In this document: piece by piece, positions 1-64,000 of the stretch
How positions within the stretch are numbered: the stretch's first letter is position 1
Layout of the letters: the number at the start of each line of letters is the position of its first letter
NCBI GenBank assembly: GCA_002310055.1
Contig: DBXS01000031.1
Coordinates: forward strand, 93,572 to 157,571
Source: Clostridiales bacterium UBA1206
GTDB taxonomy: Bacteria; Bacillota; Clostridia; Oscillospirales; CAG-382
Direction: 5' to 3'
Length of the DNA: 64,000 nt
Notes under the pieces: model-generated
Told to the model about the DNA's origin: nothing
What the model saw: only the letters and a program-made list of their open reading frames with translations
Database searches by the model: none
Translations under genes and position numbers: made by a program

Positions 1-1
1 A

Positions 2-382
2 ATGGGCATGCAGGTCGAAAAGGTACGCGATATCCTTAAGATAGCGCAGGAGCCCGTTTCGCTCGAGATGCCCATAGGCGAAGAAGAAGATTCGCATCTG
101 GGCGACTTTATCGCCGACGAAAACGTCCCCGCGCCGCAGGACGCCGCTTCGTATTCGATGCTCAAGGAGCAGCTGTTCGAAGTGCTGCACACGCTAACCC
201 CGCGCGAAGAAAACGTGCTCAAGCTGCGTTTCGGCCTTGAGGACGGCAGGCCCAGGACCCTTGAGGAAGTGGGCAAGGTGTTCAGCATCACGCGCGAACG
301 CATACGTCAGATCGAAGCCAAAGCGCTGCGCAAGCTGCGCCATCCCAGCCGTTCCAAACGGCTCAAGGACTATCTTGAATAA
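2..382 (+). CDS. sigA: RNA polymerase primary sigma factor, C-terminal fragment (5' end lies outside the window)
   Basis: The frame is open from the window edge. '[63 protein letters not shown]' is the canonical region 4.2 HTH and tail of group-1 sigma-70 factors. Confidence 0.9.
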
Positions 383-402
383 TTCTGCAGAGGTACGATA
401 CG

Positions 403-1422
403 ATGCTTAATAAACTTAAAGAAATCGAAGATTCCGGAATAAACGAGATCAACGGATCGTCTTCAACCGCCGCGCTCGAGGAGCTGCGGATAAAATATCT
501 GGGCAAAAAAGGCGCGCTCACTTCCATACTGCGCCAGCTCGGCACGCTTTCTTCCGAAGAGCGCCCCAAGGTCGGCGCCGCCGCCAACGTCGTGAGGCAG
601 AAGATAGAAGCGAGAATAGAGCAGAAGCTCGCCGAGCTCGAATCGCTCCAGCTCGACTTAAAGCTCAAGACCGAAAAAGTCGACGTCACGCTGCCCGGAT
701 GCAAAAAAGAAATAGGCCATCTTCATCCGCTGCGTTCCACCGAAAACCGCATGATAGAGATATTCGTGAGCATGGGATTCGACCTGGTCGAAGGGCCCGA
801 GGTCGAATCGGTCTACAACAATTTCGACGCGCTCAATGCGCCGGCCGACCATCCTTCACGCGATGAGACCGACACATTCTATATTTCGGATTCCGTAGTG
901 CTGCGCACGCAGACTTCGCCGGTGCAGATACGCGCCATGCAGACGCGCAAGCCGCCGATCCGCATCATTTCGCCGGGCAAGGTCTACCGCTGCGATTCGC
1001 CCGACGCCACGCATTCGCCCGTGTTCCACCAGCTCGAAGGTCTTGTGATAGACAAACACATAACGCTGGGCGATCTTAAAGGCACGCTCGACCTGTTCGC
1101 GCAAAGCATGTTCGGCGAAGGCACAAGGACGAGACTGCGCCCGCACAACTTCCCTTTTACCGAACCTTCGGTGGAAGTTGACTTTTCGTGCTTTGCCTGC
1201 GGCGGCAAGGGCTGCAAGCTGTGCAAGGGCGAAGGCTGGATAGAAATGCTGGGCGCCGGGATGGTGCATCCCAACGTGCTCGCCGGCTGCGGCATAGACC
1301 CCAATGAATACACCGGATTCGCATTCGGCGTGGGCATAGAACGCACCGCCATGCGCAAATACAACATCAACGACCTGCGCCTTTTCTACGAAAACGACGT
1401 GCGCTTTATCGGTCAGTTTTAA
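403..1422 (+). CDS. pheS: phenylalanine--tRNA ligase alpha subunit
   Basis: 339 aa with a class II aaRS core ('FRCDSPDATHSPVFHQLEG', 'GAGMVHPNVL', 'GFAFGVGIERTAM'). It is followed directly by pheT. Confidence 0.95.
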   Translation: MLNKLKEIEDSGINEINGSSSTAALEELRIKYLGKKGALTSILRQLGTLSSEERPKVGAAANVVRQKIEARIEQKLAELESLQLDLKLKTEKVDVTLPGCKKEIGHLHPLRSTENRMIEIFVSMGFDLVEGPEVESVYNNFDALNAPADHPSRDETDTFYISDSVVLRTQTSPVQIRAMQTRKPPIRIISPGKVYRCDSPDATHSPVFHQLEGLVIDKHITLGDLKGTLDLFAQSMFGEGTRTRLRPHNFPFTEPSVEVDFSCFACGGKGCKLCKGEGWIEMLGAGMVHPNVLAGCGIDPNEYTGFAFGVGIERTAMRKYNINDLRLFYENDVRFIGQF

Positions 1423-1442
1423 GTGAGGAGGTATAGGTCATT

Positions 1443-3818
1443 ATGAAAGTTTCGCTCAACTGGTTAAAAGATTACGCTTCGTTCCCCGCCGACATCCACG
1501 ACTACACCGAAGGGATGACGATGTCCGGCACCAAGGTGGAAGGCTGGGAAGCTTTAGGCGAAGATATTGAAAACGTTGTGGTGGGCAAAGTGCTCTCCAT
1601 GGAACGCCACCCCGATTCGGATCATCTTTGGGTCTGCAGCGTGGACGCCGGCGGCGAAAGGCCTTTGCAGATAGTGACCGGCGCTCAGAACGTGCGCGTC
1701 GGCGATCTCGTGCCCGTATGTCTGGACGGAGCAAAGCTCCCCGGCGGAAAGACGATAAAGACCGGCAAACTGCGCGGAGTGCTTTCGGAAGGCATGCTGT
1801 GTTCGATATCGGAGCTGGGGCTGACTCTGCACGATTTTCCGTACGCCGTCGAAGACGGTATATTCATCCTTAAAGAAGACTGCAAGCCCGGCGACGATAT
1901 ACGCGACGTGCTGATGCTGCGCGACATTCTGGTGGATTTTGAACTGACGTTCAACCGCCCGGACTGTCTTGCGCTGCTGGGTATCGCGCGCGAGACCGCC
2001 GCGACTTTCCGCACCGCGCTCAAATACGAAGAGCCGGTCGTTGCGCCCAAAAACGACGGCGACGACGTGACCGGATACGTGAGCGTTAAGGTAGAAAACT
2101 CCGTGCTGTGCCCGCGCTACACCGCGAGAGCGGTCAAAAACGTAAAGATAGGTCCGTCGCCGCTCTGGATGCGCGCCAGACTCCGCGCCTGCGGCGTGAG
2201 ACCCATCAACAACATAGTCGATATCACCAACTACGTCATGCTCGAATACGGTCAGCCCATGCACGCGTTCGACCACGAATTCATAAAAAGCAAGAGCATT
2301 GTGGTGCGCAACGCGCGCGAAGGCGAAAGCATCATAACGCTCGACAGCGCCGAACGCAAGCTCGACCCTTCGATGCTCGTCATCGCCGACGGCGAACGCG
2401 CGATAGCGCTCGCGGGCGTTATGGGCGGCGAGAATTCCGAAATAAACGACAACACCGCGACCGTCATTTTCGAATCCGCCAATTTCAACCGCGAAAACAT
2501 CCGCTTCACCTCGCGCGCGGTGGGACTGCGCACCGATTCTTCCAAGCGTTTTGAAAAAGGGCTTCCGCCCTACAACGCGCTCCCCGCTATCAACCGGGCG
2601 TGCCAGCTCGTGGAAGAGCTGGGCTGCGGCGAAGTGGTGGACGGCGTGATAGACGTCTGCTCCGCCGACATAGCTCCTTATAAAGTGGATTTCAAGCCTC
2701 AGCGCATAAATCAGATACTCGGCACTTCCCTTTGCGATGCCGAGATCGCGGACATACTTTCGCTTATCGAATTCAAAGTCGAAGGCGACAAGGTCACCGT
2801 CCCCGCGTACCGCACCGATATCGTCAACACCGCCGACCTCGCCGAAGAAGTGGGCAGACTTTACGGCGTAGACAAGATAGAAGGCACGCGCTTTGAAGGC
2901 CGCGCCGCAGAAGGCCATATCACCCCGGGCAAACAGCTGTGCAATCTGCTGGATGAATACTGCACCGGGCTCGGATATTCCGAGATATACACCTATTCGT
3001 TCATATCGCCGCTGTGGTTCGATAAAATACGCCTTTCCGGCGACGACGCGCGCCGCGACGCGATAAAGATACGCAATCCGCTGGGCGACGAAACTTCGAT
3101 AATGCGCACCACCGCGCTGCCTTCGATGCTTTCATGCATATCGCTCAATTACAGCCGCCACAACCTGAGCGCAAAGCTCTTTGAAACCGCCACGGTGTTC
3201 AGAAAGAGCGGCGAGATGTCAGACGAGCGGAAGATATTGTGCCTTGGCAGCTACGGCAGCGGCGATTTCTTCGATATCAAAGGCGATATCGAGGCGATAC
3301 TCGACGGGCTGGGGATCAAAGAGCGCGCGTTCGTGAGATGCACGGACGAGCATTCGTACCACCCCGGAAGATGCGCGAAAGTCTTCTGCGGCAACGTTCT
3401 TCTGGGCGTGTTCGGTCAGGTACATCCGCTCGCCGCGCGCGAATTCGGCATAGAATGCGAATGCTTCGCAGCCGAGCTGGAGCTCGACGCGCTGAGCGTT
3501 TGCCGCGCCGAACCGCAGTACGCGCCCATACCCGTATTCCCCGCTTCGGAACGCGATCTGGCGCTGGTGATGGACGAAGACGCCGAAGCCGGAGCGGTCT
3601 GCGACATCATAAAGAAATACGGCGGAAAAGCGCTGGTCAGCGTGAACGTCTTTGACGTTTACCGCGGCAAAGGCGTGGAGGATGGCAAAAAGAGCGTGGC
3701 GTTCCGGCTCACGTTCCGTCTGCCCGACAAGACGCTGAGCGACGAAGACGTCGACAAAGCCATAAGCAAGATACTTAAAAAGCTCGGCGAAGAAGCCGGT
3801 ATCGCTTTGAGATCTTAG
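1443..3818 (+). CDS. pheT: phenylalanine--tRNA ligase beta subunit
   Basis: 791 aa. The N-terminus 'MKVSLNWLKDY' and tRNA-binding domain, the B3/4 and B5 region, and the C-terminal FDX-ACB-like domain ('VFDVYRGKGV...KSVAFRL') are present. An SD 'GAGGAGG' lies upstream. Confidence 0.95.
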   Translation: MKVSLNWLKDYASFPADIHDYTEGMTMSGTKVEGWEALGEDIENVVVGKVLSMERHPDSDHLWVCSVDAGGERPLQIVTGAQNVRVGDLVPVCLDGAKLPGGKTIKTGKLRGVLSEGMLCSISELGLTLHDFPYAVEDGIFILKEDCKPGDDIRDVLMLRDILVDFELTFNRPDCLALLGIARETAATFRTALKYEEPVVAPKNDGDDVTGYVSVKVENSVLCPRYTARAVKNVKIGPSPLWMRARLRACGVRPINNIVDITNYVMLEYGQPMHAFDHEFIKSKSIVVRNAREGESIITLDSAERKLDPSMLVIADGERAIALAGVMGGENSEINDNTATVIFESANFNRENIRFTSRAVGLRTDSSKRFEKGLPPYNALPAINRACQLVEELGCGEVVDGVIDVCSADIAPYKVDFKPQRINQILGTSLCDAEIADILSLIEFKVEGDKVTVPAYRTDIVNTADLAEEVGRLYGVDKIEGTRFEGRAAEGHITPGKQLCNLLDEYCTGLGYSEIYTYSFISPLWFDKIRLSGDDARRDAIKIRNPLGDETSIMRTTALPSMLSCISLNYSRHNLSAKLFETATVFRKSGEMSDERKILCLGSYGSGDFFDIKGDIEAILDGLGIKERAFVRCTDEHSYHPGRCAKVFCGNVLLGVFGQVHPLAAREFGIECECFAAELELDALSVCRAEPQYAPIPVFPASERDLALVMDEDAEAGAVCDIIKKYGGKALVSVNVFDVYRGKGVEDGKKSVAFRLTFRLPDKTLSDEDVDKAISKILKKLGEEAGIALRS

Positions 3819-3857
3819 TGTTACCGCGGGGCGGCGGACGCCGCCCCCAAAACCCTA

Positions 3858-3886
3858 TTGCATTCGACACAAAAACGTGCTATAAT
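3858..3886 (+). promoter_or_regulatory. sigma-70 type promoter for ireB
   Basis: TTGCAT (3858-3863), a 17-nt spacer, then TATAAT (3881-3886), 32 nt upstream of the ireB ATG. Confidence 0.6.
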
Positions 3887-3918
3887 AATACCAAATAAAT
3901 AAACGGGAGGCAAAAGCA

Positions 3919-4170
3919 ATGGAAGAGAACAACAAGACAAGACCGTTCAGCATTAAAGAGCAGGAAGAGATCCAGATGCGCAACGTGCTCCAGTGTGTGT
4001 ACGATTCGCTCAAGGAAAAAGGCTATAACCCCATCAACCAGCTTGTGGGCTATATCCTTTCGGAAGACCCCACCTATATCACCAACCACAACAACGCGCG
4101 CTCGCTCATACGCAAGATCGACCGCGACAAGCTTTTGCGTTCTCTGGTACAGAACTATCTTAAGCTTTGA
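3919..4170 (+). CDS. ireB: IreB family regulatory phosphoprotein (UPF0297/YrzL)
   Basis: 83 aa. '[47 protein letters not shown]' matches the conserved UPF0297 core. The SD is GGGAGG. Confidence 0.85.
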
Positions 4171-4186
4171 GAAAGGAACTTTGATA

Positions 4187-4489
4187 ATGGGCGAAGAAAT
4201 AAAAACTTTGATGTATAAAGGCAAGCCGCTGGTAAGGCAGGGGCAGTTCCTTTATTACGGTTTCCCCGATGACAAGGCGATTCTGTTTATGAACATACTC
4301 GAGACCAGGAAATCGGGAGACCTGGATATAGCCACGCGCGTGCTCGTGCAGATACAATCTACCGACGACGAGCTGAGTTTTGCCGACAAGGTGCTGAAAC
4401 AGTGCGAAAAAGGCAGCTTTTACGAAGCGTTCGAGATAGGCACCATCTGGCTTTGGCGCGAGCTGAACAAAAACGAACAGGGCAAATAA
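4187..4489 (+). CDS. hypothetical small protein (100 aa)
   Basis: The ATG at 4187 lies 17 nt after the ireB stop and the coding-like composition continues. The upstream part of the tracked ORF (3995-4186) overlaps ireB out of frame. I recognise no family. Confidence 0.5.
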   Translation: MGEEIKTLMYKGKPLVRQGQFLYYGFPDDKAILFMNILETRKSGDLDIATRVLVQIQSTDDELSFADKVLKQCEKGSFYEAFEIGTIWLWRELNKNEQGK

Positions 4490-4502
4490 CGGGGTAAAAG
4501 TT

Positions 4503-5330
4503 ATGAAACTGACTTATCTCGGCACCGCCGCCGCCGAAGGGTGGCCCGCGGTATACTGCAACTGCGACCACTGCAAGCGCGCAAAGGCGGCGGGCGGAAG
4601 GAATATCCGCACGCGCAGCCAGGCGCTTATCAACGACGACCTGCTTATCGACTACCCTGCCGATACATACGCCCACGCGCTGTTCAACAAGCTCGATCTT
4701 TCGGCGGTGCGGTATCTTATTTTCACCCACGCGCATATGGATCACTGCGAGCCGCTCGACCTGGCGTTCCGCGCCGAAAGCTGCTACGCCCACGGTATGA
4801 CCTGCGCGGACCTCGATATCTACGGCAACGAGGCGTGCAAAAAGCGGCTGGAAGACGCGCTTGCGGTTTACCACGACGAAAGGGCGAAATACAACTACAC
4901 CGTGGTAAAGCCGTTTGAACCCGTGGAGTTCGGCAATTACAAGGTGACTCCGCTGAAGGCGTACCATTCGAGCCCCAACGATTTGGTTTACATAATCCAA
5001 TCCGAAGGCAAGACGGTGCTCTACCTGCACGACACCGGGACAAAGATCGAAGATTCCATTGAATACCTTGTATCCAACAAGATAAAGGCCGACCTTGTGA
5101 GCTACGACTGCACCTTTGTGGCGCTCCCCAGCGGAGGCGGACACATGGGGCTCGACACCAACGTCGTGATGCGCGATCTTTTCCTTGAAAAAGGGATAAT
5201 CGATACAAACACAATAAACGTCATCAACCACTTTTCGCATAACGGCAAGCTCATCTACGACGAGCTCGTCCCCGTCGCGCGCGAGCTGGGTTTTGAGACT
5301 TCCTACGACGGGATGGTAATTGAGCTTTGA
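4503..5330 (+). CDS. MBL-fold metallo-hydrolase
   Basis: 275 aa with the 'FTHAHMDHC' HxHxDH zinc motif and N-terminus 'MKLTYLGTAAAEGWP'. It resembles PhnP/beta-lactamase-fold phosphodiesterases. Confidence 0.75.
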   Translation: MKLTYLGTAAAEGWPAVYCNCDHCKRAKAAGGRNIRTRSQALINDDLLIDYPADTYAHALFNKLDLSAVRYLIFTHAHMDHCEPLDLAFRAESCYAHGMTCADLDIYGNEACKKRLEDALAVYHDERAKYNYTVVKPFEPVEFGNYKVTPLKAYHSSPNDLVYIIQSEGKTVLYLHDTGTKIEDSIEYLVSNKIKADLVSYDCTFVALPSGGGHMGLDTNVVMRDLFLEKGIIDTNTINVINHFSHNGKLIYDELVPVARELGFETSYDGMVIEL

Positions 5331-5369
5331 TCCCGTACAATGAACAATCAGCCTAGGAGGAACAATACT

Positions 5370-6410
5370 ATGAAAACAAGAATTATTATCTATTTGTTGC
5401 TTCTTGTATTTGTTTTGGTATCATGCAATAACAATAACGTCAATGTATCTGAAGAAATAAGCCGCGACGACAGTATACCGGCTGTTTCCGACACGGAAAG
5501 CAGCGGAGCTGAAAGCAGCGAGCCTGAAAGCAGCGGAGCCGAAAGCAGCGAGCCCGAGACCGAATTTATGAATAAATACGAGTTCGATCCCATCCCTTCG
5601 GCGGAAACGTTCGCCCCCGGGAAGCTCAACGTATATAAGGACCCCTTCCCCTACGGCGAGGAAGGCCCGGAATTCGAAGTGACCGAAGCGATGATGAAGA
5701 AATGCGAAAACGACCTTCACGCGTTCACGCTGACGCTGGACGAAATTTACCGTTCCGGTCTGCAGCTGAAAGACGAAGAAGAAGGCACGTACGGGATAGA
5801 GCAGAATAACACGTATATCATTGCCGGACCCGGCAGCGAGATGCTGATCTATTATACGCAGCCGCGCAATGAACTGAACGCGACCGAAGACGACCTGCTC
5901 GAACAGGACATAGAATTCCTTGACGAGCTGTTCGATTTTTACAAGTTCGACCGCACGAAGCTCACCGTCGTTTCCGAGAAACTGATCACTGCGGAAAGTA
6001 CGACCGTTACGTTTGTGATAAGCGAAACCGGCAGAGCTCCCGCGGATCTTGCGGCGGCGGCAATTTCGCGCTGCGTTAAGATAAGTGCGTCAAACGGCAT
6101 GATCACGGGCATAAAAGCCATATCGTACGAGCTCGAGCTCGAGGATAGCGCGGACGCGCTGACTTACGCCGAAGCGAAAGCGAAACTGCTTGCGAACGAA
6201 TACTGCAAAGACAATTACGATCTGAGCGTGATACCGCAGCTCACCGAAAACGATATCGCCGGCTGCACGCTCGTTTATAAAGGCGTATACGACGACGAGC
6301 GAACCTGGTTCGCTCCCGGTTCGGACAAATACGTTCCTTATTACTGCTTTTACGTTACGGCGGACGCCAACGGCAATATGACGAAGGCGTACGTAAACGC
6401 GCTGAAGTAA
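5370..6410 (+). CDS. lipoprotein of unknown function with a Ser/Glu-rich tandem-repeat linker
   Basis: AGGAGG sits 9 nt before the ATG at 5370. The signal peptide 'MKTRIIIYLLLLVFVLVSC' carries a lipobox. The linker reads 'ESSGAESSEPESSGAESSEPE'. Confidence 0.7.
   Translation: MKTRIIIYLLLLVFVLVSCNNNNVNVSEEISRDDSIPAVSDTESSGAESSEPESSGAESSEPETEFMNKYEFDPIPSAETFAPGKLNVYKDPFPYGEEGPEFEVTEAMMKKCENDLHAFTLTLDEIYRSGLQLKDEEEGTYGIEQNNTYIIAGPGSEMLIYYTQPRNELNATEDDLLEQDIEFLDELFDFYKFDRTKLTVVSEKLITAESTTVTFVISETGRAPADLAAAAISRCVKISASNGMITGIKAISYELELEDSADALTYAEAKAKLLANEYCKDNYDLSVIPQLTENDIAGCTLVYKGVYDDERTWFAPGSDKYVPYYCFYVTADANGNMTKAYVNALK
5496..5555 (+). repeat. in-frame tandem repeat, 2 x 30 bp (4 x 15 bp sub-units)
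   Basis: gaaagcagcggagctgaaagcagcgagcct followed by gaaagcagcggagccgaaagcagcgagccc. It encodes (ESSGAESSEP)x2. Confidence 0.9.
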
Positions 6411-6446
6411 AAGGATTTCATTACAAAAGGGGGAAAAAACATCTGT

Positions 6447-6959
6447 ATGAAAAAGACGGTAATATTTGTTTTGATCATCGTTACGGCATTTTGTTTCTGT
6501 TCCTGCGCAAGCGACTCGAAGCCAGCCGGATACGTGGATTTTGACAAGCTCCCCGCCGGATACCTCACGGAAAACGCCATAGAAGACGGCTGCGTGGTGT
6601 TCGTGGGCAATAAGCTTATCGCCGGCAAAGAGGACTGGGACGCGTTTATCGCGGACGTCGGCAAAAACGCCGCGTGCACAGTGCGTGTCGCGACCAAACA
6701 GAACGAAAAAGATTCGTTCCGGTTTATTGATCTTTCGTACGCGGATTCGGCTTTCGGCGTCAAAACGAACGACGGCATCGACAAGAGCTACAAGTTCCTG
6801 AACCACTACGCGCCCGCCGACGGAGACGACCCCGCGATCGAGCGCTATGCGCTCACCAACGAAGAAAACATCACCTACGCCGAGATCGAAAGACGGCTTG
6901 CAAGCAGTCTCGCAAATGATTCGATAGACGTTTTCTTTGTCTATTTGGACATAGAATAA
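6447..6959 (+). CDS. small lipoprotein, possibly DUF4362-like
   Basis: 170 aa with signal/lipobox 'MKKTVIFVLIIVTAFCFCSC'. The family assignment is from memory of DUF4362-type sequences and is tentative. Confidence 0.6.
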   Translation: MKKTVIFVLIIVTAFCFCSCASDSKPAGYVDFDKLPAGYLTENAIEDGCVVFVGNKLIAGKEDWDAFIADVGKNAACTVRVATKQNEKDSFRFIDLSYADSAFGVKTNDGIDKSYKFLNHYAPADGDDPAIERYALTNEENITYAEIERRLASSLANDSIDVFFVYLDIE

Positions 6960-6982
6960 GCTTGCTTTAAAAGGCGAAGGAA

Positions 6983-7015
6983 AAGCGCTTCCGCGTGATT
7001 GCGGAAGCGCTTTTT
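6983..7015. terminator. bidirectional intrinsic terminator between convergent genes
   Basis: A 12-bp stem aagcgcttccgc / gcggaagcgctt with a 6-nt loop. A T-run follows on the + strand and an A-run precedes it. Confidence 0.7.
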
Positions 7016-7030
7016 ATAAGCATAACAGGT

Positions 7031-7585
7031 TTACATAATTTCTTTGAGCTTAGAATATATCTCGCAGAGCGGAAGCCCCACGACGTTGAAATAATCGCCG
7101 TTTATGCGTTTTACGAACACCGACGCCCTGCCCTGGATCCCGTAAGCGCCCGCCTTATCCATGGGCTCGCCGGTGGCGATATAGCCTTCGATCTCTTCGC
7201 CTGAAAGCTCGCGGAATTCGACCTCGGTCACCGAGCAGCCGGTGTATTCGGCGCCGCCCTTTATTACGGCGTATCCCGTGCAGACGTAATGCGTTCTGCC
7301 CGAAAGCGCCGTAAGCATACGCCTTGCGTCTTCCGCGCCGTGCGGCTTGCCGAATATTTCGCCCTGCAGGTACACCACCGTGTCGGCGCCGAGCACGATA
7401 TCGTTTTTTCCGCAGGCCGACGCGACTTCGCGCGCCTTACAGAGCGCGCTCGCGACGGCGTATTCCCCGGGCGGGAGCGTTTGGGGCGGGTTTATTTCGT
7501 CTTTTGCGGGGCGTACGGCGAAGCGAAGTCCCGTGAGTTTCAATAGTTCTCTGCGGCGCGGCGATGCCGAAGCAAGAACGAGCAT
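7031..7585 (-). CDS. maf: Maf-family nucleoside triphosphate pyrophosphatase (septum formation protein)
   Basis: 184 aa starting from the internal ATG at 7585. 'MLVLASASPRRRELL...GADTVV...GKP...AGAYGIQG' are the Maf signature blocks. The longer tracked ORF (to 8104) has no homology-like sequence upstream. Confidence 0.9.
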   Translation of the reverse strand: MLVLASASPRRRELLKLTGLRFAVRPAKDEINPPQTLPPGEYAVASALCKAREVASACGKNDIVLGADTVVYLQGEIFGKPHGAEDARRMLTALSGRTHYVCTGYAVIKGGAEYTGCSVTEVEFRELSGEEIEGYIATGEPMDKAGAYGIQGRASVFVKRINGDYFNVVGLPLCEIYSKLKEIM

Positions 7586-7691
7586 ATGCGTCAACTCCTT
7601 TATACCTGCGATTTTACCACAAAGGAAAGAAAAAGTAAAGCGTTTTGGCATATTTACAATGCGCAAATAATAGTTATTAACGGTGTTACAT

Positions 7692-8438
7692 ATGCGTATA
7701 TCAGTTACGGGAATAAGAAAAAGCAAAAGTTTTGCCATCGTCACGCTCGTCTTTCTGGCCGCTATGGGCGCGGTCGCCCTGGTCGCTGCGATAACGCGCC
7801 GAAACGAAGAGATACGGTACGCGGGGACTTCGGAGGCGCTTGCGTCAGGCGGAAAAGACATATACGCGGTGATCTGCCGCGGTACCGGAACGCGGGAGAC
7901 CCGGGAACTGGCGTTTGAGATATTTGAAGAACGCGATGTGAAGGCTGTGTTCTTTATAAACGATTCGACCGACGTAAACGCCGCGAAAGCCGTGCTTTCG
8001 CACGGGCACGCGCTGGGCGTGGATTGTTCCGGCACTCGCGGGATGAACAAAAGCGAGTTCCTGCGTTGGCTCGCGGCGCAGAACGACTTTCTTTTCGCAT
8101 CCACCGGCAGGCGCCCGCGCTTCTGCTGCGCGGACGGAGACGCGTGCCTTTATGCGCGCGAGGTTTGTAAAACGTACGGCCAGTTCTGCGTGAATGCGGC
8201 AGAAATCATAAACGCCGGCTACGCGGAGATAGAGCGCGGCGGCGTGGTGCTGTGTTCCTTAAAAAATGCGGATACCCTTTACGCATTTGCGCAGGCCGCC
8301 GAGCGGGCGGCGGCGCGCGGGATATACCCCGCGGGGCTGTATGAGCTGTTTGAGGAATACGGCGGCGTTTTTATTGCACGGTACGGGCGAATTTATTGGG
8401 AAAACTATTTACAAAACGCGCAAGGTGTGTTAAAATAG
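7692..8438 (+). CDS. membrane-anchored polysaccharide deacetylase-like (NodB-fold, degenerate) protein
   Basis: An N-terminal TM segment 'FAIVTLVFLAAMGAVALVAAI', then 'VKAVFFINDSTDVN...LSHGHALG...'. The catalytic motifs look degenerate, and the start could be GTG 7683 or ATG 7692. Confidence 0.4.
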   Translation: MRISVTGIRKSKSFAIVTLVFLAAMGAVALVAAITRRNEEIRYAGTSEALASGGKDIYAVICRGTGTRETRELAFEIFEERDVKAVFFINDSTDVNAAKAVLSHGHALGVDCSGTRGMNKSEFLRWLAAQNDFLFASTGRRPRFCCADGDACLYAREVCKTYGQFCVNAAEIINAGYAEIERGGVVLCSLKNADTLYAFAQAAERAAARGIYPAGLYELFEEYGGVFIARYGRIYWENYLQNAQGVLK

Positions 8439-8465
8439 TGTATCAATAAACGGAGGTGTTTATAA

Positions 8466-9284
8466 ATGTTCCCTGTAGGAGTTCAGGTCTATTCGGTGCG
8501 CGACGTCGCCGAAAAGGACTTTTACGGCACTTTAAAGCAGATCAAAGAAATGGGTTACGACGGCGTTGAGTTCGCCGGTCTTTACGGCCACGCGCCGGCG
8601 CAGGTCAAGGAATGGCTCGGCGAGTTGGGACTTGCGGCGGTATCGGCGCACGTTTCGATAGACGAAATGCTTGCGGATCCGGACAAGCTGTTTTCCGACT
8701 ACGCGCTTATAGGATGCAAATACATAGCGGTACCCTACCTTGTGGAAAGCCGCCGTCCCGGGCACGAAGGCTTTGAGCAGACGGTCAAAGAAATAGCCAT
8801 GCTCACCGAAAAAGCCGCTTCCCACGGCATACAGATGATGTACCACAACCACGATTTCGAGTTTGTCAAGCTGGGCGACAAGTACGGCTTTGACATTTTA
8901 TACGAATCCGTTCCCGGTCTGGCCACCGAGCAGGACACCTGCTGGGTGAATGTCGGCGGCGAAGACCCGTGCAAATATCTCGTCAAATACGCCGGGCGCG
9001 CGCCCGTGGTGCATCTTAAGGATTTCGTTATGAAAGACCGCGACGTGAAATCCGGCCTGTACGAGCTGATCGGGATCAAACCCACCGAGCGTCAGGCCGA
9101 CGAAGGCGACTTTGCGTTCCGCCCCGTTGGTCACGGAGTCCAGGATATCCCCGCCATACTCGACGCGGCGAAAAAAGCCGGTTCCGAATGGATCATTGTG
9201 GAGCAAGACCGCGAATGCCTCGGCTGGAGCTCGATGGAATGCATAAGAAAGTCCATAAACTACTTGAAACAGGTCAATAAATAA
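8466..9284 (+). CDS. sugar phosphate isomerase/epimerase (xylose isomerase-like TIM barrel)
   Basis: 272 aa. 'GYDGVEFAGLYG', 'MYHNHDFEF' and 'VHLKD...IVEQD' are typical AP_endonuc_2/TIM-barrel blocks. The SD is GGAGGTG. Confidence 0.8.
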   Translation: MFPVGVQVYSVRDVAEKDFYGTLKQIKEMGYDGVEFAGLYGHAPAQVKEWLGELGLAAVSAHVSIDEMLADPDKLFSDYALIGCKYIAVPYLVESRRPGHEGFEQTVKEIAMLTEKAASHGIQMMYHNHDFEFVKLGDKYGFDILYESVPGLATEQDTCWVNVGGEDPCKYLVKYAGRAPVVHLKDFVMKDRDVKSGLYELIGIKPTERQADEGDFAFRPVGHGVQDIPAILDAAKKAGSEWIIVEQDRECLGWSSMECIRKSINYLKQVNK

Positions 9285-9308
9285 ATCCTTTAAAAGGAGC
9301 AACTTGAA

Positions 9309-10205
9309 ATGACATTAGTCGTTCTTGCCGCCGGGCTGGGCAGCCGATACGGCGGCGAAAGCAAAAAGCAAATAGATATCATAGGCGAAAACGGCGAGAT
9401 TCTGATGGATTATTCCATTTATGACGCCATCCGCGCGGGGTTCGACCACATAGTGCTGCTCATCAAACGCAAGCACGCCGATATTTTCCGTGAAAAAGTC
9501 TGCGCCAAGTTCGAAGGCAAGGTCAAGGTCGACCTGGCGTTTCAGGACGACGACGCGTTCTGCGGTGAGTTCAGGATGCCCGAGGAGCGCAAAAAGCCCT
9601 GGGGCACCGGGCACGCGCTGCTCTGTTGCCGCGACGTGGTGGGGAACGATAACTTCGCCGTCGTCAACGCCGACGACTTTTACGGCTACAACGCGTACCG
9701 TTTGGGATATGAGCATCTTTCGCACGCAAAAAAAGGCGAATACGCGATGATAGGCTATCTGGTGCGCAACACCGTCACCGACGAAGGCGGCGTCTCGCGC
9801 GGGGTGTGCGTGGTGAGTCCCGACGGATATCTGAAGCACATAACCGAAACGCACGAGATCACCAAAGGCCCGGACTGCATCTACTACCCCACTCCGGCGG
9901 GCAATATCAAGCTGGAGCCCGATACCGTGGTCTCGATGAACTTCTTCTGTTTTACGCCCGATTTCTTCGACGTGCTGGAACGCGGTTTCCACGAATTTTT
10001 GAAAGAAAATTCGCCGAACCTGAACAAGTGTGAATTCTACATTCCGCTCGCGGTGCAGATGTTCGTCGACGAAGGCGGCAGGCTGCGCGTGTATTCCACG
10101 CCCGACAAATGGTTCGGCGTGACGTATATCACCGACAAGCCCGTGGTCATCGAAGGCATAGCGGGTCTGACCGACGCCGGCCTGTATCCCCGCAAGCTGT
10201 GGTAA
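9309..10205 (+). CDS. sugar-phosphate nucleotidyltransferase family protein
   Basis: 298 aa with the N-terminal 'LVVLAAGLGSRYGG' nucleotide-binding loop and 'WGTGHALL', 'VVNADDFYG'. The SD is AAGGAG. Confidence 0.8.
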   Translation: MTLVVLAAGLGSRYGGESKKQIDIIGENGEILMDYSIYDAIRAGFDHIVLLIKRKHADIFREKVCAKFEGKVKVDLAFQDDDAFCGEFRMPEERKKPWGTGHALLCCRDVVGNDNFAVVNADDFYGYNAYRLGYEHLSHAKKGEYAMIGYLVRNTVTDEGGVSRGVCVVSPDGYLKHITETHEITKGPDCIYYPTPAGNIKLEPDTVVSMNFFCFTPDFFDVLERGFHEFLKENSPNLNKCEFYIPLAVQMFVDEGGRLRVYSTPDKWFGVTYITDKPVVIEGIAGLTDAGLYPRKLW

Positions 10206-10221
10206 AAACGTAAAACAAAAG

Positions 10222-10247
10222 CGCCCTCTTTGCGCAGACAAAGAGGG
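10222..10247. terminator. bidirectional intrinsic terminator
   Basis: A 10-bp stem gccctctttg / caaagagggc with loop cgcaga. 'gtgctttta' follows downstream and an A-rich tract lies upstream, between convergent genes. Confidence 0.65.
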
Positions 10248-10265
10248 CGTGCTTTTATGTGTATC

Positions 10266-11063
10266 TCACGTGCAGAAAAGCATAAACACCAGCGCGTCGT
10301 ACCAGTCGGTGCATTCAAAGCGAACGGTGTAGGGGTCGGCGAGCTTTGCTCCCGGGAAGTATGCGTAATTGTGGGCGCTTTCCTGTTTTTTGTACTGGAC
10401 GTCAACCGTAAAGCGTTCGGGGAGGCGGGGCAGGCAGGAGAGCGGATATTTTAAAAGCGCTTCTTTGGCCGCGTTGTAGATGAGGTCGCACGCGATCGCG
10501 GGGAGCGGAGCGCGGGTGGCTCCGCCGGCGCCGAAGCACACGGGGACCGCGGTGATGGCGGGAATGAGCTTTTTGGCGAGCGAGCAGAGGTGTTCGTCGC
10601 CGGTGACGAGCACGGTCGGCACGCCGTTATACGCGCAGGAATACGCGTTGATCATAAATTCGCTGGCGAATTCGCCGTTGATCTTTATGAATTGCAGCGA
10701 CGTGGACATAGTGTGCGCGAGCGGGCTGCCGGAAGAAAACGCGGGCGAATGGTAGCCGGTGAACGCCGCGGCGGTGAACGTTTTGTCGATGCCGCTCACC
10801 ATAACGTACGGGTCGCCGGTCCAGTTGCGGATTATCTCCACGCCTTCCGTTTGAGTAAGTTTGTCGGGATACAGATTTACGGCGTAGTCGTGCGCGTCTT
10901 TTATCAAGACGTTATCGAAGCCGCTTTCCTTTGCGGCGCGGCAGACGGAATCGACTTCTTTGGTCATCTGCGTGCGGAAATATGAGTCTTCGAGATCGGT
11001 CTCTTTCCAGCGGGCGATGCCGCAGGTGCCTTCGATATCGGCGGAAATGAACAGTTTTTTCAT
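10266..11063 (-). CDS. M55 family metallopeptidase (DppA-type D-aminopeptidase)
   Basis: 265 aa. 'MKKLFISADIEGTCGI', 'LIKDAHD' and 'GYHSPA' match the Peptidase_M55 signature. Its start overlaps the upstream gene's stop (ATGA). Confidence 0.85.
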   Translation of the reverse strand: MKKLFISADIEGTCGIARWKETDLEDSYFRTQMTKEVDSVCRAAKESGFDNVLIKDAHDYAVNLYPDKLTQTEGVEIIRNWTGDPYVMVSGIDKTFTAAAFTGYHSPAFSSGSPLAHTMSTSLQFIKINGEFASEFMINAYSCAYNGVPTVLVTGDEHLCSLAKKLIPAITAVPVCFGAGGATRAPLPAIACDLIYNAAKEALLKYPLSCLPRLPERFTVDVQYKKQESAHNYAYFPGAKLADPYTVRFECTDWYDALVFMLFCT

Positions 11064-11683
11064 TTTATGTATCCTTTGACGTTATAGTATTCTTCGACTT
11101 TTTGCAAAAAGAGGTTGTAAAGCGTGCCGTTTTCGCGGCTGAAAGTCTTTGTTTCGAAATCGTATCTCATCTGCTGCGGGCAGTTTTTCTTTTCCGGGGC
11201 GAAATCGTAATGCTGTTTCACCGCGGAAAGGTCCAGGTCGTAAAGCTTCAGCAGCGCCGCCGTGAGCACCGCGGCGTTATCCAGCGCCGCGAGAAAACGA
11301 GGTTCCCACGCTTCGTAAGCTTCGCCTTCGTAGACTCCGGGAAATCCGTTGACGCAGATCTCTATGCCTATGCCGTAGTAATTCCCCTGCCCGAAGCTGG
11401 TGTCGCCGGCATGCCACGCCGATTCGTGGACCGGGATATGTTCGCAGATAAGTTTGTCGTCCACCGTGAAATGCCAGGACGCCTCGCGCGGGGTCGGCGA
11501 CGCCGCCTGGCCGTGGATATAGCCGTTGTGCCACGCCGCGTCGCAGCGTTCGTCGTAGTTGCCGGTGTTATGTATGACGACGTACTTCTTGGTCTCGGGC
11601 ACGTGGCCGGGACGGATATGCGAATCCGCCGGGATGTGATCTATGACGAAGGGGACGTGTTTTGCGAGCTTTAGCTGACGCAT
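11060..11683 (-). CDS. N-acetylmuramoyl-L-alanine amidase (amidase_2/PGRP fold), no signal peptide
   Basis: 207 aa. 'YVVIHNTGN', 'SWHFTVDD' and 'ESAWHAGD' are amidase_2 zinc/catalytic blocks. There is no N-terminal hydrophobic segment. Confidence 0.8.
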   Translation of the reverse strand: MRQLKLAKHVPFVIDHIPADSHIRPGHVPETKKYVVIHNTGNYDERCDAAWHNGYIHGQAASPTPREASWHFTVDDKLICEHIPVHESAWHAGDTSFGQGNYYGIGIEICVNGFPGVYEGEAYEAWEPRFLAALDNAAVLTAALLKLYDLDLSAVKQHYDFAPEKKNCPQQMRYDFETKTFSRENGTLYNLFLQKVEEYYNVKGYIK

Positions 11684-11967
11684 AAATTATACACCACCAC
11701 AAATATATTCGCCGCGGCGAGAAAACCGGCAAGCACTATGTAGCGCACGCGTTTGCCCTGCAGTATGGCGCCGGTCCCGCACGCGAGCGCGACGACGACG
11801 AAAGCGAGGCAGGCGTAAAGCACGGTGCCGGTCCGCTGCGGTTCGCTGCCGTCGAACGTGATGCTGGTGCGGATGGTCGGCGGAAGCAGGAACACGGATA
11901 CGATATTCAGTATAAGCGTGAACGCCGCGATCGCGGCGAAGATGATAAGATACGTTTTATTCTTCAT
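11671..11967 (-). CDS. small integral membrane protein (3 predicted TM segments)
   Basis: 98 aa and strongly hydrophobic. It overlaps both neighbouring genes (11 and 13 nt), consistent with co-translation in an operon. Confidence 0.6.
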   Translation of the reverse strand: MKNKTYLIIFAAIAAFTLILNIVSVFLLPPTIRTSITFDGSEPQRTGTVLYACLAFVVVALACGTGAILQGKRVRYIVLAGFLAAANIFVVVYNLCVS

Positions 11968-13963
11968 CGTTTACGAGCAGAGTCCACGAGCACGAGTTTT
12001 CCCAGTGCGTACCCGAAGCGACCTTGGTGTATTTGCTTGAATCGAATTTGGTGAAATACAGTTTGTTTTCGTTGGTGTTCATATCCCAGTACATAAGCTT
12101 GTTAGCGTTCCTGAACCCGTCGACCGAGTCGTTTTTGGTGTAGACCTGGATGAGGAACGAATACTGGGTGTCCTTGTAGCCGTAGATATGCGCGGCGGAG
12201 GCGGGAAGGTTGCCGTAGAACGGTCCGGAATAATCGGCCGCGCCGACTTTGAGCGACGCCGCTTTTGCGGTGGTGCCGTCGTCGTTGAGGAAATCTATGT
12301 ACAGCCCGTGAGTCTTGGGCACGGGGAACATGCACGAATACGAAAGCTGATACCAGCAATCCTTGACGAAATCGTAGGTGACATCGAGGAAGATATCCCT
12401 GCCCACGACGGTGTAGGTGCGCACCACGTTGGCGTAGTAGTTACTGACGTCGCCCCAGTTGAGCGTGGTCTGCTCCTGCATAACGAAACGCTCGAAGGTG
12501 TGCGAAGCGCCCACCGCGGAAAGATCGATTTCTTCACCGGTGGTGCCTTCAAAGAATTTGAGGCTGACGAGCGATTCGTTGCCGTGGTTGCCGCCCGACC
12601 ACACCACGCTTGCGGAAGACGAGGGAGCGGCGCGGTAGACGTATTCCCAGTCGGTGCCGCCGCCGGCAAGCCGTAATCCGCCGATGCTCCAGGTGCCTAT
12701 GTTCCAGGTGCCCCAGTCCTTTTTGTCGAAGGTGAGCGTTATGTTCTTGCCGGTAGAGTCGGCGGTGGTGAGCGTGTAAAGGATATTGCTCGTGTGCTTG
12801 ACTGTCGCCTGTGCAGTCTGCGGGACCGAGTCCGCCACGAGGGCGTAGTTTTCGGGGAACAGCACGTGTCTGAGCAGATGTATGGCGTCGTTGGAATCGA
12901 TTTTGCCGTTGCCGTTAAAATCCGCCAAGCCTTCGATGGAATACGATTCGGGGAACAGCACGTACCGAAGCAGGCGTATGGCGTCGTCGGAATTGACGAC
13001 TCCGTCGGAATTGAAGTCGCCGGTGATGAGGATGTCGTAGCTTACGGCCGCGGTCTTATCGGAAAACTGGACGAGTTTGTATCCGTTCGCAAGCGCGCCG
13101 GCGGTGACTTCCCTGCCGCTTGCGTCGAGCACCTGCACGCCCGCCATATTCACAAGCTCGCGGCAGAGAGACGCGGGGGTGTCGCCGGCGACGACGCCCA
13201 ATACTTTGCCGTCTTCTAAGCTGAAGCGGCTGCCGGCGCGGAATTCGAGCGGCCATTCTTCGGTATCAAGCACGCCGGTCTCGATTATACCGGTCTGTTC
13301 GGTTTCGGAGCTTTCTTCTTCATAAGACTCTTCTTCGCTCAATTCTGATTCCTCCACTTGGACCGTTTTTGAATCGTATACTTCGATCTCGCTGCAGAAC
13401 ATAAACACGCCCGAAAGCGGCCTGCCCACGAGCATCTTGACGTAACGCGCGCTGACGGGTTCGCTGAGCTTGCAGACGAAATCGCAGATATTGCCTCCCT
13501 TGGCGCGGGCGGAGACGGGTTCGGTATATGTAACGCCGTCTGTCGAAACGCAGAATTTGAGGTACGACGGGGCGTCGATGCCGCTGGTTGAGTAATTGAT
13601 CATTTCGGCGCGGAATTCGATGAGGCCTTCGGTGACGGAGCCGAGGTCGATGACGACCTGACCTTCGCCGTTGGTTTCGGTATACTTGCGGTAATCGAAC
13701 GCGTGCCAGCAGGTGGCGTAAAGGTCGGAGCCCGAAAACCTGACGCCGTCGGTGAGTTCATGACCGTCGATATCCTGATATCCCATTCCCGGCGGATTAG
13801 TGGTGAACGGCTCGGAAGCGACGTAGGTCTTGCCGAGCGCCACGTTCCGGTCCGCGACGTAGACCGTGACGAGATCGGCGGCGACGACCGAGCAGAACAG
13901 CGGGACGAGCAGCGCCGCCGCTATGACGTAAACCAATAGTTTGAAGCGTTTCATGATCTTCAC
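11957..13963 (-). CDS. secreted protein with an N-terminal F5/8-type-C (CBM32-like) module, an internal dockerin and an unknown C-terminal domain
   Basis: Signal peptide 'MKIMKRFKLLVYVIAAALLVPLF'. Discoidin-like 'ELTDG...YVKMLV...CSEIEVYD'. Two dockerin F-hand repeats 'GDFNSDGVVNSDDAIRLLRYVLFPE' and 'ADFNGNGKIDSNDAIHLLRHVLFPE'. SD AAGGAG. Confidence 0.8.
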   Translation of the reverse strand: MKIMKRFKLLVYVIAAALLVPLFCSVVAADLVTVYVADRNVALGKTYVASEPFTTNPPGMGYQDIDGHELTDGVRFSGSDLYATCWHAFDYRKYTETNGEGQVVIDLGSVTEGLIEFRAEMINYSTSGIDAPSYLKFCVSTDGVTYTEPVSARAKGGNICDFVCKLSEPVSARYVKMLVGRPLSGVFMFCSEIEVYDSKTVQVEESELSEEESYEEESSETEQTGIIETGVLDTEEWPLEFRAGSRFSLEDGKVLGVVAGDTPASLCRELVNMAGVQVLDASGREVTAGALANGYKLVQFSDKTAAVSYDILITGDFNSDGVVNSDDAIRLLRYVLFPESYSIEGLADFNGNGKIDSNDAIHLLRHVLFPENYALVADSVPQTAQATVKHTSNILYTLTTADSTGKNITLTFDKKDWGTWNIGTWSIGGLRLAGGGTDWEYVYRAAPSSSASVVWSGGNHGNESLVSLKFFEGTTGEEIDLSAVGASHTFERFVMQEQTTLNWGDVSNYYANVVRTYTVVGRDIFLDVTYDFVKDCWYQLSYSCMFPVPKTHGLYIDFLNDDGTTAKAASLKVGAADYSGPFYGNLPASAAHIYGYKDTQYSFLIQVYTKNDSVDGFRNANKLMYWDMNTNENKLYFTKFDSSKYTKVASGTHWENSCSWTLLVNDEE

Positions 13964-14242
13964 TCCTTTTTATGTATGCAGCAGGCGCACGCCTGCTTTT
14001 GCGGCCATTGCTAAACCGTGCCGGAATATTCCGTACCCGGAAAACGACCGCTGTTTTCGGGGTAGGAAGACGTGTCCGCGGAATAGTCGGGGACTTGCTG
14101 CGGCGCGCTTTCCGCGCGCGAGCGCGTAAGCGAAAACCCTTATTTGCATAAATTACTCCTTATTTTTGCGGAATATCTATGCTTCATCGTGTTCATTATA
14201 ACACATTTTATACGTCTTTACAAGATTATTTGCGTTTTTATC

Positions 14243-14270
14243 TTGACTTTTTGCACCGATATGATAAAAT
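14243..14270 (+). promoter_or_regulatory. sigma-70 type promoter (extended -10) for the GH27 gene
   Basis: TTGACT (14243-14248), a 16-nt spacer, then TGaTAAAAT (14263-14270), 40 nt upstream of the ATG at 14310. Confidence 0.55.
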
Positions 14271-14309
14271 ATTTCCGTAACCGAAAAACATATTGACGGA
14301 GGAAGTATC

Positions 14310-15437
14310 ATGATAGTCAGAACGCCCCCTATGGGATGGAATTCCTGGAACACTTTCGGACCCAATATCAACGAGGAACTCATCAAGACCACCGCCGACG
14401 CGATGGTGGAAAACGGCTTGCCGGAAGCCGGCTACAATTATCTGGTCATAGACGACTGCTGGGCGGAACTCAAGCGCGACGAAAATCACCGTCTCGTTCC
14501 CAGCAAAGAGAAATTCCCCAACGGAATGAAAGCCGTCGCCGATTACGTCCATTCGAAAGGGCTCAAATTCGGTATGTATTCCTGCTCCGGCACGATGACC
14601 TGCGCGGGATACCCTTCGTCTTTCCAGTATGAATTCATCGACGCCAAGACTTTTGCCGAATGGGGCGTTGACTTTTTGAAATACGACTACTGTTTCAAGC
14701 CCGCCAGCGTGAACGGCGACCTGCTTTACAAGCGTATGGGCATGGCGCTCGCCAACTGCGGCAGAGACATTCTGTTTTCGGCGTGCAGCTGGGGCGCCGA
14801 CGGGACTCACGAATGGATCAAGACCACCGGCGCGCATATGTGGCGTTCGACCGGCGACATAAACGACAGCTGGCAGAGCATAAAAGACCTTTACAACGTT
14901 CAAGTGAAACTTCAGCCGTACAACGGCAAGGGCTGTTTCAACGATATGGATATGCTCGTCGTCGGTATGAACGGAAAAGGCAATGTGGGCGTCAAGGGCT
15001 GCACCACCGAAGAATACCGCACGCATTTTTCGATCTGGGCGTTCTTCAATTCGCCGCTGATGATCGGCTGCGACGTGAGGAATATGACTCCCGAAGCCAA
15101 AGAGATACTGACCAAAAAAGAGATCATCGCCATAAACCAGGATCCCGCGCAGCGCCAGCCGTTCAAGATCTGCGAATACTGGGGCAACACCGCCTGGTGC
15201 AAACAGCTCGAAGGCGGCGATCTCGCCGTACTGGTACTGAACTTAGAAGAACACGACATCACCCCGTTCTTTATATTCTCGGATCTGGGGCTCGACCGTT
15301 CGTGCGCGGTGAAGCTGGAGATGACCGATCTGTGGACCGGCGAAACTCTGGGCGTTTTCAGAGATCAGTTCAAAGCCAAACAACCGCTGAAACCGCACGA
15401 ATGCCTTATGCTGAGGTGCAGGCTGATAGATGAATGA
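14310..15437 (+). CDS. alpha-galactosidase, glycoside hydrolase family 27
   Basis: 375 aa. 'TPPMGWNSWNTF', 'YNYLVIDDCW' and 'KFGMYS...DFLKYDYC' are GH27 catalytic-domain blocks. No signal peptide. Confidence 0.9.
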   Translation: MIVRTPPMGWNSWNTFGPNINEELIKTTADAMVENGLPEAGYNYLVIDDCWAELKRDENHRLVPSKEKFPNGMKAVADYVHSKGLKFGMYSCSGTMTCAGYPSSFQYEFIDAKTFAEWGVDFLKYDYCFKPASVNGDLLYKRMGMALANCGRDILFSACSWGADGTHEWIKTTGAHMWRSTGDINDSWQSIKDLYNVQVKLQPYNGKGCFNDMDMLVVGMNGKGNVGVKGCTTEEYRTHFSIWAFFNSPLMIGCDVRNMTPEAKEILTKKEIIAINQDPAQRQPFKICEYWGNTAWCKQLEGGDLAVLVLNLEEHDITPFFIFSDLGLDRSCAVKLEMTDLWTGETLGVFRDQFKAKQPLKPHECLMLRCRLIDE

Positions 15438-15624
15438 GACCTGCGTGAAATGCGGCGCCGTTCTGGACAAGGACGATATAGGCGCGCATAAAAAGCTGGT
15501 AAACCGCGGCGCGCAGAGCTTTATGTGCGTAAAATGCCTGGCGCGTCACTTTGACGTTCCGGAACAGAAGATACGCGAAAAGATAGAAGAATTCCGCGCT
15601 CAAGGGTGCCTGCTTTTCAAGTGA
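15430..15624 (+). CDS. small zinc-ribbon protein (64 aa), translationally coupled to the GH27 gene
   Basis: Two CxxC pairs ('CVKCGAVL' and 'CVKCLARH'). The start ATG overlaps the GH27 stop in ATGAATGA. Confidence 0.5.
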   Translation: MNETCVKCGAVLDKDDIGAHKKLVNRGAQSFMCVKCLARHFDVPEQKIREKIEEFRAQGCLLFK

Positions 15625-15679
15625 AGGCGTATAATGATATAAACCGGTATATTTTCCCCTTTTTCGGAGTTGACATCAG

Positions 15680-16534
15680 ATGAACAACAAACACGATTTT
15701 GACACTTTCGTCGCCGAGACCGCGCGCAAGTTGGCGCTTCGCAGCGAAAAGCAGGCGGAGACCATAAACCGTTCGGGGCTGAAATCGCAGGTGGAAACGC
15801 TGATACTGCTTTTGCGCAGTGCGATGTACCCGCGCGTTTTCGGCAGCTGCACGCGCGAGGATAATTATATAAGCGACGATATACGCATAGCGCTGCACCG
15901 CGGCGCGCTGCTTTTGTACGACATTCTGTACGACCTCGATCCCGCAAAAGACGCATACAAAGCGAATTCGACCGTGTGCGATTTCATTTCGGGGCTCGAC
16001 GATATATGCGCGCTCACCGAGACCGACGTCCGCGCCGCCTACGAGGGTGACCCCGCGGCGAGGAGCGAGACCGAGATCATGCTCGCCTACCCCGCGTTCG
16101 AGGCCATAAGCATCTACCGCATAGCCCACCGGCTTTACGTGCTGGGCGCCGAGCTTATTGCCCGTATGATGACCGAATACGCCCACCGTCTCACCGGCAT
16201 CGACATCCACCCCGGCGCCGAGATAGGCGAATACTTCTTTATAGATCACGGCACGGGAGTCGTTATCGGCGAGACCTGCACCATCAAAGACCACGTCAAG
16301 CTTTATCAGGGCGTGACGCTGGGAGCTTTGAGCTTTAAGCTCGACGACAACGGCAATCCCATTAAAGGCATAAAGCGCCATCCCGATATCGGCAGCCACG
16401 TCGTCATATACGCCGGCGCCACGATACTCGGCGGCGACACCGTGATCGGCGACAACACGGTCATAGGCAGTAACGCGTGGATCACCCATTCCGTTCCCGC
16501 CGGAAGCAAAGTATTCTATACAAAACAGGATTGA
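15680..16534 (+). CDS. cysE: serine O-acetyltransferase (long form)
   Basis: 284 aa. 'DPAARSETEIMLAYPAFEAISIYRIAHRLY' and the left-handed beta-helix hexapeptide repeats 'IHPGAEIGEYFFIDHGTGVVIGETCTI' are present. Confidence 0.85.
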   Translation: MNNKHDFDTFVAETARKLALRSEKQAETINRSGLKSQVETLILLLRSAMYPRVFGSCTREDNYISDDIRIALHRGALLLYDILYDLDPAKDAYKANSTVCDFISGLDDICALTETDVRAAYEGDPAARSETEIMLAYPAFEAISIYRIAHRLYVLGAELIARMMTEYAHRLTGIDIHPGAEIGEYFFIDHGTGVVIGETCTIKDHVKLYQGVTLGALSFKLDDNGNPIKGIKRHPDIGSHVVIYAGATILGGDTVIGDNTVIGSNAWITHSVPAGSKVFYTKQD

Positions 16535-16547
16535 CTTAAAAAGAAAG

Positions 16548-16578
16548 ACGGCTTTTGCAAATGATTTGCAAAAGCCGT
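16548..16578. terminator. bidirectional intrinsic terminator
   Basis: A 14-bp stem acggcttttgcaaa / tttgcaaaagccgt with a 3-nt loop, followed by tttgtttt, between convergent genes. Confidence 0.75.
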
Positions 16579-16584
16579 TTTGTT

Positions 16585-16980
16585 TTATATTTTAACTCTG
16601 AATTCGGCGCCGCATTTTGGGCATTTGACGCCGTGTTCACCCTTTATGCGCTGCAGCCGCAGCTGCGCCTTGCAGGTCGGGCATTTCATATAGACGTGAG
16701 TTTTTCTGTCTTTGAAACGGTTCTTTATGCGCACAAAGAACAGTTTTATCTTTTCCCAAACCGAAAGGAACGCTTTGTTTTCACGCAGACGCGTCTGGAT
16801 CCTGCGCGAAAACATCCGGTAGACCGCAAACGCCATTATGACGAGCTGGATTATATATATGACGAGTGAGCGGGCGAAAATGTTGACGAACGAAAGCGCG
16901 ACCGCGGCGATTATGAGCGCCGTGTTGAGCTGATCGGAGCCGTAGCGCCCGTACATAAACTGACGTAAACGGTTAAGCAT
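16585..16980 (-). CDS. membrane protein with a C-terminal zinc ribbon
   Basis: 131 aa with two TM segments, then 'CPTCKAQLRL...CPKCGAEFRV'. The start overlaps the psd stop by 8 nt. Confidence 0.6.
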   Translation of the reverse strand: MLNRLRQFMYGRYGSDQLNTALIIAAVALSFVNIFARSLVIYIIQLVIMAFAVYRMFSRRIQTRLRENKAFLSVWEKIKLFFVRIKNRFKDRKTHVYMKCPTCKAQLRLQRIKGEHGVKCPKCGAEFRVKI

Positions 16981-17860
16981 CGTTTCCCTCCGCGCGCACG
17001 GCGGAGCCGATACGCTCGCCGATATGTACTTCGGTCTCTACGCCTTCCGCGGAATTGCGGACGATATCTTCGTCAAGCACGGCGACGCCCTTGCGGAGCA
17101 TCACCGCCACGGTGGAACCGCCGAATTCAAACATTCCCTTTTCCTCGCCGCGCACGAAAGCGCACGCACCGGAAAGGTTGCTTATCTTCCCCACGAGCAT
17201 GGCGCCGATTTCCGCCTGTATGGCTTTGCCGAAGTTTTCGGTCTGCATAACGGTGTATTCACGGCAGTTTTGCTTATAATAGTTATACCGCTCCAGCGAC
17301 ACGGGCTTGACCGTGTGGAGGACGCCTTTTATATGGATGTTTTCGCCTTTTGTGCCGGAATCGAAATAGCAGTAGCGGTGATAATTATCGACCGTGAGGC
17401 GGAAAACGAGCATATATCCGCCGTTGAATTCGGCGGCCAGTGCGGGATCTTTTAAAAATTCCGCCGTGCTGTACGGCGCGTTCTTGATATAAAAGACGCT
17501 GTCTTCATCGATCGTGTAGACGGTCAGTTTGGAATCGCACGGGGCGACGAGCGCGTCCTTTTCGGCGCAGATATGCAGGTTTTCGGGCTTGAGGCGGCGC
17601 GTGAAAAAGTCGTTGTAGCTTTTGTATTCGCGCTCCTCGTACAGGGACATATCGATACCGTTTTCTTTGACGAACTTTTCGATACGCCGTTTGGAAAAGC
17701 GGGAATTCATATAGCTGCCCACGACTTTTGCGGAAAACGGCTTGTTGACCGCTTTGAGCAGTACGCGCCCGAAAGCGTTGCCGTAAAGGAATTCCAGCGC
17801 TTTGTCGTCCGATTTCGGGACGTATTCCCCGCCGGTCCTGCTCCTGACTGAAGGATCCAT
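16973..17860 (-). CDS. psd: phosphatidylserine decarboxylase proenzyme
   Basis: 295 aa. 'NDFFTRRLKPE', 'DNYHRY' and the self-cleavage 'FEFGGSTV' (G-S-T) motif near the C-terminus are present. Confidence 0.85.
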   Translation of the reverse strand: MDPSVRSRTGGEYVPKSDDKALEFLYGNAFGRVLLKAVNKPFSAKVVGSYMNSRFSKRRIEKFVKENGIDMSLYEEREYKSYNDFFTRRLKPENLHICAEKDALVAPCDSKLTVYTIDEDSVFYIKNAPYSTAEFLKDPALAAEFNGGYMLVFRLTVDNYHRYCYFDSGTKGENIHIKGVLHTVKPVSLERYNYYKQNCREYTVMQTENFGKAIQAEIGAMLVGKISNLSGACAFVRGEEKGMFEFGGSTVAVMLRKGVAVLDEDIVRNSAEGVETEVHIGERIGSAVRAEGNDA

Positions 17861-17861
17861 T

Positions 17862-18911
17862 TTATACTTCCTTTTTGTTGATGATGGAATGGCGGATGTG
17901 GTTTATCATAACCACTATCGCCGAAATGATGAGCCCGAAATAGTAGTTGGCAAAGCGTATGAGTATCATGGCGCCCGTGGCTTTTTCGGGTCCGAAGGTG
18001 TTCTGGTACATCATAATTATCGCCGCCTCGTTGGCGCCCATTCCGCCGGGGAGCGGGAGCGAATCGACCGCGAGCGCTATGAACGCCTGGACCGAAACGA
18101 AATACAGATACGAAAACTCGTACTGACCGAACGAGCGGTACACGAAGAACGCCACCGAGAAGAACGCGAGACGCATAAAGAAGATGATGAGGAACAGTTC
18201 GCCGATAAACAGCTTGTGCCCTTTGATATCTTCCGCCGCCTGGCGGTATTCGGTAGTGAACTTGTAATACGATTCCTGAGCTTTGTCGAGATCTTTTATG
18301 ATGTGCAGTTTAGAGCCGATGCGGATGATGAACCTTCCTATGGCGAACGTGAGTTTCTGGTAGAACATCGTGACGATGGCGAGCGCGATCATACCCAGGC
18401 ACACGATAAGTCCGAAAAACCAGAGCACTATAAACAGCGTCCCCGCGGCAAACCACACGTCGTGGTACATAATGAGCGCCGCAAGGTTGAGGAAAAGCAG
18501 CACCACTTTGAACAGCACCGTCAGAAGCACCGTGGAAAGAGTCGCGGCGGAGGCCGGGACGTCGTCTTTGGTCATATAATACACGACCATCGGCTGTCCG
18601 CCCGTGGCGGAAGGAGTTATAGCCGAAAAATAGAAATCGGTACAGCCGTAGACCACGCCTTTGACGAGATTGGTCTTTACCCCCTTGAAACGCAGCGTTT
18701 CGCGGCAGAAGAATCCGTAAAGGATAAAATAGATAAAGATCATCGAAAACGCCGCGAGCACGAAGCGCCAGTCGGCAGAAGTGATGATGTCGAACACTCT
18801 GCCGAAATCGATATCTTCTTTGCCGAATATTATGAAATATGTCAACACGAAAAGCAGGACCATAAACAGGATGCTGAGTATAAGGTTCCGCTTTCTTTTA
18901 GATTTGTCCAT
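17862..18911 (-). CDS. UPF0104 / lysylphosphatidylglycerol-synthase-TM-region (flippase-like) membrane protein
   Basis: About 349 aa and polytopic, with 'LPLPGGMGANE' typical of the LPG_synthase_TM family. GGAG sits 7 nt before the ATG at 18911. The tracked ORF starts at TTG 18926. Confidence 0.7.
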   Translation of the reverse strand: MDKSKRKRNLILSILFMVLLFVLTYFIIFGKEDIDFGRVFDIITSADWRFVLAAFSMIFIYFILYGFFCRETLRFKGVKTNLVKGVVYGCTDFYFSAITPSATGGQPMVVYYMTKDDVPASAATLSTVLLTVLFKVVLLFLNLAALIMYHDVWFAAGTLFIVLWFFGLIVCLGMIALAIVTMFYQKLTFAIGRFIIRIGSKLHIIKDLDKAQESYYKFTTEYRQAAEDIKGHKLFIGELFLIIFFMRLAFFSVAFFVYRSFGQYEFSYLYFVSVQAFIALAVDSLPLPGGMGANEAAIIMMYQNTFGPEKATGAMILIRFANYYFGLIISAIVVMINHIRHSIINKKEV

Positions 18912-19076
18912 TGATGGCTCCGTCAATATAATATCACTTTATTATATACAGATTCACTGCGGTTGTCAATACGTATTTTTTTGTGAATTTTTCGCTCTTC
19001 ACTTGACATATTTAAAAAAATATATATTATTATATGTGTGGTAATATATATCTATGATATTAAGGAGAAGTGTACC

Positions 19077-19631
19077 TTGCGACTGAAGAAAATGCTCGTC
19101 CCCGAGGCAATGTACAACGACATATACGAAATAAGCGCGGAAGAGCTCGTCGCCAGAAACAAAAAGGGCGTGATTTTCGATATCGACAACACCGTCGCGC
19201 CGTACGAGATCGCCACGCCCACCGACGAGATGAAGGCGTATTTTTCGAGCCTTGTAGGCGCGGGGCTGCGGATCGCTTTCGTTTCCAACAACAAGCACGA
19301 CAGGGCGCGCATATTCACCGCCGAGCTGGGCTTTTTCTTCGTTTCGGACGCTTCGAAGCCTTCGCCCAAAGGCATACTCAGGTGCATAGACCATCTGGAA
19401 TGCACCAAAGAAGAGGCGCTTCTGGTGGGCGACCAGATATTCACCGACTGTTTGGCGGCTCACCGCGCGGGCATAGAATGCTTTCTGGTCAAGCCCATAA
19501 AAGACAAACCTACCGCGTTTTTCCGCCTGAAGCGGCGGCTTGAAAAGCCGTTTATAAAAATCTATACGGCACGCAAGGCGAAAAAGGCGGAAAAGGAAAA
19601 AGAAAAGGAAAAAAAGAATGAAAAGAACTGA
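19077..19631 (+). CDS. yqeG: YqeG-family HAD-IIIA phosphatase
   Basis: 'GVIFDIDNTV' (DxDxT), 'VSNN' and 'VGDQIFTD' motifs are present, with a Lys/Glu-rich C-terminal tail. The start is uncertain: TTG 19077 lies 9 nt after AAGGAG, and ATG 19092 is the alternative. Confidence 0.8.
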   Translation: MRLKKMLVPEAMYNDIYEISAEELVARNKKGVIFDIDNTVAPYEIATPTDEMKAYFSSLVGAGLRIAFVSNNKHDRARIFTAELGFFFVSDASKPSPKGILRCIDHLECTKEEALLVGDQIFTDCLAAHRAGIECFLVKPIKDKPTAFFRLKRRLEKPFIKIYTARKAKKAEKEKEKEKKNEKN

Positions 19632-20490
19632 ATTCGGCCCTGCGGGCAATTCCCTTTCGTTTTACGCGGACGGCAAAAAGAGCACGCTGCAGGCGTTTGA
19701 ATGGCTGCATAACAAAGGGCTGGACGCCTACGAATACCAGGGCGGCAAAGGGATATACGCAAGCGACGGGACGCTCGGCGAAATAGGCAAAGAAGCCGCG
19801 AAATACGGAATCAGCGTTTCGCTCCACGCGCCGTATTACATATCGCTTTCTTCGGTGGAAGAAGAAAAGCGGCAAAACAGCGTGAATTACATAACGCGCT
19901 CGGCTTCCGCCGCGGACCTTTTGAAAGCGCGCGTTTTCGTGGTGCATTCGGGTTCGGCGAGCGGGACGGACCGCGAAGACGCTATGCGCCGTGCCGAAAG
20001 CACGCTTTATTCTGCGGCGCAGGCGCTGGAAGACGGCGGATATTCCGCGCGCGCGGGGCTCGAGACGATGGGCAAGATAAATCAGCTGGGCACGCTGGAC
20101 GAAGTCATCCGGCTGTGCCGGGTGAGCGAAAAGCATTTTCGCCCCGTGGTGGATTTCGGGCATCTGAACGCGCGCACGCTGGGCGGCATAAAGTCCGAAG
20201 ACGACTACAAGCGCATATTCGACACGATATCACGGGAGCTCGGCGCGGTATACGCCGAAGAGCTGCATTGCCATTTTTCAAAGATAGAATACACCAAAAT
20301 GGGCGAAAAGAAACACCTTACGTTTGAAGACGAGGTCTACGGGCCTTCGTACGAGCAGTTTATGAACGCCGTGGTTTCGCTGGGGGTGAATCCCACCGTG
20401 ATATGCGAATCCGACGGCACGATGGCGGAAGACGCTTTGACTATGAAAAAATACTATGAAAACGAGTGCGGAAAACAAAAAAACGGTTAA
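19618..20490 (+). CDS. endonuclease-IV-like TIM-barrel protein (AP_endonuc_2 family)
   Basis: 290 aa. 'SLHAPYYISLSS', 'VVHSG' and 'ETMGK' resemble Nfo-family blocks. The start overlaps the yqeG 3' end by 14 nt. Confidence 0.6.
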   Translation: MKRTEFGPAGNSLSFYADGKKSTLQAFEWLHNKGLDAYEYQGGKGIYASDGTLGEIGKEAAKYGISVSLHAPYYISLSSVEEEKRQNSVNYITRSASAADLLKARVFVVHSGSASGTDREDAMRRAESTLYSAAQALEDGGYSARAGLETMGKINQLGTLDEVIRLCRVSEKHFRPVVDFGHLNARTLGGIKSEDDYKRIFDTISRELGAVYAEELHCHFSKIEYTKMGEKKHLTFEDEVYGPSYEQFMNAVVSLGVNPTVICESDGTMAEDALTMKKYYENECGKQKNG

Positions 20491-21157
20491 AAAAATACTT
20501 ATATGGTGCGGCGCGCTCGCTTTGCTGTGCGTGCTGCTCGTCGTCGCCGCGAACCTTATTGTCATTTTTTCGGCAAAGCCGCGCGTGACAGCGCAATCCG
20601 ACGCCGAAGCTTTGAACGCCGACTGCATACTGGTGCTCGGCGCCAAAATAGAAGGCGACTACCCTTCCGGCGTGCTGAAAGACCGTCTTGACGTGGCGAT
20701 AGAACTGTATAAAGCGGGAGCGGCGCCCAAGCTTTTGATGTCCGGCGACCACGGCACGGACGGCTACGACGAGCCTTCGGTGATGAAACGGTACGCTATA
20801 GATCACGGCGTGCCTTCATACGATATTTTCTGCGACCACGCCGGTTTTAATACCTACGATTCGCTCGCGCGCGCAAAAAAGGTGTTCGGCTGCGGGAAGA
20901 TCATCGCCGTTACGCAGAGTTTTCACATATCGCGCGCGGTGTTTTTGGGCAAGGCGCTTGATATCGATATCTACGGCGTGACGAGCGACCGCAGCCCATA
21001 CAAATTTTCGAACCACGTGCGCGAAGCGCTTGCGCGCGTCAAAGCGGTGTTCACGGCCGTATTCCAGCCCGAGCCGCGTTACCTCGGCGAAAGCATTCCA
21101 ATAACCGGCGACGGGAGAGTCACCGACGATATATCGTTTGATACCGGAGAAGAATGA
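20456..21157 (+). CDS. SanA/YdcF (DUF218) family protein
   Basis: 233 aa with an N-terminal TM segment. 'ADCILVLGA', 'LLMSGDHG', 'YDEPSVM' and 'AVTQSFHISRA' fit SanA-like DUF218 proteins. Confidence 0.8.
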   Translation: MKTSAENKKTVKKILIWCGALALLCVLLVVAANLIVIFSAKPRVTAQSDAEALNADCILVLGAKIEGDYPSGVLKDRLDVAIELYKAGAAPKLLMSGDHGTDGYDEPSVMKRYAIDHGVPSYDIFCDHAGFNTYDSLARAKKVFGCGKIIAVTQSFHISRAVFLGKALDIDIYGVTSDRSPYKFSNHVREALARVKAVFTAVFQPEPRYLGESIPITGDGRVTDDISFDTGEE

Positions 21158-21158
21158 A

Positions 21159-24106
<2,948 letters not shown>

Positions 24107-24120
24107 AAGGAGATATAAAG

Positions 24121-25347
24121 ATGAACAAGACAATGCTGAGAAAATACGCGTCGCTGATAGTGAGATGCGGCGCCAACGTACAGAAAAAGCAGGAAGTGGT
24201 GATCTACAGCGCCGTCGATCAGCACGATTTTGCGCTTATGCTTGCGGAAGAATGCTACCGCGCGGGCGCTTCGGAAGTCACGATGGAGTGGACGTATCAG
24301 CCCATCACCAAGCTGCACTACAAAAAGATGACGCTCAAAAAGCTTTCGGAATTCCCCGCGTGGCGCGAAGAAAAGCTGAAGCACACGTCTAAAGTGCTGC
24401 CCGCGGCGATACACATACTTTCGGAAGATCCCGACGGGCTGAACGGAATAGATTTTGAAAAAGTGGCAAAGGCGCGTCAGGCGATATTCCCCAAAATAAA
24501 GCCCTACCGCACCGCGATGGAAAGCAGGTACCAGTGGACGATAGCCGCGGTGCCTTCGCCCGCCTGGGCAAAGAAGGTGTTCCCCGGCGAGCGCGCGTCG
24601 GCGGCGATGAAAAAGCTGTGGGACGCGATATTCACCACTTGCTACGTGGAAAAAGACAACGATCCGCTCGCCGACTGGGCGAAACGCAACGCCGATTTCA
24701 AAAAGCGCAGTTCCCTGCTCAATGAAAAGCATTTTGATTATCTGCATTATAAATCCAAAAACGGCACCGATTTCAAGGTGTGGCTCATGCCCGAATCGCG
24801 CTGGGGCGGTGGCAGCGACACGACGCTCGGCGGCGTGACGTTCAACCCCAACCTGCCTACCGAGGAAGTTTTCACGGCTCCGTGCAAGGGCCGCGCCGAA
24901 GGCCGGCTCGTTTCGACCAAGCCGCTTTCGTATAACGGCGCGCTTATAGAAAACTTTGAATTCACGTTCAAAGACGGCAAAGTGGTTGCGCACAAAGCCG
25001 AAAAGAACGACGATCTGCTTGAAAAGATGATAACGATGGACGAAGGCGCGGCGTACCTCGGCGAAGTGGCGCTGGTCCCCAAAGGCTCGGGCGTGGACAA
25101 ATGCGGCGTGCTGTTTTACGAAACGCTGTTCGACGAAAACGCCTCCTGCCACATAGCGCTGGGTTCGGGTTACGCCGACTGCCTGGAAGGGTTCGAGAAT
25201 ATGACGCCCGACGAACGCAAGGAAAAAGGGCTCAACGATTCCATGATCCACGTCGATTTCATGGTCGGCGCGGACGACCTTTCCATTGTGGGTTACAAGG
25301 ACGGCAAACCGTTTGAAATATTCAAAAACGGCACCTGGGCGTTTTGA
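24121..25347 (+). CDS. aminopeptidase, M29 (AmpS/PepS) family
   Basis: 408 aa from the ATG at 24121, 7 nt after AAGGAG. 'MLRKYASLIVRCGANVQK' and the C-terminal 'HIALG...MIHVDFM' blocks are typical of M29. The upstream part of the tracked ORF overlaps ligA. Confidence 0.85.
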   Translation: MNKTMLRKYASLIVRCGANVQKKQEVVIYSAVDQHDFALMLAEECYRAGASEVTMEWTYQPITKLHYKKMTLKKLSEFPAWREEKLKHTSKVLPAAIHILSEDPDGLNGIDFEKVAKARQAIFPKIKPYRTAMESRYQWTIAAVPSPAWAKKVFPGERASAAMKKLWDAIFTTCYVEKDNDPLADWAKRNADFKKRSSLLNEKHFDYLHYKSKNGTDFKVWLMPESRWGGGSDTTLGGVTFNPNLPTEEVFTAPCKGRAEGRLVSTKPLSYNGALIENFEFTFKDGKVVAHKAEKNDDLLEKMITMDEGAAYLGEVALVPKGSGVDKCGVLFYETLFDENASCHIALGSGYADCLEGFENMTPDERKEKGLNDSMIHVDFMVGADDLSIVGYKDGKPFEIFKNGTWAF

Positions 25348-25376
25348 GATTTGGTTTACATAATTTTGTAAAATCG

Positions 25377-25405
25377 CTTGACATATCGGGCAAAAACGGT
25401 TATAA
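25377..25405 (+). promoter_or_regulatory. consensus sigma-70 promoter for uppP
   Basis: TTGACA (25377-25382), a 17-nt spacer, then TATAAT (25400-25405), 55 nt upstream of the ATG. Confidence 0.7.
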
Positions 25406-25460
25406 TATTCTTGTTTGAAACATATTTTCTTGTGAAATAAGCAGTTTCGGAGGCAAATGA

Positions 25461-26294
25461 ATGTCTGTTCTCGAAGGTTTACTTTACGGGCTGCTGCAGG
25501 GACTTACCGAGTTTTTGCCCGTGTCGTCGTCCGGCCATCTGGCGCTGGCACAGAACATTTTCGGCGCAAAGGATATGGAATCGAATTATCTTACGTTTAC
25601 CGTCCTTCTGCACCTCGGCACGCTGGCGGCGGTGGTTTTCGTATACCGCAAAGACGTATGGCTTATGATAAAAGGCTTTTTCACGCTTATGAAAAAGCTG
25701 TTCACTTCCCGCCTGCGCGAGGGGCTCGATTACGGCGAAAAGCTGTTTCTGCTTGTGTTCATAGCGACCGTTCCCCTCGTTGCCGCCGTGTTCCTTGAAG
25801 ACAAGATCGAAAGCGTTTCCGGCGTGGTGTGGGCGATAGGTCTGCTGCTCATAGTAAACGGACTGATGCTTTACGTGGCCGACAAACTCGCAAAAGGAGA
25901 TCTTTCCGTGCAGGACGCAAGACCGCGGCATGCGATATTTGTCGGAATAATGCAGATCCTGGGGATATTCCCCGGAATATCGCGTTCCGGCGCCACCGTG
26001 ACGGGCGGACTTTTTGCGGGATTTAACAAAGAAGACGCGGTGAAGATCTCGTTTCTGATGTCTATCCCCGCCATAGCGGGCGCGAACATACTCAAGATAT
26101 TCGAGCTCAAGAACAATCCGCTGCCCGAAGGTTCGCTTCCGGCGGTACTCTGCGGCATAGCCGCGGCGGTGATTTCGGGTTTTGCGGCGATAAAGCTTTT
26201 GCAGTTCATTGCAAAGAGCAAAAAACTTTCGGTCTTTTCGCTGTACTGCGTTATCATCGGCGCGGCGGCGATAATTTACGATATTATTAACTAA
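25461..26294 (+). CDS. uppP: undecaprenyl-diphosphate phosphatase (BacA/UppP)
   Basis: 277 aa. 'GLTEFLPVSSSGHL' and 'PGISRSGATV' are the BacA signature motifs. GGAGG sits 7 nt upstream. Confidence 0.95.
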   Translation: MSVLEGLLYGLLQGLTEFLPVSSSGHLALAQNIFGAKDMESNYLTFTVLLHLGTLAAVVFVYRKDVWLMIKGFFTLMKKLFTSRLREGLDYGEKLFLLVFIATVPLVAAVFLEDKIESVSGVVWAIGLLLIVNGLMLYVADKLAKGDLSVQDARPRHAIFVGIMQILGIFPGISRSGATVTGGLFAGFNKEDAVKISFLMSIPAIAGANILKIFELKNNPLPEGSLPAVLCGIAAAVISGFAAIKLLQFIAKSKKLSVFSLYCVIIGAAAIIYDIIN

Positions 26295-26310
26295 CGAAGG
26301 TTCGGTGAAA

Positions 26311-28938
26311 ATGGCGAACAAGAACAAAAAGAAGAAAAACACTAACAAAAAAAGCGAATCCGCCGTTAAGCAGCTCAAACCCAAGACCCAGAAGGCAATA
26401 AAGAACGGCAGCGTAAAGAACGCCGCCGAAAACGAGGTCCCGGCAAGAAAGCCGCTCGGTTTTATGCCGTATCTGCTCGGCACGATAGCCGTGCTTTTGT
26501 TCCTGCTGCTTATAATGCAGGACAACGCCGGGTATCTCGGCTCGGTGCTCGCGCCGTTTTTCAAGGGGCTGTTCGGTTACGGCGCCTTTGCGATACCGGT
26601 ATATCTGCTCGCCGTGGCGCTCCTTTGGAAGCGCGACCGCAAAAACGGCACCTCGGGCGCGAGATATCTGCTTTGCATCGCCAATTTCATATTCGTGCTG
26701 GTGCTGATACATATGCACACCGCAACACCCGAGCAGAGGTCGTTCGACCAGGGCGAAATTTCGTTCTTTAAGGCGTTTTATGAAAACGGCACTCAAGGCA
26801 TAGGCGGCGGAGCCATTGGCGGCACGCTGGGCAGCGGTATAGAATTTTTGCTCAAGCCCGTGCTCACATACATCATAGGCTATTTCGTAGCGATCATAAC
26901 GTTCCTGTTCCTTATAGGCACTTCTCCTTCGGCGATAGCGCGCGCGATCAAGAAATCCGCATCTCAGGCCGCCGAAGCGCGCCGAGAGCGCGAAGCCGAG
27001 CTTGAAGAACAGGCCCGTCTTGCCGAGGAAGAAGCGCGCAAGCGCAAGCCGGCGGAAGCCGCTCCCGCGCCCAAGGCGGAAAAGAAGCGCAAGTTCGAAC
27101 TGCCCGAGATACCCGAGCTCGACGAGGACGGGCAGACGGTTCCCGAGGAGATGATCCCGGCGACTCCCGTCGCCGTTCCGGTGACCGAGCCGCCCGCAGC
27201 GCCGGCGGTCGATCCGCTCGACCAGGGCAACTACGAATCGTTCTTCAAAGAAGCCGACGGCGACGCGCCGCTCATAGACAACCCGTCCGAATTCGTCGAC
27301 CCCGCCGTGAGCGCCGCGGAATTCAACTCCGACGCCGTGACGGTAAAAGAGACCACGCCTGTAAGCGAGGACGGCGAAGCGCTCGTTCCCGAAGAATACC
27401 CCGAGGACGCCACGTTCACAGAAGACGCGCCTCCTCCCGTTCCGCCGTACGTATTCCCGCCCATATCGCTTCTTTCGGAAGGCAGCAGCGATTATCTGCG
27501 CCAGGATCCCAACCGCACGCAGCTGATAGGTCAGAAGCTGGTTTCCATCTTGCGCACTTACGGCGTAAAAGTCACGCTCGTTTCAACGAGCTGCGGTCCC
27601 GCGGTGACGCGTTACGAAGTCCTGCCCGACGAGGGCGTGCGCGTGAGCCGGATAGAGAGCCTCGCCGACGATATACGCCTGCGCCTCGCCGCCTCGAGCG
27701 TGAGGATAGAATCCAACATCCCCGGCAAAGCCGCCATAGGCATAGAGATCCCCAACGACACGTCGTCGGTGGTCAAGCTGCGCGACCTTATTGACAACGA
27801 CATTTTCCGCAGCAACAAATCCAAGCTGTTCGTCTGCCTGGGCGTGGACGTCGGCGGCAACCCCATATATTTCGATATCCCCGATATGCCCCACCTTATC
27901 ATCGCCGGCGCCACCGGCATGGGCAAATCGGTGTGCATTAACTCCATAATCATTTCGCTCCTCTACCGCGCCAAGCCGGACGAGCTCAAGTTCATAATGA
28001 TAGACCCCAAGAAGATAGAGCTTTCGTGCTACAACGGTATACCGCACCTGATGGTGCCGGTCGTCAACGATCCGCGCACCGCGGCGGGTTCGCTCAACTG
28101 GGCGGTCAACGAGATGGAGCGCCGCTATTCGCTTATGGAGTCTTTAGGCACGGCGCGCAATCTTGACGAATACAATTCCATTGTCGAAGGCGACCCCGAG
28201 CGTGAAAAACTGCCGTACGTGGTGATAATCATCGACGAGCTCGCCGACCTTATGATGACCGCGAAGGACGCGGTGGAAACTTCGATCTGCCGCCTGGCGC
28301 AGAAAGCGCGCGCCGCCGGTATATATCTGATACTCGGCACGCAGCGCCCCGACGCCACGGTCATCACCGGCCTTATCAAAGCCAACGTGCCTTCCAAGAT
28401 AGCGTTCACCGTTTCTTCGGCGATAGATTCGCGCATCATACTCGACGAAAGCGGCGCAGAAGCGCTGCTGGGCAAGGGCGATATGCTCTTTGCGCCGGTC
28501 AAATCGATGAAGAAGATACGCGTTCAGGGCGCGTTCGTCGACGGCAAGACCGAAGTCAACGCGGTGTGCAATTTCGTGCGCAACACGGCGCAGGCGACTT
28601 ACAGCGACGACGTTATGAAGATGATCGAGCAGGAAGCTTCGCAGTGCGGCAAGCAGGCCAAGCACACGGCAGCTCCCGTCGCCGGCGGCGACGAACAGGA
28701 AGATCCGCTCTTCCTCGACGCGCTTGGCATAGCGTTCGAATACGAGACGATGGCGACTTCCCTGCTGCAACGCAAGCTTTCCGTCGGATATTCCAGAGCG
28801 CAGAAGATGATAGATATGATGGAAGACCGCGGTTACGTGGGCAAGTTCGACCCCGCGACCAAGAAGCGTAAGATAATCCTCACCAAGGAAGAATATGATG
28901 AACTCAGACTCAACAAATCGTCCGCGCAGAACGAATAG
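26311..28938 (+). CDS. ftsK: DNA translocase FtsK/SpoIIIE
   Basis: It has a Lys-rich N-terminus, 4 TM segments, a Pro/Ala/Glu linker, the motor domain with Walker A 'GATGMGKS' and Walker B 'VVIIDELADL', and a C-terminal gamma winged helix 'LLQRKLSVGYSRAQKMID'. The start is either ATG 26311 or GTG 26305. Confidence 0.95.
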   Translation: MANKNKKKKNTNKKSESAVKQLKPKTQKAIKNGSVKNAAENEVPARKPLGFMPYLLGTIAVLLFLLLIMQDNAGYLGSVLAPFFKGLFGYGAFAIPVYLLAVALLWKRDRKNGTSGARYLLCIANFIFVLVLIHMHTATPEQRSFDQGEISFFKAFYENGTQGIGGGAIGGTLGSGIEFLLKPVLTYIIGYFVAIITFLFLIGTSPSAIARAIKKSASQAAEARREREAELEEQARLAEEEARKRKPAEAAPAPKAEKKRKFELPEIPELDEDGQTVPEEMIPATPVAVPVTEPPAAPAVDPLDQGNYESFFKEADGDAPLIDNPSEFVDPAVSAAEFNSDAVTVKETTPVSEDGEALVPEEYPEDATFTEDAPPPVPPYVFPPISLLSEGSSDYLRQDPNRTQLIGQKLVSILRTYGVKVTLVSTSCGPAVTRYEVLPDEGVRVSRIESLADDIRLRLAASSVRIESNIPGKAAIGIEIPNDTSSVVKLRDLIDNDIFRSNKSKLFVCLGVDVGGNPIYFDIPDMPHLIIAGATGMGKSVCINSIIISLLYRAKPDELKFIMIDPKKIELSCYNGIPHLMVPVVNDPRTAAGSLNWAVNEMERRYSLMESLGTARNLDEYNSIVEGDPEREKLPYVVIIIDELADLMMTAKDAVETSICRLAQKARAAGIYLILGTQRPDATVITGLIKANVPSKIAFTVSSAIDSRIILDESGAEALLGKGDMLFAPVKSMKKIRVQGAFVDGKTEVNAVCNFVRNTAQATYSDDVMKMIEQEASQCGKQAKHTAAPVAGGDEQEDPLFLDALGIAFEYETMATSLLQRKLSVGYSRAQKMIDMMEDRGYVGKFDPATKKRKIILTKEEYDELRLNKSSAQNE

Positions 28939-29479
28939 GGCCTTCGCCGCGGCGCTTGCGGTTTTGCTGGTGCTGACGCTGACGTCCTGCCGCCGCAAAG
29001 CGGTGCGCGTGACGGATGAGGAAGCGATGCCGGTGCAGACGGTCATAGACGCTCAGGCAAAGCTCGACGCGACTTTGTATATTTCGGCGTTCCCGCCCGA
29101 TTTTATCGCAGCCGCGCGCGCCAGCTGCGAGCTTACGGAAGGCGTTACATTAGAAGAATTCCTTACGAACTCGTATATAGTCCCCGCCGCCGAAAACTGC
29201 GAAACGAACTACGGCAAGGGCTTTGGGTGCGAATATCTGGTGCACGCGATACTCGAGTATCCGGCAGAAGAAAACGAGCGCGATTTTGCCAAGTATATCG
29301 ATTACAACGTGATCGATTACGATATGGACGTGACGAAAATACAAAAATCGGTAAAAGCCGTGGGGACGCTCAATTCCTGGGGCGACGACGCCGAGGATTC
29401 CGATTCCGCGACGTATGTACTGATCCAGATAGACGGCGTGTGGTATCTGCACCCGATGTACTTTTTGACGGTATACTGA
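28895..29479 (+). CDS. lipoprotein of unknown function
   Basis: 194 aa with signal/lipobox 'AAALAVLLVLTLTSC'. It overlaps the ftsK 3' end by 44 nt. Confidence 0.55.
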   Translation: MMNSDSTNRPRRTNRAFAAALAVLLVLTLTSCRRKAVRVTDEEAMPVQTVIDAQAKLDATLYISAFPPDFIAAARASCELTEGVTLEEFLTNSYIVPAAENCETNYGKGFGCEYLVHAILEYPAEENERDFAKYIDYNVIDYDMDVTKIQKSVKAVGTLNSWGDDAEDSDSATYVLIQIDGVWYLHPMYFLTVY

Positions 29480-29490
29480 AAACGCAAAAA

Positions 29491-29520
29491 AAGATCCGCC
29501 TTGAATATGAGGCGGATCTT
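29491..29520. terminator. bidirectional intrinsic terminator
   Basis: A 10-11 bp stem aagatccgcc(t) / (a)ggcggatctt, followed by gttttttt and preceded by aaaaaaa. Confidence 0.75.
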
Positions 29521-29526
29521 GTTTTT

Positions 29527-29979
29527 TTATTTACTCCTGTAAATGAGGTACAGCACCAGCGCGGCGAGCAGAAGCACGGCGCCCGCGCACAGATAGTGCA
29601 GGTACGGGGACTTCTTTTCGAGCCGGCGCTTGCGGTATTCGTAGTAACTGCGGCTTTCGTTCGGAAGATCCTTGCGCAGCAGTTTGAACCACAAAGACAC
29701 CGAATAGCCGAGCATCGTGAACGTTCCGGCGTTAGCGGAGATCACGAGCAGGCCCGCGCCCGTAATGAGGACGCCGCTGACAAAGCACGCGTCGCACAGG
29801 GCGTGGAACGTGTCTTTGGACGTTTCCTTGGAAAAGGCGCCAAGCAGGAACATAAATCCCACCGCCATTGCGATACCGACTGCCAGCGTTATGAGAAAGC
29901 GTTTGAGGAACGCTTTTCTTTTTTCGGCAGCGGAAGAGGTATCCTCGGTCACGGCGGCGTTAAGTTCATTTTCTGCCAT
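29527..29979 (-). CDS. DUF3899-like small membrane protein
   Basis: 150 aa with 3-4 TM segments. The layout and the 'YYEYRKRR' juxtamembrane segment resemble DUF3899 proteins. The assignment is from memory. Confidence 0.5.
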   Translation of the reverse strand: MAENELNAAVTEDTSSAAEKRKAFLKRFLITLAVGIAMAVGFMFLLGAFSKETSKDTFHALCDACFVSGVLITGAGLLVISANAGTFTMLGYSVSLWFKLLRKDLPNESRSYYEYRKRRLEKKSPYLHYLCAGAVLLLAALVLYLIYRSK

Positions 29980-29982
29980 AGA

Positions 29983-31023
29983 TCAGCCGTTGTCTTCCGC
30001 GCGGAATTTGCGTTCCTCGGCGTCGTTGCAGAGCACGAAATGACCGGGACGGATCTCGCGGAAGGTGGGCTGCTGCTCGGAATAATCGTGTTCGAGCGCG
30101 CTTTCGTAAATTATACGCTTACGCTGTTTTTCGTAATTGGGGTCGGGCAGCGGGATCGCCGAAAGCAGCGCGCGGGTATACGGATGGAACGGGTGAGCGA
30201 ACAGCTCTTCGGTCTCGGCAAGTTCGACCATACGGCCGTAATACATAACGGCTATGCGGTCCGAGAAATACTTGACGACCGAAAGGTCGTGCGCTATGAA
30301 CATTATGGTGAGCCCCATCTTGTTGCGCAGCTCGTTGAGCAGGTTGATGACCTGCGCCTGGATCGAAACGTCGAGCGCGGAGATAGGCTCGTCGGCGATG
30401 ATGAGGTCGGGGTTGAGCACCATTGCGCGCGCTATACCGACGCGCTGGCGCTGGCCGCCCGAAAACTCGTGCTGATAACGTTCGGCGTGCTCGGGCAGAA
30501 GGCCGACCATATCGAGCACCTCTTTGACGCGGCGGTCGATGACCTCTTTGTCCTTTTCGCCGGCGATTATGAGCCCTTCGGCTATAATCTCGCGGATGGT
30601 CATACGGGGGTTGAGGCAGGCGGAGGGATCCTGGAATATCATCTGCATACCGGTCATCACTTTGGCTTTTTTGGCCTTTTTGACGTCGATCTTCGCCTGT
30701 TTGATATCCTTTGCGAGCGCTTCCGCCTCAGCGGTCTTGCCTTCTTTTTTAAGCTTTTTTAACTGCTTTTTCTTATCCTTGATACCGCTGCTTATGCGAT
30801 ATCCCTTGAAATATACGTCGCCGCCGGTGATATCGTAAAGTTTGATGATATCGCGGCCCGTGGTGGTCTTGCCGCAGCCGGATTCGCCGACCATGCCGAA
30901 GACCTCGCCGCGTTTGATGTCGAACGAGATATCGTCCACGGCCTTGACGGTGGCGCCGATGCCTAATTTGAAATACTGTTTAAGATGTTCTACCCGGAGG
31001 AGCACTTCTCTTTCTTCAGCCAT
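29983..31023 (-). CDS. Opp/Dpp-type ABC importer ATP-binding protein (OppF-like) with a Lys-rich insertion
   Basis: 346 aa with Walker A 'GESGCGKTT', Q-loop 'MIFQDPSACLNP', signature 'FSGGQRQRV' and Walker B 'LIIADEPISALD'. An extra 'KDKKKQLKKLKKEGKTAEAEALAKDIKQAKIDVKKAKKAK' precedes the Q-loop. Confidence 0.9.
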   Translation of the reverse strand: MAEEREVLLRVEHLKQYFKLGIGATVKAVDDISFDIKRGEVFGMVGESGCGKTTTGRDIIKLYDITGGDVYFKGYRISSGIKDKKKQLKKLKKEGKTAEAEALAKDIKQAKIDVKKAKKAKVMTGMQMIFQDPSACLNPRMTIREIIAEGLIIAGEKDKEVIDRRVKEVLDMVGLLPEHAERYQHEFSGGQRQRVGIARAMVLNPDLIIADEPISALDVSIQAQVINLLNELRNKMGLTIMFIAHDLSVVKYFSDRIAVMYYGRMVELAETEELFAHPFHPYTRALLSAIPLPDPNYEKQRKRIIYESALEHDYSEQQPTFREIRPGHFVLCNDAEERKFRAEDNG

Positions 31024-33154
31024 TGTTCACGCCTCCGTTTCTTTGCATTCTTTCTATACGGTCGAGTATGATCTTTGGAGGTTCGACCTTGGGAGCGTCC
31101 GGATGGAGCAGCCAGGTCGCCGCCTTATGCGTAGGACTGATGTCGAAGAAAGGCGGCATCTCTTCAAAGTCGATCTTCAGCGCGTATTTGTTGCGCACCG
31201 CAAAGGCGTCGCCTTTGGGCGGGAACAGCATATCCGGCGGGGTGCCGGGTATGGCTTCGAGCTTATCCTTGGTGTCGAGGTCGGGCATAGAGGAAAGCAG
31301 CGCCCAGGTATACGGATGCGCGGGAGAATAGAAGACGTCTTCCGACGTGCCGTATTCGACGATCTTGCCGGCGTACATGACCGCGATCCTGTCAGCGACG
31401 TTAGCGACGACGCCGAGGTCGTGGGTGATGAATATGACGGTGAGCTGTCTTTCGCGCTTGAGTTCGTTGATGAGCTCGAGTATCTGCGCCTGGATGGTAA
31501 CGTCGAGCGCCGTGGTGGGCTCGTCGCAGATGAGGATGTCGGGGTTGGCCGAAAGCGCTATGGCGATGACCACGCGCTGGCGCATACCGCCGGAGAACTG
31601 GAAGGGATACTGTTTGTATCTCTTGCGCGGCTCGGGGATGCCGACTTCTTCCATAAGGTTTATCGCCCTGTCCTTAGCCATCGTTTTGGTGACTTTATAG
31701 ACCATCTTGGACGCTTTGTCTTTGATATAGTCGATTATCTCGATGCCGTAGTTCGAAAAATCTGCGGTGGCGGCTTTTTCGATCTGGTTATTATAATTCT
31801 CTACGACTTTATCGATGGTGAGCTCTATGTTGTGCTGATAAAGCTCCATATTGATATTGTCGGCAAACTGGCGCTGTTTCTTGGGGATATGCCTGCCTGC
31901 GGCCTTGCGCTTTTCGAGCTTCTGCGCGCGGACGTACGTATCCATAGCGGCGCCGAAGGTGGTGCGGAAGGTGTAAGCGTAGCTGTCCTTGTCGATATCG
32001 AGGCGGTCGATGCCGCTTTCGACGGAATCGGAAAGCGTTTCCACGAGCTTGTTATACGCTTTTTCGTCGCGGGCGGGGTCGTACACGTTTTCGGAAAGGT
32101 ACTTGCGGGCGGCTTCGAGTTCAGCCACGGCTTTCTTCTTGTTTTCGATAGAAACGTCGAACGAATACTTGACGCCGGCGCGCACGCCCTTTAAGAAATC
32201 GAGCATGAATTCGTCATCCAGCACCTGACGCGTCCTTGCGTTGAGAGCCGCAATATCGGAATAATCCTGCGCGGTCTCGGGATGTGCGTAAATGCTGTAG
32301 CCGAGCGTGAAGAAGTTGGGCTTTTCGCGCTCGCAGGCGGCGCTTAGTCTGGACGAAAGCTCGTTGAGCTTGCCTTTGATGACTTCCTTGTCGCCGCCGG
32401 AAACGTAGACGGCTTTTTCGGCTTTTATGTAAGCCAGAAGCGCCTTGTATTCTTCGTCGGACTCGCGGATGAGGAATTCGTCATAAACTTTGTCCGCCGG
32501 TTTGAGCATTTGATCGATAAGCTTGCCCACGGCCTTGGGAGGCTGGTTTATGAGCTGTATAAGGATGTGCCTGATATTGTTGATGGTGTTCTGCGCGTGG
32601 TCGTAAGCCGCGTTGTAACGCGCCTCGAGCTCGTTGCCGGAACCGACGAAACCGGTGAGGATCTTGATGTCGGCGGAGGTCTTTTCGGGAGCGGAAGCGC
32701 CCTCGTAGCCGTGCTCGTACGCGCCGTTCATAGCGGTCTCCAGGACCTTGAGCTTATCTTCGAAATCGACTTTGGATTCACGCTGGTTGGCTTTGCCGTT
32801 GAGGATCATCGCCTCGGTCAGCTGTTTGCCCACCTTGATGATGGGGTTAAGGCTCGAAAGCGTGTCCTGGAATATCATAGAGATCTTGTTGCCGCGGATA
32901 TGGTGGAAATCGTCCTCGGATATCTTGAGGAGGTCCATACCCGAATAGAGGATCTCGCCGCCTTCGACGATGGCGTTGCCGGCGAGTATGCCCATAACGG
33001 CGCGCATAGAGACCGATTTGCCCGATCCGGATTCGCCGACTATGGCGAGCGTTTCGCCCTTTTCGATATCGAACGAGACGTCGCGCACGGCCTTGACTGT
33101 GCCGTTGTTGGTCTTGAAGGAAATGATTAAGTTTTTAACAGAAAGTATAGCCAT
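31016..33154 (-). CDS. Opp/Dpp-type ABC importer ATP-binding protein (OppD-like) with an insertion of about 365 aa in the NBD
   Basis: 712 aa with Walker A 'GESGSGKS' (aa 41-47), Q-loop 'MIFQD' (aa 93-97), signature 'FSGGMRQRV' (aa 520-528), Walker B 'ILICDEPTTALD' and a C-terminal oligo_HPY region. The Q-loop-to-signature distance is about 425 aa. Confidence 0.9.
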   Translation of the reverse strand: MAILSVKNLIISFKTNNGTVKAVRDVSFDIEKGETLAIVGESGSGKSVSMRAVMGILAGNAIVEGGEILYSGMDLLKISEDDFHHIRGNKISMIFQDTLSSLNPIIKVGKQLTEAMILNGKANQRESKVDFEDKLKVLETAMNGAYEHGYEGASAPEKTSADIKILTGFVGSGNELEARYNAAYDHAQNTINNIRHILIQLINQPPKAVGKLIDQMLKPADKVYDEFLIRESDEEYKALLAYIKAEKAVYVSGGDKEVIKGKLNELSSRLSAACEREKPNFFTLGYSIYAHPETAQDYSDIAALNARTRQVLDDEFMLDFLKGVRAGVKYSFDVSIENKKKAVAELEAARKYLSENVYDPARDEKAYNKLVETLSDSVESGIDRLDIDKDSYAYTFRTTFGAAMDTYVRAQKLEKRKAAGRHIPKKQRQFADNINMELYQHNIELTIDKVVENYNNQIEKAATADFSNYGIEIIDYIKDKASKMVYKVTKTMAKDRAINLMEEVGIPEPRKRYKQYPFQFSGGMRQRVVIAIALSANPDILICDEPTTALDVTIQAQILELINELKRERQLTVIFITHDLGVVANVADRIAVMYAGKIVEYGTSEDVFYSPAHPYTWALLSSMPDLDTKDKLEAIPGTPPDMLFPPKGDAFAVRNKYALKIDFEEMPPFFDISPTHKAATWLLHPDAPKVEPPKIILDRIERMQRNGGVNNG

Positions 33155-33157
33155 GAT

Positions 33158-34690
33158 TTATTCCTCCGTTCCTCTGAGCGACGGGTTGAAGGCGTCGCGC
33201 AGACCGTTACCGAACAGGTTGAATGAGATCATCAGCAGAGAGATGACCATAGCGGGGAAGAATATAACATGAGGATCGGTGGAAAGGTATTTCTGCCCGT
33301 TGGAAAGCAGGGTGCCGATACTGGTCATATCCTTGCTCTGGAAGTTGACTATGCCGAGGAACGAGAGCATGGATTCCGAGAAGATGACGCTGGGTATAAC
33401 GAGCACGGATGAAGTGATTATAGTGCCCAGAGAGTTGGGGAAAATATGTTTCCACATTATTCTCATATCGCTGGCGCCGAGCGTGCGCGCGGCGAGGACG
33501 TATTCCTGATTCTTAAAGCGATAGAACTGCGTTCTTACGCGGTACGCCGTGCCGATCCAGCCCGTGAGCACGAACGCGAACAGCAGGCCCGTGAACGCCG
33601 ACACCTTGCCTGTCTGCACGAAGTGCTGCTGGAAGAGCGTGGCGACGATGATGAACGGGACGTCGGCGAGAATATCGGTGATACGTTCCATGATCATATC
33701 GGTGACGCCGCCGTAGTAACCTTCGATGGCGCCGTAGAAAGCGCCGATGGTGAGGTTGATGATGGAGACGCCGAACGCGAGGAGCAGAGAGATGCGGGCG
33801 CCGGATGCGAGGCGGATGAAAATATCGTAGCCCTGACCGTCGGTCCCGAAGATGTGGGTGGGTCTGCTTCCCTCGTGCAGATAACGGTAATAATTGTAAT
33901 ACAGCACGCGGACGGAGATCATAGTTTTGTCTTTGTTGACGTAGTAAACGACGTTGCCTTCCGCGTCGCGCTTATAGTTGTCGGCGTATCCGTTGGCCTG
34001 CAGGTATTCGAGAGTCGCGCGGTTGCCGTCTTTGGTGAGCGGGACCTTGCCCATACTCTTGTACCAGCAGTTGGCGTCGTCGGAATCCATACAGAATTCG
34101 CTGTCGTAATCGATCATAGGATAAATGACACGGATGCCGCTGGTGTTTTCCCAGTCGCGTATCGCGTTGTATTCATCCATAGTGATGGTCTGATAGCTGA
34201 AACCGACGCGCATAACGGTGTCAACGTCGCAATAGGTGTAGTGCGTGCCGGATTCCATAAGGGAATCCTTGGTGTTGACTATGCAGGCGTATTCTGAATC
34301 CACCGCCTGCTGCCAGGCGACGTTGCCCGATCCGTCGGGATCTTCGGCGCCGTAGCCGATACCGTAAAGGAGCGCGAGATAGTTGTCGTTCAAGCGCATC
34401 TCTTTGTCGCCGTTCCAGAAAGGAAGGTCAAGTCCCAGGTCGGGGCGGCAGAGCGCGTAGTTGGCGTCGCAGTCGCTGACCGCGTAGGACGAGAAGACAG
34501 GTCCGAACACGGCGAAAAGGATGATGATAAGTATGATTATGGCGGCTACGATGGAGCCTTTGTTCTTTTTGAAGCGGAGCCAGGCGTCTTTTAAGAAACC
34601 GATGGGCTTGGTTTCGAACTTCTGGTCATGCAGCTGCAGTTCGCCTTCGACGAACTGGAGCTTTTCTTTGGAAATGTTCCTGATGTCCAT
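33158..34690 (-). CDS. Opp/Dpp-type ABC importer permease (OppC-like) with a large extracytoplasmic loop
   Basis: 510 aa. TM1 'IVAAIIILIIILFAVFGPVF' is followed by a hydrophilic Cys/Tyr/Asp-rich segment of about 215 aa. After that come the conserved 'HIFGTDGQGYDIF' and the BPD_transp_1 core. Confidence 0.9.
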   Translation of the reverse strand: MDIRNISKEKLQFVEGELQLHDQKFETKPIGFLKDAWLRFKKNKGSIVAAIIILIIILFAVFGPVFSSYAVSDCDANYALCRPDLGLDLPFWNGDKEMRLNDNYLALLYGIGYGAEDPDGSGNVAWQQAVDSEYACIVNTKDSLMESGTHYTYCDVDTVMRVGFSYQTITMDEYNAIRDWENTSGIRVIYPMIDYDSEFCMDSDDANCWYKSMGKVPLTKDGNRATLEYLQANGYADNYKRDAEGNVVYYVNKDKTMISVRVLYYNYYRYLHEGSRPTHIFGTDGQGYDIFIRLASGARISLLLAFGVSIINLTIGAFYGAIEGYYGGVTDMIMERITDILADVPFIIVATLFQQHFVQTGKVSAFTGLLFAFVLTGWIGTAYRVRTQFYRFKNQEYVLAARTLGASDMRIMWKHIFPNSLGTIITSSVLVIPSVIFSESMLSFLGIVNFQSKDMTSIGTLLSNGQKYLSTDPHVIFFPAMVISLLMISFNLFGNGLRDAFNPSLRGTEE

Positions 34691-34708
34691 TATTCCTGTC
34701 TCCTTTCT

Positions 34709-35677
34709 TTATCTTTCGCCCATGCGGATACGCGGGTCAAGGAAGCCGTAGCTCAGGTCTATGAGGATGTTCGCGGCAAGCCCTATTACCGTATAGAACA
34801 TACTCGAAGCCATAAAGACGTCGTAGTCTTTGAGGTTTATACTCTTGAGGAACAGCGCGCCGATGCCGGGTACGCCGAAGATCTGCTCGATGATGATCGA
34901 GCCGCCGATAACGCCGACGAACATAGAAATGATACCCGGCAAAATAGGCACCATTGCGTTTTTGAGGGCGTGGCGCACCGTCGCCTGCGAACGGGTGAGA
35001 CCCTTAGTGCGGGCGAGCAGCATATAATCGCTGGAAAGCTGTTCGGTAAGTTCGGCGCGGGTAAAGCGGGCGAGCCCCGCGATATCGCCGAACGAAAGCG
35101 AAAGCACGGGCAGGACCATAGAATGGAACATAGTCCACGAGAACCACGAGTTACCCGCGTCGTAAAGCGACGAGGTAACCAGCGGGAACCATCCGGCCTT
35201 GAACCCCAGTATGTACTGCACCAGGAACGCGTAGACGTAGCTGGGCACCGAAATAAACAGCATTATCATTACGGATATCAGCTGATCCTGCCATTTGTTC
35301 TTTTTTATAGCGGCAAAAATGCCGAGCAAGATGCCCACCGGTACCGAAAACAGCAGCGAATAAACGTTTATGAGCATCGTGGGCGGCAGACGCGAGGTGA
35401 TGACGTCGCCTACGTCAGCCATATAGTCGATCTTCCACGAAGTGCCCCAGTCCCATTTGGTGAGGATGTTCTTCGTGTAGATCCAAAGTTGCTCCATAAT
35501 GGGTTTGTTATACCCGAGCGCTTCGCGGCGTGCTTCCTCGATACGCGCCGCGTTGCCCTGCCCGATCGACTTTTCCACAGGCAGGAGCTTTATAAGCACG
35601 AACGACATAACGAATATGACGATGAGCGTCAGTATCATCGCGCCTAATCTTTTGAGTATGTAAATGAATTTTGCCAT
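34709..35677 (-). CDS. Opp/Dpp-type ABC importer permease (OppB-like)
   Basis: 322 aa. It has the 'YILKRLGAMILTLIVIFVMSFVLI' N-terminus and the EAA-like 'DYMLLARTKGLTRSQATVRHALKNA' loop. Confidence 0.9.
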   Translation of the reverse strand: MAKFIYILKRLGAMILTLIVIFVMSFVLIKLLPVEKSIGQGNAARIEEARREALGYNKPIMEQLWIYTKNILTKWDWGTSWKIDYMADVGDVITSRLPPTMLINVYSLLFSVPVGILLGIFAAIKKNKWQDQLISVMIMLFISVPSYVYAFLVQYILGFKAGWFPLVTSSLYDAGNSWFSWTMFHSMVLPVLSLSFGDIAGLARFTRAELTEQLSSDYMLLARTKGLTRSQATVRHALKNAMVPILPGIISMFVGVIGGSIIIEQIFGVPGIGALFLKSINLKDYDVFMASSMFYTVIGLAANILIDLSYGFLDPRIRMGER

Positions 35678-35805
35678 CTTTCAATCTCCCGAGCATATAT
35701 CGTTTATCGACCCGTGAAAGCCGCTTTCGCGGCCCGGTAAACAACATATGCTTTTGGTTATTATAGAATAAAACGGGAAAACCGAAGTTTCCCATAAAAT
35801 GCCTT

Positions 35806-35837
35806 GCGCAAGCGCGGTCAGAAGACCGCGCTTGCGT
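35806..35837 (-). terminator. intercistronic hairpin/attenuating terminator between the SBP gene and the permease genes
   Basis: A 13-bp GC-rich stem (cgcaagcgcggtc / gaccgcgcttgcg) with a 4-nt loop. On the - strand it is followed by aaggcatttta. It lies in the 224-nt gap after the SBP stop. Confidence 0.5.
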
Positions 35838-35901
35838 CAAGATGATTCAATTCAATTCACCGCGAATAAGCGGTAAAAGGCAATACCGTTAATTACCGGT
35901 A

Positions 35902-38373
35902 TCAGTTGTAGGAAAGGGTACCGCCCTGTTCTGCAACGTATGCAGCCCAAGCTTCGTCATCATAGTTGTAGGTCATAAGACGGAGTCCGCCGTAGCCGTA
36001 CATAATGTTGTAGTTGAGGGTAGCATACTTGATCTTCTTGGAGAAGAGGGTAGCAGCGGTCTCGGCAGCGAAGGGGATGCACTGATATGCATTGAGCACT
36101 TCGTATTCGAGAGCGGAAAGAACAGCGAGTTTCGCCTTGGGGTTGGTGAAAGCTCTTTCCTTGACGGTTTCATCATCGTTGTAGATGTTGCCGTTGAGGA
36201 GCTTAGCCCAATCCTGGAGCGTTTTTTCCATAGTGACTTCGCCTTCGCCGTAGAAATCAGCGGTGATGGTGCATTTGACAACAGCGGGGTTCCAGCCGCA
36301 GGATTCGTGGATCTTTGCGATACCGCCCATATAATCGGGTTCGGTGTAGCAGCGGATGGAGGAGAACGGATAGAAAGCAGCACCGCCCCATGCGCCGCGG
36401 ATCATTTCGACCTTACCTGCAGCAACGTCGTCGTAACGTTTTGCAGCGCCGCAGCTGAATTTGAATTCGATCTTGCCTTCGAGCGGAGTGCCGACGGTAG
36501 CAGCAGCGCAGTACTGGTTGAGCAGTTCCTGCTGCTTGGTGTCGTCTTCGTCGAGGGTGGTGGCGGCGGAGCACATGCAGTTGATGACGATCTTCTGGCC
36601 GTCGGTGTAGTTGCCGTCAGCTTTGGCGGCTTCGTAAGCGGCGGTGAAGAGTCTCTTGGCTTCTTCTACGTCGTAACCGGTGACAGCGTTGTAAGCTTCT
36701 TCAGCGGTAGCGTAGGTCTTGCCTTCGCCGTATTCGATACCGTACAGACGGAGGACCGCGTTGCGGGCTTCGTCGGTGTTACGATAGATGGATTCGGTAT
36801 CGTTGGCTATGTTGTAGTAGTACAGATAGTTGTACAGATAGTAAGCGGGTTTGTAAGCCGGAGTTGCCTGTTTGGCAAAGTCGGTCCTGTTGATGGCGAG
36901 AGAAATGGCCTTACGGAAATCTCTGTAGGAAAGGATGCGTTTGTTGATAGAGGTGTCGCCCTGTTCAAGAGCGGTCAAAGCGTTGATATCCGTAGCGAAA
37001 ACGTAACGGAAGGTGTAGGTTTGATCGGTCTTGAGGAGGTAGTCGGACATCTTGTAGGTGGGCATATCGGTGGAGATGAGGTCCACGCTGTCGAGTTCGC
37101 CCTTGAGGAAGAGCTGGATCGCGGTGGTGTGGTCAGCGATGACCTGGCATTTGATGCAGGTGGTCTGATACTGACCTTCGTGTTTGCCGTCGGTCCAACC
37201 GTACCACTGATCGTTCTTTTCCATAACGAAGAGTTTGTCTTTTTCGAAGCTGGTGAGCTTGTAGGGGCCGAACGAGCAATAAGTATCAACGGAAGTACCG
37301 TAGTTGGTGGTGACAAGGTCTTTTTCCTGTTTCTTGCCGGCGTCGTAGATATCGGTCTTGACGAGCCAGTTGCTGGTGAGGTGAACGAGGAAGTTGAACA
37401 TGTCGCAAGGATCCTGGCAGATGTAGGTGAGTTCATAGTCGCCGGACTTGTAGATACCTACGTTGGCGAAATCGAACGCATCGCTGAACGTGCCGGTGTT
37501 GTAGAACATCATCTCTTTGCCGTACATTTCGATCTGAGCGGGATCGGTAATACTGAAGAGAGCGAGGATCTGAGCAATGAGGCCGTCGACAAGCTCTTTG
37601 TTGTCGGCGTTGATCTCAACGTAGCCGAGGTAGTTGGCCTGGGACTTGAGTTCGCTGAAAGCAGCAAGGCCCTGGAAGCCGCCTTCTACGTTCTTGATCA
37701 TACCGTAGGTATCCTGCAGCGAGTTGATGCTCTCGGAATAGAGAGTCATATTGGTGGCGCCGAAGTTGAGATACACGGTGTTGGCTTCGGTATCGAACGA
37801 ATAGTCGCCTTGTTCACCCTCGCCGTAAGGCGGTACGATAGGTGCGTAGACAGGGAGTCCCGAGTTGAAATACTTGTTGGCGTTTCTTATGGAAGCGTCG
37901 CCGGAAGTATAGGTGTTGGAACGGTAGTTCTGCATCTTCGGGTCAAGCAGACGCTGGATGGATTCGATGTAGCTGTCTGCGTTGATGGGGGTGCCGTCCT
38001 GCCATTTTGCATCGGGGTTAAGAGTGATCTTGTAAACGTACTCTTTGTCGGCGTCAGCGGGGATAAGCCATTTTTCTTTGTCGGCAAAATCCTTGGTTAT
38101 GTCGTCGACAGCGGTAGCCATTTCGTAGACCCATTCGAAGTTGACGCCGTCGGCGGCGATGGTGACGTCGACGAAGCCCATTTCGCAGTAGCCGGCGAAA
38201 TAGTTGTCAGCGTTAGTCTCCCAGGAATGCGGGTTCCAGTTGAGAGGACTTGCGCCGAGGAATTCATTCAGCGTATAGGACTTGTTGGAGTCTGAACCGC
38301 TGCAGGCGCCGAGGAGCGCGGCAGAGAAAACAAACAACACAGCCAGTACGCCGGCGAGAATTTTCTTTTTCAT
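35902..38373 (-). CDS. ABC transporter substrate-binding lipoprotein, family 5 (OppA-like), unusually long
   Basis: 823 aa with signal/lipobox 'AVLFVFSAALLGAC'. SBP_bac_5-like blocks are present ('ITLNPDAKWQDGTPINADSY', 'WLVKTDIYD'). It sits upstream of the four other opp-like genes on the same strand. Confidence 0.85.
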   Translation of the reverse strand: MKKKILAGVLAVLFVFSAALLGACSGSDSNKSYTLNEFLGASPLNWNPHSWETNADNYFAGYCEMGFVDVTIAADGVNFEWVYEMATAVDDITKDFADKEKWLIPADADKEYVYKITLNPDAKWQDGTPINADSYIESIQRLLDPKMQNYRSNTYTSGDASIRNANKYFNSGLPVYAPIVPPYGEGEQGDYSFDTEANTVYLNFGATNMTLYSESINSLQDTYGMIKNVEGGFQGLAAFSELKSQANYLGYVEINADNKELVDGLIAQILALFSITDPAQIEMYGKEMMFYNTGTFSDAFDFANVGIYKSGDYELTYICQDPCDMFNFLVHLTSNWLVKTDIYDAGKKQEKDLVTTNYGTSVDTYCSFGPYKLTSFEKDKLFVMEKNDQWYGWTDGKHEGQYQTTCIKCQVIADHTTAIQLFLKGELDSVDLISTDMPTYKMSDYLLKTDQTYTFRYVFATDINALTALEQGDTSINKRILSYRDFRKAISLAINRTDFAKQATPAYKPAYYLYNYLYYYNIANDTESIYRNTDEARNAVLRLYGIEYGEGKTYATAEEAYNAVTGYDVEEAKRLFTAAYEAAKADGNYTDGQKIVINCMCSAATTLDEDDTKQQELLNQYCAAATVGTPLEGKIEFKFSCGAAKRYDDVAAGKVEMIRGAWGGAAFYPFSSIRCYTEPDYMGGIAKIHESCGWNPAVVKCTITADFYGEGEVTMEKTLQDWAKLLNGNIYNDDETVKERAFTNPKAKLAVLSALEYEVLNAYQCIPFAAETAATLFSKKIKYATLNYNIMYGYGGLRLMTYNYDDEAWAAYVAEQGGTLSYN

Positions 38374-38453
38374 TTTGTTCCTCCTATGAAAAGAAATGTT
38401 TTTTTGTCTTACCGATTTAATTTTTCAGGCAAAATTAAATTAGTTTACACTGT

Positions 38454-38481
38454 ATTATATCACAATTTTTTCATATGTCAA
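38454..38481 (-). promoter_or_regulatory. consensus sigma-70 promoter for the opp-like operon
   Basis: On the - strand: TTGACA (38481-38476), a 16-nt spacer, then TATAAT (38459-38454). This is about 80 nt upstream of the SBP start codon, in an AT-rich gap. Confidence 0.65.
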
Positions 38482-38543
38482 GAAAAAATTTGTTTGTATT
38501 TTCATTTTTATGTACTTTCGGGTGCGTTCGCGGCGTAAAAAAT

Positions 38544-38578
38544 GCGCGATTATGCAAAAATGCTGTGCATAATCGCGC
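38544..38578 (-). terminator. intrinsic terminator after the 38593-39438 gene
   Basis: A 13-bp stem gcgcgattatgca / tgcataatcgcgc, followed on the - strand by attttttac. Confidence 0.75.
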
Positions 38579-38592
38579 GTTTATACATTTTT

Positions 38593-39438
38593 TCAATTTT
38601 CTTTGAACTGCGCGAAGAACTCGCGGGACTCTTCTTCGGTCATAACTCTATCGAAAAGTTCGGAAGTGCATTTATAGGCAACGCCGTTCCTGTGGCCGTT
38701 CGTACCCGACTGGATCGAGCAGTAGTATTCGCCGCCACCGAGGCATTCGAAGCCGTAGGGGGTGGAAAACTTATACTTTGCCTCTACCCTGTCGAGCGTG
38801 GGGGCGATACGGTAGAGCGTCTCTTCCGCCTGATACGGATATTTCTGACCGTAGGTCGTGATCCAGAAACAGCCGGTGTCGGCTTCGTAATCGAGGTTCT
38901 GTATGCCGAACACGGTGTTTTTGTTGGGGATATAATGCACTTTTTCGATTTTGTTATCGGGTCCGATCTGAAGTATCATCTCGTGCGCGTACTGTTCGCC
39001 GCTGTTGGTGGCGACCGCCACGAACATACGCTCTTCGCCCGTATCCGGCGCTTTGCCGAACGCGATGCCGTCTATTCCCTGGAAACCGCCGACGTCGTTT
39101 TTCTTCATATCCATACATTCGTCGAGCTTGATCTTTTCTATAAGATGAAGATCGTGATCGTCGTAAACGAAGATATAAAACCCCGACCAGTCGTTCCAGA
39201 AAGTCCACGGCGAAGGGTTCGCCATAAAGCTGACGTAGACTTTGCCGTCGTGCCAGTCCATACCGCCCAGGTGGCCGGAATCGTCGCAGTGTATCTGGCA
39301 GATCATCGTGCCGTTCATATTGGTCTTGACCACGCTGTCGGTGAACGACCAGAACATATACTTGTGCTCTGCGTCGGACGTGAATCCCTGCATATGCTGG
39401 TTCTGGTTGCATACTTCGATAAATTCCATTTTTCGCAC
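38593..39438 (-). CDS. hypothetical cytoplasmic protein (Trp/Gly/Asp-rich, possibly beta-propeller-like)
   Basis: 281 aa with coding-like composition, no signal peptide and no motif I can name. Confidence 0.55.
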   Translation of the reverse strand: MRKMEFIEVCNQNQHMQGFTSDAEHKYMFWSFTDSVVKTNMNGTMICQIHCDDSGHLGGMDWHDGKVYVSFMANPSPWTFWNDWSGFYIFVYDDHDLHLIEKIKLDECMDMKKNDVGGFQGIDGIAFGKAPDTGEERMFVAVATNSGEQYAHEMILQIGPDNKIEKVHYIPNKNTVFGIQNLDYEADTGCFWITTYGQKYPYQAEETLYRIAPTLDRVEAKYKFSTPYGFECLGGGEYYCSIQSGTNGHRNGVAYKCTSELFDRVMTEEESREFFAQFKEN

Positions 39439-39459
39439 CTCTTTATAATAATATTGTAA

Positions 39460-40413
39460 TCATTTGCCGAAAACGGCGTAGCCGCCGAGATCGGGCTCGC
39501 CCCACAGTTCTTCGTAATCCGCGCCCAGATAGCACGCGAACGTGGTTACCGTGCCGAAGCCGAGAGCTTCGTAAAATTCAAGGTCGCGCTTGATGAGTTC
39601 GGGGTCGGCGTTCAGTTTTTTGGGCGGCTTTTGCCAGCCGGAAAACATAGAATTATCCAGCCAGTATTCCAGCACCTTGCCGTCGCTTGCGCCGAAGAAC
39701 GCCGCGAGCTCGCGCGCGTTGCGCGCGGAAGACGCGTTTTCGGGGCAAGACATAGGTTTGTGAAAATCGCGGTCGAACGGCGCGTATTCGAGATAGATCC
39801 CGTCTTCGGGTTCCACGGACGAAGGAAGCTCAGTAGCGCCGCAGTAGGCGAGGTACGACTGCCTTCCCAGGATATCGGCGCGCCTGACTCCGCGCTGCAC
39901 GGCATTATACACCGCAAGCGCCTGATCGGACGCCGAAAGGCGCGAGCATTCCGGGCAATGACAGCATTTGTCGCGCACGTCGTCCAGCCAGAAGCAGTAG
40001 CGGTGGGTGGAGGACGGCAGCTTTTTCGCGAGTTCGCACGCGTTTTGCGAAATGATCTCGAGCGCGTCTTTATTTGAAGCGCAGCAGTTGTAATCGGCGT
40101 TCCTGCCGCCGTTTTCGTCGAGCCGGAAATATTCCGGATGTGCGCCGAACAGTTCACGCGGGAGCAGCAGCGACATAACGTGCAGTTCGTATTCAAGCCC
40201 CACGCCGTGAGACATGAGTTCACGCACCGTTTCCGCCGCGGAAGCTTCGAAGCCGTGCTCGGCGAGCTCGCGCACGCGCTCGTGCGAGCCTCCGCCGCCG
40301 ACGGGATGTATGCCGAGTATATCGATATCGGAACCGAGTATGACTTTTTTCCAGGTCTGCGTTATCTCGTCCGGGTGGACGACAACGCCTTTGTGCAGTA
40401 TCAAACGTATCAC
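39460..40413 (-). CDS. DUF4838-like (glycoside-hydrolase-like TIM barrel) protein, cytoplasmic
   Basis: About 315 aa. 'HPEYFRL...NCCASN...YCFWLDDVRDKCCHCPECS' parallels 'HPEWYAL...QFCYSN...WNEHFCECDKCKS' in the neighbouring lipoprotein. The start is uncertain (GTG 40413 or TTG 40404). Confidence 0.6.
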   Translation of the reverse strand: MIRLILHKGVVVHPDEITQTWKKVILGSDIDILGIHPVGGGGSHERVRELAEHGFEASAAETVRELMSHGVGLEYELHVMSLLLPRELFGAHPEYFRLDENGGRNADYNCCASNKDALEIISQNACELAKKLPSSTHRYCFWLDDVRDKCCHCPECSRLSASDQALAVYNAVQRGVRRADILGRQSYLAYCGATELPSSVEPEDGIYLEYAPFDRDFHKPMSCPENASSARNARELAAFFGASDGKVLEYWLDNSMFSGWQKPPKKLNADPELIKRDLEFYEALGFGTVTTFACYLGADYEELWGEPDLGGYAVFGK

Positions 40414-40464
40414 CTCTTTTGCTCAATTATATATTCGCAAAAATGGTTTGTCAACATATTTAAC

Positions 40465-40493
40465 TTGACATACGCCGTTTTTTTTATTATAAT
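40465..40493 (+). promoter_or_regulatory. consensus sigma-70 promoter for the DUF4838 lipoprotein gene
   Basis: TTGACA (40465-40470), a 17-nt spacer, then TATAAT (40488-40493). Confidence 0.65.
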
Positions 40494-40525
40494 TGGAATA
40501 TCAACTTACAAAAGGTGGATTGTAT

Positions 40526-42292
40526 ATGAAAAGAGCGATTTCCCTTCTTGCTCTGCTGCTCGCGCTCGTTATGGCGCTTCAGCTGGTTTCGTGCGGCGGA
40601 GCAAGCGAAGAAAGCGGCGCGGTGTCGGAAGAGCCGTCTGCCGAAGACAGCTCGGAGGAGGTTTCGGAAGTTATGAGAGATCCCGGTTTTGAAATGCTCA
40701 AGGACGGCGTGCTGCTCTGTGACATCGTGATCGCTTCGGACGCGGTATCCAAAGAGACCGCCGCGGCGAAGGATCTGCGCAAATATATAAAGAAAATGAC
40801 CGGCACCGAACCCAAGATAGTGCGCGAAAGCAAAAAGACCGACGACGTAAAACACATCTATGTGGGCAAAACGCTCCGCTCAGAAGAGCTGGGCATCGAA
40901 AAGCCGACCGGTTACCCCGGCGTCGAGCGCGTGATAGTCGCTCAACGCGAAGGCGATCTGTTCGTGCTCGGCAACGACGACGGCAACTACAACGGCACGC
41001 AGTTCGCGGTCAATATGCTGCTCGAGCATCTGGGCTGCGGCTGGTTCGGCGAAGGCGAGCTGTGGGAAGTCGTTCCCGAACTTACGGATATCGACCTCAC
41101 CGGGCTCAAGATCGACCACTCGCCGCGCTTCAATTCGCGCATCACGCGCGTTTACAGCGGCGACTGGCAGGTGGCTGACAAGTGGTACCTGGGCGGCAAC
41201 AAATCGCTGACCGGGCACTGGCTGTTCCAGATAGCGCCCGCTTCGATGTATTCCAAGCATCCCGAATGGTACGCGCTCACCAAAAAAGGCACGCGCGACC
41301 CGGCGGGGCTGGATTATTTCCAGTTCTGCTATTCCAACGACGAGTTCGCCGAATACGTGGCGCAGAAGCTGGACGATTATTTCGCTTCGCATTCCGACCT
41401 GATCTCTATGACTATAGCTTACAACGACGGCTGGAACGAGCATTTCTGCGAATGCGACAAATGCAAGTCGCTGGGCAATCAGTCCGACGTGCTGGTCCAC
41501 TTTGCGAACAAGGTGGCAAAGCAGATATACGAAAAATATCCCGACCGCACGCTGCAGATATATTCCTACCATATGACGTATAAACCGCCGATAAACAGCG
41601 TAAAGCTGGAACCGAACGTTGAGCTTATGCTCTGCCGCGAAACAAGTATGACCAAGCCGCTCGACATAGATTATTACAGGGCCGGCTACGATAACATCAC
41701 CCGCAACACCTACGACAAATCCTGGCGCCAGAACGCTATGGAATGGATAGAAAAGACTCAGCCGCAGCACATTTCCGTTTGGGACTGGTACTGCATTGCG
41801 GCAGGCGATTCCAACTGGAAGACCATACCGTGGGTACAGGGCAACGTCGCCACGCGCAACCAGGATCTGTGGGAGGAAATGGGCGTTGAATACATATTCT
41901 ACGATCAGGGTCCCGCGGACGGATATCTGGAAGACGCGTCCTCGTTCGACCTGCGCTGGCCGCTGTGGTACGTGGCTTCGCGTTCGATGTGGGGCACCGA
42001 CATGACAGGCGAGGAACTTCTGCACGACGCGTGCGTCAAGCTTTTCGGCGCCGCCGCGGAACCGATGTTCAACTATTATAAAAAGCTTGCGGAAATAAGC
42101 GAAAACAGCGACGAATACAGTATGACGTGGGTCCCCGCCAACGTGAGGAGATTCTACGTAAAATACAAAGACGAACTAATTGAGCTGACCGAGGCGATAA
42201 AAGAAGCGCGCCGCGACTGCACCAAGATAGAGAAAGAACGCATAAACAATCAGCTCGTCTACTGGGCGGAACTGCTCAATAAGATAAAATAA
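40526..42292 (+). CDS. DUF4838-like lipoprotein (putative glycoside hydrolase-like)
   Basis: 588 aa from the ATG at 40526. It has signal/lipobox 'LLALLLALVMALQLVSC', a Ser/Glu linker and 'DGWNEHFCECDKCKSLG'. The family assignment is from memory. Confidence 0.65.
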   Translation: MKRAISLLALLLALVMALQLVSCGGASEESGAVSEEPSAEDSSEEVSEVMRDPGFEMLKDGVLLCDIVIASDAVSKETAAAKDLRKYIKKMTGTEPKIVRESKKTDDVKHIYVGKTLRSEELGIEKPTGYPGVERVIVAQREGDLFVLGNDDGNYNGTQFAVNMLLEHLGCGWFGEGELWEVVPELTDIDLTGLKIDHSPRFNSRITRVYSGDWQVADKWYLGGNKSLTGHWLFQIAPASMYSKHPEWYALTKKGTRDPAGLDYFQFCYSNDEFAEYVAQKLDDYFASHSDLISMTIAYNDGWNEHFCECDKCKSLGNQSDVLVHFANKVAKQIYEKYPDRTLQIYSYHMTYKPPINSVKLEPNVELMLCRETSMTKPLDIDYYRAGYDNITRNTYDKSWRQNAMEWIEKTQPQHISVWDWYCIAAGDSNWKTIPWVQGNVATRNQDLWEEMGVEYIFYDQGPADGYLEDASSFDLRWPLWYVASRSMWGTDMTGEELLHDACVKLFGAAAEPMFNYYKKLAEISENSDEYSMTWVPANVRRFYVKYKDELIELTEAIKEARRDCTKIEKERINNQLVYWAELLNKIK

Positions 42293-42307
42293 CATAAAAA
42301 TAAGAAG

Positions 42308-42336
42308 ACCGTCCGCGGAAAACCACCGCGGACGGT
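42308..42336. terminator. bidirectional intrinsic terminator
   Basis: An 11-bp stem accgtccgcgg / ccgcggacggt with a 7-nt loop, followed by tttgttgttt, between convergent genes. Confidence 0.75.
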
Positions 42337-42355
42337 TTTGTTGTTTAAGAAAGGT

Positions 42356-42934
42356 TCAGAGCGTATATCCGGCGGCGAAAGCGGCGAGGTTTATCTCGAC
42401 CGTTTTGGGCGGCACCGTGGAACGGATGGCGTTTTCCCACGCTTCGCGTTCCATACCCAGATATTTTGCGGCGACGCCGAGCAGCACCACGTTCACGCTC
42501 TTTGCCGAGCCCGCTTTTTCGGCGAGCGAGAGCGCGTCCACGGTGTGAAGGCGCACACCGGTAGCACGGAGCTTTTCGGCTATGTCTTCGGGATACTGCG
42601 CCTGGCCGGTGATGACCGGCATGGGGTTGATCTTCTGCGTGTTCGAGATGAGCACGCCGTCTTTTTTGAGATACGGCAGCCAGCGCGCCGATTCGAGCAG
42701 TTCGAACGAAAGCACCATATCGGCTTCGCCTTTTTCTATTACGGTGGAAGCCACTTTGTCGCCGAAGCGCACGTAGGTGACGACCGAGCCGCCGCGCTGC
42801 GACATCCCGTGGACCTCGCTGACTTTGAGGTCGTAGCCCTTGTTCATGAATACGACGCCCATAAGCTTGGAAGCGAGCAGCGTCCCCTGTCCGCCGACGC
42901 CGGCGATAAGAATGTTGTACGTCATATCACTCAT
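42356..42934 (-). CDS. iorB: indolepyruvate ferredoxin oxidoreductase subunit beta
   Basis: 192 aa. 'NILIAGVGGQGTLLASK' and 'VSEVHGMSQRGGSV' are present, and it overlaps iorA by 8 nt. Confidence 0.85.
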   Translation of the reverse strand: MSDMTYNILIAGVGGQGTLLASKLMGVVFMNKGYDLKVSEVHGMSQRGGSVVTYVRFGDKVASTVIEKGEADMVLSFELLESARWLPYLKKDGVLISNTQKINPMPVITGQAQYPEDIAEKLRATGVRLHTVDALSLAEKAGSAKSVNVVLLGVAAKYLGMEREAWENAIRSTVPPKTVEINLAAFAAGYTL

Positions 42935-44654
42935 CCTCCCTGATGGCGCCGACGCGGCAGGCGAAAGCGCATATACCGCAGCCGATGCACTGGTTTTTAT
43001 CTATGACCGCGCGTCTGTTTTCGACGGATATCGCCGGGCAGCCGACTTTGAGGCACGATCTGCAGCCGACACAGTTTTCTTTTATGACGAGCGGCTTTTT
43101 GCGTACCGCCGTCTTGAGCAGGGCGCACGGGCGGCGCGCGATGACGAGCGAGGGCTCTTCTTTTTGCAGCTCCTCGGCTATGACCTTGCGGGTGGTCTCG
43201 ACGTCGTACGGATCGGTGACGCGCACCGAAGAAAAACCGACTGCGCGCGCGAGCGCTTCGAGATCGACCGCGACGGTGGGATCGCCGTGGATGGTGAATC
43301 CGTTGGCGGGGTTGTTCTGGTGACCCGTCATTCCGGTGATGGAGTTATCGAGCACTATGACGGTGGAAAGTCCTTTGTTGTAGGCGATATCTATGAGCCC
43401 GGTTATTCCGGAATGGATGAAAGTGGAATCGCCTATGACGGCGACCGAGCGCTTTGCCTGTTCGGCGCCGCGCGCCGTGTTGAAGCCGTGCAGGCCCGAA
43501 ACGGAGCCGCCCATACACAGGCAGGAATCTATGCTGTCGAGCGGTTTCTGCGCGGCGAGCGTGTAGCAGCCGATATCGCCCGAAACGTATACGTCCAGCC
43601 CTTTGAGCGCGTAGAACAGACCGCGGTGCGGACAGCCCGGGCAGAGCACCGGCGGGCGCGCCGGGAACTGTTCCGGGAACGTGCGGTATTCGTTTTCTTC
43701 GCCGAGCACCGCTTTGCGGATTACCGACTGCGAGTATTCGCCGCAGAACGAGAACAGCGATTTGCCTTCGCACTTTATTCCGTGTTTGAGGCAGTGGGTC
43801 TCGATTATATCGTCGAGCTCTTCGCAGACGATGAGGCGGTCGACGCTTGCCGCGAATTTCTTTATGAGTTCCACCGGCAGCGGATTGACCATGCCGAGCT
43901 TGAGGTAACTGGCCTTGTCGCCGAGCGCTTCGTAAGCGTAGTTGAACGTGGTGCCGGCGGCGATGACGCCTATCTTACCGCCTTCTATTATGCGGTTTAT
44001 CCCGCTCGTTTCGGCGTATTCGCGTAAGAGCGCGGTGCGCTGTTCCACAAAGACGTGGCGCGATTTTGCCATTGCGGGCATCATAACGTTTTTGCCCACG
44101 TTTTTGACGTACGGCTTTTCGGGCGCCGCGACGCGCTCGCCGACTTCCACGGGCGAACGCGAATGCGATATGCGGGTGGAAAGGCGCAGCATCACGGGGG
44201 TATCGTATTTTTCGGAAAGCTCGTAGGCGAGCATGGCGTATTCCTTGCATTCGGCCGAATCGCACGGTTCGAGCATAGGCACTTTTGACGCTATGGCGTG
44301 GTGGCGCGAATCCTGCTCGTTCTGCGAAGAATGCATTCCGGGGTCGTCGGCGACGCCGATGACCATTCCGGCGTTGACGCCTATGTAAGACGCGGTGTAG
44401 ACCGGGTCCGCCGCGACGTTGAGTCCGACGTGTTTCATCCCGCAGAACGAACGCGCTCCGCCCAGAGCCGCGCCGAAAGCGACCTCGCAGGCGACTTTTT
44501 CGTTGGGCGCCCATTCGGAATAGATTTCCGGATATTTGGAAATATATTCGGTGATTTCGGTGCTGGGAGTGCCGGGGTACGACGACACGACGCGCACGCC
44601 GCATTCGTAGAGCCCTCTCGCCACCGCCTGGTTGCCGAGCATAAGTTCTTTCAT
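42927..44654 (-). CDS. iorA: indolepyruvate ferredoxin oxidoreductase subunit alpha
   Basis: 575 aa. It has the N-terminal 'GNQAVARGLYECGVRVVSSYPGTPSTE', the TPP-binding 'GDSTFIHSG' and a C-terminal 2x[4Fe-4S] 'CVGCRSCLKVGCP...CIGCGICAFAC'. Confidence 0.9.
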   Translation of the reverse strand: MKELMLGNQAVARGLYECGVRVVSSYPGTPSTEITEYISKYPEIYSEWAPNEKVACEVAFGAALGGARSFCGMKHVGLNVAADPVYTASYIGVNAGMVIGVADDPGMHSSQNEQDSRHHAIASKVPMLEPCDSAECKEYAMLAYELSEKYDTPVMLRLSTRISHSRSPVEVGERVAAPEKPYVKNVGKNVMMPAMAKSRHVFVEQRTALLREYAETSGINRIIEGGKIGVIAAGTTFNYAYEALGDKASYLKLGMVNPLPVELIKKFAASVDRLIVCEELDDIIETHCLKHGIKCEGKSLFSFCGEYSQSVIRKAVLGEENEYRTFPEQFPARPPVLCPGCPHRGLFYALKGLDVYVSGDIGCYTLAAQKPLDSIDSCLCMGGSVSGLHGFNTARGAEQAKRSVAVIGDSTFIHSGITGLIDIAYNKGLSTVIVLDNSITGMTGHQNNPANGFTIHGDPTVAVDLEALARAVGFSSVRVTDPYDVETTRKVIAEELQKEEPSLVIARRPCALLKTAVRKKPLVIKENCVGCRSCLKVGCPAISVENRRAVIDKNQCIGCGICAFACRVGAIREDE

Positions 44655-44740
44655 TTCAGTTCCCTTCCGTTAAAAGCGCGCGTCCCTTTTTTGAATTATT
44701 ATTCCGAAAAAAGCGCGGCGCCGTGTATAATTCCGTAATT

Positions 44741-44769
44741 ATATTACTACTTTTCTCATTCGAATGCAA
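44741..44769 (-). promoter_or_regulatory. candidate promoter for iorAB
   Basis: On the - strand: TTGCAT (44769-44764), a 17-nt spacer, then TAATAT (44746-44741). Confidence 0.4.
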
Positions 44770-44790
44770 TACCATTTTTGCAAAAAATAA

Positions 44791-44817
44791 GCCGCTTGAG
44801 CATAAAGCAAAAGCGGC
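44791..44817 (-). terminator. intrinsic terminator after the ArsB/NhaD-family gene
   Basis: A 7-bp stem gccgctt / aagcggc. On the - strand it is followed by ttatttttt. Confidence 0.5.
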
Positions 44818-44839
44818 AAATTGAACATAAGGGGGTATC

Positions 44840-46201
44840 TCAGGAATAGAATATCCAGATGAGTATATACCCTACTCCGACCGCGGCGAGCGTGAACGGA
44901 ACGCCGAATTTCATAAAAGTCCCGGTCTTAACGGTATAGCCGTTCTTTCGCAGGATACCTATGCCGGTGATGTTCGCCGAAGCGCCTATGGGAGTGAGGT
45001 TGCCGCCCAGAGTGGCGCCGCAGAGCAGACCGAAATAGAGCAGTTTGGGATCGATGGCCGTTCCGCCGGCGACGGAAAGCCGCTGCGCCAGCACCGCGAT
45101 GACGGGAAGCATCGTGGCGGTGTAAGGGATGTTATCGATAAACGCCGAAAGCAGCACCGACACCCAGACTATGACGGTATAGACGAGGAACACCGAGCCG
45201 CGTCCTCCGCTGCCGCCGAGCTTGGCGATGGTGTCGCCGATGAGGTCTATGACCCCGGCGCGTTCGATGCCGCCTATGACGACGAACAGCCCCGCCAGGA
45301 GTCCAAGCGTGTAGTAGTCGATCTCTTTGAGCGATTCTTTTACTATCTTGAGTCCGCCCGAACGGAACATCTCGCGCACGAGCCCTATGATGAAGAAGAT
45401 CATACAGATAAGTCCGTTGGTGATCTCGGGCTTATAGAACTGCCCTTCCGCGGCGGCGTCTTTATACGGGATGAACGACACGGCGATGAGCGCGAGTATG
45501 GTGCCGGCAAGGAGGAAAGACGGGAACTTGTCTTCGACTTTGAAGCGTTCGGTCGCAGATACCGGCTCTTTTTGTTTGCGGAACATAAAGTAGAGTATGA
45601 CCATTGCGGCGAGGGCGCCGGCCTGGACGATCCAGAACATCCCCGGCTTGCCGTCGCACACGAAGAAGTCGGCGAAATCCAGTTCCGCCGCTTTTGCAAG
45701 CAGGATGGAAGTGGTGTCGCCCACCAGCGTGGCGGCGCCCTGAAGGTTGGAAGACACCGCGATGCAGATTATGGCGGGGACGGGCGAAACGTCCATTTTG
45801 CGGCAGAGTTCCAGCGCAACGGGCGCGATCATCAACACCGTCGCGACGTTATCTATAAACGCCGAGATGAGCCCTGCAAAGACGGAGAGCGCAAGTATAG
45901 TCATACATATGTTTTTGGTTTTGGAAATAATGATATCCGACATCAGTTTGGGCATTCCCGAACGGATGAAAAGGAACACCGTACCCATAGTGCCGGCGAT
46001 CATCATAAGCACGTTCCAGTCGATCTCGGCGAGCGCGTCGCCGAACGAATAGGAGTAGCCTTCGAAAAATCCGGACACGCCTATGAGCACGAACACGAGC
46101 GCGGACGCCGCGGCGATATACGGGCGCGCTTTCTGGAAAATCATCATAAGCGCGTAGGTCACGCCGAATATTATGAGCGAAACGAGTGTGAATTCCTGCA
46201 T
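44840..46201 (-). CDS. ArsB/NhaD (CitMHS-like) superfamily anion permease
   Basis: 453 aa with about 12 TM segments and two-fold repeat architecture with 'FIDNVATVLM' / 'FIDNIPYTATM' hairpin motifs. Confidence 0.75.
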   Translation of the reverse strand: MQEFTLVSLIIFGVTYALMMIFQKARPYIAAASALVFVLIGVSGFFEGYSYSFGDALAEIDWNVLMMIAGTMGTVFLFIRSGMPKLMSDIIISKTKNICMTILALSVFAGLISAFIDNVATVLMIAPVALELCRKMDVSPVPAIICIAVSSNLQGAATLVGDTTSILLAKAAELDFADFFVCDGKPGMFWIVQAGALAAMVILYFMFRKQKEPVSATERFKVEDKFPSFLLAGTILALIAVSFIPYKDAAAEGQFYKPEITNGLICMIFFIIGLVREMFRSGGLKIVKESLKEIDYYTLGLLAGLFVVIGGIERAGVIDLIGDTIAKLGGSGGRGSVFLVYTVIVWVSVLLSAFIDNIPYTATMLPVIAVLAQRLSVAGGTAIDPKLLYFGLLCGATLGGNLTPIGASANITGIGILRKNGYTVKTGTFMKFGVPFTLAAVGVGYILIWIFYS

Positions 46202-46223
46202 ATTCCGTAAAACCTCCGGCAGT

Positions 46224-47450
46224 TCATATCAACTGGAACAGGTAGAACTTTAGATAGTTCGTCTCCGGGACGTTCCACAGCACGGGATGGTCGGGAGACT
46301 GGGCGCGGGCTTCGATCTGTTTGAGCGAAACGCCCGCTTCGGCGGCGGCGGAAGCCACCGCTTTTATAAACAGCTTTTCTTCCATAAAATGCGAACACGA
46401 CGCCGTGGCGAGATATCCTCCGCGCGGAAGCAGTTTCATCGCCCGGAAATTGATCTCGCGGTATCCGTGCGACGCGGCGCCGACGGTGCGGCGGCTCTTG
46501 GTGAACGCGGGCGGATCGAGCACGATGAGATCGTATTCTTTCTTTTTGCTTTCGGCAAGAGCCGGCAGATAATCGAAAATATCGGCGCAGACGAAATCCA
46601 TTTTGTCTTCAAACCCGTTGAGCCTTGCGTTGCGGCGGGCGCATTCGAGCGCCGTTTCGGAAAGGTCGACCGCGGTGACGTGTTCTGCGCCGCCTTTTAC
46701 GGCGTTGAGCGCGAACGAACCGGTGTGGGTAAAGCAATCGAGCACGCGTCTGCCTTCGCAGAGCTTTGAAAGCGCGAGCCGGTTGTATTTCTGGTCCAGG
46801 AAGAAACCGGTCTTCTGGCCGTTTTCGAAATCGACTTCGTATTTTATACCGTTTTCGGTAATGAGCGCGACGGTGGACGAAGGGTGCGGGACCGGTTCGT
46901 ACCAGCCCTTGTACTGCGGCAGCCCTTCGAGTTCGCGTATGGCGACGTCGTTGCGCTCGTAAACGCCTTCCACGGGATACCCCATCTGCGCGAGCAGCTC
47001 GCACAGCAGCGAATATATGAGCGGTTTGATCTGTTCCATACCGTATGAAAGCACCTGCGAAACGAGCACGTTTTCGAAACGGTCCACCGTGAGACCCGGC
47101 ATACCGTCGGCTTCGCCGAATATGAGGCGGCAGCAGCGGAAATCGGTCCTGCCCATAACGGCGAGCCGGTAATCCAGCGCGTATTTCACGCGGCGGCGCC
47201 AGAATTCCGCACCGAACGTTTCGTTGGCGTTGGAAGACAGCACCCGTATGCCGATCTTGCTCTTTTCGCTGAAGAAACCGGTCCCCAGATACGCGCCCTT
47301 TTGCGAGAACACGTCGGCAAGCGCGCCGTTTTCGCATACGGCGGGCGTTTTGACGAACTCTTCGGCATACACCCATGGATGCCCCGCGCGCAGCGACAGC
47401 TCGGCTTTTTCGCTGACCGTGAACGCGGGGAACGCGCGCTGTGTTTTCAT
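46224..47450 (-). CDS. class I SAM-dependent rRNA methyltransferase (RlmI/PUA-domain type)
   Basis: 408 aa from the ATG at 47450. It has an N-terminal PUA-like 'LRAGHPWVY', 'GFFLDQK', the SAM motif 'VLDCFTHTGSFAL' and 'IVLDPPAF'. Confidence 0.85.
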   Translation of the reverse strand: MKTQRAFPAFTVSEKAELSLRAGHPWVYAEEFVKTPAVCENGALADVFSQKGAYLGTGFFSEKSKIGIRVLSSNANETFGAEFWRRRVKYALDYRLAVMGRTDFRCCRLIFGEADGMPGLTVDRFENVLVSQVLSYGMEQIKPLIYSLLCELLAQMGYPVEGVYERNDVAIRELEGLPQYKGWYEPVPHPSSTVALITENGIKYEVDFENGQKTGFFLDQKYNRLALSKLCEGRRVLDCFTHTGSFALNAVKGGAEHVTAVDLSETALECARRNARLNGFEDKMDFVCADIFDYLPALAESKKKEYDLIVLDPPAFTKSRRTVGAASHGYREINFRAMKLLPRGGYLATASCSHFMEEKLFIKAVASAAAEAGVSLKQIEARAQSPDHPVLWNVPETNYLKFYLFQLI

Positions 47451-47527
47451 ATGCAAACCGCTCCTTCCCGGAATTTTCGACAATTATTATATCCTTTTAT
47501 TCAAATGGTGTCAATACCTTTTTCCAC

Positions 47528-47556
47528 TTGACATTTTTATGCGGCTATAATATAAT
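47528..47556 (+). promoter_or_regulatory. consensus sigma-70 promoter abutting the 47563 ATG
   Basis: TTGACA (47528-47533), a 17-nt spacer, then TATAAT (47551-47556). The first in-frame ATG is only 6 nt downstream. Confidence 0.6.
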
Positions 47557-47562
47557 ATCGGC

Positions 47563-49245
47563 ATGAAAGGAAGCGCGGTCCGAGCGATCGCCAACGGTAC
47601 GGATATTATGAAAAGAATCGCATCTTTAATCATCGCCGCCGCGCTGACGGCTTCCCTGCTTTGCGCCTGCGCTTCGCCGGGCGAAGACGTATCTGACGCC
47701 GAAGAAGCAAGCGGCGAAAGCGCCGTCTCCGCCGAAAGCGCGCCCGAAGACGTATCCGGAATCATGTCGGAGCCGGAGGAGGAAAGCGGGACGGAAATCG
47801 TCGAAAAAGACTGGCCCGTGCTCACCGGCACGTTCATCCAGCCGTATCTGCTCAATTCGTTTTCCGATAAAAAAATGCAGAAGCACTGCGACTATCTGCT
47901 GGAAGCAGGCATTGACACCATCATCCTCCAGTGGTCGCTCGACGACAAAGACGGCGTCGTGACCGGCGCGTATTATCCCTGCGGGCTCAGCGAAAACGGA
48001 AAGATATATTCCTCGGTCGCGGACCGTCTGCTCAAGACCTGCGAAGCAAAAGGGATGAAAGTCGTAATGGGACTCAACAACCCCGACACGTGGTTTTCCA
48101 AGGTGCTTGAAGACGTTGAATGGTACGAGCGCGAAGCCGATCTGGGCGTGCGCGCAGCGCGCGAGATATACGCGCTTTACAAGGAAAAATACCCGAACGC
48201 GCTTTACGCTTGGTATTTTACGCCCGAGTATTACAGCGGCATGGGCAAAAACGACCGCGCCGCGGATTTTCTGAACCTTTACATAGATCCGCTCAACGAG
48301 CTCGACCCTGCGATGCCCGTGTACTTTTCGCCGTTTCTGAAGAGCAGCGTCACTCCCGCCGAGACCGAACGGCAGTGGACCGAGATATTCTCGCTCACGC
48401 ATTTCAGGCCGGGCGACGTGTTCATGCCGCAGGATTCGGTGGGCGCGGGCGGAATACAGCTTTCGGAGCTGGATACGTATTTCGCCGCACTGAAACGCGC
48501 GGTAGACACCTGCCCGGGCCTTGTGTTTATGGCGAACAACGAATGCTTCACCGGCAGCTACAAAGCCGCGCCTTTCGACCGCGTGGCGAAGCAGATAATC
48601 ATAAGCGGCAAGTACGTGAGCGGCAACGTCACGTTCGCGTATTCGCACTACGTTTCGCCCGACGTGACGGGCAATCCCGCGCTGCACGAAGAATACGTGC
48701 GCTACTATGAGACGGGCGAATACGACGTGCCCGAGACCGAGCCGCGTTTATCGTACGACGGCCCCAAAACGATGGTCTCGCTGGGTAAGCCCTACACCGG
48801 AGCGGTGAGCTCGCGCGGGGACGGCTGGGACGACGACGGCGTCAAGCTGACCGACGGCGACATACCCGGCTGCAGCGGCAACACACACGCGTATTTCGGC
48901 GCGAGCTGCAAGGGCGCAGAGATAATAATAGATCTGGGCGAAGCGACCGAAAACATTTCGGAATTCGCGCTTTACACCTGTTTCGGCAGCTGGGGCATCA
49001 ACAGCCCCGACAGCGTGACCTACTACGTTTCGGAAGACGGCGAAAACTGGACCCCTGCGGGCGGCACGGTGTATTCGTATATGCTCGAATTCGCCGAAAA
49101 GACCGACGAATGGTCGCTTTACGATTTTAAGCTCGTTTCTTCCGCCCCGTTACGCGGCAGATACGTAAAGGCTTCTGTCGACTGCAACGGCTGGCTCTGG
49201 ATAAGCGAGTTCGCGGTCTACACCTACGACGCCGAGGAAAGCTGA
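47563..49245 (+). CDS. secreted or lipid-anchored DUF4434-like glycoside-hydrolase-like protein with a C-terminal F5/8-type-C (CBM32-like) module
   Basis: Signal 'MKRIASLIIAAALTASLLCAC', a Ser/Glu linker, 'LTGTFIQPYL' and the C-terminal 'KLTDGD...RGRYVKASV...WISEFAVY'. The start is ATG 47563 or ATG 47608. Confidence 0.7.
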   Translation: MKGSAVRAIANGTDIMKRIASLIIAAALTASLLCACASPGEDVSDAEEASGESAVSAESAPEDVSGIMSEPEEESGTEIVEKDWPVLTGTFIQPYLLNSFSDKKMQKHCDYLLEAGIDTIILQWSLDDKDGVVTGAYYPCGLSENGKIYSSVADRLLKTCEAKGMKVVMGLNNPDTWFSKVLEDVEWYEREADLGVRAAREIYALYKEKYPNALYAWYFTPEYYSGMGKNDRAADFLNLYIDPLNELDPAMPVYFSPFLKSSVTPAETERQWTEIFSLTHFRPGDVFMPQDSVGAGGIQLSELDTYFAALKRAVDTCPGLVFMANNECFTGSYKAAPFDRVAKQIIISGKYVSGNVTFAYSHYVSPDVTGNPALHEEYVRYYETGEYDVPETEPRLSYDGPKTMVSLGKPYTGAVSSRGDGWDDDGVKLTDGDIPGCSGNTHAYFGASCKGAEIIIDLGEATENISEFALYTCFGSWGINSPDSVTYYVSEDGENWTPAGGTVYSYMLEFAEKTDEWSLYDFKLVSSAPLRGRYVKASVDCNGWLWISEFAVYTYDAEES

Positions 49246-49250
49246 ACGAA

Positions 49251-49823
49251 ATGACCGGTTTTGAACTTGAGATTCTGAGATCGATACAGTCGATCAAATG
49301 CGGCTTTCTGGACGCGGTGATGCCGGCGATTTCTTCGCTGTGCAACTGGGGCGCGCTGTGGATAGCCGCGGCGATAGTGCTTTTGTGTTTTAAAAAGACG
49401 CGCAGATGGGGCGTGACTCTGGCGGTCGCGCTGATTCTGTGCGGACTGTTGAACAACATCATACTCAAAAACCTCATTGCGCGCGAGCGGCCTTTCGTCG
49501 TGGATCCCACGATAAAGCTCATAATAGAGACTCCGCGCGAATACTCGTTCCCGTCGGGGCACACGCTCACGAGTTTCGCCGCCGCGACCGTGTTTATGTA
49601 TTACGACCGCAAACGCCTGGGGATCGCCGCGCTCGTGATCGCGTTCCTGATAGCGTTTTCGCGGCTTTACCTGCAGGTGCACTTCCCTACGGACGTGCTG
49701 GGCGGCGCGGCGCTGGGCGTCGCGTTCGCTTTTGCGGCGATAGGTATAACAGAAAAGCTCATACCCGGGATCCGGCTGCGCAGAGCAAAACGCGGCGGGG
49801 AGCAAAACGAAAAGGAGAACTGA
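49251..49823 (+). CDS. PAP2-family phosphatase
   Basis: 190 aa. The 'KNLIARERP', 'SFPSGHT' and 'SRLYLQVHFPTDV' tripartite PAP2 motif is present. Confidence 0.9.
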   Translation: MTGFELEILRSIQSIKCGFLDAVMPAISSLCNWGALWIAAAIVLLCFKKTRRWGVTLAVALILCGLLNNIILKNLIARERPFVVDPTIKLIIETPREYSFPSGHTLTSFAAATVFMYYDRKRLGIAALVIAFLIAFSRLYLQVHFPTDVLGGAALGVAFAFAAIGITEKLIPGIRLRRAKRGGEQNEKEN

Positions 49824-49826
49824 AAA

Positions 49827-50588
49827 ATGGCGCTTATTCATCTTGATTTCTTTTCCAACGTACTGGGAAAATGCGTGAAAGCGGACGTCATCCTGCCGCA
49901 GTCGACGACGGGGCAGATAGGGCTTGAGGGGAACGCCGGGAACGAATTCCCCACCCTGTATCTGCTGCACGGGATGAGCGACGACGAGACTATATGGCAG
50001 CGCCGCACGGCGATAGAACGCTATGCGACCTACCGCGGCTGCGCCGTCGTGATGCCCACGAGCGACCTGGGCTGGTACACCGACATGGAATGCGGATATC
50101 AGCGCTACTACACGTATATAGCAAAAGAACTGCCGGAAATATGCCGTTCGTTTTTCCGCGGGATGTCGGCGAAGCGCGAACTGAACTGGGTCGCCGGACT
50201 TTCGATGGGCGGCTACGGCGCGCTGAAGATAGGCCTTAACGAAAGCGAAAGCTTTTCACGCGCGATATGCCTTTCCGGCGCTTATACCGTCGAAGACCGC
50301 CCGAACGCTCCGTACTGGAACGCGATATTCGGCGAAGGAGAAGCCCGCGAAAAACACACGATAACGCACGCGATAGAAACGCTTGCAAAAGAAAACCGTC
50401 AGAAGCCGCTGATCTATATGGCGTGCGGCACCGAGGACGCGCTGCTTCCCGACAGCCGCAAAACGCGCGATATGCTTAAGAAAGACGGCTTTGACGTGAC
50501 CTACGCCGAAGCACCCGGCGGCCACACCTGGGAATTCTGGGACAAGCAGATAGAGATTGCGCTGCTCGACTGGACGAAACGTGACTGA
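49827..50588 (+). CDS. alpha/beta-hydrolase esterase (esterase D / CE1-like)
   Basis: 253 aa with the nucleophile elbow 'GLSMGGYGAL', 'FPTLYLLHG' and 'GGHTWEFW'. The SD is AAGGAGA. Confidence 0.8.
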   Translation: MALIHLDFFSNVLGKCVKADVILPQSTTGQIGLEGNAGNEFPTLYLLHGMSDDETIWQRRTAIERYATYRGCAVVMPTSDLGWYTDMECGYQRYYTYIAKELPEICRSFFRGMSAKRELNWVAGLSMGGYGALKIGLNESESFSRAICLSGAYTVEDRPNAPYWNAIFGEGEAREKHTITHAIETLAKENRQKPLIYMACGTEDALLPDSRKTRDMLKKDGFDVTYAEAPGGHTWEFWDKQIEIALLDWTKRD

Positions 50589-51328
50589 TGATACATTCTT
50601 TTGAACTGCTCGGTATAACGGTATATCCGTTCACGCTGTGCGCGCTCGCGGGCGCGGCGGCGTTCGCTCTGCTCGCATGGCGGTTCGCCAAACGGCACGG
50701 TGAGACCGACTATATCATATTGAAACTGCTTATAGCGGCGTATTTCGGCGTCGCCGGCGCGCTCTTGTACGACACGCTGTTCAAGTTCATAGAAACGGGC
50801 AGGTTCGTTTTCGGCGGCATATCTTTTTACGGCGGGCTGATAGGCGGCGCCGCGGCGCTGTACGTGCTGTGCCGGCGCGACAAAAGCTCGTCGCTCACGC
50901 CGATCGAATGGATGGACGGCATGACTCTGCCGTTTCTGGCGTTCCATTTCTGCGGCAGGATCGGCTGTTTTCTGGGCGGCTGCTGTTACGGAAAGACGAC
51001 CGAAAGCTTTTTGGGCGTGTATTTCCCCGATATCCCCGAAGACAACGTGTTCCATTACGGTCAGAAATGTCTGCCGACGCAGCTGTTCGAGGCGGCGGCG
51101 ATAGCGCTGTGCGCGCTGCTTCTGGCGACGCTTTTGAAAAAGCGCAAGTTTATGAATTATCTCATCCTCTACCCGGTCTGCCGGTTCGTTATAGAGTTCT
51201 GGCGCGGCGACGACCGCGGCTCGACGGGGTTCTTCCTTTCGCCCTCGCAGCTCGTCTCTTTGCTGATACTCGTCATCCCGGCGGTATATTACATAAAATC
51301 TTGCAGAAACAATAAAAGGAGCGTATAA
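50588..51328 (+). CDS. lgt: prolipoprotein diacylglyceryl transferase
   Basis: 246 aa. 'ISFYGGLIGG', 'GRIGCFLGGCCYGK', 'PTQLFEA' and 'EFWRGDDRG' are Lgt signature blocks. There is a TGATG overlap with the upstream gene. Confidence 0.9.
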   Translation: MIHSFELLGITVYPFTLCALAGAAAFALLAWRFAKRHGETDYIILKLLIAAYFGVAGALLYDTLFKFIETGRFVFGGISFYGGLIGGAAALYVLCRRDKSSSLTPIEWMDGMTLPFLAFHFCGRIGCFLGGCCYGKTTESFLGVYFPDIPEDNVFHYGQKCLPTQLFEAAAIALCALLLATLLKKRKFMNYLILYPVCRFVIEFWRGDDRGSTGFFLSPSQLVSLLILVIPAVYYIKSCRNNKRSV

Positions 51329-51332
51329 AACC

Positions 51333-52502
51333 ATGGAAAAATTCAACGTAGGTATTATCGGTCTCGGCTGCCGCGGCAGCTGGGCGGTGAAGGATATACT
51401 CACCGAGCGCGAAGACGTAAACGTGACGTTCGTCTGCGACGAATACGAAGACCGCACCGAGGAAAGCAAAGCGGTCGTGGAAAAGAAGCAGGGGCACACT
51501 CCGCACACTTCGCTCGACTGGCACGACGTCGTCAACTCGCCCGACGTGGACGTGGTGGTGAACTGCACCGCGTGGGAAGGGCACGTGCCCATAAGCACCG
51601 CCGCGATGGAGGCGGGCAAGCCCGTGGCTATGGAAGTAGGCGGCGCGTATCAGCTTGACGAATGCTACCGGCTGGTGGATACATATAAAAAAACAGGCAT
51701 CCATTGCATGATGCTTGAAAACTGCTGTTTCAACCGCGAAGAGCTTATGGTCCTCAATATGGTGCAGCAGGGGCTCTTTGGCAAAATAGTGGCGTGCAGC
51801 GGCGGGTATCAGCACGACTTGCGCGAAGAGATAACTTTCGGCCGCGAAAACCGTCATTACAGACTGCGCAACTACAAGGCGCGCAATACCGATAACTACC
51901 CGACCCACGAACTGGGCCCCATAGCAAAAGTCCTTGACCTGGGCCACGGCAACAGGATGAAATATCTCGTTTCGATGGCGACGGGCAGCTGGGGACTGAA
52001 CGACTACGCCCGGCGCAACGAAAAAGCGGATCCCGAACTGAGGGATTACAAATTCCATCAGGGCGACATAGTAAAGACCCTGATAATGTGCGAAGGCGGC
52101 GAGACCGTAACGCTCACGCTCGACACCACCCTGCCCCGCAGCTATTCGCGCGGGTTCACGGTGCGCGGCACCCGCGGCGCCTATTTCGAAGACGGCGACG
52201 GCGTGTTCCTCGACGGCGTGAACAACGAATGGGACAAGAGCTTTTACAACAACAAGCAGCAGTTCTTTGAAAAATACGACCATCCGCTGTGGCAAAAAGG
52301 CGGCGCGCTGGATTTCCGCGGCGGACACGGCGGCATGGACTGGCTGGTGTACGACGAATTCTTCCGCTACGTGCGCACCGGGAACACCCCCTGGATCGAC
52401 ACCTACGACACCGCTTCGTGGATGAGCATTACCCCGCTCGCCGCAAAGTCTATAGAAAACGGCTCCGCACCCGTCGAGATCCCCGATATGCGGGAAATAT
52501 GA
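51333..52502 (+). CDS. Gfo/Idh/MocA-family NAD-dependent oxidoreductase (GH109-like)
   Basis: 389 aa with Rossmann fold 'NVGIIGLGCRGSW' and 'MLENCCF'. The length and blocks resemble GH109 alpha-N-acetylgalactosaminidase-type proteins, but there is no signal peptide. Confidence 0.75.
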   Translation: MEKFNVGIIGLGCRGSWAVKDILTEREDVNVTFVCDEYEDRTEESKAVVEKKQGHTPHTSLDWHDVVNSPDVDVVVNCTAWEGHVPISTAAMEAGKPVAMEVGGAYQLDECYRLVDTYKKTGIHCMMLENCCFNREELMVLNMVQQGLFGKIVACSGGYQHDLREEITFGRENRHYRLRNYKARNTDNYPTHELGPIAKVLDLGHGNRMKYLVSMATGSWGLNDYARRNEKADPELRDYKFHQGDIVKTLIMCEGGETVTLTLDTTLPRSYSRGFTVRGTRGAYFEDGDGVFLDGVNNEWDKSFYNNKQQFFEKYDHPLWQKGGALDFRGGHGGMDWLVYDEFFRYVRTGNTPWIDTYDTASWMSITPLAAKSIENGSAPVEIPDMREI

Positions 52503-52519
52503 ATACAGTCAAAAACAGG

Positions 52520-52548
52520 AACGCCGCGCAGCAAAACTGCGCGGCGTA
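52520..52548 (+). repeat. direct repeat copy 1 (29 bp, identical to 54713-54741)
   Basis: aacgccgcgcagcaaaactgcgcggcgta. The flanks are also similar (aaaacagN...N tttt). Confidence 0.95.
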
Positions 52549-52553
52549 GTTTT
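52521..52553 (+). terminator. intrinsic terminator after the GH109-like gene
   Basis: A perfect 11-bp stem acgccgcgcag / ctgcgcggcgt with a 5-nt loop, followed by agtttt. Confidence 0.8.
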
Positions 52554-52642
52554 GAAAAAGTATAATAAAAATATACTTCCCGTAAACGCCGAATTGTGGA
52601 ACGTTGCTAAGAAAATACTGCAAATTTGGTCAATTATGTCTA

Positions 52643-52672
52643 TTGACATTCTGTTACTATCAAGTGTATAAT
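52643..52672 (+). promoter_or_regulatory. sigma-70 promoter (extended -10) for the AT-rich island genes
   Basis: TTGACA (52643-52648), an 18-nt spacer, then TGtTATAAT (52664-52672), 54 nt upstream of the ATG at 52727. Confidence 0.6.
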
Positions 52673-52726
52673 TTATAGGGAGGAAAGTATTTAACAGAAT
52701 GGCTATGTGAACTGAAAGGAGTAAAT

Positions 52727-53854
52727 ATGAAAAAAGTATTATCTTTTACGATTTGCGTTTTGTTGCTTGTTCAAATCTCTTTCGTTTGTATTCCTTTAGC
52801 AGTAGCAGCTTTGCCCAGCACACTTTCTCAGAATAAAGTTTACTTAATTAAGAACGCAGCAACAGATATGTATCTTGGCCAGAGCGGTTTGGATTTAACG
52901 CCCTGTTTTGCTTCCACAAACACTTTAACGTATGGCCCGAATCAACTTTTCCGGCTGACTGAGTCAGGAGGCTCAGGCTTGATTATGCCTATGACCACCT
53001 GTTCAAACAGTTTGACTTCAAATCTGGCGCTCAGTTATTACAACAACGGGCAAAATAATCTTGGCTATTTTGTATATTTTACCACCGCGTCTGTTTCAAC
53101 TTTTTGGACAATTACAAAACTTAACAACGGGAATTATACGATACGTTCCACATACTATGGTAATAGCAGCAATTATTTGTCCATCCAATCGTCATCAGGA
53201 AACGTCGTGGTTTCTTCCTACAGCGGCGCATACTCCGAATGGATAATTACTGAAATCATCAACGATATGTACTTTAATAGTGGTTATACTTATTTGTCAC
53301 AACCAAGTAATGTATGTGCAAAAAGTACAGCTGATGTTGAATCTTTGTTTACAACAAACGTGCTTTTAGGCACACAAGACTGGAATGGTTATTCCGAAAA
53401 TGTCAACGTCACTTATCTTAACCATACCCAATCTATTCCTTCCGGAAAAAATGATCTAATAACCATTTCATCGGATTACAATAACCAACTACCAGAAGAT
53501 GCTTTGGGATGTGCATGCCCTGTAATTGCTTTTTCTGTCCAATATAATCCGAGTGAAATATCATTAAACAGTAATTGGCAGTTTGTGTTTATTTATTTGA
53601 ATTATGACGAAATATCTAGCCATAATTATTCCGACACTGCCCTAAGAGCGATTGTTGCTCACGAAACCGGTCATTGTTTAAAACTCAAACATACTGTCGG
53701 CGGCGAAATATACAATGCCAGGTATATCCCTTCAATTATGCAATTAAGTATTGATGTTTTTGATGGATATACGTATGTATATGCCTATTACTATTATTCT
53801 GCATATCATCCAACTACATATAATATTCATTCTTTAATCAATAAATGGAATTAA
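52727..53854 (+). CDS. secreted two-domain protein with an N-terminal beta-trefoil/ricin-B-like region and a C-terminal metzincin zinc protease
   Basis: Signal peptide 'MKKVLSFTICVLLLVQISFVCIPLAVAA'. The extended zinc motif 'HETGHCLKLKH' (aa 312-322, nt 53660-53692) is followed by a Met-turn-like 'PSIMQ'. The N-terminal half has three 'hydrophobic-x-W/F' pseudo-repeats ('QLFRL', 'TFWTITK', 'SEWIITE'). The composition is AT-rich. Confidence 0.75.
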   Translation: MKKVLSFTICVLLLVQISFVCIPLAVAALPSTLSQNKVYLIKNAATDMYLGQSGLDLTPCFASTNTLTYGPNQLFRLTESGGSGLIMPMTTCSNSLTSNLALSYYNNGQNNLGYFVYFTTASVSTFWTITKLNNGNYTIRSTYYGNSSNYLSIQSSSGNVVVSSYSGAYSEWIITEIINDMYFNSGYTYLSQPSNVCAKSTADVESLFTTNVLLGTQDWNGYSENVNVTYLNHTQSIPSGKNDLITISSDYNNQLPEDALGCACPVIAFSVQYNPSEISLNSNWQFVFIYLNYDEISSHNYSDTALRAIVAHETGHCLKLKHTVGGEIYNARYIPSIMQLSIDVFDGYTYVYAYYYYSAYHPTTYNIHSLINKWN

Positions 53855-53876
53855 GTATTTAGAAAGGAGTTTGTAT

Positions 53877-54695
53877 ATGAATACCAACAGATTTTTAGCT
53901 ATTATATGTGCGCTTATCACGGTTATGACGCTTTTCTTATCAGCTTGTGAAAAAGCCGATGATCCGTCGCTTGATGACACGGATCCTGTCTTGACTGCCG
54001 CATCGGATAAGCCGATCGTATCTGTATTAGGAAATCAAGACGTTTCAGTTACTCCGATCGTTTCAACGGTCTGCGACGATTTTGAATACCCTTTGGAAAA
54101 CCGCACCGAAAACCAGATCCTGCCTGATTTCGGCAATGTCAAAAACGGGCTTGATATGTGCACGGTGGTCAGTTTTAAGGATGCAGACGATTTGCTGGCA
54201 AGGAGACTGCAGCAAGACGGAGCCATAGTGACCGGCAGAAAAATATCTTGCGTAAGTTACAGCAAATTTGAAAAAACAGTATATTATGAATTTCACGAAG
54301 GCGTAAAAGGAGATATCATAAGATACTACACGATCACCCGCTTTCTGGTCGAAAACGTAGCCGAAGGGCAAGGTATCAAAGCCGGCGATATAATTACGAT
54401 CATAGAAGACTATTCGTTCCTCGACGACGGGAGCGCATATCAAATGGTGCCGCTTTACGCACCGCCGATATACGAAAACGAAGAATATCTTATAATTATC
54501 TCGCCCGACGAACACGAGTATATAAACGTCGAAAACGCCTGGGACGTCAGAGCCGCTATCCTTATCGACGAATTCAGCAGGAACTACGAACAGTATTCGA
54601 TAGAAGAAGCATTGAGATTCGAACAAAAGAGAGGATATTTTGCTAGGTTCGATATCGCCAAAGAGATGATCAAACGTTTTGTAGACGGAAAATAA
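53877..54695 (+). CDS. lipoprotein of unknown function, co-transcribed with the metzincin gene
   Basis: AAAGGAG sits 7 nt before the ATG at 53877. Signal/lipobox 'FLAIICALITVMTLFLSAC'. 272 aa with no recognisable motif. Confidence 0.65.
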   Translation: MNTNRFLAIICALITVMTLFLSACEKADDPSLDDTDPVLTAASDKPIVSVLGNQDVSVTPIVSTVCDDFEYPLENRTENQILPDFGNVKNGLDMCTVVSFKDADDLLARRLQQDGAIVTGRKISCVSYSKFEKTVYYEFHEGVKGDIIRYYTITRFLVENVAEGQGIKAGDIITIIEDYSFLDDGSAYQMVPLYAPPIYENEEYLIIISPDEHEYINVENAWDVRAAILIDEFSRNYEQYSIEEALRFEQKRGYFARFDIAKEMIKRFVDGK

Positions 54696-54712
54696 AACAT
54701 CCCCAAAACAGT

Positions 54713-54741
54713 AACGCCGCGCAGCAAAACTGCGCGGCGTA
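54713..54741 (+). repeat. direct repeat copy 2 (29 bp, identical to 52520-52548)
   Basis: aacgccgcgcagcaaaactgcgcggcgta. Confidence 0.95.
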
Positions 54742-54747
54742 ATTTTT
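54714..54747. terminator. bidirectional intrinsic terminator
   Basis: The same 11-bp stem and 5-nt loop as at 52521. It is followed by aattttt on the + strand and by tactgtttt on the - strand, between convergent genes. Confidence 0.8.
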
Positions 54748-54782
54748 ATCGCTTATACGTATTCGCTTATGTAACAGAAATA

Positions 54783-55949
54783 TCACTGCCCGTTGAGCTG
54801 ATAGTCGCCGGGGAACAGCACGTAATTGAGCAGCAGCACGGCGTCGGACGACGAGACCCCGCCGTCGCCGTCGAAATCGGCGGGCTGATATATGAGAAAA
54901 TCATCCGAAAAAAGCGTGTGCCTTAGCAGGAATATGGCGTCGTCGGAATCGACCGTGCCGTTGTTATCCATATCGCCGACCGTATATTCGGGACCTGTCT
55001 CGGGCAGAGCGGCGGTGAAAGAACCGAAATAGCTGTAATACCGTCCGCCGGCTATATCGATATACATACGGTAAACGTACGAGACCCCGGGATACAGCTC
55101 GACTCCGATCTGTGAAACGCATTCATACTGCGATATAACGAAAGTATCGACGGAATTAAGGTTCAAAATCTCTTCGTACGAACCGAGCATCACGCCCGAA
55201 GAAGTGTAAAGCTCCACTCCTCCGCGTTCGACGTCTTTTGCCGACGCCCCCCAAAGATCGGTGCGCATCGCCAATATGGCGTCTGTCGGCAAAACGAGCG
55301 ACGAAGCGGGAAGCTCGCTCCAGTCGGCAAGCACGGTGATATCCGGCTCTTCGGGTTCTTCGGGCTCTTCGGGTCCCGAATAACCGGAACCAAGGCCGTA
55401 ACCGACGGATTCGTCGACTTCGACGTTTACGTAATGATACCCTTTTTCAAACGAGCATTTTTTCCAGTCTTTGACCCATTTGCCATTGCTGTTGTAATAG
55501 CCGAACCGCTGAAGCACGCCGTTGTGCATACGGTAATGGGTATCGCTGATATAGACCTGATCCTTGTGTTTTTCGGCGGTAAAAAGCGTGTCTCCGCGGC
55601 GCTCGAGTATGATGATCCAGTGCGGATCGGACATCTTTACGATATCGCCGGTACGGATATCGGCGGCGCGTGAATAACGTTCGCCCTTCCAGCCGTAGGT
55701 GCCGTACATATAGTATTCGAAATCCGAACACAGCGAAGCGCACCCCCAGGCGCTGTACAGTCCGTGCTCGGGCATTTTTCTGTCTCCCCACGGAGTGCCG
55801 GCGTCCCAGCGGTCGTCGCTTAAGAACTGTTCGTACACAGCGCGGTATTCGGCGTACGTGCCGTACGTCGTGGCGGCGGACGCCGAAAACGCCGGTACGA
55901 GCAGCGCGAGCAGGAGGATCACGAAGAGCGTTTTTTTGAAGATCTTCAT
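54783..55949 (-). CDS. secreted papain-like (NlpC/P60- or CHAP-like) amidase/peptidase candidate with a C-terminal dockerin
   Basis: Signal 'MKIFKKTLFVILLLALLVPAFSASA'. Candidate Cys/His pair 'WGCASLCSDF' and 'GDIVKMSDPHWIIIL'. 'PEEPEEPEEPD' linker. Dockerin 'GDMDNNGTVDSDDAIFLLRHTLF...ADFDGDGGVSSSDAVLLLNYVLFPG'. The start is ATG 55949 or 55955. Confidence 0.65.
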   Translation of the reverse strand: MKIFKKTLFVILLLALLVPAFSASAATTYGTYAEYRAVYEQFLSDDRWDAGTPWGDRKMPEHGLYSAWGCASLCSDFEYYMYGTYGWKGERYSRAADIRTGDIVKMSDPHWIIILERRGDTLFTAEKHKDQVYISDTHYRMHNGVLQRFGYYNSNGKWVKDWKKCSFEKGYHYVNVEVDESVGYGLGSGYSGPEEPEEPEEPDITVLADWSELPASSLVLPTDAILAMRTDLWGASAKDVERGGVELYTSSGVMLGSYEEILNLNSVDTFVISQYECVSQIGVELYPGVSYVYRMYIDIAGGRYYSYFGSFTAALPETGPEYTVGDMDNNGTVDSDDAIFLLRHTLFSDDFLIYQPADFDGDGGVSSSDAVLLLNYVLFPGDYQLNGQ

Positions 55950-55974
55950 AAACATATTCCTGTTTTCGTTTTTC

Positions 55975-56922
55975 TCAGCCGAGCAATTCTTCTTTGAGAT
56001 AGGCGCGGGTAAATGCTCTGCCTCTAATATCGTGACATTCGAAGCGGACGTATTTCCAGTCGTAATTGAAATTTATATCGAACACGGCGCTCGTGATATC
56101 GTCGGCAAACGAGCGGACGGGGCGCGAAGCGCGCGATTCGGTGCGCAGTACGACGGCGCTGCACGGCGAGCATTCGAGATACACTTTGCCGTCTTCGTAA
56201 TAAAGCGAGTTTATCACGGGGCCGGTGGAAGCGTACATATCGCCGTTCTTCACCGCTTTGAAGAATTCGCCGTATTCGAGTTTGGGCATACAGATCATAT
56301 CGAAACCGCCGAACGAATCGTTATAAGGCGATTCGAGCGACTTACACGCGTTGTGGTTGTCGTCGGTGGCGGAAGGGCAGGGATACTTGCCGGCTATGAG
56401 GATCTGCTCGTATTCCCTGTCGCCGTAGCCGTTGAACATCTCTTTTTCGCAGCCGGTGTTGAAGACTTCGAACAGGTCGAGCCCTTCGAGCCCGATATAA
56501 TCGGTGCTGGACTGCAGCGACCAGCGCGGATGGTTGTACTGCGAAAGAAAGCCGGCTTCGTGCGCGCGGCGGATCATATCGTTTGCGACGTCGACGTCGT
56601 AGGCGCGCTCGACGGGGATGAATTCGGTGCGCGTCTCGTCCGCCGAAAAGAAGTTGAGATGGTAGGTGCGCGCGTTGAGCCAGCTGCCTTCGAAACGCTC
56701 GGTCATATCGATCTCAAGCGAGGTGATGGGCAGGAAGCGTTCGTCTTTGAGCTCGACGTGCGGCACGAGTTTGTTGTGGTCGCTGAACGCGACTATGGAA
56801 TACCCGTGCGCGAGATAATTTTCCTTATGCTGTTCCACGGTGAAGCGTCCGTCGGAAAACGTGGAATGGCAATGCAGGTTCGCTTTGTACTGGACAGTGT
56901 CGGGAAGCAGATACTTTTTCAT
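55975..56922 (-). CDS. PHP-domain metal-dependent phosphoesterase
   Basis: 315 aa from the ATG at 56922. 'ANLHCHSTFSDG', 'IVAFSDHN' and 'SATDDNHN' are PHP motifs. Confidence 0.75.
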   Translation of the reverse strand: MKKYLLPDTVQYKANLHCHSTFSDGRFTVEQHKENYLAHGYSIVAFSDHNKLVPHVELKDERFLPITSLEIDMTERFEGSWLNARTYHLNFFSADETRTEFIPVERAYDVDVANDMIRRAHEAGFLSQYNHPRWSLQSSTDYIGLEGLDLFEVFNTGCEKEMFNGYGDREYEQILIAGKYPCPSATDDNHNACKSLESPYNDSFGGFDMICMPKLEYGEFFKAVKNGDMYASTGPVINSLYYEDGKVYLECSPCSAVVLRTESRASRPVRSFADDITSAVFDINFNYDWKYVRFECHDIRGRAFTRAYLKEELLG

Positions 56923-57035
56923 TTCCGTTTTTGCCTTTCGGCCGTATTTACGGCGTTTTTTGTAAATTAATAAAAAATTAAACAAATCAACATTATATAT
57001 TATACCTTTTTGGCGGCGTTTGTCAAGAGGGACTC

Positions 57036-57064
57036 TTGACTGAAAGCAAGATTTTGTTTATAAT
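57036..57064 (+). promoter_or_regulatory. sigma-70 promoter for the adenylation-carrier gene
   Basis: TTGACT (57036-57041), a 17-nt spacer, then TATAAT (57059-57064). Confidence 0.6.
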
Positions 57065-57126
57065 ATCAGCATGGCGCGCGGCAATTACCGCCGCCGTGAT
57101 ATTTTACTTTGACAAGGAGACATCCA

Positions 57127-59130
57127 ATGAAACTTACCTGGAAAGAAAAATGCGATATCCTGGCTCAGGATATGTGTATGCGTCATCTTTTCGACACCCT
57201 TTGTCTTATGGATCAGGAATTCGCCGTATGGCTCGAAGACGGCGAAGTAAAGACATATGATTACAAATATCTTAAATCACACGCGCTCGCATGCGCCGAA
57301 AATATAGAAAAGATAGGTCTGGGCGAACCCGGCGGCTGGACCGGGATCGCGGTGGACACCTGCAAGGAATGGCCGATATTCTTCTGGGGGCTGCTCGCCG
57401 CCGGGAGGAACGCGCTGCTTCTGGATCCGTCGCTCGACGACGCCGGAATAGCTCATCTTATGAAACAGGCCGGCGCCAAATCGCTCATCACGCGCCGCAA
57501 ACGCGAACTCGACATACAGCAGATCGCTCCTGAAGAAGCGCTCGGTGCCGCCGACGCACCAAGCGAGGGTTACGAGCCGCACTGGGCGGATCTCATAGCC
57601 GCCTGCACCTCCGGCACCACAAGCACTTCGCGCGTGTACGTTTACAACGGCGAGGCGGTATGCCGTCAGATAATCGGCTTTGCGCAGCACGAAAAATACC
57701 CCTGCCTCACCTCCGAAGAATTCGGACCGCTGAGAGTCGTGGCGTTCCTGCCCTTCAACCATATATTCGGGCTCATCGCCAACCTTATCACCATGCCGTT
57801 CCAGAACCAGTCGCAGATATTCCTTAAAGACCGCGCGCCGCAGACCATACTCGAGACAGCGCGCAAATGCGACGCCAAAGTCATACTCACCGTTCCCCTG
57901 CTAGTCAATTCCATTTCCTCCACCATAAAAAAGCGAGTATCGCAGCAGTCGGCGTTCAAGCGCGGCGCTTTCAAGGTGATGCAGAGCATTTCGCTCACAT
58001 GCCAGCGCATCAACCCGCTTTGGGGGCTGAAGGTAGGCAAAAAGCTTTTCAAATCGGTCAACAAGAACCTGTTCGGCGACCAATTCATGGAATTCGTCGT
58101 GGGCGGCGCGCACACTCCCGAAGAGCATCTGCGCACCGTGAACTCGCTGGGCTACGCCGTGACCGTGGGGTTCGGCATGACCGAGACCGCCATAACTTCC
58201 TACGAAAACAAGATCGATCTCAAGACCCGCCTTTCGGGCAGCGTGGGACTTCCCCTCCCCATAACCGAATACAAGGTCCGCCCCGACGGGAACGATCCCA
58301 GACACGGCGAACTGCTCATCCGCTGCAACGCCATGCACATAGGCCGTATGGATAACGGCGTGATGGTGCCGCCCGTGGTCGACGAGGACGGCTATTTCGC
58401 CACAGGCGACGTGGTCCGCATAGGCGATAAGGGCAGGATGTGGATCGAAGGCCGCATAAAGGACGTCATCATAGGCGAATCCGGCGAAAACGTCTACCCC
58501 GACGAGATAGAAGACACCTTCGCGGGGATGGAGGGCGTGGAACAGCTGGCGGTGTTCTGCACAAAGCCCGGCGAGACCGAGCTTGTGACCGCAATGTTCA
58601 ACGTCGGCGACAAATATAACGACAAAGAATACATAGCTTCGCTCGTCGCGGAGGTCGACAAACGCAACAAGACTCTGCAGCCGCTCAAACGGCTCAAGGC
58701 GGCGTACATCACTTCCAATGCGCTGCCCGTGGTGAGCTCGATCAAGATCAAGCGCGCCGCATTGCGCGAAGGCATAGAAAAAGGCACTTTCGCCTGCAAA
58801 CGCATAGCGCTGGGCGGGGTCGAATACAACGAAGAGATCAAGCCCGCCGGCGAAGCCGCGTCCGTGCCGGAAGGCGAGGATCTGGAAGAACTCAAGGCAA
58901 AGATAAAAACCTGCTTTGCCAAAGAGTTGGAGATCGACGAATCGCTCATAAAAGACGATTCCACGTTTGCCGACGAGCTGGGCGGCGACAGTCTGCACCG
59001 CCTGGGCGCTCTGCTCAGGGTGGAAGAGGAATTCGGCGTGAAGATACCCGAAAACGCATACGAATACTGCACCACCGTGAACGATCTCGCCGCGCTTATC
59101 AAAGACCTGCGCGAAAAGAAAGCGCGGTAA
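57127..59130 (+). CDS. AMP-dependent synthetase/ligase fused to a C-terminal phosphopantetheine carrier domain (A-T didomain)
   Basis: 667 aa from the ATG at 57127, 7 nt after AAGGAGA. ANL cores present are 'CTSGTTSTSRV' (A3), 'GFGMTET' (A5), 'GDVVRIGDKGRMWIEGRIKDVI' (A7/A8) and 'SSIKIKRAAL' (A10 Lys). The carrier motif is 'ELGGDSLHRLGALL' (Ser622, nt 58990). Confidence 0.85.
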   Translation: MKLTWKEKCDILAQDMCMRHLFDTLCLMDQEFAVWLEDGEVKTYDYKYLKSHALACAENIEKIGLGEPGGWTGIAVDTCKEWPIFFWGLLAAGRNALLLDPSLDDAGIAHLMKQAGAKSLITRRKRELDIQQIAPEEALGAADAPSEGYEPHWADLIAACTSGTTSTSRVYVYNGEAVCRQIIGFAQHEKYPCLTSEEFGPLRVVAFLPFNHIFGLIANLITMPFQNQSQIFLKDRAPQTILETARKCDAKVILTVPLLVNSISSTIKKRVSQQSAFKRGAFKVMQSISLTCQRINPLWGLKVGKKLFKSVNKNLFGDQFMEFVVGGAHTPEEHLRTVNSLGYAVTVGFGMTETAITSYENKIDLKTRLSGSVGLPLPITEYKVRPDGNDPRHGELLIRCNAMHIGRMDNGVMVPPVVDEDGYFATGDVVRIGDKGRMWIEGRIKDVIIGESGENVYPDEIEDTFAGMEGVEQLAVFCTKPGETELVTAMFNVGDKYNDKEYIASLVAEVDKRNKTLQPLKRLKAAYITSNALPVVSSIKIKRAALREGIEKGTFACKRIALGGVEYNEEIKPAGEAASVPEGEDLEELKAKIKTCFAKELEIDESLIKDDSTFADELGGDSLHRLGALLRVEEEFGVKIPENAYEYCTTVNDLAALIKDLREKKAR

Positions 59131-59140
59131 AAAAAAGAAG

Positions 59141-59170
59141 ACCGGCAGCCGAAAAGCTGCCGGTTTTTTT
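59141..59170. terminator. bidirectional intrinsic terminator
   Basis: A 9-bp stem accggcagc / gctgccggt with a 6-nt loop, followed by ttttttt and preceded by aaaaaaaa. Confidence 0.8.
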
Positions 59171-59180
59171 ATGCGGTTTT

Positions 59181-59966
59181 TCAAGTAAGCGGGTATTCCG
59201 ACGGGAACAGCACGTGGCGGAGCAGATACACCGCGTCGTCGCTGGTGACGAAACCGTCGCCGGTGAAATCGGCGGTGGCGACGGGGTCTTCGATATTATA
59301 AGACGCGGGGAACAGCACGTAGCGGAGCAGATACACCGCGTCGCCGCTGTCCACGTCGCCGTCGCGGTCGACGTCGCCGCGCTGATACTGCGCGCCGGCT
59401 GTGACGGTGACGGTCACGCCCGTGCCGGCGTAAAGCTGGGAAACTTCGATATCGGCGTTAAGGCCGTAACGGACGTCGAACACCTCGAAAACGTGCGGCG
59501 CAGTAAGGTCCGAGCCGGGGGTCTGCAGATACGGTATGGTGACGCTTTGCCCCGAGGCGAACAGGTTGCGCTTTTGCCCCGTGCCTTTGAGGATACTTTC
59601 CACGGTGACCCAGTCAATATAGCAGAATTCCACCACGCCGGGCGTGGTTGAAACGAGGATGAGCTGATCTTCGATAGCCGCCGGGAAGTTCGACGCCACG
59701 GGCGTGACGATATAGCCCGAACCCGTGGGGATGGAGAACGCCGAAGTGTCGTACCTGAGCTTGAAACGGACGCAGGTGATGTAGTTATCTACTTCTACGG
59801 CGGGCACGGATTCCAGCGTGAGTTTGAGACCGCCGCCGGCGCCTTCTACAAATTCAAATCCCACGGAAAGTCCGCTCTGCTCCGCGGCAAAGACCGAACC
59901 GAGCGCCAGCAGCGCCACGATGACGAAAGCCGCAGCGGCGGCAGCCGCCCTTTTGAATAATGCCAT
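59181..59966 (-). CDS. small secreted protein with a cohesin-like N-terminal module and a C-terminal dockerin
   Basis: 261 aa from the ATG at 59966. Signal 'MALFKRAAAAAAAFVIVALLALGSVFA'. 'LKLTLESVPAVEVDNYITCVRFKLRYDTSAFSI' resembles the cohesin 'fkisYD...' strand pattern (tentative). Dockerin 'GDVDRDGDVDSGDAVYLLRYVLFP...ADFTGDGFVTSDDAVYLLRHVLFP'. Confidence 0.6.
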   Translation of the reverse strand: MALFKRAAAAAAAFVIVALLALGSVFAAEQSGLSVGFEFVEGAGGGLKLTLESVPAVEVDNYITCVRFKLRYDTSAFSIPTGSGYIVTPVASNFPAAIEDQLILVSTTPGVVEFCYIDWVTVESILKGTGQKRNLFASGQSVTIPYLQTPGSDLTAPHVFEVFDVRYGLNADIEVSQLYAGTGVTVTVTAGAQYQRGDVDRDGDVDSGDAVYLLRYVLFPASYNIEDPVATADFTGDGFVTSDDAVYLLRHVLFPSEYPLT

Positions 59967-60240
59967 ATCCGTCCCCCTTTCCGCAAAGCAGAGCTTTTCA
60001 AAAATCAGTATAATGATTATACCATCTGCCGCGGGGTTTGTCAATAGACAAGATACCCGTTGAGACATCTTTGAGCGAAAAACCGCTTTTATGCTTGAAA
60101 TATGGCGAAAATCTATATATTTTGCTATTGCTTTTTTTATTGCTTTGCTGTATTATTATGTACAATAGTATAAGAATGCCGTTTTTTACCGGCCGACTGT
60201 CGCCGGCGCCGCTTACGGCGCGCGCGACGTGATTAGTTTT

Positions 60241-62520
60241 ATGATAGCCTTAAAGAAATTCTCCCCTTCCGTTGTCGCCTTTTTCGGCGAAAAAGGCATT
60301 GCCGCTGACGAATGTCTTATGAGCTGCGAAAGCGACCTGGGGACCGACGGCGTGAGCAAAAACGTATACGCCGTAATCACAAAAGAAAAAATAGCAGTCG
60401 CCGAAGGCTTTATAGGTTTTGAAGGCAAAGCCAAGGCGAGCGCGAGGACCGAGATATTCACCTGCACCGCGTACCGAGAATTTCTGCTTGAAAAGTGCGA
60501 GGACGTAAGAGTAGAGCTATTCATTTCGGGCGGGCGCGCGGTCTGCGAATACGAAGGCGAGACCGCCGAGATCGCCCGCTTCACCTTCTCCTGCCGCCAC
60601 GACGTCAATATCCTTTGCGATATCGCCAATCAGCTCAAAAAGGACGGCAAGATAGACGAAGAAAAGCTTAAGCACGAAAACGAGGACGAGCATTTTTGCC
60701 CCAAGTGCCACCGCAGATATCCCGACCAGGACCGCAAGATCTGCCCCAAGTGTATGGAAAAGGCCAAGCTCGTAAAGCGCTTGCTCAAGATGTTCGTGAG
60801 GTATAAGTATTACATTATGCTCATACTGCTCACGTTCGCGCTCGTCGCGGGGCTCAGGGTCATAACGCCATACGTTTCGAACAAGATGTTCATAAGCGAC
60901 GTGCTCACCCCGGGCGGAAGCATGTACGGCGAAATAGGCAAGATACTGCTTATGATAGTGGGCGTGCGGCTTATATCGCTGCTCATTTCCATAGTGAACG
61001 GCATCATTTCGGCAAAAGTCGCCGCGGACGTGGTGTACGACTTAAAAAAGACCATATTCAACACCATAGGCGGCCTTTCGATGCGGTTCTTTTCCAACCG
61101 TCAGACCGGCGGACTTATGACGCAGATCAACTCCGACGCCACCGAGATCTACTGGTTCTTCTGCGACGGGTTCCCCTACCTGCTCACCAACATGGTACAG
61201 CTCCTGGTGGTGCTCGCCGTGATGCTGACGATGGATCCGCTGCTCACGCTTTTCACATTCATAACCATACCCGTGTTCTTTTTCACTTTCAAGATCACGT
61301 TCACCCTGTTCGAAAAGCTGCACGCAAGGGCGTATTCCAAGCGCCGCGCATACAATTCGCTCATCTCCGACGTGCTCAACGGTATGAGAGTGGTAAAATC
61401 CTTCTCACGCGAGGAGGAAGAGATGGGGCGTTTTCAGAAACGTTCCAAGGCGCAGGCAGACGCGCAGGAAAAGATAGGCGTCACCGCCAGCAAGACTTTC
61501 CGCACCATCGGCTTTATAATGAAGCTGGGTTCGTTCGTGGTCTGGGGTGTGGGCGGCTGGCAGATAATCCAGCATACCGGCGGTATGGACTACGGCAGGC
61601 TCGCCACTTTCGTGGCGTACGTGGCGATGATATACGACCCGCTCGATTTCTTCGCCGACATTTCCAACTGGTGGTCCGAATGCCTAAACGCGCTGCAGCG
61701 TCTGTTTGAGATAAACGATTCCATACCCGAGATAAAAGAAGCCGAAAATCCCGTAGACGCCGACGTGAAGGGCGACGTGGAGTTCGACGACGTGGTGTTT
61801 TCGTACGAGGAAAACCGCACGGTCATCGACCACGTTTCGTTCAAGGTGCCCGCGGGTTCGACGCTGGGCATAGTGGGTCACACCGGCGCCGGAAAATCCA
61901 CGCTTGCCAACCTGCTCACGCGGCTGTACGACCCCAACGAGGGCAGCATAAAGATCGACGGCGTGAATCTGAAGGATTATTCGTTCGACACGCTGCGTCG
62001 TTCCGTAGCCATAGTATCGCAGGAAACTTATCTGTTCCGCGGCACCATAATGGAAAACATCCGCTACGCGCGGCCCGACGCCACCAACGAAGAGATAATC
62101 AACGCGGCGAAGATCGCTTCGGCGCACGAATTCATAATAAAATATCCCGACGCGTACGAGACCGTGATAGGTTTCGGCGGCAAGGAGCTTTCAGGCGGCG
62201 AAAAGCAGCGTGTTTCGATAGCGCGCGCGGTGCTGAAAAACCCCGCCATACTCATACTCGACGAAGCGACCGCCGCGATGGACACGCAGACCGAGCGTTC
62301 GATTCAGGAAGCGCTTGAGAAGCTGACCAAGGACCGCACGACGATAATCATAGCGCACCGGCTTTCGACGTTACGCGAAGCGGACAAGCTCATAGTGCTT
62401 GACAAAGGAAAAATGCCCGAGGAAGGCACGGCGCAGGAGCTTTTGAAGAAGAAGGGCAAGTATTACGAGCTGTACAAAATGCAGCTCGAGGCCCTTAAGA
62501 CCATAGGTATTGAGGAATAA
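60241..62520 (+). CDS. ABC exporter half-transporter (TMD-NBD) with a cytoplasmic N-terminal module of about 190 aa ending in a zinc ribbon
   Basis: 759 aa from ATG 60241 (GTG 60229 is also possible). Zinc ribbon 'CPKCHRRYPDQDRKICPKC' (nt 60697-60753). A six-TM ABC_membrane domain, Walker A 'GHTGAGKST', signature 'LSGGEKQR', Walker B 'ILILDEAT' and H-loop 'IIAHRLST'. Confidence 0.9.
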   Translation: MIALKKFSPSVVAFFGEKGIAADECLMSCESDLGTDGVSKNVYAVITKEKIAVAEGFIGFEGKAKASARTEIFTCTAYREFLLEKCEDVRVELFISGGRAVCEYEGETAEIARFTFSCRHDVNILCDIANQLKKDGKIDEEKLKHENEDEHFCPKCHRRYPDQDRKICPKCMEKAKLVKRLLKMFVRYKYYIMLILLTFALVAGLRVITPYVSNKMFISDVLTPGGSMYGEIGKILLMIVGVRLISLLISIVNGIISAKVAADVVYDLKKTIFNTIGGLSMRFFSNRQTGGLMTQINSDATEIYWFFCDGFPYLLTNMVQLLVVLAVMLTMDPLLTLFTFITIPVFFFTFKITFTLFEKLHARAYSKRRAYNSLISDVLNGMRVVKSFSREEEEMGRFQKRSKAQADAQEKIGVTASKTFRTIGFIMKLGSFVVWGVGGWQIIQHTGGMDYGRLATFVAYVAMIYDPLDFFADISNWWSECLNALQRLFEINDSIPEIKEAENPVDADVKGDVEFDDVVFSYEENRTVIDHVSFKVPAGSTLGIVGHTGAGKSTLANLLTRLYDPNEGSIKIDGVNLKDYSFDTLRRSVAIVSQETYLFRGTIMENIRYARPDATNEEIINAAKIASAHEFIIKYPDAYETVIGFGGKELSGGEKQRVSIARAVLKNPAILILDEATAAMDTQTERSIQEALEKLTKDRTTIIIAHRLSTLREADKLIVLDKGKMPEEGTAQELLKKKGKYYELYKMQLEALKTIGIEE

Positions 62521-62525
62521 GCGAT

Positions 62526-63098
62526 ATGGAACACAAGAACGATTTTTTGAATATTGTAAAGATCGAATACCTTACCCCCGAAAACGCGAAGTTTTCCGAG
62601 ACCGCCAACGGGTTCCCCAGACTGGAGGCGTTCATACCCAAGGTGAAAAAGGACGACCTTGAAGAAAACTCCGGCGACGATACGCCCGTGTGGCAGGATC
62701 TGGGCAGGGTGTTCTTCCACCGCGCGTTCCCCTACGACAGCGCCGAAAATTTCATTTCGGTCACCGATAAGGAAGGCAACGAATACGGGCTGATACGCTC
62801 GCTTTCGGAATTCGACGGCGCGGGGCGCGAGATCATAGAGCGCGAGCTCAAACGCAAATACTACACTCCGGTCATAACAAAAATAAAATCCGTCAAAGAG
62901 CGGTTCGGGTATTCCTACTGGGAGGTCGAGACCGAAAGCGGGAGCGCCTCGTTCGCCATGCACGACACGTTCCGCAACACCGCGAAGATATCCGAAGAGC
63001 GCGTTGTGCTCACCGACGTCGACGGGAACAGATACGAAATAAAGGACGTTTTTGCGCTCGACCGCAAAAGCTACCGCAAGATAGAGCTTTATCTCTGA
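62526..63098 (+). CDS. DUF1854-like protein
   Basis: 190 aa. It lies 5 nt after the upstream ABC gene and 10 nt before the next. The C-terminal 'DVDGNRYEIKDVFALDRKSYRKIELYL' and central 'ISVTDKEGNEYGLIRSLSEFD' resemble DUF1854 as I remember it. Confidence 0.6.
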   Translation: MEHKNDFLNIVKIEYLTPENAKFSETANGFPRLEAFIPKVKKDDLEENSGDDTPVWQDLGRVFFHRAFPYDSAENFISVTDKEGNEYGLIRSLSEFDGAGREIIERELKRKYYTPVITKIKSVKERFGYSYWEVETESGSASFAMHDTFRNTAKISEERVVLTDVDGNRYEIKDVFALDRKSYRKIELYL

Positions 63099-63108
63099 AG
63101 GAATTCAT

Positions 63109-64000
63109 ATGTTACCGAGATTAAAGATCGATACTCATTATTACGACGACGCCATACGCCGCGCGGCCGAAGCGTTCGGCGCCGAGCCGCTGTTCGGGTT
63201 CAGGTTCGACCTGGACCGCGACAACGTCCCCTGCGCGGGGTACGGGTACGCAAACGCCGAAAAGGTGTGCGTATGCCGCGGCGAAGACGTCTTCACCGCC
63301 GAAACGGCGCGGATGGACGACATCGAATACGTACAGTATATCGGCTGCGCCGCGATAGAATACACGTTCGACGGCGAAAGGTACGAGCTTTGCAGGTCGG
63401 ATATGAAAAACGCCGTGGCGCTGCAGAACACCGTGAAGCGCCTGCGTTCGCTGCGCGAGGGCAAGGATATAGGTCATATAAGCGAAAACGAGGACGAGAC
63501 CGCCTGCCCGGTGTGCGGGACTCCGTACCGCGCGGGCTCTAAGATATGCCCCAACTGCGCCGACCGCAAAAAGCTGCTCACGCGGCTGCTCCCCGTGGCG
63601 AAGCCGCACGCGGTCCCTCTGCTGATAAGTCTGGTGCTGTATTTCGCGGGGGTCGGCTTAAGCATTTACAACGGTATGATCAACCGCACGCTGGTCGACG
63701 ACTATCTGCACACCGACACGCCGAAACAGGAAGGTTTCTGGTGGGTGATAGCCGTGATGGTGGGAGTGGCGCTGTTTTCGGCGCTGCTGCCGATGGTGCG
63801 CGGCATTATATTTGCAAAAGTGGGCAACCGCATAACGGTCAAGCTGCGCCGTGACGTTTACGAAAAGGTCCAGGCGATGTCGCTTTCGGGCATCAGCCGC
63901 CGCACCGCGGGCGAGATAATCACCCGCGTCACCTCGGATACCGACGTGATGCGCGAATTCCTCGTTTCGATACTCCCCGACGTGCTGCGGATTTCGCTGA
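63109..64000 (+). CDS. second ABC exporter half-transporter with a paralogous N-terminal module and zinc ribbon (3' end outside the window)
   Basis: Translated by hand from the ATG at 63109, since it is not in the ORF track. The sequence reads 'MLPRLKIDTHYYDD...ISENEDETACPVCGTPYRAGSKICPNCADRKKLLTRLLPVAKPH', then TM1 'AVPLLISLVLYFAGVGL' and ABC_membrane-like 'RRTAGEIITRVTSDTDVMREF'. The frame is open to the window end. Confidence 0.8.
   Translation, partial: MLPRLKIDTHYYDDAIRRAAEAFGAEPLFGFRFDLDRDNVPCAGYGYANAEKVCVCRGEDVFTAETARMDDIEYVQYIGCAAIEYTFDGERYELCRSDMKNAVALQNTVKRLRSLREGKDIGHISENEDETACPVCGTPYRAGSKICPNCADRKKLLTRLLPVAKPHAVPLLISLVLYFAGVGLSIYNGMINRTLVDDYLHTDTPKQEGFWWVIAVMVGVALFSALLPMVRGIIFAKVGNRITVKLRRDVYEKVQAMSLSGISRRTAGEIITRVTSDTDVMREFLVSILPDVLRISL

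What the first reader, a model, noticed from the sequence alone, without database searches (positions are those of the whole stretch)
52512..54747. AT-rich two-gene insertion bracketed by a perfect 29-bp direct repeat that is also a terminator hairpin
The sequence aacgccgcgcagcaaaactgcgcggcgta occurs at 52520-52548 and again at 54713-54741 in the same orientation. The flanks are similar as well (aaaacag-N before, N-tttt after). The 2.16 kb between the copies has a clearly different composition. My spot counts of 60-nt lines give 38% GC (53041-53100) and 43% GC (54301-54360) inside the segment. Outside it they give 53% (52261-52320) and 62% (54841-54900). The segment carries its own consensus promoter and two genes, the lectin-metzincin and a lipoprotein. 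This looks like a horizontally acquired cassette inserted at, or duplicating, the terminator between the GH109-like gene and the dockerin amidase gene. There is no integrase or transposase.
Basis: seen in the sequence. Interest (0 to 1): 0.65.

Follow-up and report, generated by a model that had tools for sequence, protein, structure and literature searches.

The report
Strain-variable protease–lipoprotein islet between duplicated terminators
A 2.2-kb AT-rich two-gene unit (a secreted lectin-metalloprotease and its partner lipoprotein) sits between two copies of one transcription terminator in a rumen Clostridia bacterium. Other strains carry the same site empty with a single terminator, so it is a real but fairly ordinary gain-and-loss islet that carries a previously undescribed gene pair.

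Summary
A perfect 29-mer (42 bp at 40/42) lies at 52520-52548 and 54713-54741, and there are no other copies in the window. It brackets the most AT-rich stretch of the 64 kb (GC 0.39 against 0.55; metzincin GC3 0.34 against 0.685±0.088). The repeat is a strong hairpin with A- and T-tracts, i.e. the bidirectional terminator of the convergent GH109-like and dockerin genes.

The predicted empty site exists. In four cattle-gut metagenomes, contigs join the GH109 stop region directly to 54705 with one hairpin and have no cassette coverage. Other strains carry the full cassette in two deeply diverged alleles, or keep only the lipoprotein gene. The exact 25-nt core matched only this locus in a metagenome-collection scan. 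The cassette and ±10 kb have no inverted ends, transposase, integrase or tRNA.

Divergence is incongruent with the flanks (dS 0.03 against 0.40, and >1 against 0.02), so the cassette is exchanged between lineages by recombination. A sister species has the cassette, with a decayed protease gene, at the same right junction but with a different left hairpin. The order of events therefore stays open.

All four remote protease homologues examined are also followed by a homologous lipoprotein gene. This is a conserved pair analogous to Listeria Mtz-Tim and the Tannerella potempins. I rate it a new member of a known kind, of moderate interest.

The parts
51333..52502 (+). Left flanking gene, a GH109-like NAD-dependent glycosidase. 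It converges on the dockerin gene.
   Evidence: Pfam Glyco_hydro_109_C E 2.9e-55 and GFO_IDH_MocA. It is syntenic in L002, L006, L007 and L012.
52512..52553 (.). Left copy of the 42-bp direct repeat (29-mer core 52520-52548): A-tract, 11-bp G+C-rich stem, 5-nt loop, T-tract.
   Evidence: It folds at -24.7 (+) and -25.6 (-) kcal/mol. The scan calls it a terminator on the - strand only.
52643..52672 (+). The cassette's own sigma-70-type promoter, TTGACA-18-TATAAT.
   Evidence: 12/12 consensus match. Between the alleles the surrounding stretch 52549-53090 differs at only 6 positions in about 540.
52727..53854 (+). Secreted two-domain protein: Sec signal peptide, ricin-type beta-trefoil lectin, and a metzincin-type zinc protease (HETGHCLKLKH, Met-turn PSIMQ).
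   Evidence: Pfam matches are sub-threshold: RicinB_lectin_2, Reprolysin_3, DUF4953. MMP-1 catalytic domain E 0.011. The family profile hits serralysins at E 3e-6. Foldseek returns beta-trefoil lectins plus snapalysin and MMP-13, from a low-confidence model. The family alignment has invariant W..N, HExxHxLKLxH, P..M and KW.
53877..54695 (+). Partner lipoprotein (lipobox LSAC, variable linker, conserved about 200-aa core). It is translationally close to the protease gene (22-nt gap).
   Evidence: No Pfam, NCBIfam, PADLOC or PHROG match. It is homologous to the lipoproteins downstream of remote protease homologues: hhalign probability 92 %, E 6e-7.
53166..54672 (+). Allelic divergence block (protease domain plus lipoprotein gene). 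Alleles A and B differ here by 30-50 % while the flanks are about 99-100 % identical.
   Evidence: dS is 2.6 (protease domain) and 0.95 (lipoprotein core) against 0.022 in GH109.
54705..54746 (.). Right copy of the 42-bp direct repeat (29-mer core 54713-54741). It is the bidirectional terminator for the lipoprotein gene (+) and the dockerin gene (-).
   Evidence: It is called a terminator on both strands. This is the copy retained in the empty sites. L012 has a diverged orthologue of it.
54783..55955 (-). Right flanking gene, a secreted protein with a C-terminal dockerin module.
   Evidence: Pfam Dockerin_1. It is syntenic in all relatives.

Best explanation
The region is a small, recombinase-less accessory islet (about 2.15 kb plus one extra terminator copy). 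It lies in the intergenic terminator between two convergent core genes of an uncultured rumen Clostridia species (MAG RGIG2681-like).

Shown:
- The islet has its own promoter and a two-gene operon for a secreted lectin-metzincin protease and a lipoprotein.
- It is flanked on both sides by the same bidirectional terminator hairpin.
- The population is polymorphic for four states: full cassette of allele A, full cassette of allele B, lipoprotein-only, and an empty site with one terminator.
- The cassette's divergence is decoupled from that of its flanks.

Inferred:
- The cassette is foreign by composition. It spreads between lineages by homologous recombination through the conserved flanks, and within the cassette through the conserved lectin half and the right terminator.
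- The 42-bp direct repeats allow precise loss, which regenerates a functional single terminator.
- The repeats also insulate the cassette transcriptionally from both neighbours.
- The duplication most likely arose in one of two ways. The cassette may have been joined next to the resident terminator while carrying an orthologous terminator at its own 3' end, by one homologous and one illegitimate join. Alternatively a circular copy may have integrated through the terminator, Campbell-fashion. A transposase is unlikely to have been involved.

Function (inferred, about 0.5): the lipoprotein is the cell-surface partner of the protease. It may act as an inhibitor or immunity factor that protects the producer's envelope, or as a substrate or activator as described for Listeria Tim. 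Its retention wherever the protease gene has been lost fits protection against protease secreted by neighbouring cells.
For: Repeat, promoter, hairpin and composition.

Empty sites:
- An X10 contig (2602 nt, depth 11.1) joins 52505 to 54705 with GACAGGCA between.
- An X9 contig joins 52500 to 54705.
- X11 (5626-nt contig) and X12 join 52490 to 54705 with AAAGAAAGATAAAGACGCAAT between.
- Cassette depth is 0 in X9, X11 and X12.
- Both left-flank haplotypes seen at empty sites also occur in the occupied state, in L005/L006 and in L007/L032.

Occupied sites in independent assemblies and runs.

Protease-only loss with the lipoprotein kept:
- L032 and runs X6, X8 and X30.
- L012/L034, which keep a frameshifted relic.
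- L033.

Decoupled divergence:
- Window against L002: GH109 dS 0.40, metzincin dS 0.027.
- Window against L007: GH109 dS 0.022, protease domain dS 2.6 and lipoprotein core dS 0.95, with dN/dS about 0.12.
- The lipoprotein alleles are mosaics.

Not dispersed, and no mobility features:
- The exact core matched only this locus in the metagenome scan.
- No inverted repeats at the cassette ends.
- No tRNA or Rfam match.
- No recombinase among the neighbouring genes.

Conserved gene pair:
- 4 of 4 remote metzincin homologues (L035, L038, L039, L040) are followed within 0-24 nt by a lipoprotein gene.
- That lipoprotein is homologous to the window's.
- In L035 the pair is again AT-rich (0.40/0.42) within a 0.52-0.61 GC contig.

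Precedents: the Listeria mtz-tim pair (PMC8235301) and the Tannerella peptidase/potempin pairs (PMC9890683).
Against: - No clean outgroup fixes the ancestral state. The sister species L012 has the cassette with a different left hairpin, and more distant relatives (L009, L011) are rearranged and lack the dockerin gene as well.
- No excision circle or tandem junction was seen, but only assembled contigs were available, and these drop rare forms.
- The one raw-read run did not contain the organism.
- No donor for the cassette, and no source for allele B, could be identified. Homologues are extremely rare: 11 among 1.8 billion cluster representatives.
- Termination, expression, protease activity and the protease-lipoprotein interaction are all untested.
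- The structure models are poor (pLDDT 53 and 40).
- The A/B co-variation of protease domain and lipoprotein cannot be separated from simple linkage, because both lie in one contiguous block.
Confidence: 0.7

Rival explanations
1. The hairpin is an att-like core site (10-11-bp inverted arms around a 5-7-nt spacer). A recombinase encoded elsewhere in the genome inserts and excises the cassette as a 2193-bp circle. This would make it a recombinase-less mobile cassette comparable to pdif/Xer modules, integron cassettes or CIMEs.
For: - The direct repeats are exactly one copy of the site on each side, and the empty site keeps exactly one copy.
- The geometry resembles tyrosine-recombinase core sites (sequence).
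- Hairpin variants (loop/stem AAGACC) occur in the left copy in L007 and in the right copy in L032, and L032 has the same GCGTT change in both copies. This hints at exchange between the copies.
- Empty and occupied states occur on the same left-flank haplotypes.
Against: - The exact core matched no other locus in the metagenome collection, so no other cassettes or sites use it.
- No recombinase lies within about ±10 kb.
- No circle junction was seen in any run.
- The sister species lacks the left copy.
- The remote gene pair in L035 is flanked by unrelated hairpins.
- A G+C-rich perfect stem with A- and U-tracts between convergent genes is fully explained as a terminator.
Confidence: 0.1
2. 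The two genes are old residents of the lineage with atypical composition, for example through codon bias of a secreted, rapidly evolving gene. The left terminator copy is a local duplication or gene conversion, and every empty site is a secondary deletion. No horizontal acquisition is involved.
For: - The cassette lies at the same right junction in the sister species L012, whose flanks differ by about 20 %.
- L012 has no left copy of the hairpin.
- L012's lipoprotein gene has nearer-native GC (0.50).
- Empty sites occur on haplotypes that are also found occupied.
Against: - GC3 of 0.34 lies about 4 sd below the window's genes.
- Cassette dS is 15-fold lower than flank dS against L002, and 40- to 100-fold higher against L007. 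This requires import or exchange of the cassette independently of its flanks.
- The same gene pair is AT-rich in an unrelated, GC-richer genome, L035.
- The families are absent from nearly all other genomes.
Confidence: 0.15
3. The repeat is a target-site duplication made by a transposable element (transposon, MITE or IS-mobilised unit), or the hairpin is a dispersed REP-like repeat that happens to flank the genes.
For: The cassette is flanked by direct repeats and shows presence/absence polymorphism.
Against: - 42 bp is far longer than known bacterial transposase duplications (general knowledge).
- The cassette ends carry no terminal inverted repeats.
- There is no transposase ORF.
- The window has only two copies, and the metagenome scan found none at other loci.
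Confidence: 0.03

Closest known systems
Genomic islets / Neisseria 'minimal mobile elements' (gene cassettes between conserved flanking genes, exchanged by homologous recombination; PMC1797815 and PMC3787668 were found but not read in full; the description is from my own knowledge)
   Same: It is a small cassette without mobility genes that sits between two conserved core genes. Strains carry alternative alleles, partial forms or an empty site. Divergence inside the cassette is decoupled from the flanks, as expected for exchange through flanking homology.
   Different: Here the cassette is bracketed by a 42-bp duplication of the resident bidirectional terminator, which also allows precise loss. 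The organism is an uncultured rumen Clostridia bacterium whose competence for DNA uptake is unknown.
Listeria monocytogenes Mtz-Tim pair (secreted metzincin plus downstream TIMP-like lipoprotein, associated with phages and mobile elements; PMC8235301)
   Same: A Sec-secreted metzincin gene is followed immediately by a lipoprotein gene (lipobox) without a promoter of its own. The pair behaves as an accessory, mobile unit in Firmicutes.
   Different: No sequence similarity could be shown: tblastn of both proteins against 50,697 phage records and the PHROG profiles gave nothing. The protein here carries an N-terminal ricin-type lectin domain. There is no cI/cro switch or prophage context. The third position of the zinc motif is K rather than G (HETGHCLKLKH).
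Tannerella forsythia KLIKK-peptidase / potempin pairs (PMC9890683)
   Same: A secreted peptidase (including the MMP-like karilysin) is genetically coupled to a surface-anchored lipoprotein that inhibits it and protects the producer's own surface.
   Different: Potempin genes lie upstream of the peptidase gene and encode 98-132-residue proteins in a Gram-negative outer membrane. Here the lipoprotein gene lies downstream, encodes 272 residues, and belongs to a Firmicute. Inhibition is only inferred.
Recombinase-less cassettes bounded by recombination sites: Acinetobacter pdif modules, integron cassettes (attC), streptococcal CIMEs (from my own knowledge)
   Same: A short cassette without a recombinase is bounded by copies of one short palindromic site, and the empty site keeps one copy.
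   Different: The site here is a perfect G+C-rich terminator hairpin found at no other locus. No cognate recombinase, array or circle was found, and the cassette has its own promoter.

Membership tests
Horizontally acquired genomic islet/island | Base composition and codon usage deviate from the host genome. | tested here: met
   GC is 0.386 over 52549-54712 against about 0.55. GC3 is 0.34 and 0.485 against 0.685±0.088.
Horizontally acquired genomic islet/island | Presence/absence polymorphism among close relatives, with an identifiable empty site. | tested here: met
   Bridging contigs with one hairpin in X9, X10, X11 and X12, and zero cassette depth in X9, X11 and X12.
Horizontally acquired genomic islet/island | Phylogenetic incongruence between the element and its flanks. 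| tested here: met
   dS is 0.027 (cassette) against 0.40 (GH109) versus L002. dS is 0.95-2.6 against 0.022 versus L007.
Horizontally acquired genomic islet/island | Carries or adjoins an integrase or transposase, or sits at a tRNA gene. | tested here: not met
   The cassette has only two ORFs. The neighbours are ordinary genes. The 64-kb window has no tRNA.
Transposon / IS / MITE | Terminal inverted repeats, a short (2-15 bp) target duplication, and multiple copies. | tested here: not met
   No inverted repeat at the cassette ends. The duplication is 42 bp. There is a single locus.
REP-like dispersed intergenic hairpin | Many copies at unrelated intergenic sites of the genome. | tested here: not met
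   The window has 2 copies even with 3 mismatches allowed. The exact 25-nt core matched only this locus in the JGI metagenome contigs. A complete genome of the species could not be scanned.
Integron gene cassette | A promoterless ORF with an imperfect attC palindrome, in an array next to intI/attI. | tested here: not met
   The cassette has its own 12/12 promoter. The hairpin is a perfect 11-bp stem. There is no integrase nearby.
Xer/dif-type (pdif, IMEX) module | A 28-bp site with XerC and XerD arms around a 6-bp centre, recognised by the host Xer recombinases. | not testable with these tools
   Only the geometry (10-11-bp arms, 5-7-nt spacer) can be read. The species' dif site and its Xer proteins are not available.
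Intrinsic (Rho-independent) bidirectional terminator | A G+C-rich stem-loop followed by a U-tract on both transcribed strands, between convergent genes. | tested here: met
   An 11-12-bp stem with 9 G-C pairs, -23 to -25.6 kcal/mol. T-runs on both strands for the right copy and for the empty-site copy. The left copy has only 4 T on the + strand. Actual termination was not measured.
Metzincin zinc endopeptidases | HExxHxxGxxH/D zinc motif plus a conserved Met-turn. | tested here: met
   HETGHCLKLKH has all three His and the Glu, with K in place of G. The Met-turn is P-S-I-M. Both are invariant across the family. PDB profile hits to serralysins are at E 3e-6 and to MMPs at about 0.01. Pfam matches are below the curated cut-offs.
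Listeria Mtz-Tim family | Sequence or structural homology of both partners to Mtz and Tim (TIMP-like fold). | tested here: inconclusive
   The gene order and the signal peptide types match. No sequence match in phage records or PHROGs. The lipoprotein model is too poor for a fold comparison (pLDDT 40).
Conserved metzincin-lipoprotein gene pair (defined here) | The protease homologue is immediately followed by a homologous lipoprotein gene in unrelated genomes. | tested here: met
   4 of 4 contexts examined (L035, L038, L039, L040) have lipoboxes IFAC, SFGC, FTAC and LCGC. hhalign probability is 92 %, E 6e-7.

The most novel reading that the evidence does not exclude
The terminator hairpin doubles as a recombination site. 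A recombinase encoded elsewhere, or a hairpin-processing enzyme, inserts and excises this recombinase-less cassette precisely at a bidirectional terminator. Intrinsic terminators between convergent genes would then serve as 'safe-harbour' attachment sites for promoter-bearing mini-cassettes. The cargo would be an inter-strain weapon, a lectin-targeted surface protease with a lipoprotein immunity factor. That would explain the deep allelic dimorphism and the lipoprotein genes kept after the protease gene is lost.
Probability: 0.08. Interest if true: 0.75.

Novelty: new member of a known kind. Interest (0 to 1): 0.45.

Why it matters
The locus gives a cleanly documented example, taken from uncultured rumen bacteria, of how a tiny accessory operon is gained, swapped and lost without any mobility gene. 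The landing place is a bidirectional terminator, and the terminator is duplicated so that both neighbours and the cargo stay insulated.

The cargo is more useful than the repeat. It points to an unannotated, rare but recurrent gene pair in Firmicutes: an MMP/serralysin-like metzincin and a cognate lipoprotein, with no Pfam family for either. The pair is AT-rich and accessory in at least two unrelated genomes, shows deep allelic dimorphism, and often keeps the lipoprotein after the protease is lost. It is therefore a testable candidate for a protease-inhibitor or protease-immunity system acting between strains in the rumen, parallel to Listeria Mtz-Tim and the Tannerella potempins.

Tried and rejected
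- **Dispersed repeat:** rejected.
- **Transposon or target-site duplication:** rejected, because there are no inverted ends and no transposase, and the duplication is 42 bp.
- **tRNA-linked island or known RNA element:** none found.
- **Assembly artefact:** rejected. Independent assemblies agree, and the cassette is absent from runs whose contigs bridge the site.
- **Outgroup with a clean ancestral site:** not obtained. Genomes with 67-70 % GH109 identity are rearranged and have unrelated terminators.
- **Excision circle or tandem junction:** none seen in 27 contig-based runs. The only raw-read run held no reads of the organism.
- **Expression evidence:** no RNA run holds the cassette.
- **Named families for the two proteins:** NCBIfam, PADLOC and PHROGs gave nothing, and Pfam matches were only sub-threshold.
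- **Link to Listeria phage mtz-tim by tblastn:** no match.
- **Structure of the lipoprotein:** the model is unusable (pLDDT 40). The protease model is weak (pLDDT 53), so the Foldseek matches to lectins, snapalysin and MMPs are only supportive.
- **Wider family search with a domain profile:** added one fragment only.
- **Retrieving an empty-site contig as a locus through the L007 GH109 protein:** The junction sequence therefore rests on the read laying tables.
- **Co-evolution of protease and lipoprotein alleles:** not claimed, because both lie in one linked block.
Full report
**1.

The 29-mer AACGCCGCGCAGCAAAACTGCGCGGCGTA occurs at 52520-52548 and 54713-54741 on the + strand. Nowhere else in the 64 kb does it occur, even with three mismatches, and shuffles give none. 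With its flanks it is a 42-bp direct repeat with two mismatches, at 52512-52553 and 54705-54746.

The 2.16 kb in between is the deepest GC trough of the window: 0.36 for 53001-54000 against 0.49-0.61 elsewhere. At the gene level, GC3 is 0.34 for the first gene and 0.485 for the second, against 0.685±0.088 for 40 long ORFs of the window.

A 12/12 consensus promoter lies at 52643-52672. The repeat core is an 11-bp stem with 9 G-C pairs and a 5-nt loop, preceded by an A-run and followed by a T-run. It folds at -23 to -25.6 kcal/mol on either strand. It lies between the convergent GH109-like gene (51333-52502, +) and the dockerin gene (54783-55955, -), so it reads as their shared bidirectional terminator. 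The left copy keeps only four T on the + strand, so it may be the leakier terminator for GH109.

**2. The genes**

ORF 52727-53854 has a Sec signal peptide, a ricin-type beta-trefoil region and a C-terminal domain with HETGHCLKLKH and a P-S-I-M Met-turn.
- Pfam matches are sub-threshold.
- MMP-1 is hit at E 0.011.
- A profile of the domain hits serralysins at E 3e-6, and also myroilysin and MMPs.
- A low-confidence model (pLDDT 53, core 70-87) matches beta-trefoil lectins and snapalysin/MMP catalytic domains.

The protein is a metzincin of a small, unnamed family. HMMER against 1.8 billion cluster representatives finds only 11 proteins. They share DWNGISSNVN...HExGHxLKLxH...P.IM...KWG.

ORF 53877-54695 is a lipoprotein (lipobox LSAC) with a variable linker and a conserved core. 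It has no match in Pfam, NCBIfam, PADLOC or PHROGs. Its model is unusable.

**3. Relatives: the same site in several states**

The organism is an uncultured rumen Clostridia species. L007, from goat-omasum MAG RGIG2681, has 99 % GH109 identity. Independent assemblies carry the two genes at the same place with both hairpins: L001-L007 and L030/L031.

Contigs of public cattle, sheep and other gut metagenomes laid on the locus show four states.
- **(a) Full cassette, allele A:** X1, X2, X13, X24, X25, X26, X28, X35.
- **(b) Full cassette, allele B:** X3-X5, L005-L007.
- **(c) Protease gene deleted, lipoprotein gene kept:**
  - L032 and runs X6, X8 and X30, with joints 52614→53843 and 52615→53729.
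  - L033, where the lipoprotein gene is joined at its ribosome-binding site to an unrelated gene.
- **(d) Empty site:**
  - An X10 contig (2602 nt, depth 11.1) joins 52505 to 54705 with GACAGGCA between.
  - X9 joins 52500 to 54705.
  - X11 (5626-nt contig) and X12 join 52490 to 54705 with AAAGAAAGATAAAGACGCAAT between.
  - Cassette depth is zero in X9, X11 and X12, and X17 is probably the same.

Empty sites thus keep one hairpin, flanked on the left by the GH109-side sequence and on the right by the dockerin-side sequence. Assembler collapse of the repeat does not explain it, because the conserved part of the cassette is absent from those runs. The two left-flank haplotypes seen at empty sites are the same ones seen at occupied sites: L005/L006, and L007/L032.

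**4. Not a dispersed or self-mobile element**

The exact 25-nt core matched only two contigs in the JGI metagenome collection, both at this locus. The cassette ends carry no inverted repeats. There is no third ORF, no tRNA and no Rfam match. The neighbours from about 10 kb upstream to 7 kb downstream are ordinary genes.

**5. The cassette evolves independently of its flanks**

- Against L002, the flanks are 78-93 % identical (GH109 dS 0.40), but the cassette is 98-100 % identical (metzincin dS 0.027). This indicates recent sharing of allele A between lineages.
- Against L007, the flanks, the left hairpin, the promoter and the lectin half are about 99-100 % identical (GH109 dS 0.022).
- From 53166 to 54672, however, identity to L007 drops to 50-70 %. 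dS is 2.6 for the protease domain and 0.95 for the lipoprotein core.
- Identity to L007 returns to 100 % about 30 bp before the right hairpin.
- dN/dS is about 0.12 in both genes, so both alleles are under purifying selection.
- The lipoprotein alleles are mosaics of A and B segments.

These patterns require recombinational exchange. Crossovers fall in the flanks, in the conserved lectin half and at the right terminator.

**6. Age and order of events are unresolved**

The sister species (L012 = RUG11813, and L034) has flanks about 80 % identical and GH109 93 % identical at the protein level. It carries the lipoprotein gene (65-69 % aa, GC 0.50) at the same right junction, followed by a diverged orthologue of the hairpin (GCGCCGCGCAGTCATTGACTGTGCGGCGC). 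It also keeps a frameshifted relic of the protease gene, consisting of the lectin tail and the last 36 codons.

On the left, L012 has an unrelated hairpin and promoter. Either the terminator duplication is younger than the cassette, or L012's left end was replaced when its protease gene decayed. More distant relatives (L008-L011) are rearranged and uninformative. Hairpin variants appear in the left copy in L007 and in the right copy in L032, and L032 shares one change in both copies. This suggests exchange between the copies.

**7. Most likely mechanism**

*Shown:* the islet is polymorphic, it is bounded by a duplicated terminator, an empty site exists, and the cassette's history is decoupled from that of its flanks.

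*Inferred:*
- The cassette spreads by homologous recombination through its conserved surroundings.
- The 42-bp repeats permit precise loss, which restores a working single terminator.
- The duplication arose in one of two ways. The cassette may have been joined beside the resident terminator while carrying an orthologous terminator behind its lipoprotein gene (the L012-type arrangement), by one homologous and one illegitimate join. Alternatively a circular copy may have integrated through the terminator.

A trans-acting site-specific recombinase is not excluded (about 0.1). A transposase-made duplication is very unlikely.

**8. The cargo is a conserved pair**

All four remote protease homologues whose contigs could be fetched are followed within 0-24 nt by a lipoprotein gene: L035, L038, L039 and L040, with lipoboxes IFAC, SFGC, FTAC and LCGC. 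These lipoproteins are homologous to the window's, at hhalign probability 92 %, E 6e-7, with a shared GD(I/T)(I/W) strand and a C-terminal EKYG motif. In L035 the pair is again AT-rich (0.40/0.42) inside a 0.52-0.61 GC contig and has its own promoter, but it is flanked by unrelated hairpins.

The closest described systems are two.
- **Listeria Mtz-Tim:** a secreted metzincin plus a downstream TIMP-like lipoprotein, linked to mobile elements. There the protease cleaves the lipoprotein and the pair alters the cell wall (PMC8235301).
- **Tannerella KLIKK-peptidase/potempin pairs:** the linked lipoprotein inhibits the peptidase and protects the producer's surface (PMC9890683).

No sequence link to the Listeria pair could be shown, so this is an analogy, not membership. 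The protease gene has been lost in at least three structurally distinct ways (the L012/L034 relic, the L032-type deletion, and the L033 fusion). The lipoprotein gene stays intact in all of them, and the reverse was never seen. This fits a protective or immunity role against protease made by neighbouring strains, but it remains an inference.

**9. Verdict**

In kind it is a genomic islet or minimal mobile cassette, which is a known category. The specific points of interest are three: the duplicated bidirectional terminator as its boundary, the population-level documentation of four states, and an unannotated metzincin-lipoprotein pair. Interest is moderate.

Noticed in passing
window 54783-55955 (-): The dockerin-bearing gene is itself highly variable between strains (78-100 % nt identity in 100-bp windows). 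It contains a 9-bp tandem repeat (55342-55374, a PEEPEEPE linker) with length variants, and a 94-bp replaced patch (55073-55168) in several runs. Pfam finds only the dockerin module, so 'amidase' is unconfirmed.
   Followed up: partly
window 52317-52349; L023:1-10628: Many unrelated metagenome contigs match only this about 30-nt stretch of the GH109-like gene, and assemblies break there. It is a motif shared by many GH109 paralogues. One relative, L023, has five GH109-like genes in tandem.
   Followed up: no
L012:9171-9598 (also L034:283-710): In the sister species the left end of the cassette is replaced by about 290 bp carrying a different terminator hairpin (AGCTTCGCCG...CGGCGAAGCT) and a TTGCAA-17-TATAAT promoter. 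A frameshifted relic of the metzincin gene follows, and the lipoprotein gene stays intact.
   Followed up: yes
L033:1-300: The lipoprotein gene (83 % aa identity, a mosaic of alleles A and B) is joined at its ribosome-binding site to the 3' end of an unrelated gene, without GH109 or a left hairpin. This is either a rearrangement or a chimeric contig.
   Followed up: partly
L035:3700-5430: In an unrelated organism, a single-domain homologue of the metzincin and a homologous lipoprotein again form an AT-rich (0.33-0.44) two-gene unit with its own promoter, inside a 0.52-0.61 GC contig between a transporter gene and an HTH regulator gene.
   Followed up: partly
window 56985-57109: An AT-rich intergenic region has back-to-back consensus sigma-70 promoters (12/12 on the - strand at 57026-56999, 11/12 on the + strand at 57036-57064) for the divergent PHP and AMP-binding genes.
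   Followed up: no
window 55975-59130 compared with L009 and L011: The PHP/AMP-binding gene block is inverted relative to more distant relatives. Those relatives also lack both dockerin genes (54783-55955 and 59181-60068) that flank the block here.
   Followed up: partly
window 38542-39456 and 4362-5240: Two further ORFs have unusually low GC3 (0.49 and 0.52 against a mean of 0.685). They may be other foreign genes.
   Followed up: no

What the first reader, a model, noticed from the sequence alone, without database searches (positions are those of the whole stretch)
60241..64000. ABC - DUF1854 - ABC cassette: a heterodimeric exporter with an embedded small soluble protein of unknown role
The three genes are separated by 5 and 10 nt. 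The first is a full TMD-NBD half-transporter, the second a 190-aa soluble DUF1854-like protein, and the third a second half-transporter that runs off the window. Both exporter halves carry extra N-terminal cytoplasmic domains (see the separate finding). My recollection, not verifiable here, is that RefSeq labels this gene triad 'cyanophycin metabolism-associated' purely by neighbourhood. I know of no biochemical function or substrate for it. No cphA or cphB is present in the 60 kb upstream. The architecture points to a regulated export or flipping machine rather than a generic multidrug pump.
Basis: partly seen in the sequence, partly recalled or inferred. Interest (0 to 1): 0.7.

Follow-up and report, generated by a model that had tools for sequence, protein, structure and literature searches.

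The report
ABC exporter pair with DUF1854 subunit
Three tightly packed genes in a rumen Clostridia genome encode a two-part ABC export pump plus a small cytoplasmic DUF1854 partner protein; this trio is conserved in hundreds of gut Firmicutes, its cargo is unknown, and here it has no neighbourhood link to cyanophycin genes despite the database label carried by its nearest named relatives.

Summary
ABC_A (60241-62520, 759 aa), a 190-aa DUF1854 protein (62526-63098; PF08909, E=1.3e-36) and ABC_C (63109 to beyond the window end; 732 aa in a contig identical over the shared genes) are separated by 5 and 10 nt.

The A-DUF1854-C order is kept in essentially every locus with enough flank. This holds in 80 species-level genomes and in 80 metagenome loci of a second, distant DUF1854 clade.

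- Both halves carry an N-terminal domain that AlphaFold and Foldseek place with PH domains. A 4-Cys zinc ribbon follows, with all four Cys invariant.
- Both ATP sites are canonical.
- Natural fusions place DUF1854 at the C-terminus of the ABC protein, after the NBD.

NCBIfam does hold 'cyanophycin metabolism-associated' models, and they are the best hits. All three proteins score far below the cut-offs. No cphA or cphB was found in the window. No CphA was found within 10 kb in about 140 related loci, where neighbours are housekeeping genes.

Best reading: a dedicated heterodimeric exporter with DUF1854 as an obligate cytoplasmic subunit. Its substrate is unknown. I rate it a new variant of a known kind, of moderate interest.

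The parts
60095..60123 (+). Candidate sigma-70-like promoter (TTGAAA-17-TATTTT) in the 172-nt intergenic region upstream of ABC_A. Weak evidence only.
   Evidence: (L001 7570-7598, which is window coordinate +52525), with the sequence. It matches 9 of 12 consensus positions. The number of such sites in the region is not above the shuffled expectation.
60241..62520 (+). ABC_A, a 759-aa half-transporter. Layout: PH-like N-domain (res 1-150), 4-Cys zinc ribbon (res 153-171), type IV exporter TMD (res ~185-500), canonical NBD (res ~510-750).
   Evidence: Walker A, Q-loop, signature, Walker B D-E and H-loop are all 100% conserved in 64 orthologs.
60241..60690 (+). N-terminal cytoplasmic domain of ABC_A: helix 9-17, seven beta-strands 27-115, then a long C-terminal helix 116-135. 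This is PH-like topology.
   Evidence: AF2 gave pLDDT 88.6 and pTM 0.81. The top ~45 Foldseek PDB hits are nearly all PH domains, with prob 0.9-1.0, E 6e-3 to 0.1 and TM up to 0.5. No Pfam or PDB sequence match. The domain evolves fast: 31% identity where the NBD keeps 74%.
60697..60753 (+). Zinc ribbon CPKC-x11-CPKC of ABC_A, immediately before TM1.
   Evidence: All four Cys are 100% conserved in 64 orthologs. Weak Pfam hit to the treble-clef finger zf-Tbcl_FmdE. The motif is also present in all 40 upstream ABCs of the distant clade.
62526..63098 (+). DUF1854 protein, 190 aa and soluble. It has two beta-rich subdomains, each ending in a helix (H98-111 and H180-187), an acidic loop at 39-53, invariant motifs GRVxxHRxFP, RKYxxP and DVDGNRY, and a C-terminal ELYL.
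   Evidence: PF08909 E=1.3e-36. NF052234 scores 84.2, below the cut-off of 150. Alignment A1. AF2 pLDDT 86.4. No significant PDB match by sequence or fold.
63109..64000 (+). 5' part (297 of 732 codons) of ABC_C, the paralogous second half-transporter (36% identical to ABC_A over the full length). Layout in the window: N-domain res 1-128, zinc ribbon CPVC-x10-CPNC res 133-150 (nt 63505-63558), TMD from about res 160.
   Evidence: hhalign of N-domain A against N-domain C gives E=4e-4.

Best explanation
The three genes form one operon. It encodes a dedicated heterodimeric ABCB-type (type IV fold) exporter with a third, obligate cytoplasmic subunit.

Shown:
- Two paralogous half-transporters, each built as PH-like domain + 4-Cys zinc ribbon + 6-TM domain + NBD.
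- Both nucleotide sites carry fully canonical catalytic motifs.
- A soluble two-subdomain DUF1854 protein is encoded between them with translationally coupled spacing.
- The trio is inherited as a unit across at least two deep Firmicutes clades.
- Transcripts cover all three genes and span the A/DUF1854 junction.

Inferred:
- One DUF1854 docks on the cytoplasmic face of the A:C dimer, next to the NBD of ABC_A. In natural single-chain versions it is appended to the C-terminus after the NBD, and it is as conserved as the TMD, while the PH-like N-domains drift.
- It acts as a positive, required subunit, as its cofitness with the ABC gene in beta-proteobacteria indicates. The most likely role is recruiting or presenting a cytoplasmically made hydrophilic oligomer or polymer, or an envelope precursor, or coupling its binding to the ATPase cycle.
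- The PH-like/zinc-ribbon modules form the docking or cargo platform under the membrane.

The cargo in this Clostridial clade is unknown. Gene neighbourhood does not tie it to cyanophycin synthetase. The housekeeping surroundings (hom, glyQS, gpsA, dnaE) suggest a core cell-envelope or physiological role rather than an accessory trait.
For: - Gene structure and domains.
- Conservation of the triad: 276 species-level genomes encode a relative. The order A-DUF1854-C is kept in essentially all of the 80 loci retrieved that have enough flank. The same holds in a clade only about 38% identical.
- Family-wide hallmarks: the zinc ribbon and canonical Walker A/B, signature and H-loop occur in both halves.
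- Family size: 2009 clusters at 50% identity with E<=1e-3.
- Rosetta-stone fusions: N-extension + ABC_membrane + ABC_tran + DUF1854 in P0167, P0194, P0200, P0249 and P0250, and in locus L090.
- Domain-wise conservation: DUF1854 57%, TMD 47-57%, NBD 72-74%, PH-like N-domains 27-31%.
- N-domain fold.
- Positive genetic requirement in relatives: Price et al..
- Transcription, with contigs crossing the A/DUF1854 junction.
- Nearest named family is NF052233/NF052234, about 80 bits ahead of MsbA.
- No conserved biosynthetic neighbour.
Against: - No direct evidence of physical interaction, stoichiometry or transport. AlphaFold-Multimer was not available.
- The DUF1854 fold has no significant structural match, so 'cargo adaptor' rests on analogy.
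- Fusion position alone cannot separate an adaptor from a regulator.
- The cofitness data come from a single-ABC, cphA-linked subfamily in Proteobacteria and may not transfer.
- No substrate clue emerges from the neighbourhood or from conserved TMD residues.
- Metatranscriptome contigs can contain DNA carry-over, and their depth is low.
Confidence: 0.6

Rival explanations
1. It is a true cyanophycin (or cyanophycin-like poly-amino-acid) exporter, as the NCBIfam name of the nearest family implies. The polymer synthetase would simply be encoded elsewhere in the genome.
For: NF052233 and NF052234 are the best NCBIfam hits for all three proteins. DUF1854 is cofit with cphA/cphA' in two beta-proteobacteria. 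Genome-wide absence of cphA could not be tested here.
Against: - Scores are far below the equivalog cut-offs: 498.6 and 536.9 against 880, and 84.2 against 150. All eight other DUF1854 representatives sampled also fall below (61-102 bits).
- No CphA or cyanophycinase among the ORFs tested in the 64-kb window.
- No CphA in the 3.4 kb downstream.
- No CphA-like conserved or large neighbour within 10 kb in about 140 loci from two clades.
- The architecture differs: two ABC genes here against one there.
Confidence: 0.12
2. It is an ordinary heterodimeric multidrug or lipid efflux pump of the BmrCD / LmrCD / TM287-288 kind. DUF1854 would be a dispensable or inhibitory regulator of its ATPase, comparable to regulatory domains appended to importer NBDs.
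For: The core is a standard ABCB-type exporter. The best solved relatives are ABCB1/ABCB4, Sav1866, TM288, TmrAB and MsbA. DUF1854 sits at the NBD C-terminus in fusions, the position of the MalK, ModC and MetN regulatory domains. There are faint, non-significant Foldseek hits to MalK.
Against: - Both ATP sites are canonical and invariant, unlike the degenerate-site heterodimers named above (from my own knowledge).
- Three extra modules are strictly co-inherited over deep divergence.
- DUF1854 is as conserved as the TMD.
- In beta-proteobacteria, loss of DUF1854 phenocopies loss of the transporter, so it acts positively.
- The setting is housekeeping genes, with no drug-responsive regulator conserved nearby.
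Confidence: 0.15
3. The complex is not primarily a transporter. It would be an ABC-driven signalling or mechanotransmission device, with the PH-like/zinc-ribbon domains and DUF1854 as the output or sensor module.
For: There are unusual cytoplasmic modules on both halves and no identifiable cargo genes nearby. Bacterial ABC systems that signal rather than transport exist, such as the BceAB and FtsEX types (from my own knowledge).
Against: Known mechanotransducing ABC systems use the type VII fold, not the PF00664 exporter fold (from my own knowledge). No kinase or regulator gene is conserved next to the triad. Relatives are genetically linked to a polymer synthetase.
Confidence: 0.05

Closest known systems
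NCBIfam NF052233 / NF052234 'cyanophycin metabolism-associated ABC transporter / DUF1854 family protein', the cphA-cphA'-ABC-DUF1854 clusters of beta-proteobacteria (Price et al., bioRxiv 10.1101/072470)
   Same: It pairs a DUF1854 protein with an ABCB-type exporter that has a long N-terminal extension; the HMM aligns from residue 88 of ABC_A and 67 of ABC_C, through the zinc ribbon. These models are the best-scoring named families for all three proteins.
   Different: All scores are well below the equivalog cut-offs. The window has two paralogous ABC genes flanking DUF1854 rather than one ABC gene. No cphA neighbour was found in about 140 loci. The DUF1854 protein here is about 40 aa longer at the N-terminus, with an acidic loop.
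Heterodimeric type IV ABC exporters (TM287/288, TmrAB, BmrCD, LmrCD)
   Same: Two adjacent half-transporter genes, a PF00664 + PF00005 core, and strong sequence similarity (TM288 E=1.8e-95, TmrA-like E about 1e-91).
   Different: Those have one degenerate ATP site and no N-terminal PH-like/zinc-ribbon domain or soluble third subunit (from my own knowledge). Here both sites are canonical, and PDB matches start only at residue ~174.
Wzm/Wzt O-antigen ABC exporter with a C-terminal carbohydrate-binding domain on the NBD (functional analogy, from my own knowledge)
   Same: A beta-rich module attached after the NBD recognises the polymer to be exported. DUF1854 occupies that position in the natural fusions.
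   Different: It has a different transporter fold (type V), and no sequence or fold similarity was detected. This is an analogy only.
PCAT and HlyB-type exporters with an N-terminal C39 peptidase or C39-like cargo-binding domain
   Same: An N-terminal cytoplasmic domain precedes the TMD of an ABCB-like exporter. NCBIfam HlyB and bacteriocin-exporter models hit the core.
   Different: The N-domain here is PH-like plus a zinc ribbon, not a C39 fold. There is no Peptidase_C39 Pfam hit, and no leader-peptide or T1SS partner genes lie nearby.

Membership tests
Pfam PF08909 (DUF1854) | Score above the Pfam gathering threshold over most of the model | tested here: met
   125.8 bits against 26.8; residues 62-187 match model positions 4-128 of 130.
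NCBIfam NF052234, cyanophycin metabolism-associated DUF1854 protein (equivalog) | Score at or above the curated cut-off of 150 bits | tested here: not met
   84.2 bits. Eight other Firmicutes representatives score 61-102 bits.
NCBIfam NF052233, cyanophycin metabolism-associated ABC transporter (equivalog) | Score at or above the curated cut-off of 880 bits | tested here: not met
   ABC_A 498.6 bits, full-length ABC_C 536.9 bits, natural fusion P0167 591.1 bits.
Cyanophycin-associated gene cluster | cphA (or cphA') or cyanophycinase in the neighbourhood | tested here: not met
   Window: every large ORF tested that has a Pfam match is something else (FtsK, dockerin proteins, M29, SBP and others), two have no match, and no S51 peptidase occurs among the 250-320-aa ORFs tested. 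Downstream are two membrane proteins and then glyQS. Across 80 + 80 related loci within 10 kb, the conserved or large neighbours are hom, glyQS, gpsA, dnaE, MutS, ClpC, Lon, PurL and FtsX.
Cyanophycin-associated gene cluster | Genome-wide co-occurrence with cphA | not testable with these tools
Type IV (ABCB-like) ABC exporter half-transporter | PF00664 TMD followed by PF00005 NBD with Walker A, Q-loop, signature, Walker B D-E and H-loop | tested here: met
Degenerate-site heterodimeric exporters (TM287/288, BmrCD type) | One NBD lacks the catalytic Glu or His, or the partner has an aberrant signature | tested here: not met
   Both halves have D-E, AHRLST and LSGGE, invariant in 64 and 69 orthologs and present in 40 and 41 members of the distant clade.
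PH-like domain fold (N-terminal domain) | Seven-stranded beta-sandwich capped by a C-terminal helix, with structural similarity to PH domains | tested here: inconclusive
   The topology fits. Foldseek hits are almost exclusively PH domains with prob up to 1.0, but E is only 6e-3 to 0.1 and TM 0.34-0.5. There is no Pfam PH-family hit. The evidence rests on a predicted model.
Peptidase C39 / C39-like domain exporters (PCAT, HlyB) | N-terminal C39 fold | tested here: not met
   No C39 hit in Pfam. The N-domain model resembles PH domains.
Anti-phage defence systems (PADLOC) | Match of the specific components to a defence-system model | tested here: not met
   Only generic ATPase hits on the NBDs, and none for DUF1854.

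The most novel reading that the evidence does not exclude
The PH/zinc-ribbon ABC pair plus DUF1854 is a previously unrecognised class of exporter. A soluble two-lobed subunit loads a cytoplasmically synthesised polymer or oligomer, not necessarily cyanophycin, onto a type IV ABC exporter. That would make it a general Firmicutes route for secreting a still-unidentified envelope or extracellular polymer, and the first soluble cargo-loading subunit known for this transporter fold.
Probability: 0.2. Interest if true: 0.75.

Novelty: new variant of a known kind. Interest (0 to 1): 0.5.

Why it matters
DUF1854-linked ABC exporters form a large family (about 2000 clusters at 50% identity), with no solved structure found by sequence search for either accessory module and no biochemistry found in the literature searched.

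The only functional clue so far ties them to cyanophycin-synthetase-like genes in beta-proteobacteria, and that clue is now fixed in an annotation label. This window and its about 140 relatives show that the commonest Firmicutes form differs in three ways:
- it is a heterodimer with two active ATP sites;
- it has two PH-like/zinc-ribbon domains;
- it has no cphA neighbour.

So the 'cyanophycin' reading should not be spread by homology, and the core mechanism (what DUF1854 does at the NBDs) can be studied on its own. If DUF1854 proves to be a cargo-loading or coupling subunit, that would add a new accessory principle to type IV ABC exporters. It could also point to an unknown exported product that is common in rumen and gut Clostridia.

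Tried and rejected
- PDB sequence searches with the DUF1854 protein, its profile A1 and the N-domain profile A2 gave nothing significant.
- Foldseek of the DUF1854 model gave no hit with E<1e-3. The HIN-200, LolA, MalK and USP37-PH hits have TM about 0.2-0.35. I therefore do not claim a fold class for DUF1854, only 'two beta-rich lobes, each capped by a helix'.
- hhalign of the N-domains against DUF1854 or its halves showed no relationship. The idea that DUF1854 is a detached copy of the N-domain is unsupported at sequence level.
- The search for homologous proteins with the N-domain alone returned only 2 hits because of the word-index limit. I repeated it with N-domain + TMD.
- tblastn of DUF1854 against PLSDB plasmids, run to obtain an annotated cphA-linked example as a positive control, found no match.
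- The broad alignment A3 was too diverse for the metagenome scan, so A4 was used.
- The promoter/terminator scan was not above the shuffled expectation. No terminator was found inside the triad or directly after it.
- Conserved polar residues in the TMDs are not interpretable without a structure.
- PADLOC gave no defence-system match.
- Literature searches for PF08909, IPR015005, 'cyanophycin metabolism-associated' and 'cyanophycin export' found only Price et al. and the statement that no cyanophycin export process is known.
- The upstream AMP-binding-ACP gene was considered as a cargo-synthesis partner and rejected. It is separated by a divergent dockerin gene and is present near the triad in only 7 of 80 loci.
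- The two downstream membrane-protein paralogs were considered as operon members and rejected as general parts. They are absent in the 97%-identical relative L014.


Full report
**Observation**

The window end carries three co-directional ORFs:
- ABC_A, 60241-62520, 759 aa;
- a 190-aa ORF, 62526-63098;
- ABC_C, from 63109 and running off the window.

The gaps are 5 and 10 nt. Shine-Dalgarno-like GAGGAA and GAAGGAA motifs precede the second and third starts.

Pfam finds ABC_membrane + ABC_tran in ABC_A, DUF1854 (PF08909, 125.8 bits, E=1.3e-36) in the middle ORF, and ABC_membrane from residue 171 in ABC_C. A Logan contig (L001) whose ABC_A and DUF1854 proteins are identical to the window's gives the full ABC_C, 732 aa. 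ABC_A and ABC_C are 36% identical along their whole length, N-terminal extensions included. The description is confirmed.

**Origin and transcription**

The sequence comes from bovine gut metagenomes. The closest genomes are uncultured rumen and gut Clostridia MAGs. Several dockerin proteins in the window fit a cellulosome-type organism.

Metatranscriptome contigs from bovine and gut samples cover parts of all three genes, and some cross the ABC_A/DUF1854 junction. This fits co-transcription, but depth is low and DNA carry-over cannot be excluded.

**Conservation**

The DUF1854 protein has 604 close homologs, all about 185-210 aa and from Clostridia or Eubacteriales. A scan of one genome per GTDB species found 276 species with a relative. 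In the 80 loci retrieved, the order ABC_A-DUF1854-ABC_C is kept wherever there is enough flank.

An exhaustive HMMER search with the family profile found 2009 clusters at 50% identity with E<=1e-3. A second clade, about 38% identical to the window protein, was sampled from metagenomes. It shows the same ABC(~770-800 aa)-DUF1854-ABC(~730-750 aa) order.

**Neighbours**

In the first set the recurrent neighbours are all housekeeping genes:
- glycine-tRNA ligase downstream, in 42 loci;
- homoserine dehydrogenase upstream and divergent, in 31 loci;
- an AI-2E transporter, gpsA, an RpiR regulator, an HI0933-like flavoprotein and dnaE.

In the second set nothing but the two ABC genes recurs. The large neighbouring ORFs are MutS, ClpC, Lon, PurL, FtsX-type permeases and a GH2 enzyme.

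No cyanophycin synthetase was seen. In the window, the only 877-aa ORF is FtsK. Every other large ORF tested, and every 250-320-aa ORF tested, that has a Pfam match is something other than CphA or an S51 cyanophycinase; several have no match at all.

**Relation to the 'cyanophycin' label**

NCBIfam does contain NF052233 (cyanophycin metabolism-associated ABC transporter) and NF052234 (cyanophycin metabolism-associated DUF1854 protein). They are the best hits, about 80 bits ahead of MsbA for the ABC halves. But the scores are 498.6 and 536.9 against a cut-off of 880, and 84.2 against a cut-off of 150. Eight other Firmicutes DUF1854 representatives also fall below. Source names for the orthologs are generic.

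The one paper found on DUF1854 is Price et al., bioRxiv 10.1101/072470. It reports cofitness of DUF1854 with cphA, cphA' and a single ABC gene in Acidovorax and Cupriavidus. [quoted passage not shown] A 2023 cyanophycin paper states that no cyanophycin export process is known (PMC9974463).

So the window triad is a sister branch of the cphA-linked family, not a member of it.

**Anatomy of the ABC halves**

Walker A, Q-loop, signature, Walker B with the catalytic Glu, D-loop and H-loop are canonical in both halves. Apart from the D-loop of ABC_C, they are invariant or nearly so in 64 (A) and 69 (C) orthologs. In the distant clade, Walker A, Walker B D-E, signature and H-loop were checked and are present in the 40 and 41 members, apart from two downstream proteins that lack a recognisable signature. 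This differs from the degenerate-site heterodimers that are typical of Firmicutes drug pumps (my own knowledge).

Each half has a CxxC-x10-11-CxxC zinc ribbon just before TM1, with all four Cys invariant.

An AlphaFold2 model of ABC_A residues 1-182 (pLDDT 88.6, pTM 0.81) shows a short helix, seven strands and a long C-terminal helix, followed by the ribbon. Its Foldseek hits in the PDB are almost exclusively PH domains: TBC1D23, GRK2, RhoGEFs, SIN1 and Btk. Probabilities reach 1.0, but E-values are only 6e-3 to 0.1 and TM-scores 0.34-0.5. The fold is therefore PH-like but not proven.

No solved ABC structure covers this region; PDB matches start at about residue 174. The N-domains of A and C are recognisably paralogous (hhalign E=4e-4) but are not related in sequence to DUF1854.

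**Anatomy of DUF1854**

The AF2 model (pLDDT 86.4) has two beta-rich lobes, each ending in a helix (H98-111 and H180-187), and a low-confidence acidic loop around residues 41-50. There is no significant match in the PDB by sequence or by fold.

Invariant motifs are GRVxxHRxFP, RKYxxP, DVDGNRY and the C-terminal ELYL. No catalytic-looking constellation is evident, which favours a binding or adaptor role.

**Clues to how the parts fit**

Five representatives of 935-1013 aa, plus metagenome locus L090, are single chains of N-extension + TMD + NBD + DUF1854. This places DUF1854 at the cytoplasmic end, after the NBD of the upstream-type half.

Over 42 divergent orthologous triads, identity to the window is:

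| Part | Identity to window |
|---|---|
| DUF1854 | 57% |
| TMDs | 47-57% |
| NBDs | 72-74% |
| PH-like N-domains | 27-31% |

DUF1854 therefore behaves like a core subunit contacting conserved surfaces, while the PH-like domains are more plastic.

**Interpretation**

The best-supported reading is a dedicated heterodimeric exporter with DUF1854 as an obligate, positively acting cytoplasmic subunit. Its role would be to recruit cargo or to couple cargo binding to ATP hydrolysis. The cargo is unknown. The housekeeping context and strict vertical conservation point to a core envelope or physiology role.

Rivals, each with its refuting test in the Rival explanations section:
- a cyanophycin-like polymer exporter whose cphA lies elsewhere in the genome;
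- an ordinary drug or lipid pump with a regulatory add-on;
- a non-transport signalling device.

**Limits**

- No multimer prediction was possible.
- No genome-wide cphA profile was possible.
- No cphA-linked locus could be retrieved as a positive control for the neighbourhood survey.
- Gene calls in related loci came from a crude longest-ORF method. It sometimes chose antisense ORFs, which explains the 'noDUF' rows.

**Verdict**

This is a real, strongly conserved and uncharacterised system. It is already catalogued as DUF1854 and has one published genetic hypothesis for a sister branch. The heterodimeric, cphA-independent form with PH-like and zinc-ribbon domains is a new variant of a known kind. 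Interest is moderate, 0.5.

Noticed in passing
L001 12826-13764 and 13768-14733 (just beyond the window end, between ABC_C and glyQS): Two paralogous 312- and 321-aa proteins, each with a soluble N-terminal ~130 aa and a multi-TM C-terminal half. They have no significant Pfam match and no NCBIfam or PADLOC match. They are absent in the 97%-identical relative L014, where glyQS follows ABC_C directly, so this looks like a strain-specific insertion.
   Followed up: partly
window 57109-59130 (+): An AMP-binding adenylating enzyme fused to a C-terminal phosphopantetheine carrier domain. It is below all NCBIfam equivalog cut-offs. It lies near the triad in only 7 of 80 loci, so it is probably unrelated to the exporter.
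   Followed up: partly
window 59181-60068 (-), 11957-13963 (-), and about 60016-60044 (-): Type I dockerin proteins, pointing to a cellulosome-type rumen Clostridia. A perfect sigma-70 consensus TTGACA-17(TG)-TATAAT sits on the minus strand upstream of the 59181-60068 dockerin gene, divergent from the ABC operon.
   Followed up: no
window 52001-54000: GC falls to 0.42 against about 0.55 elsewhere. The ORFs there are 52727-53854 (weak ricin-B lectin hit) and 53871-54695 (no Pfam hit). The region is possibly horizontally acquired.
   Followed up: no
window 40493-42292, 39460-40413, 47563-49245, 51333-52502: A cluster of glycan-related proteins of unknown or little-known function: DUF4838 (two copies), DUF4434 and a GH109-like oxidoreductase.
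   Followed up: no
P0212 (287 aa, from the representative search): A protein with a Glyco_hydro_2 N-terminal sugar-binding domain followed by a partial DUF1854. It may be a real domain shuffle or an assembly or gene-call chimera.
   Followed up: no
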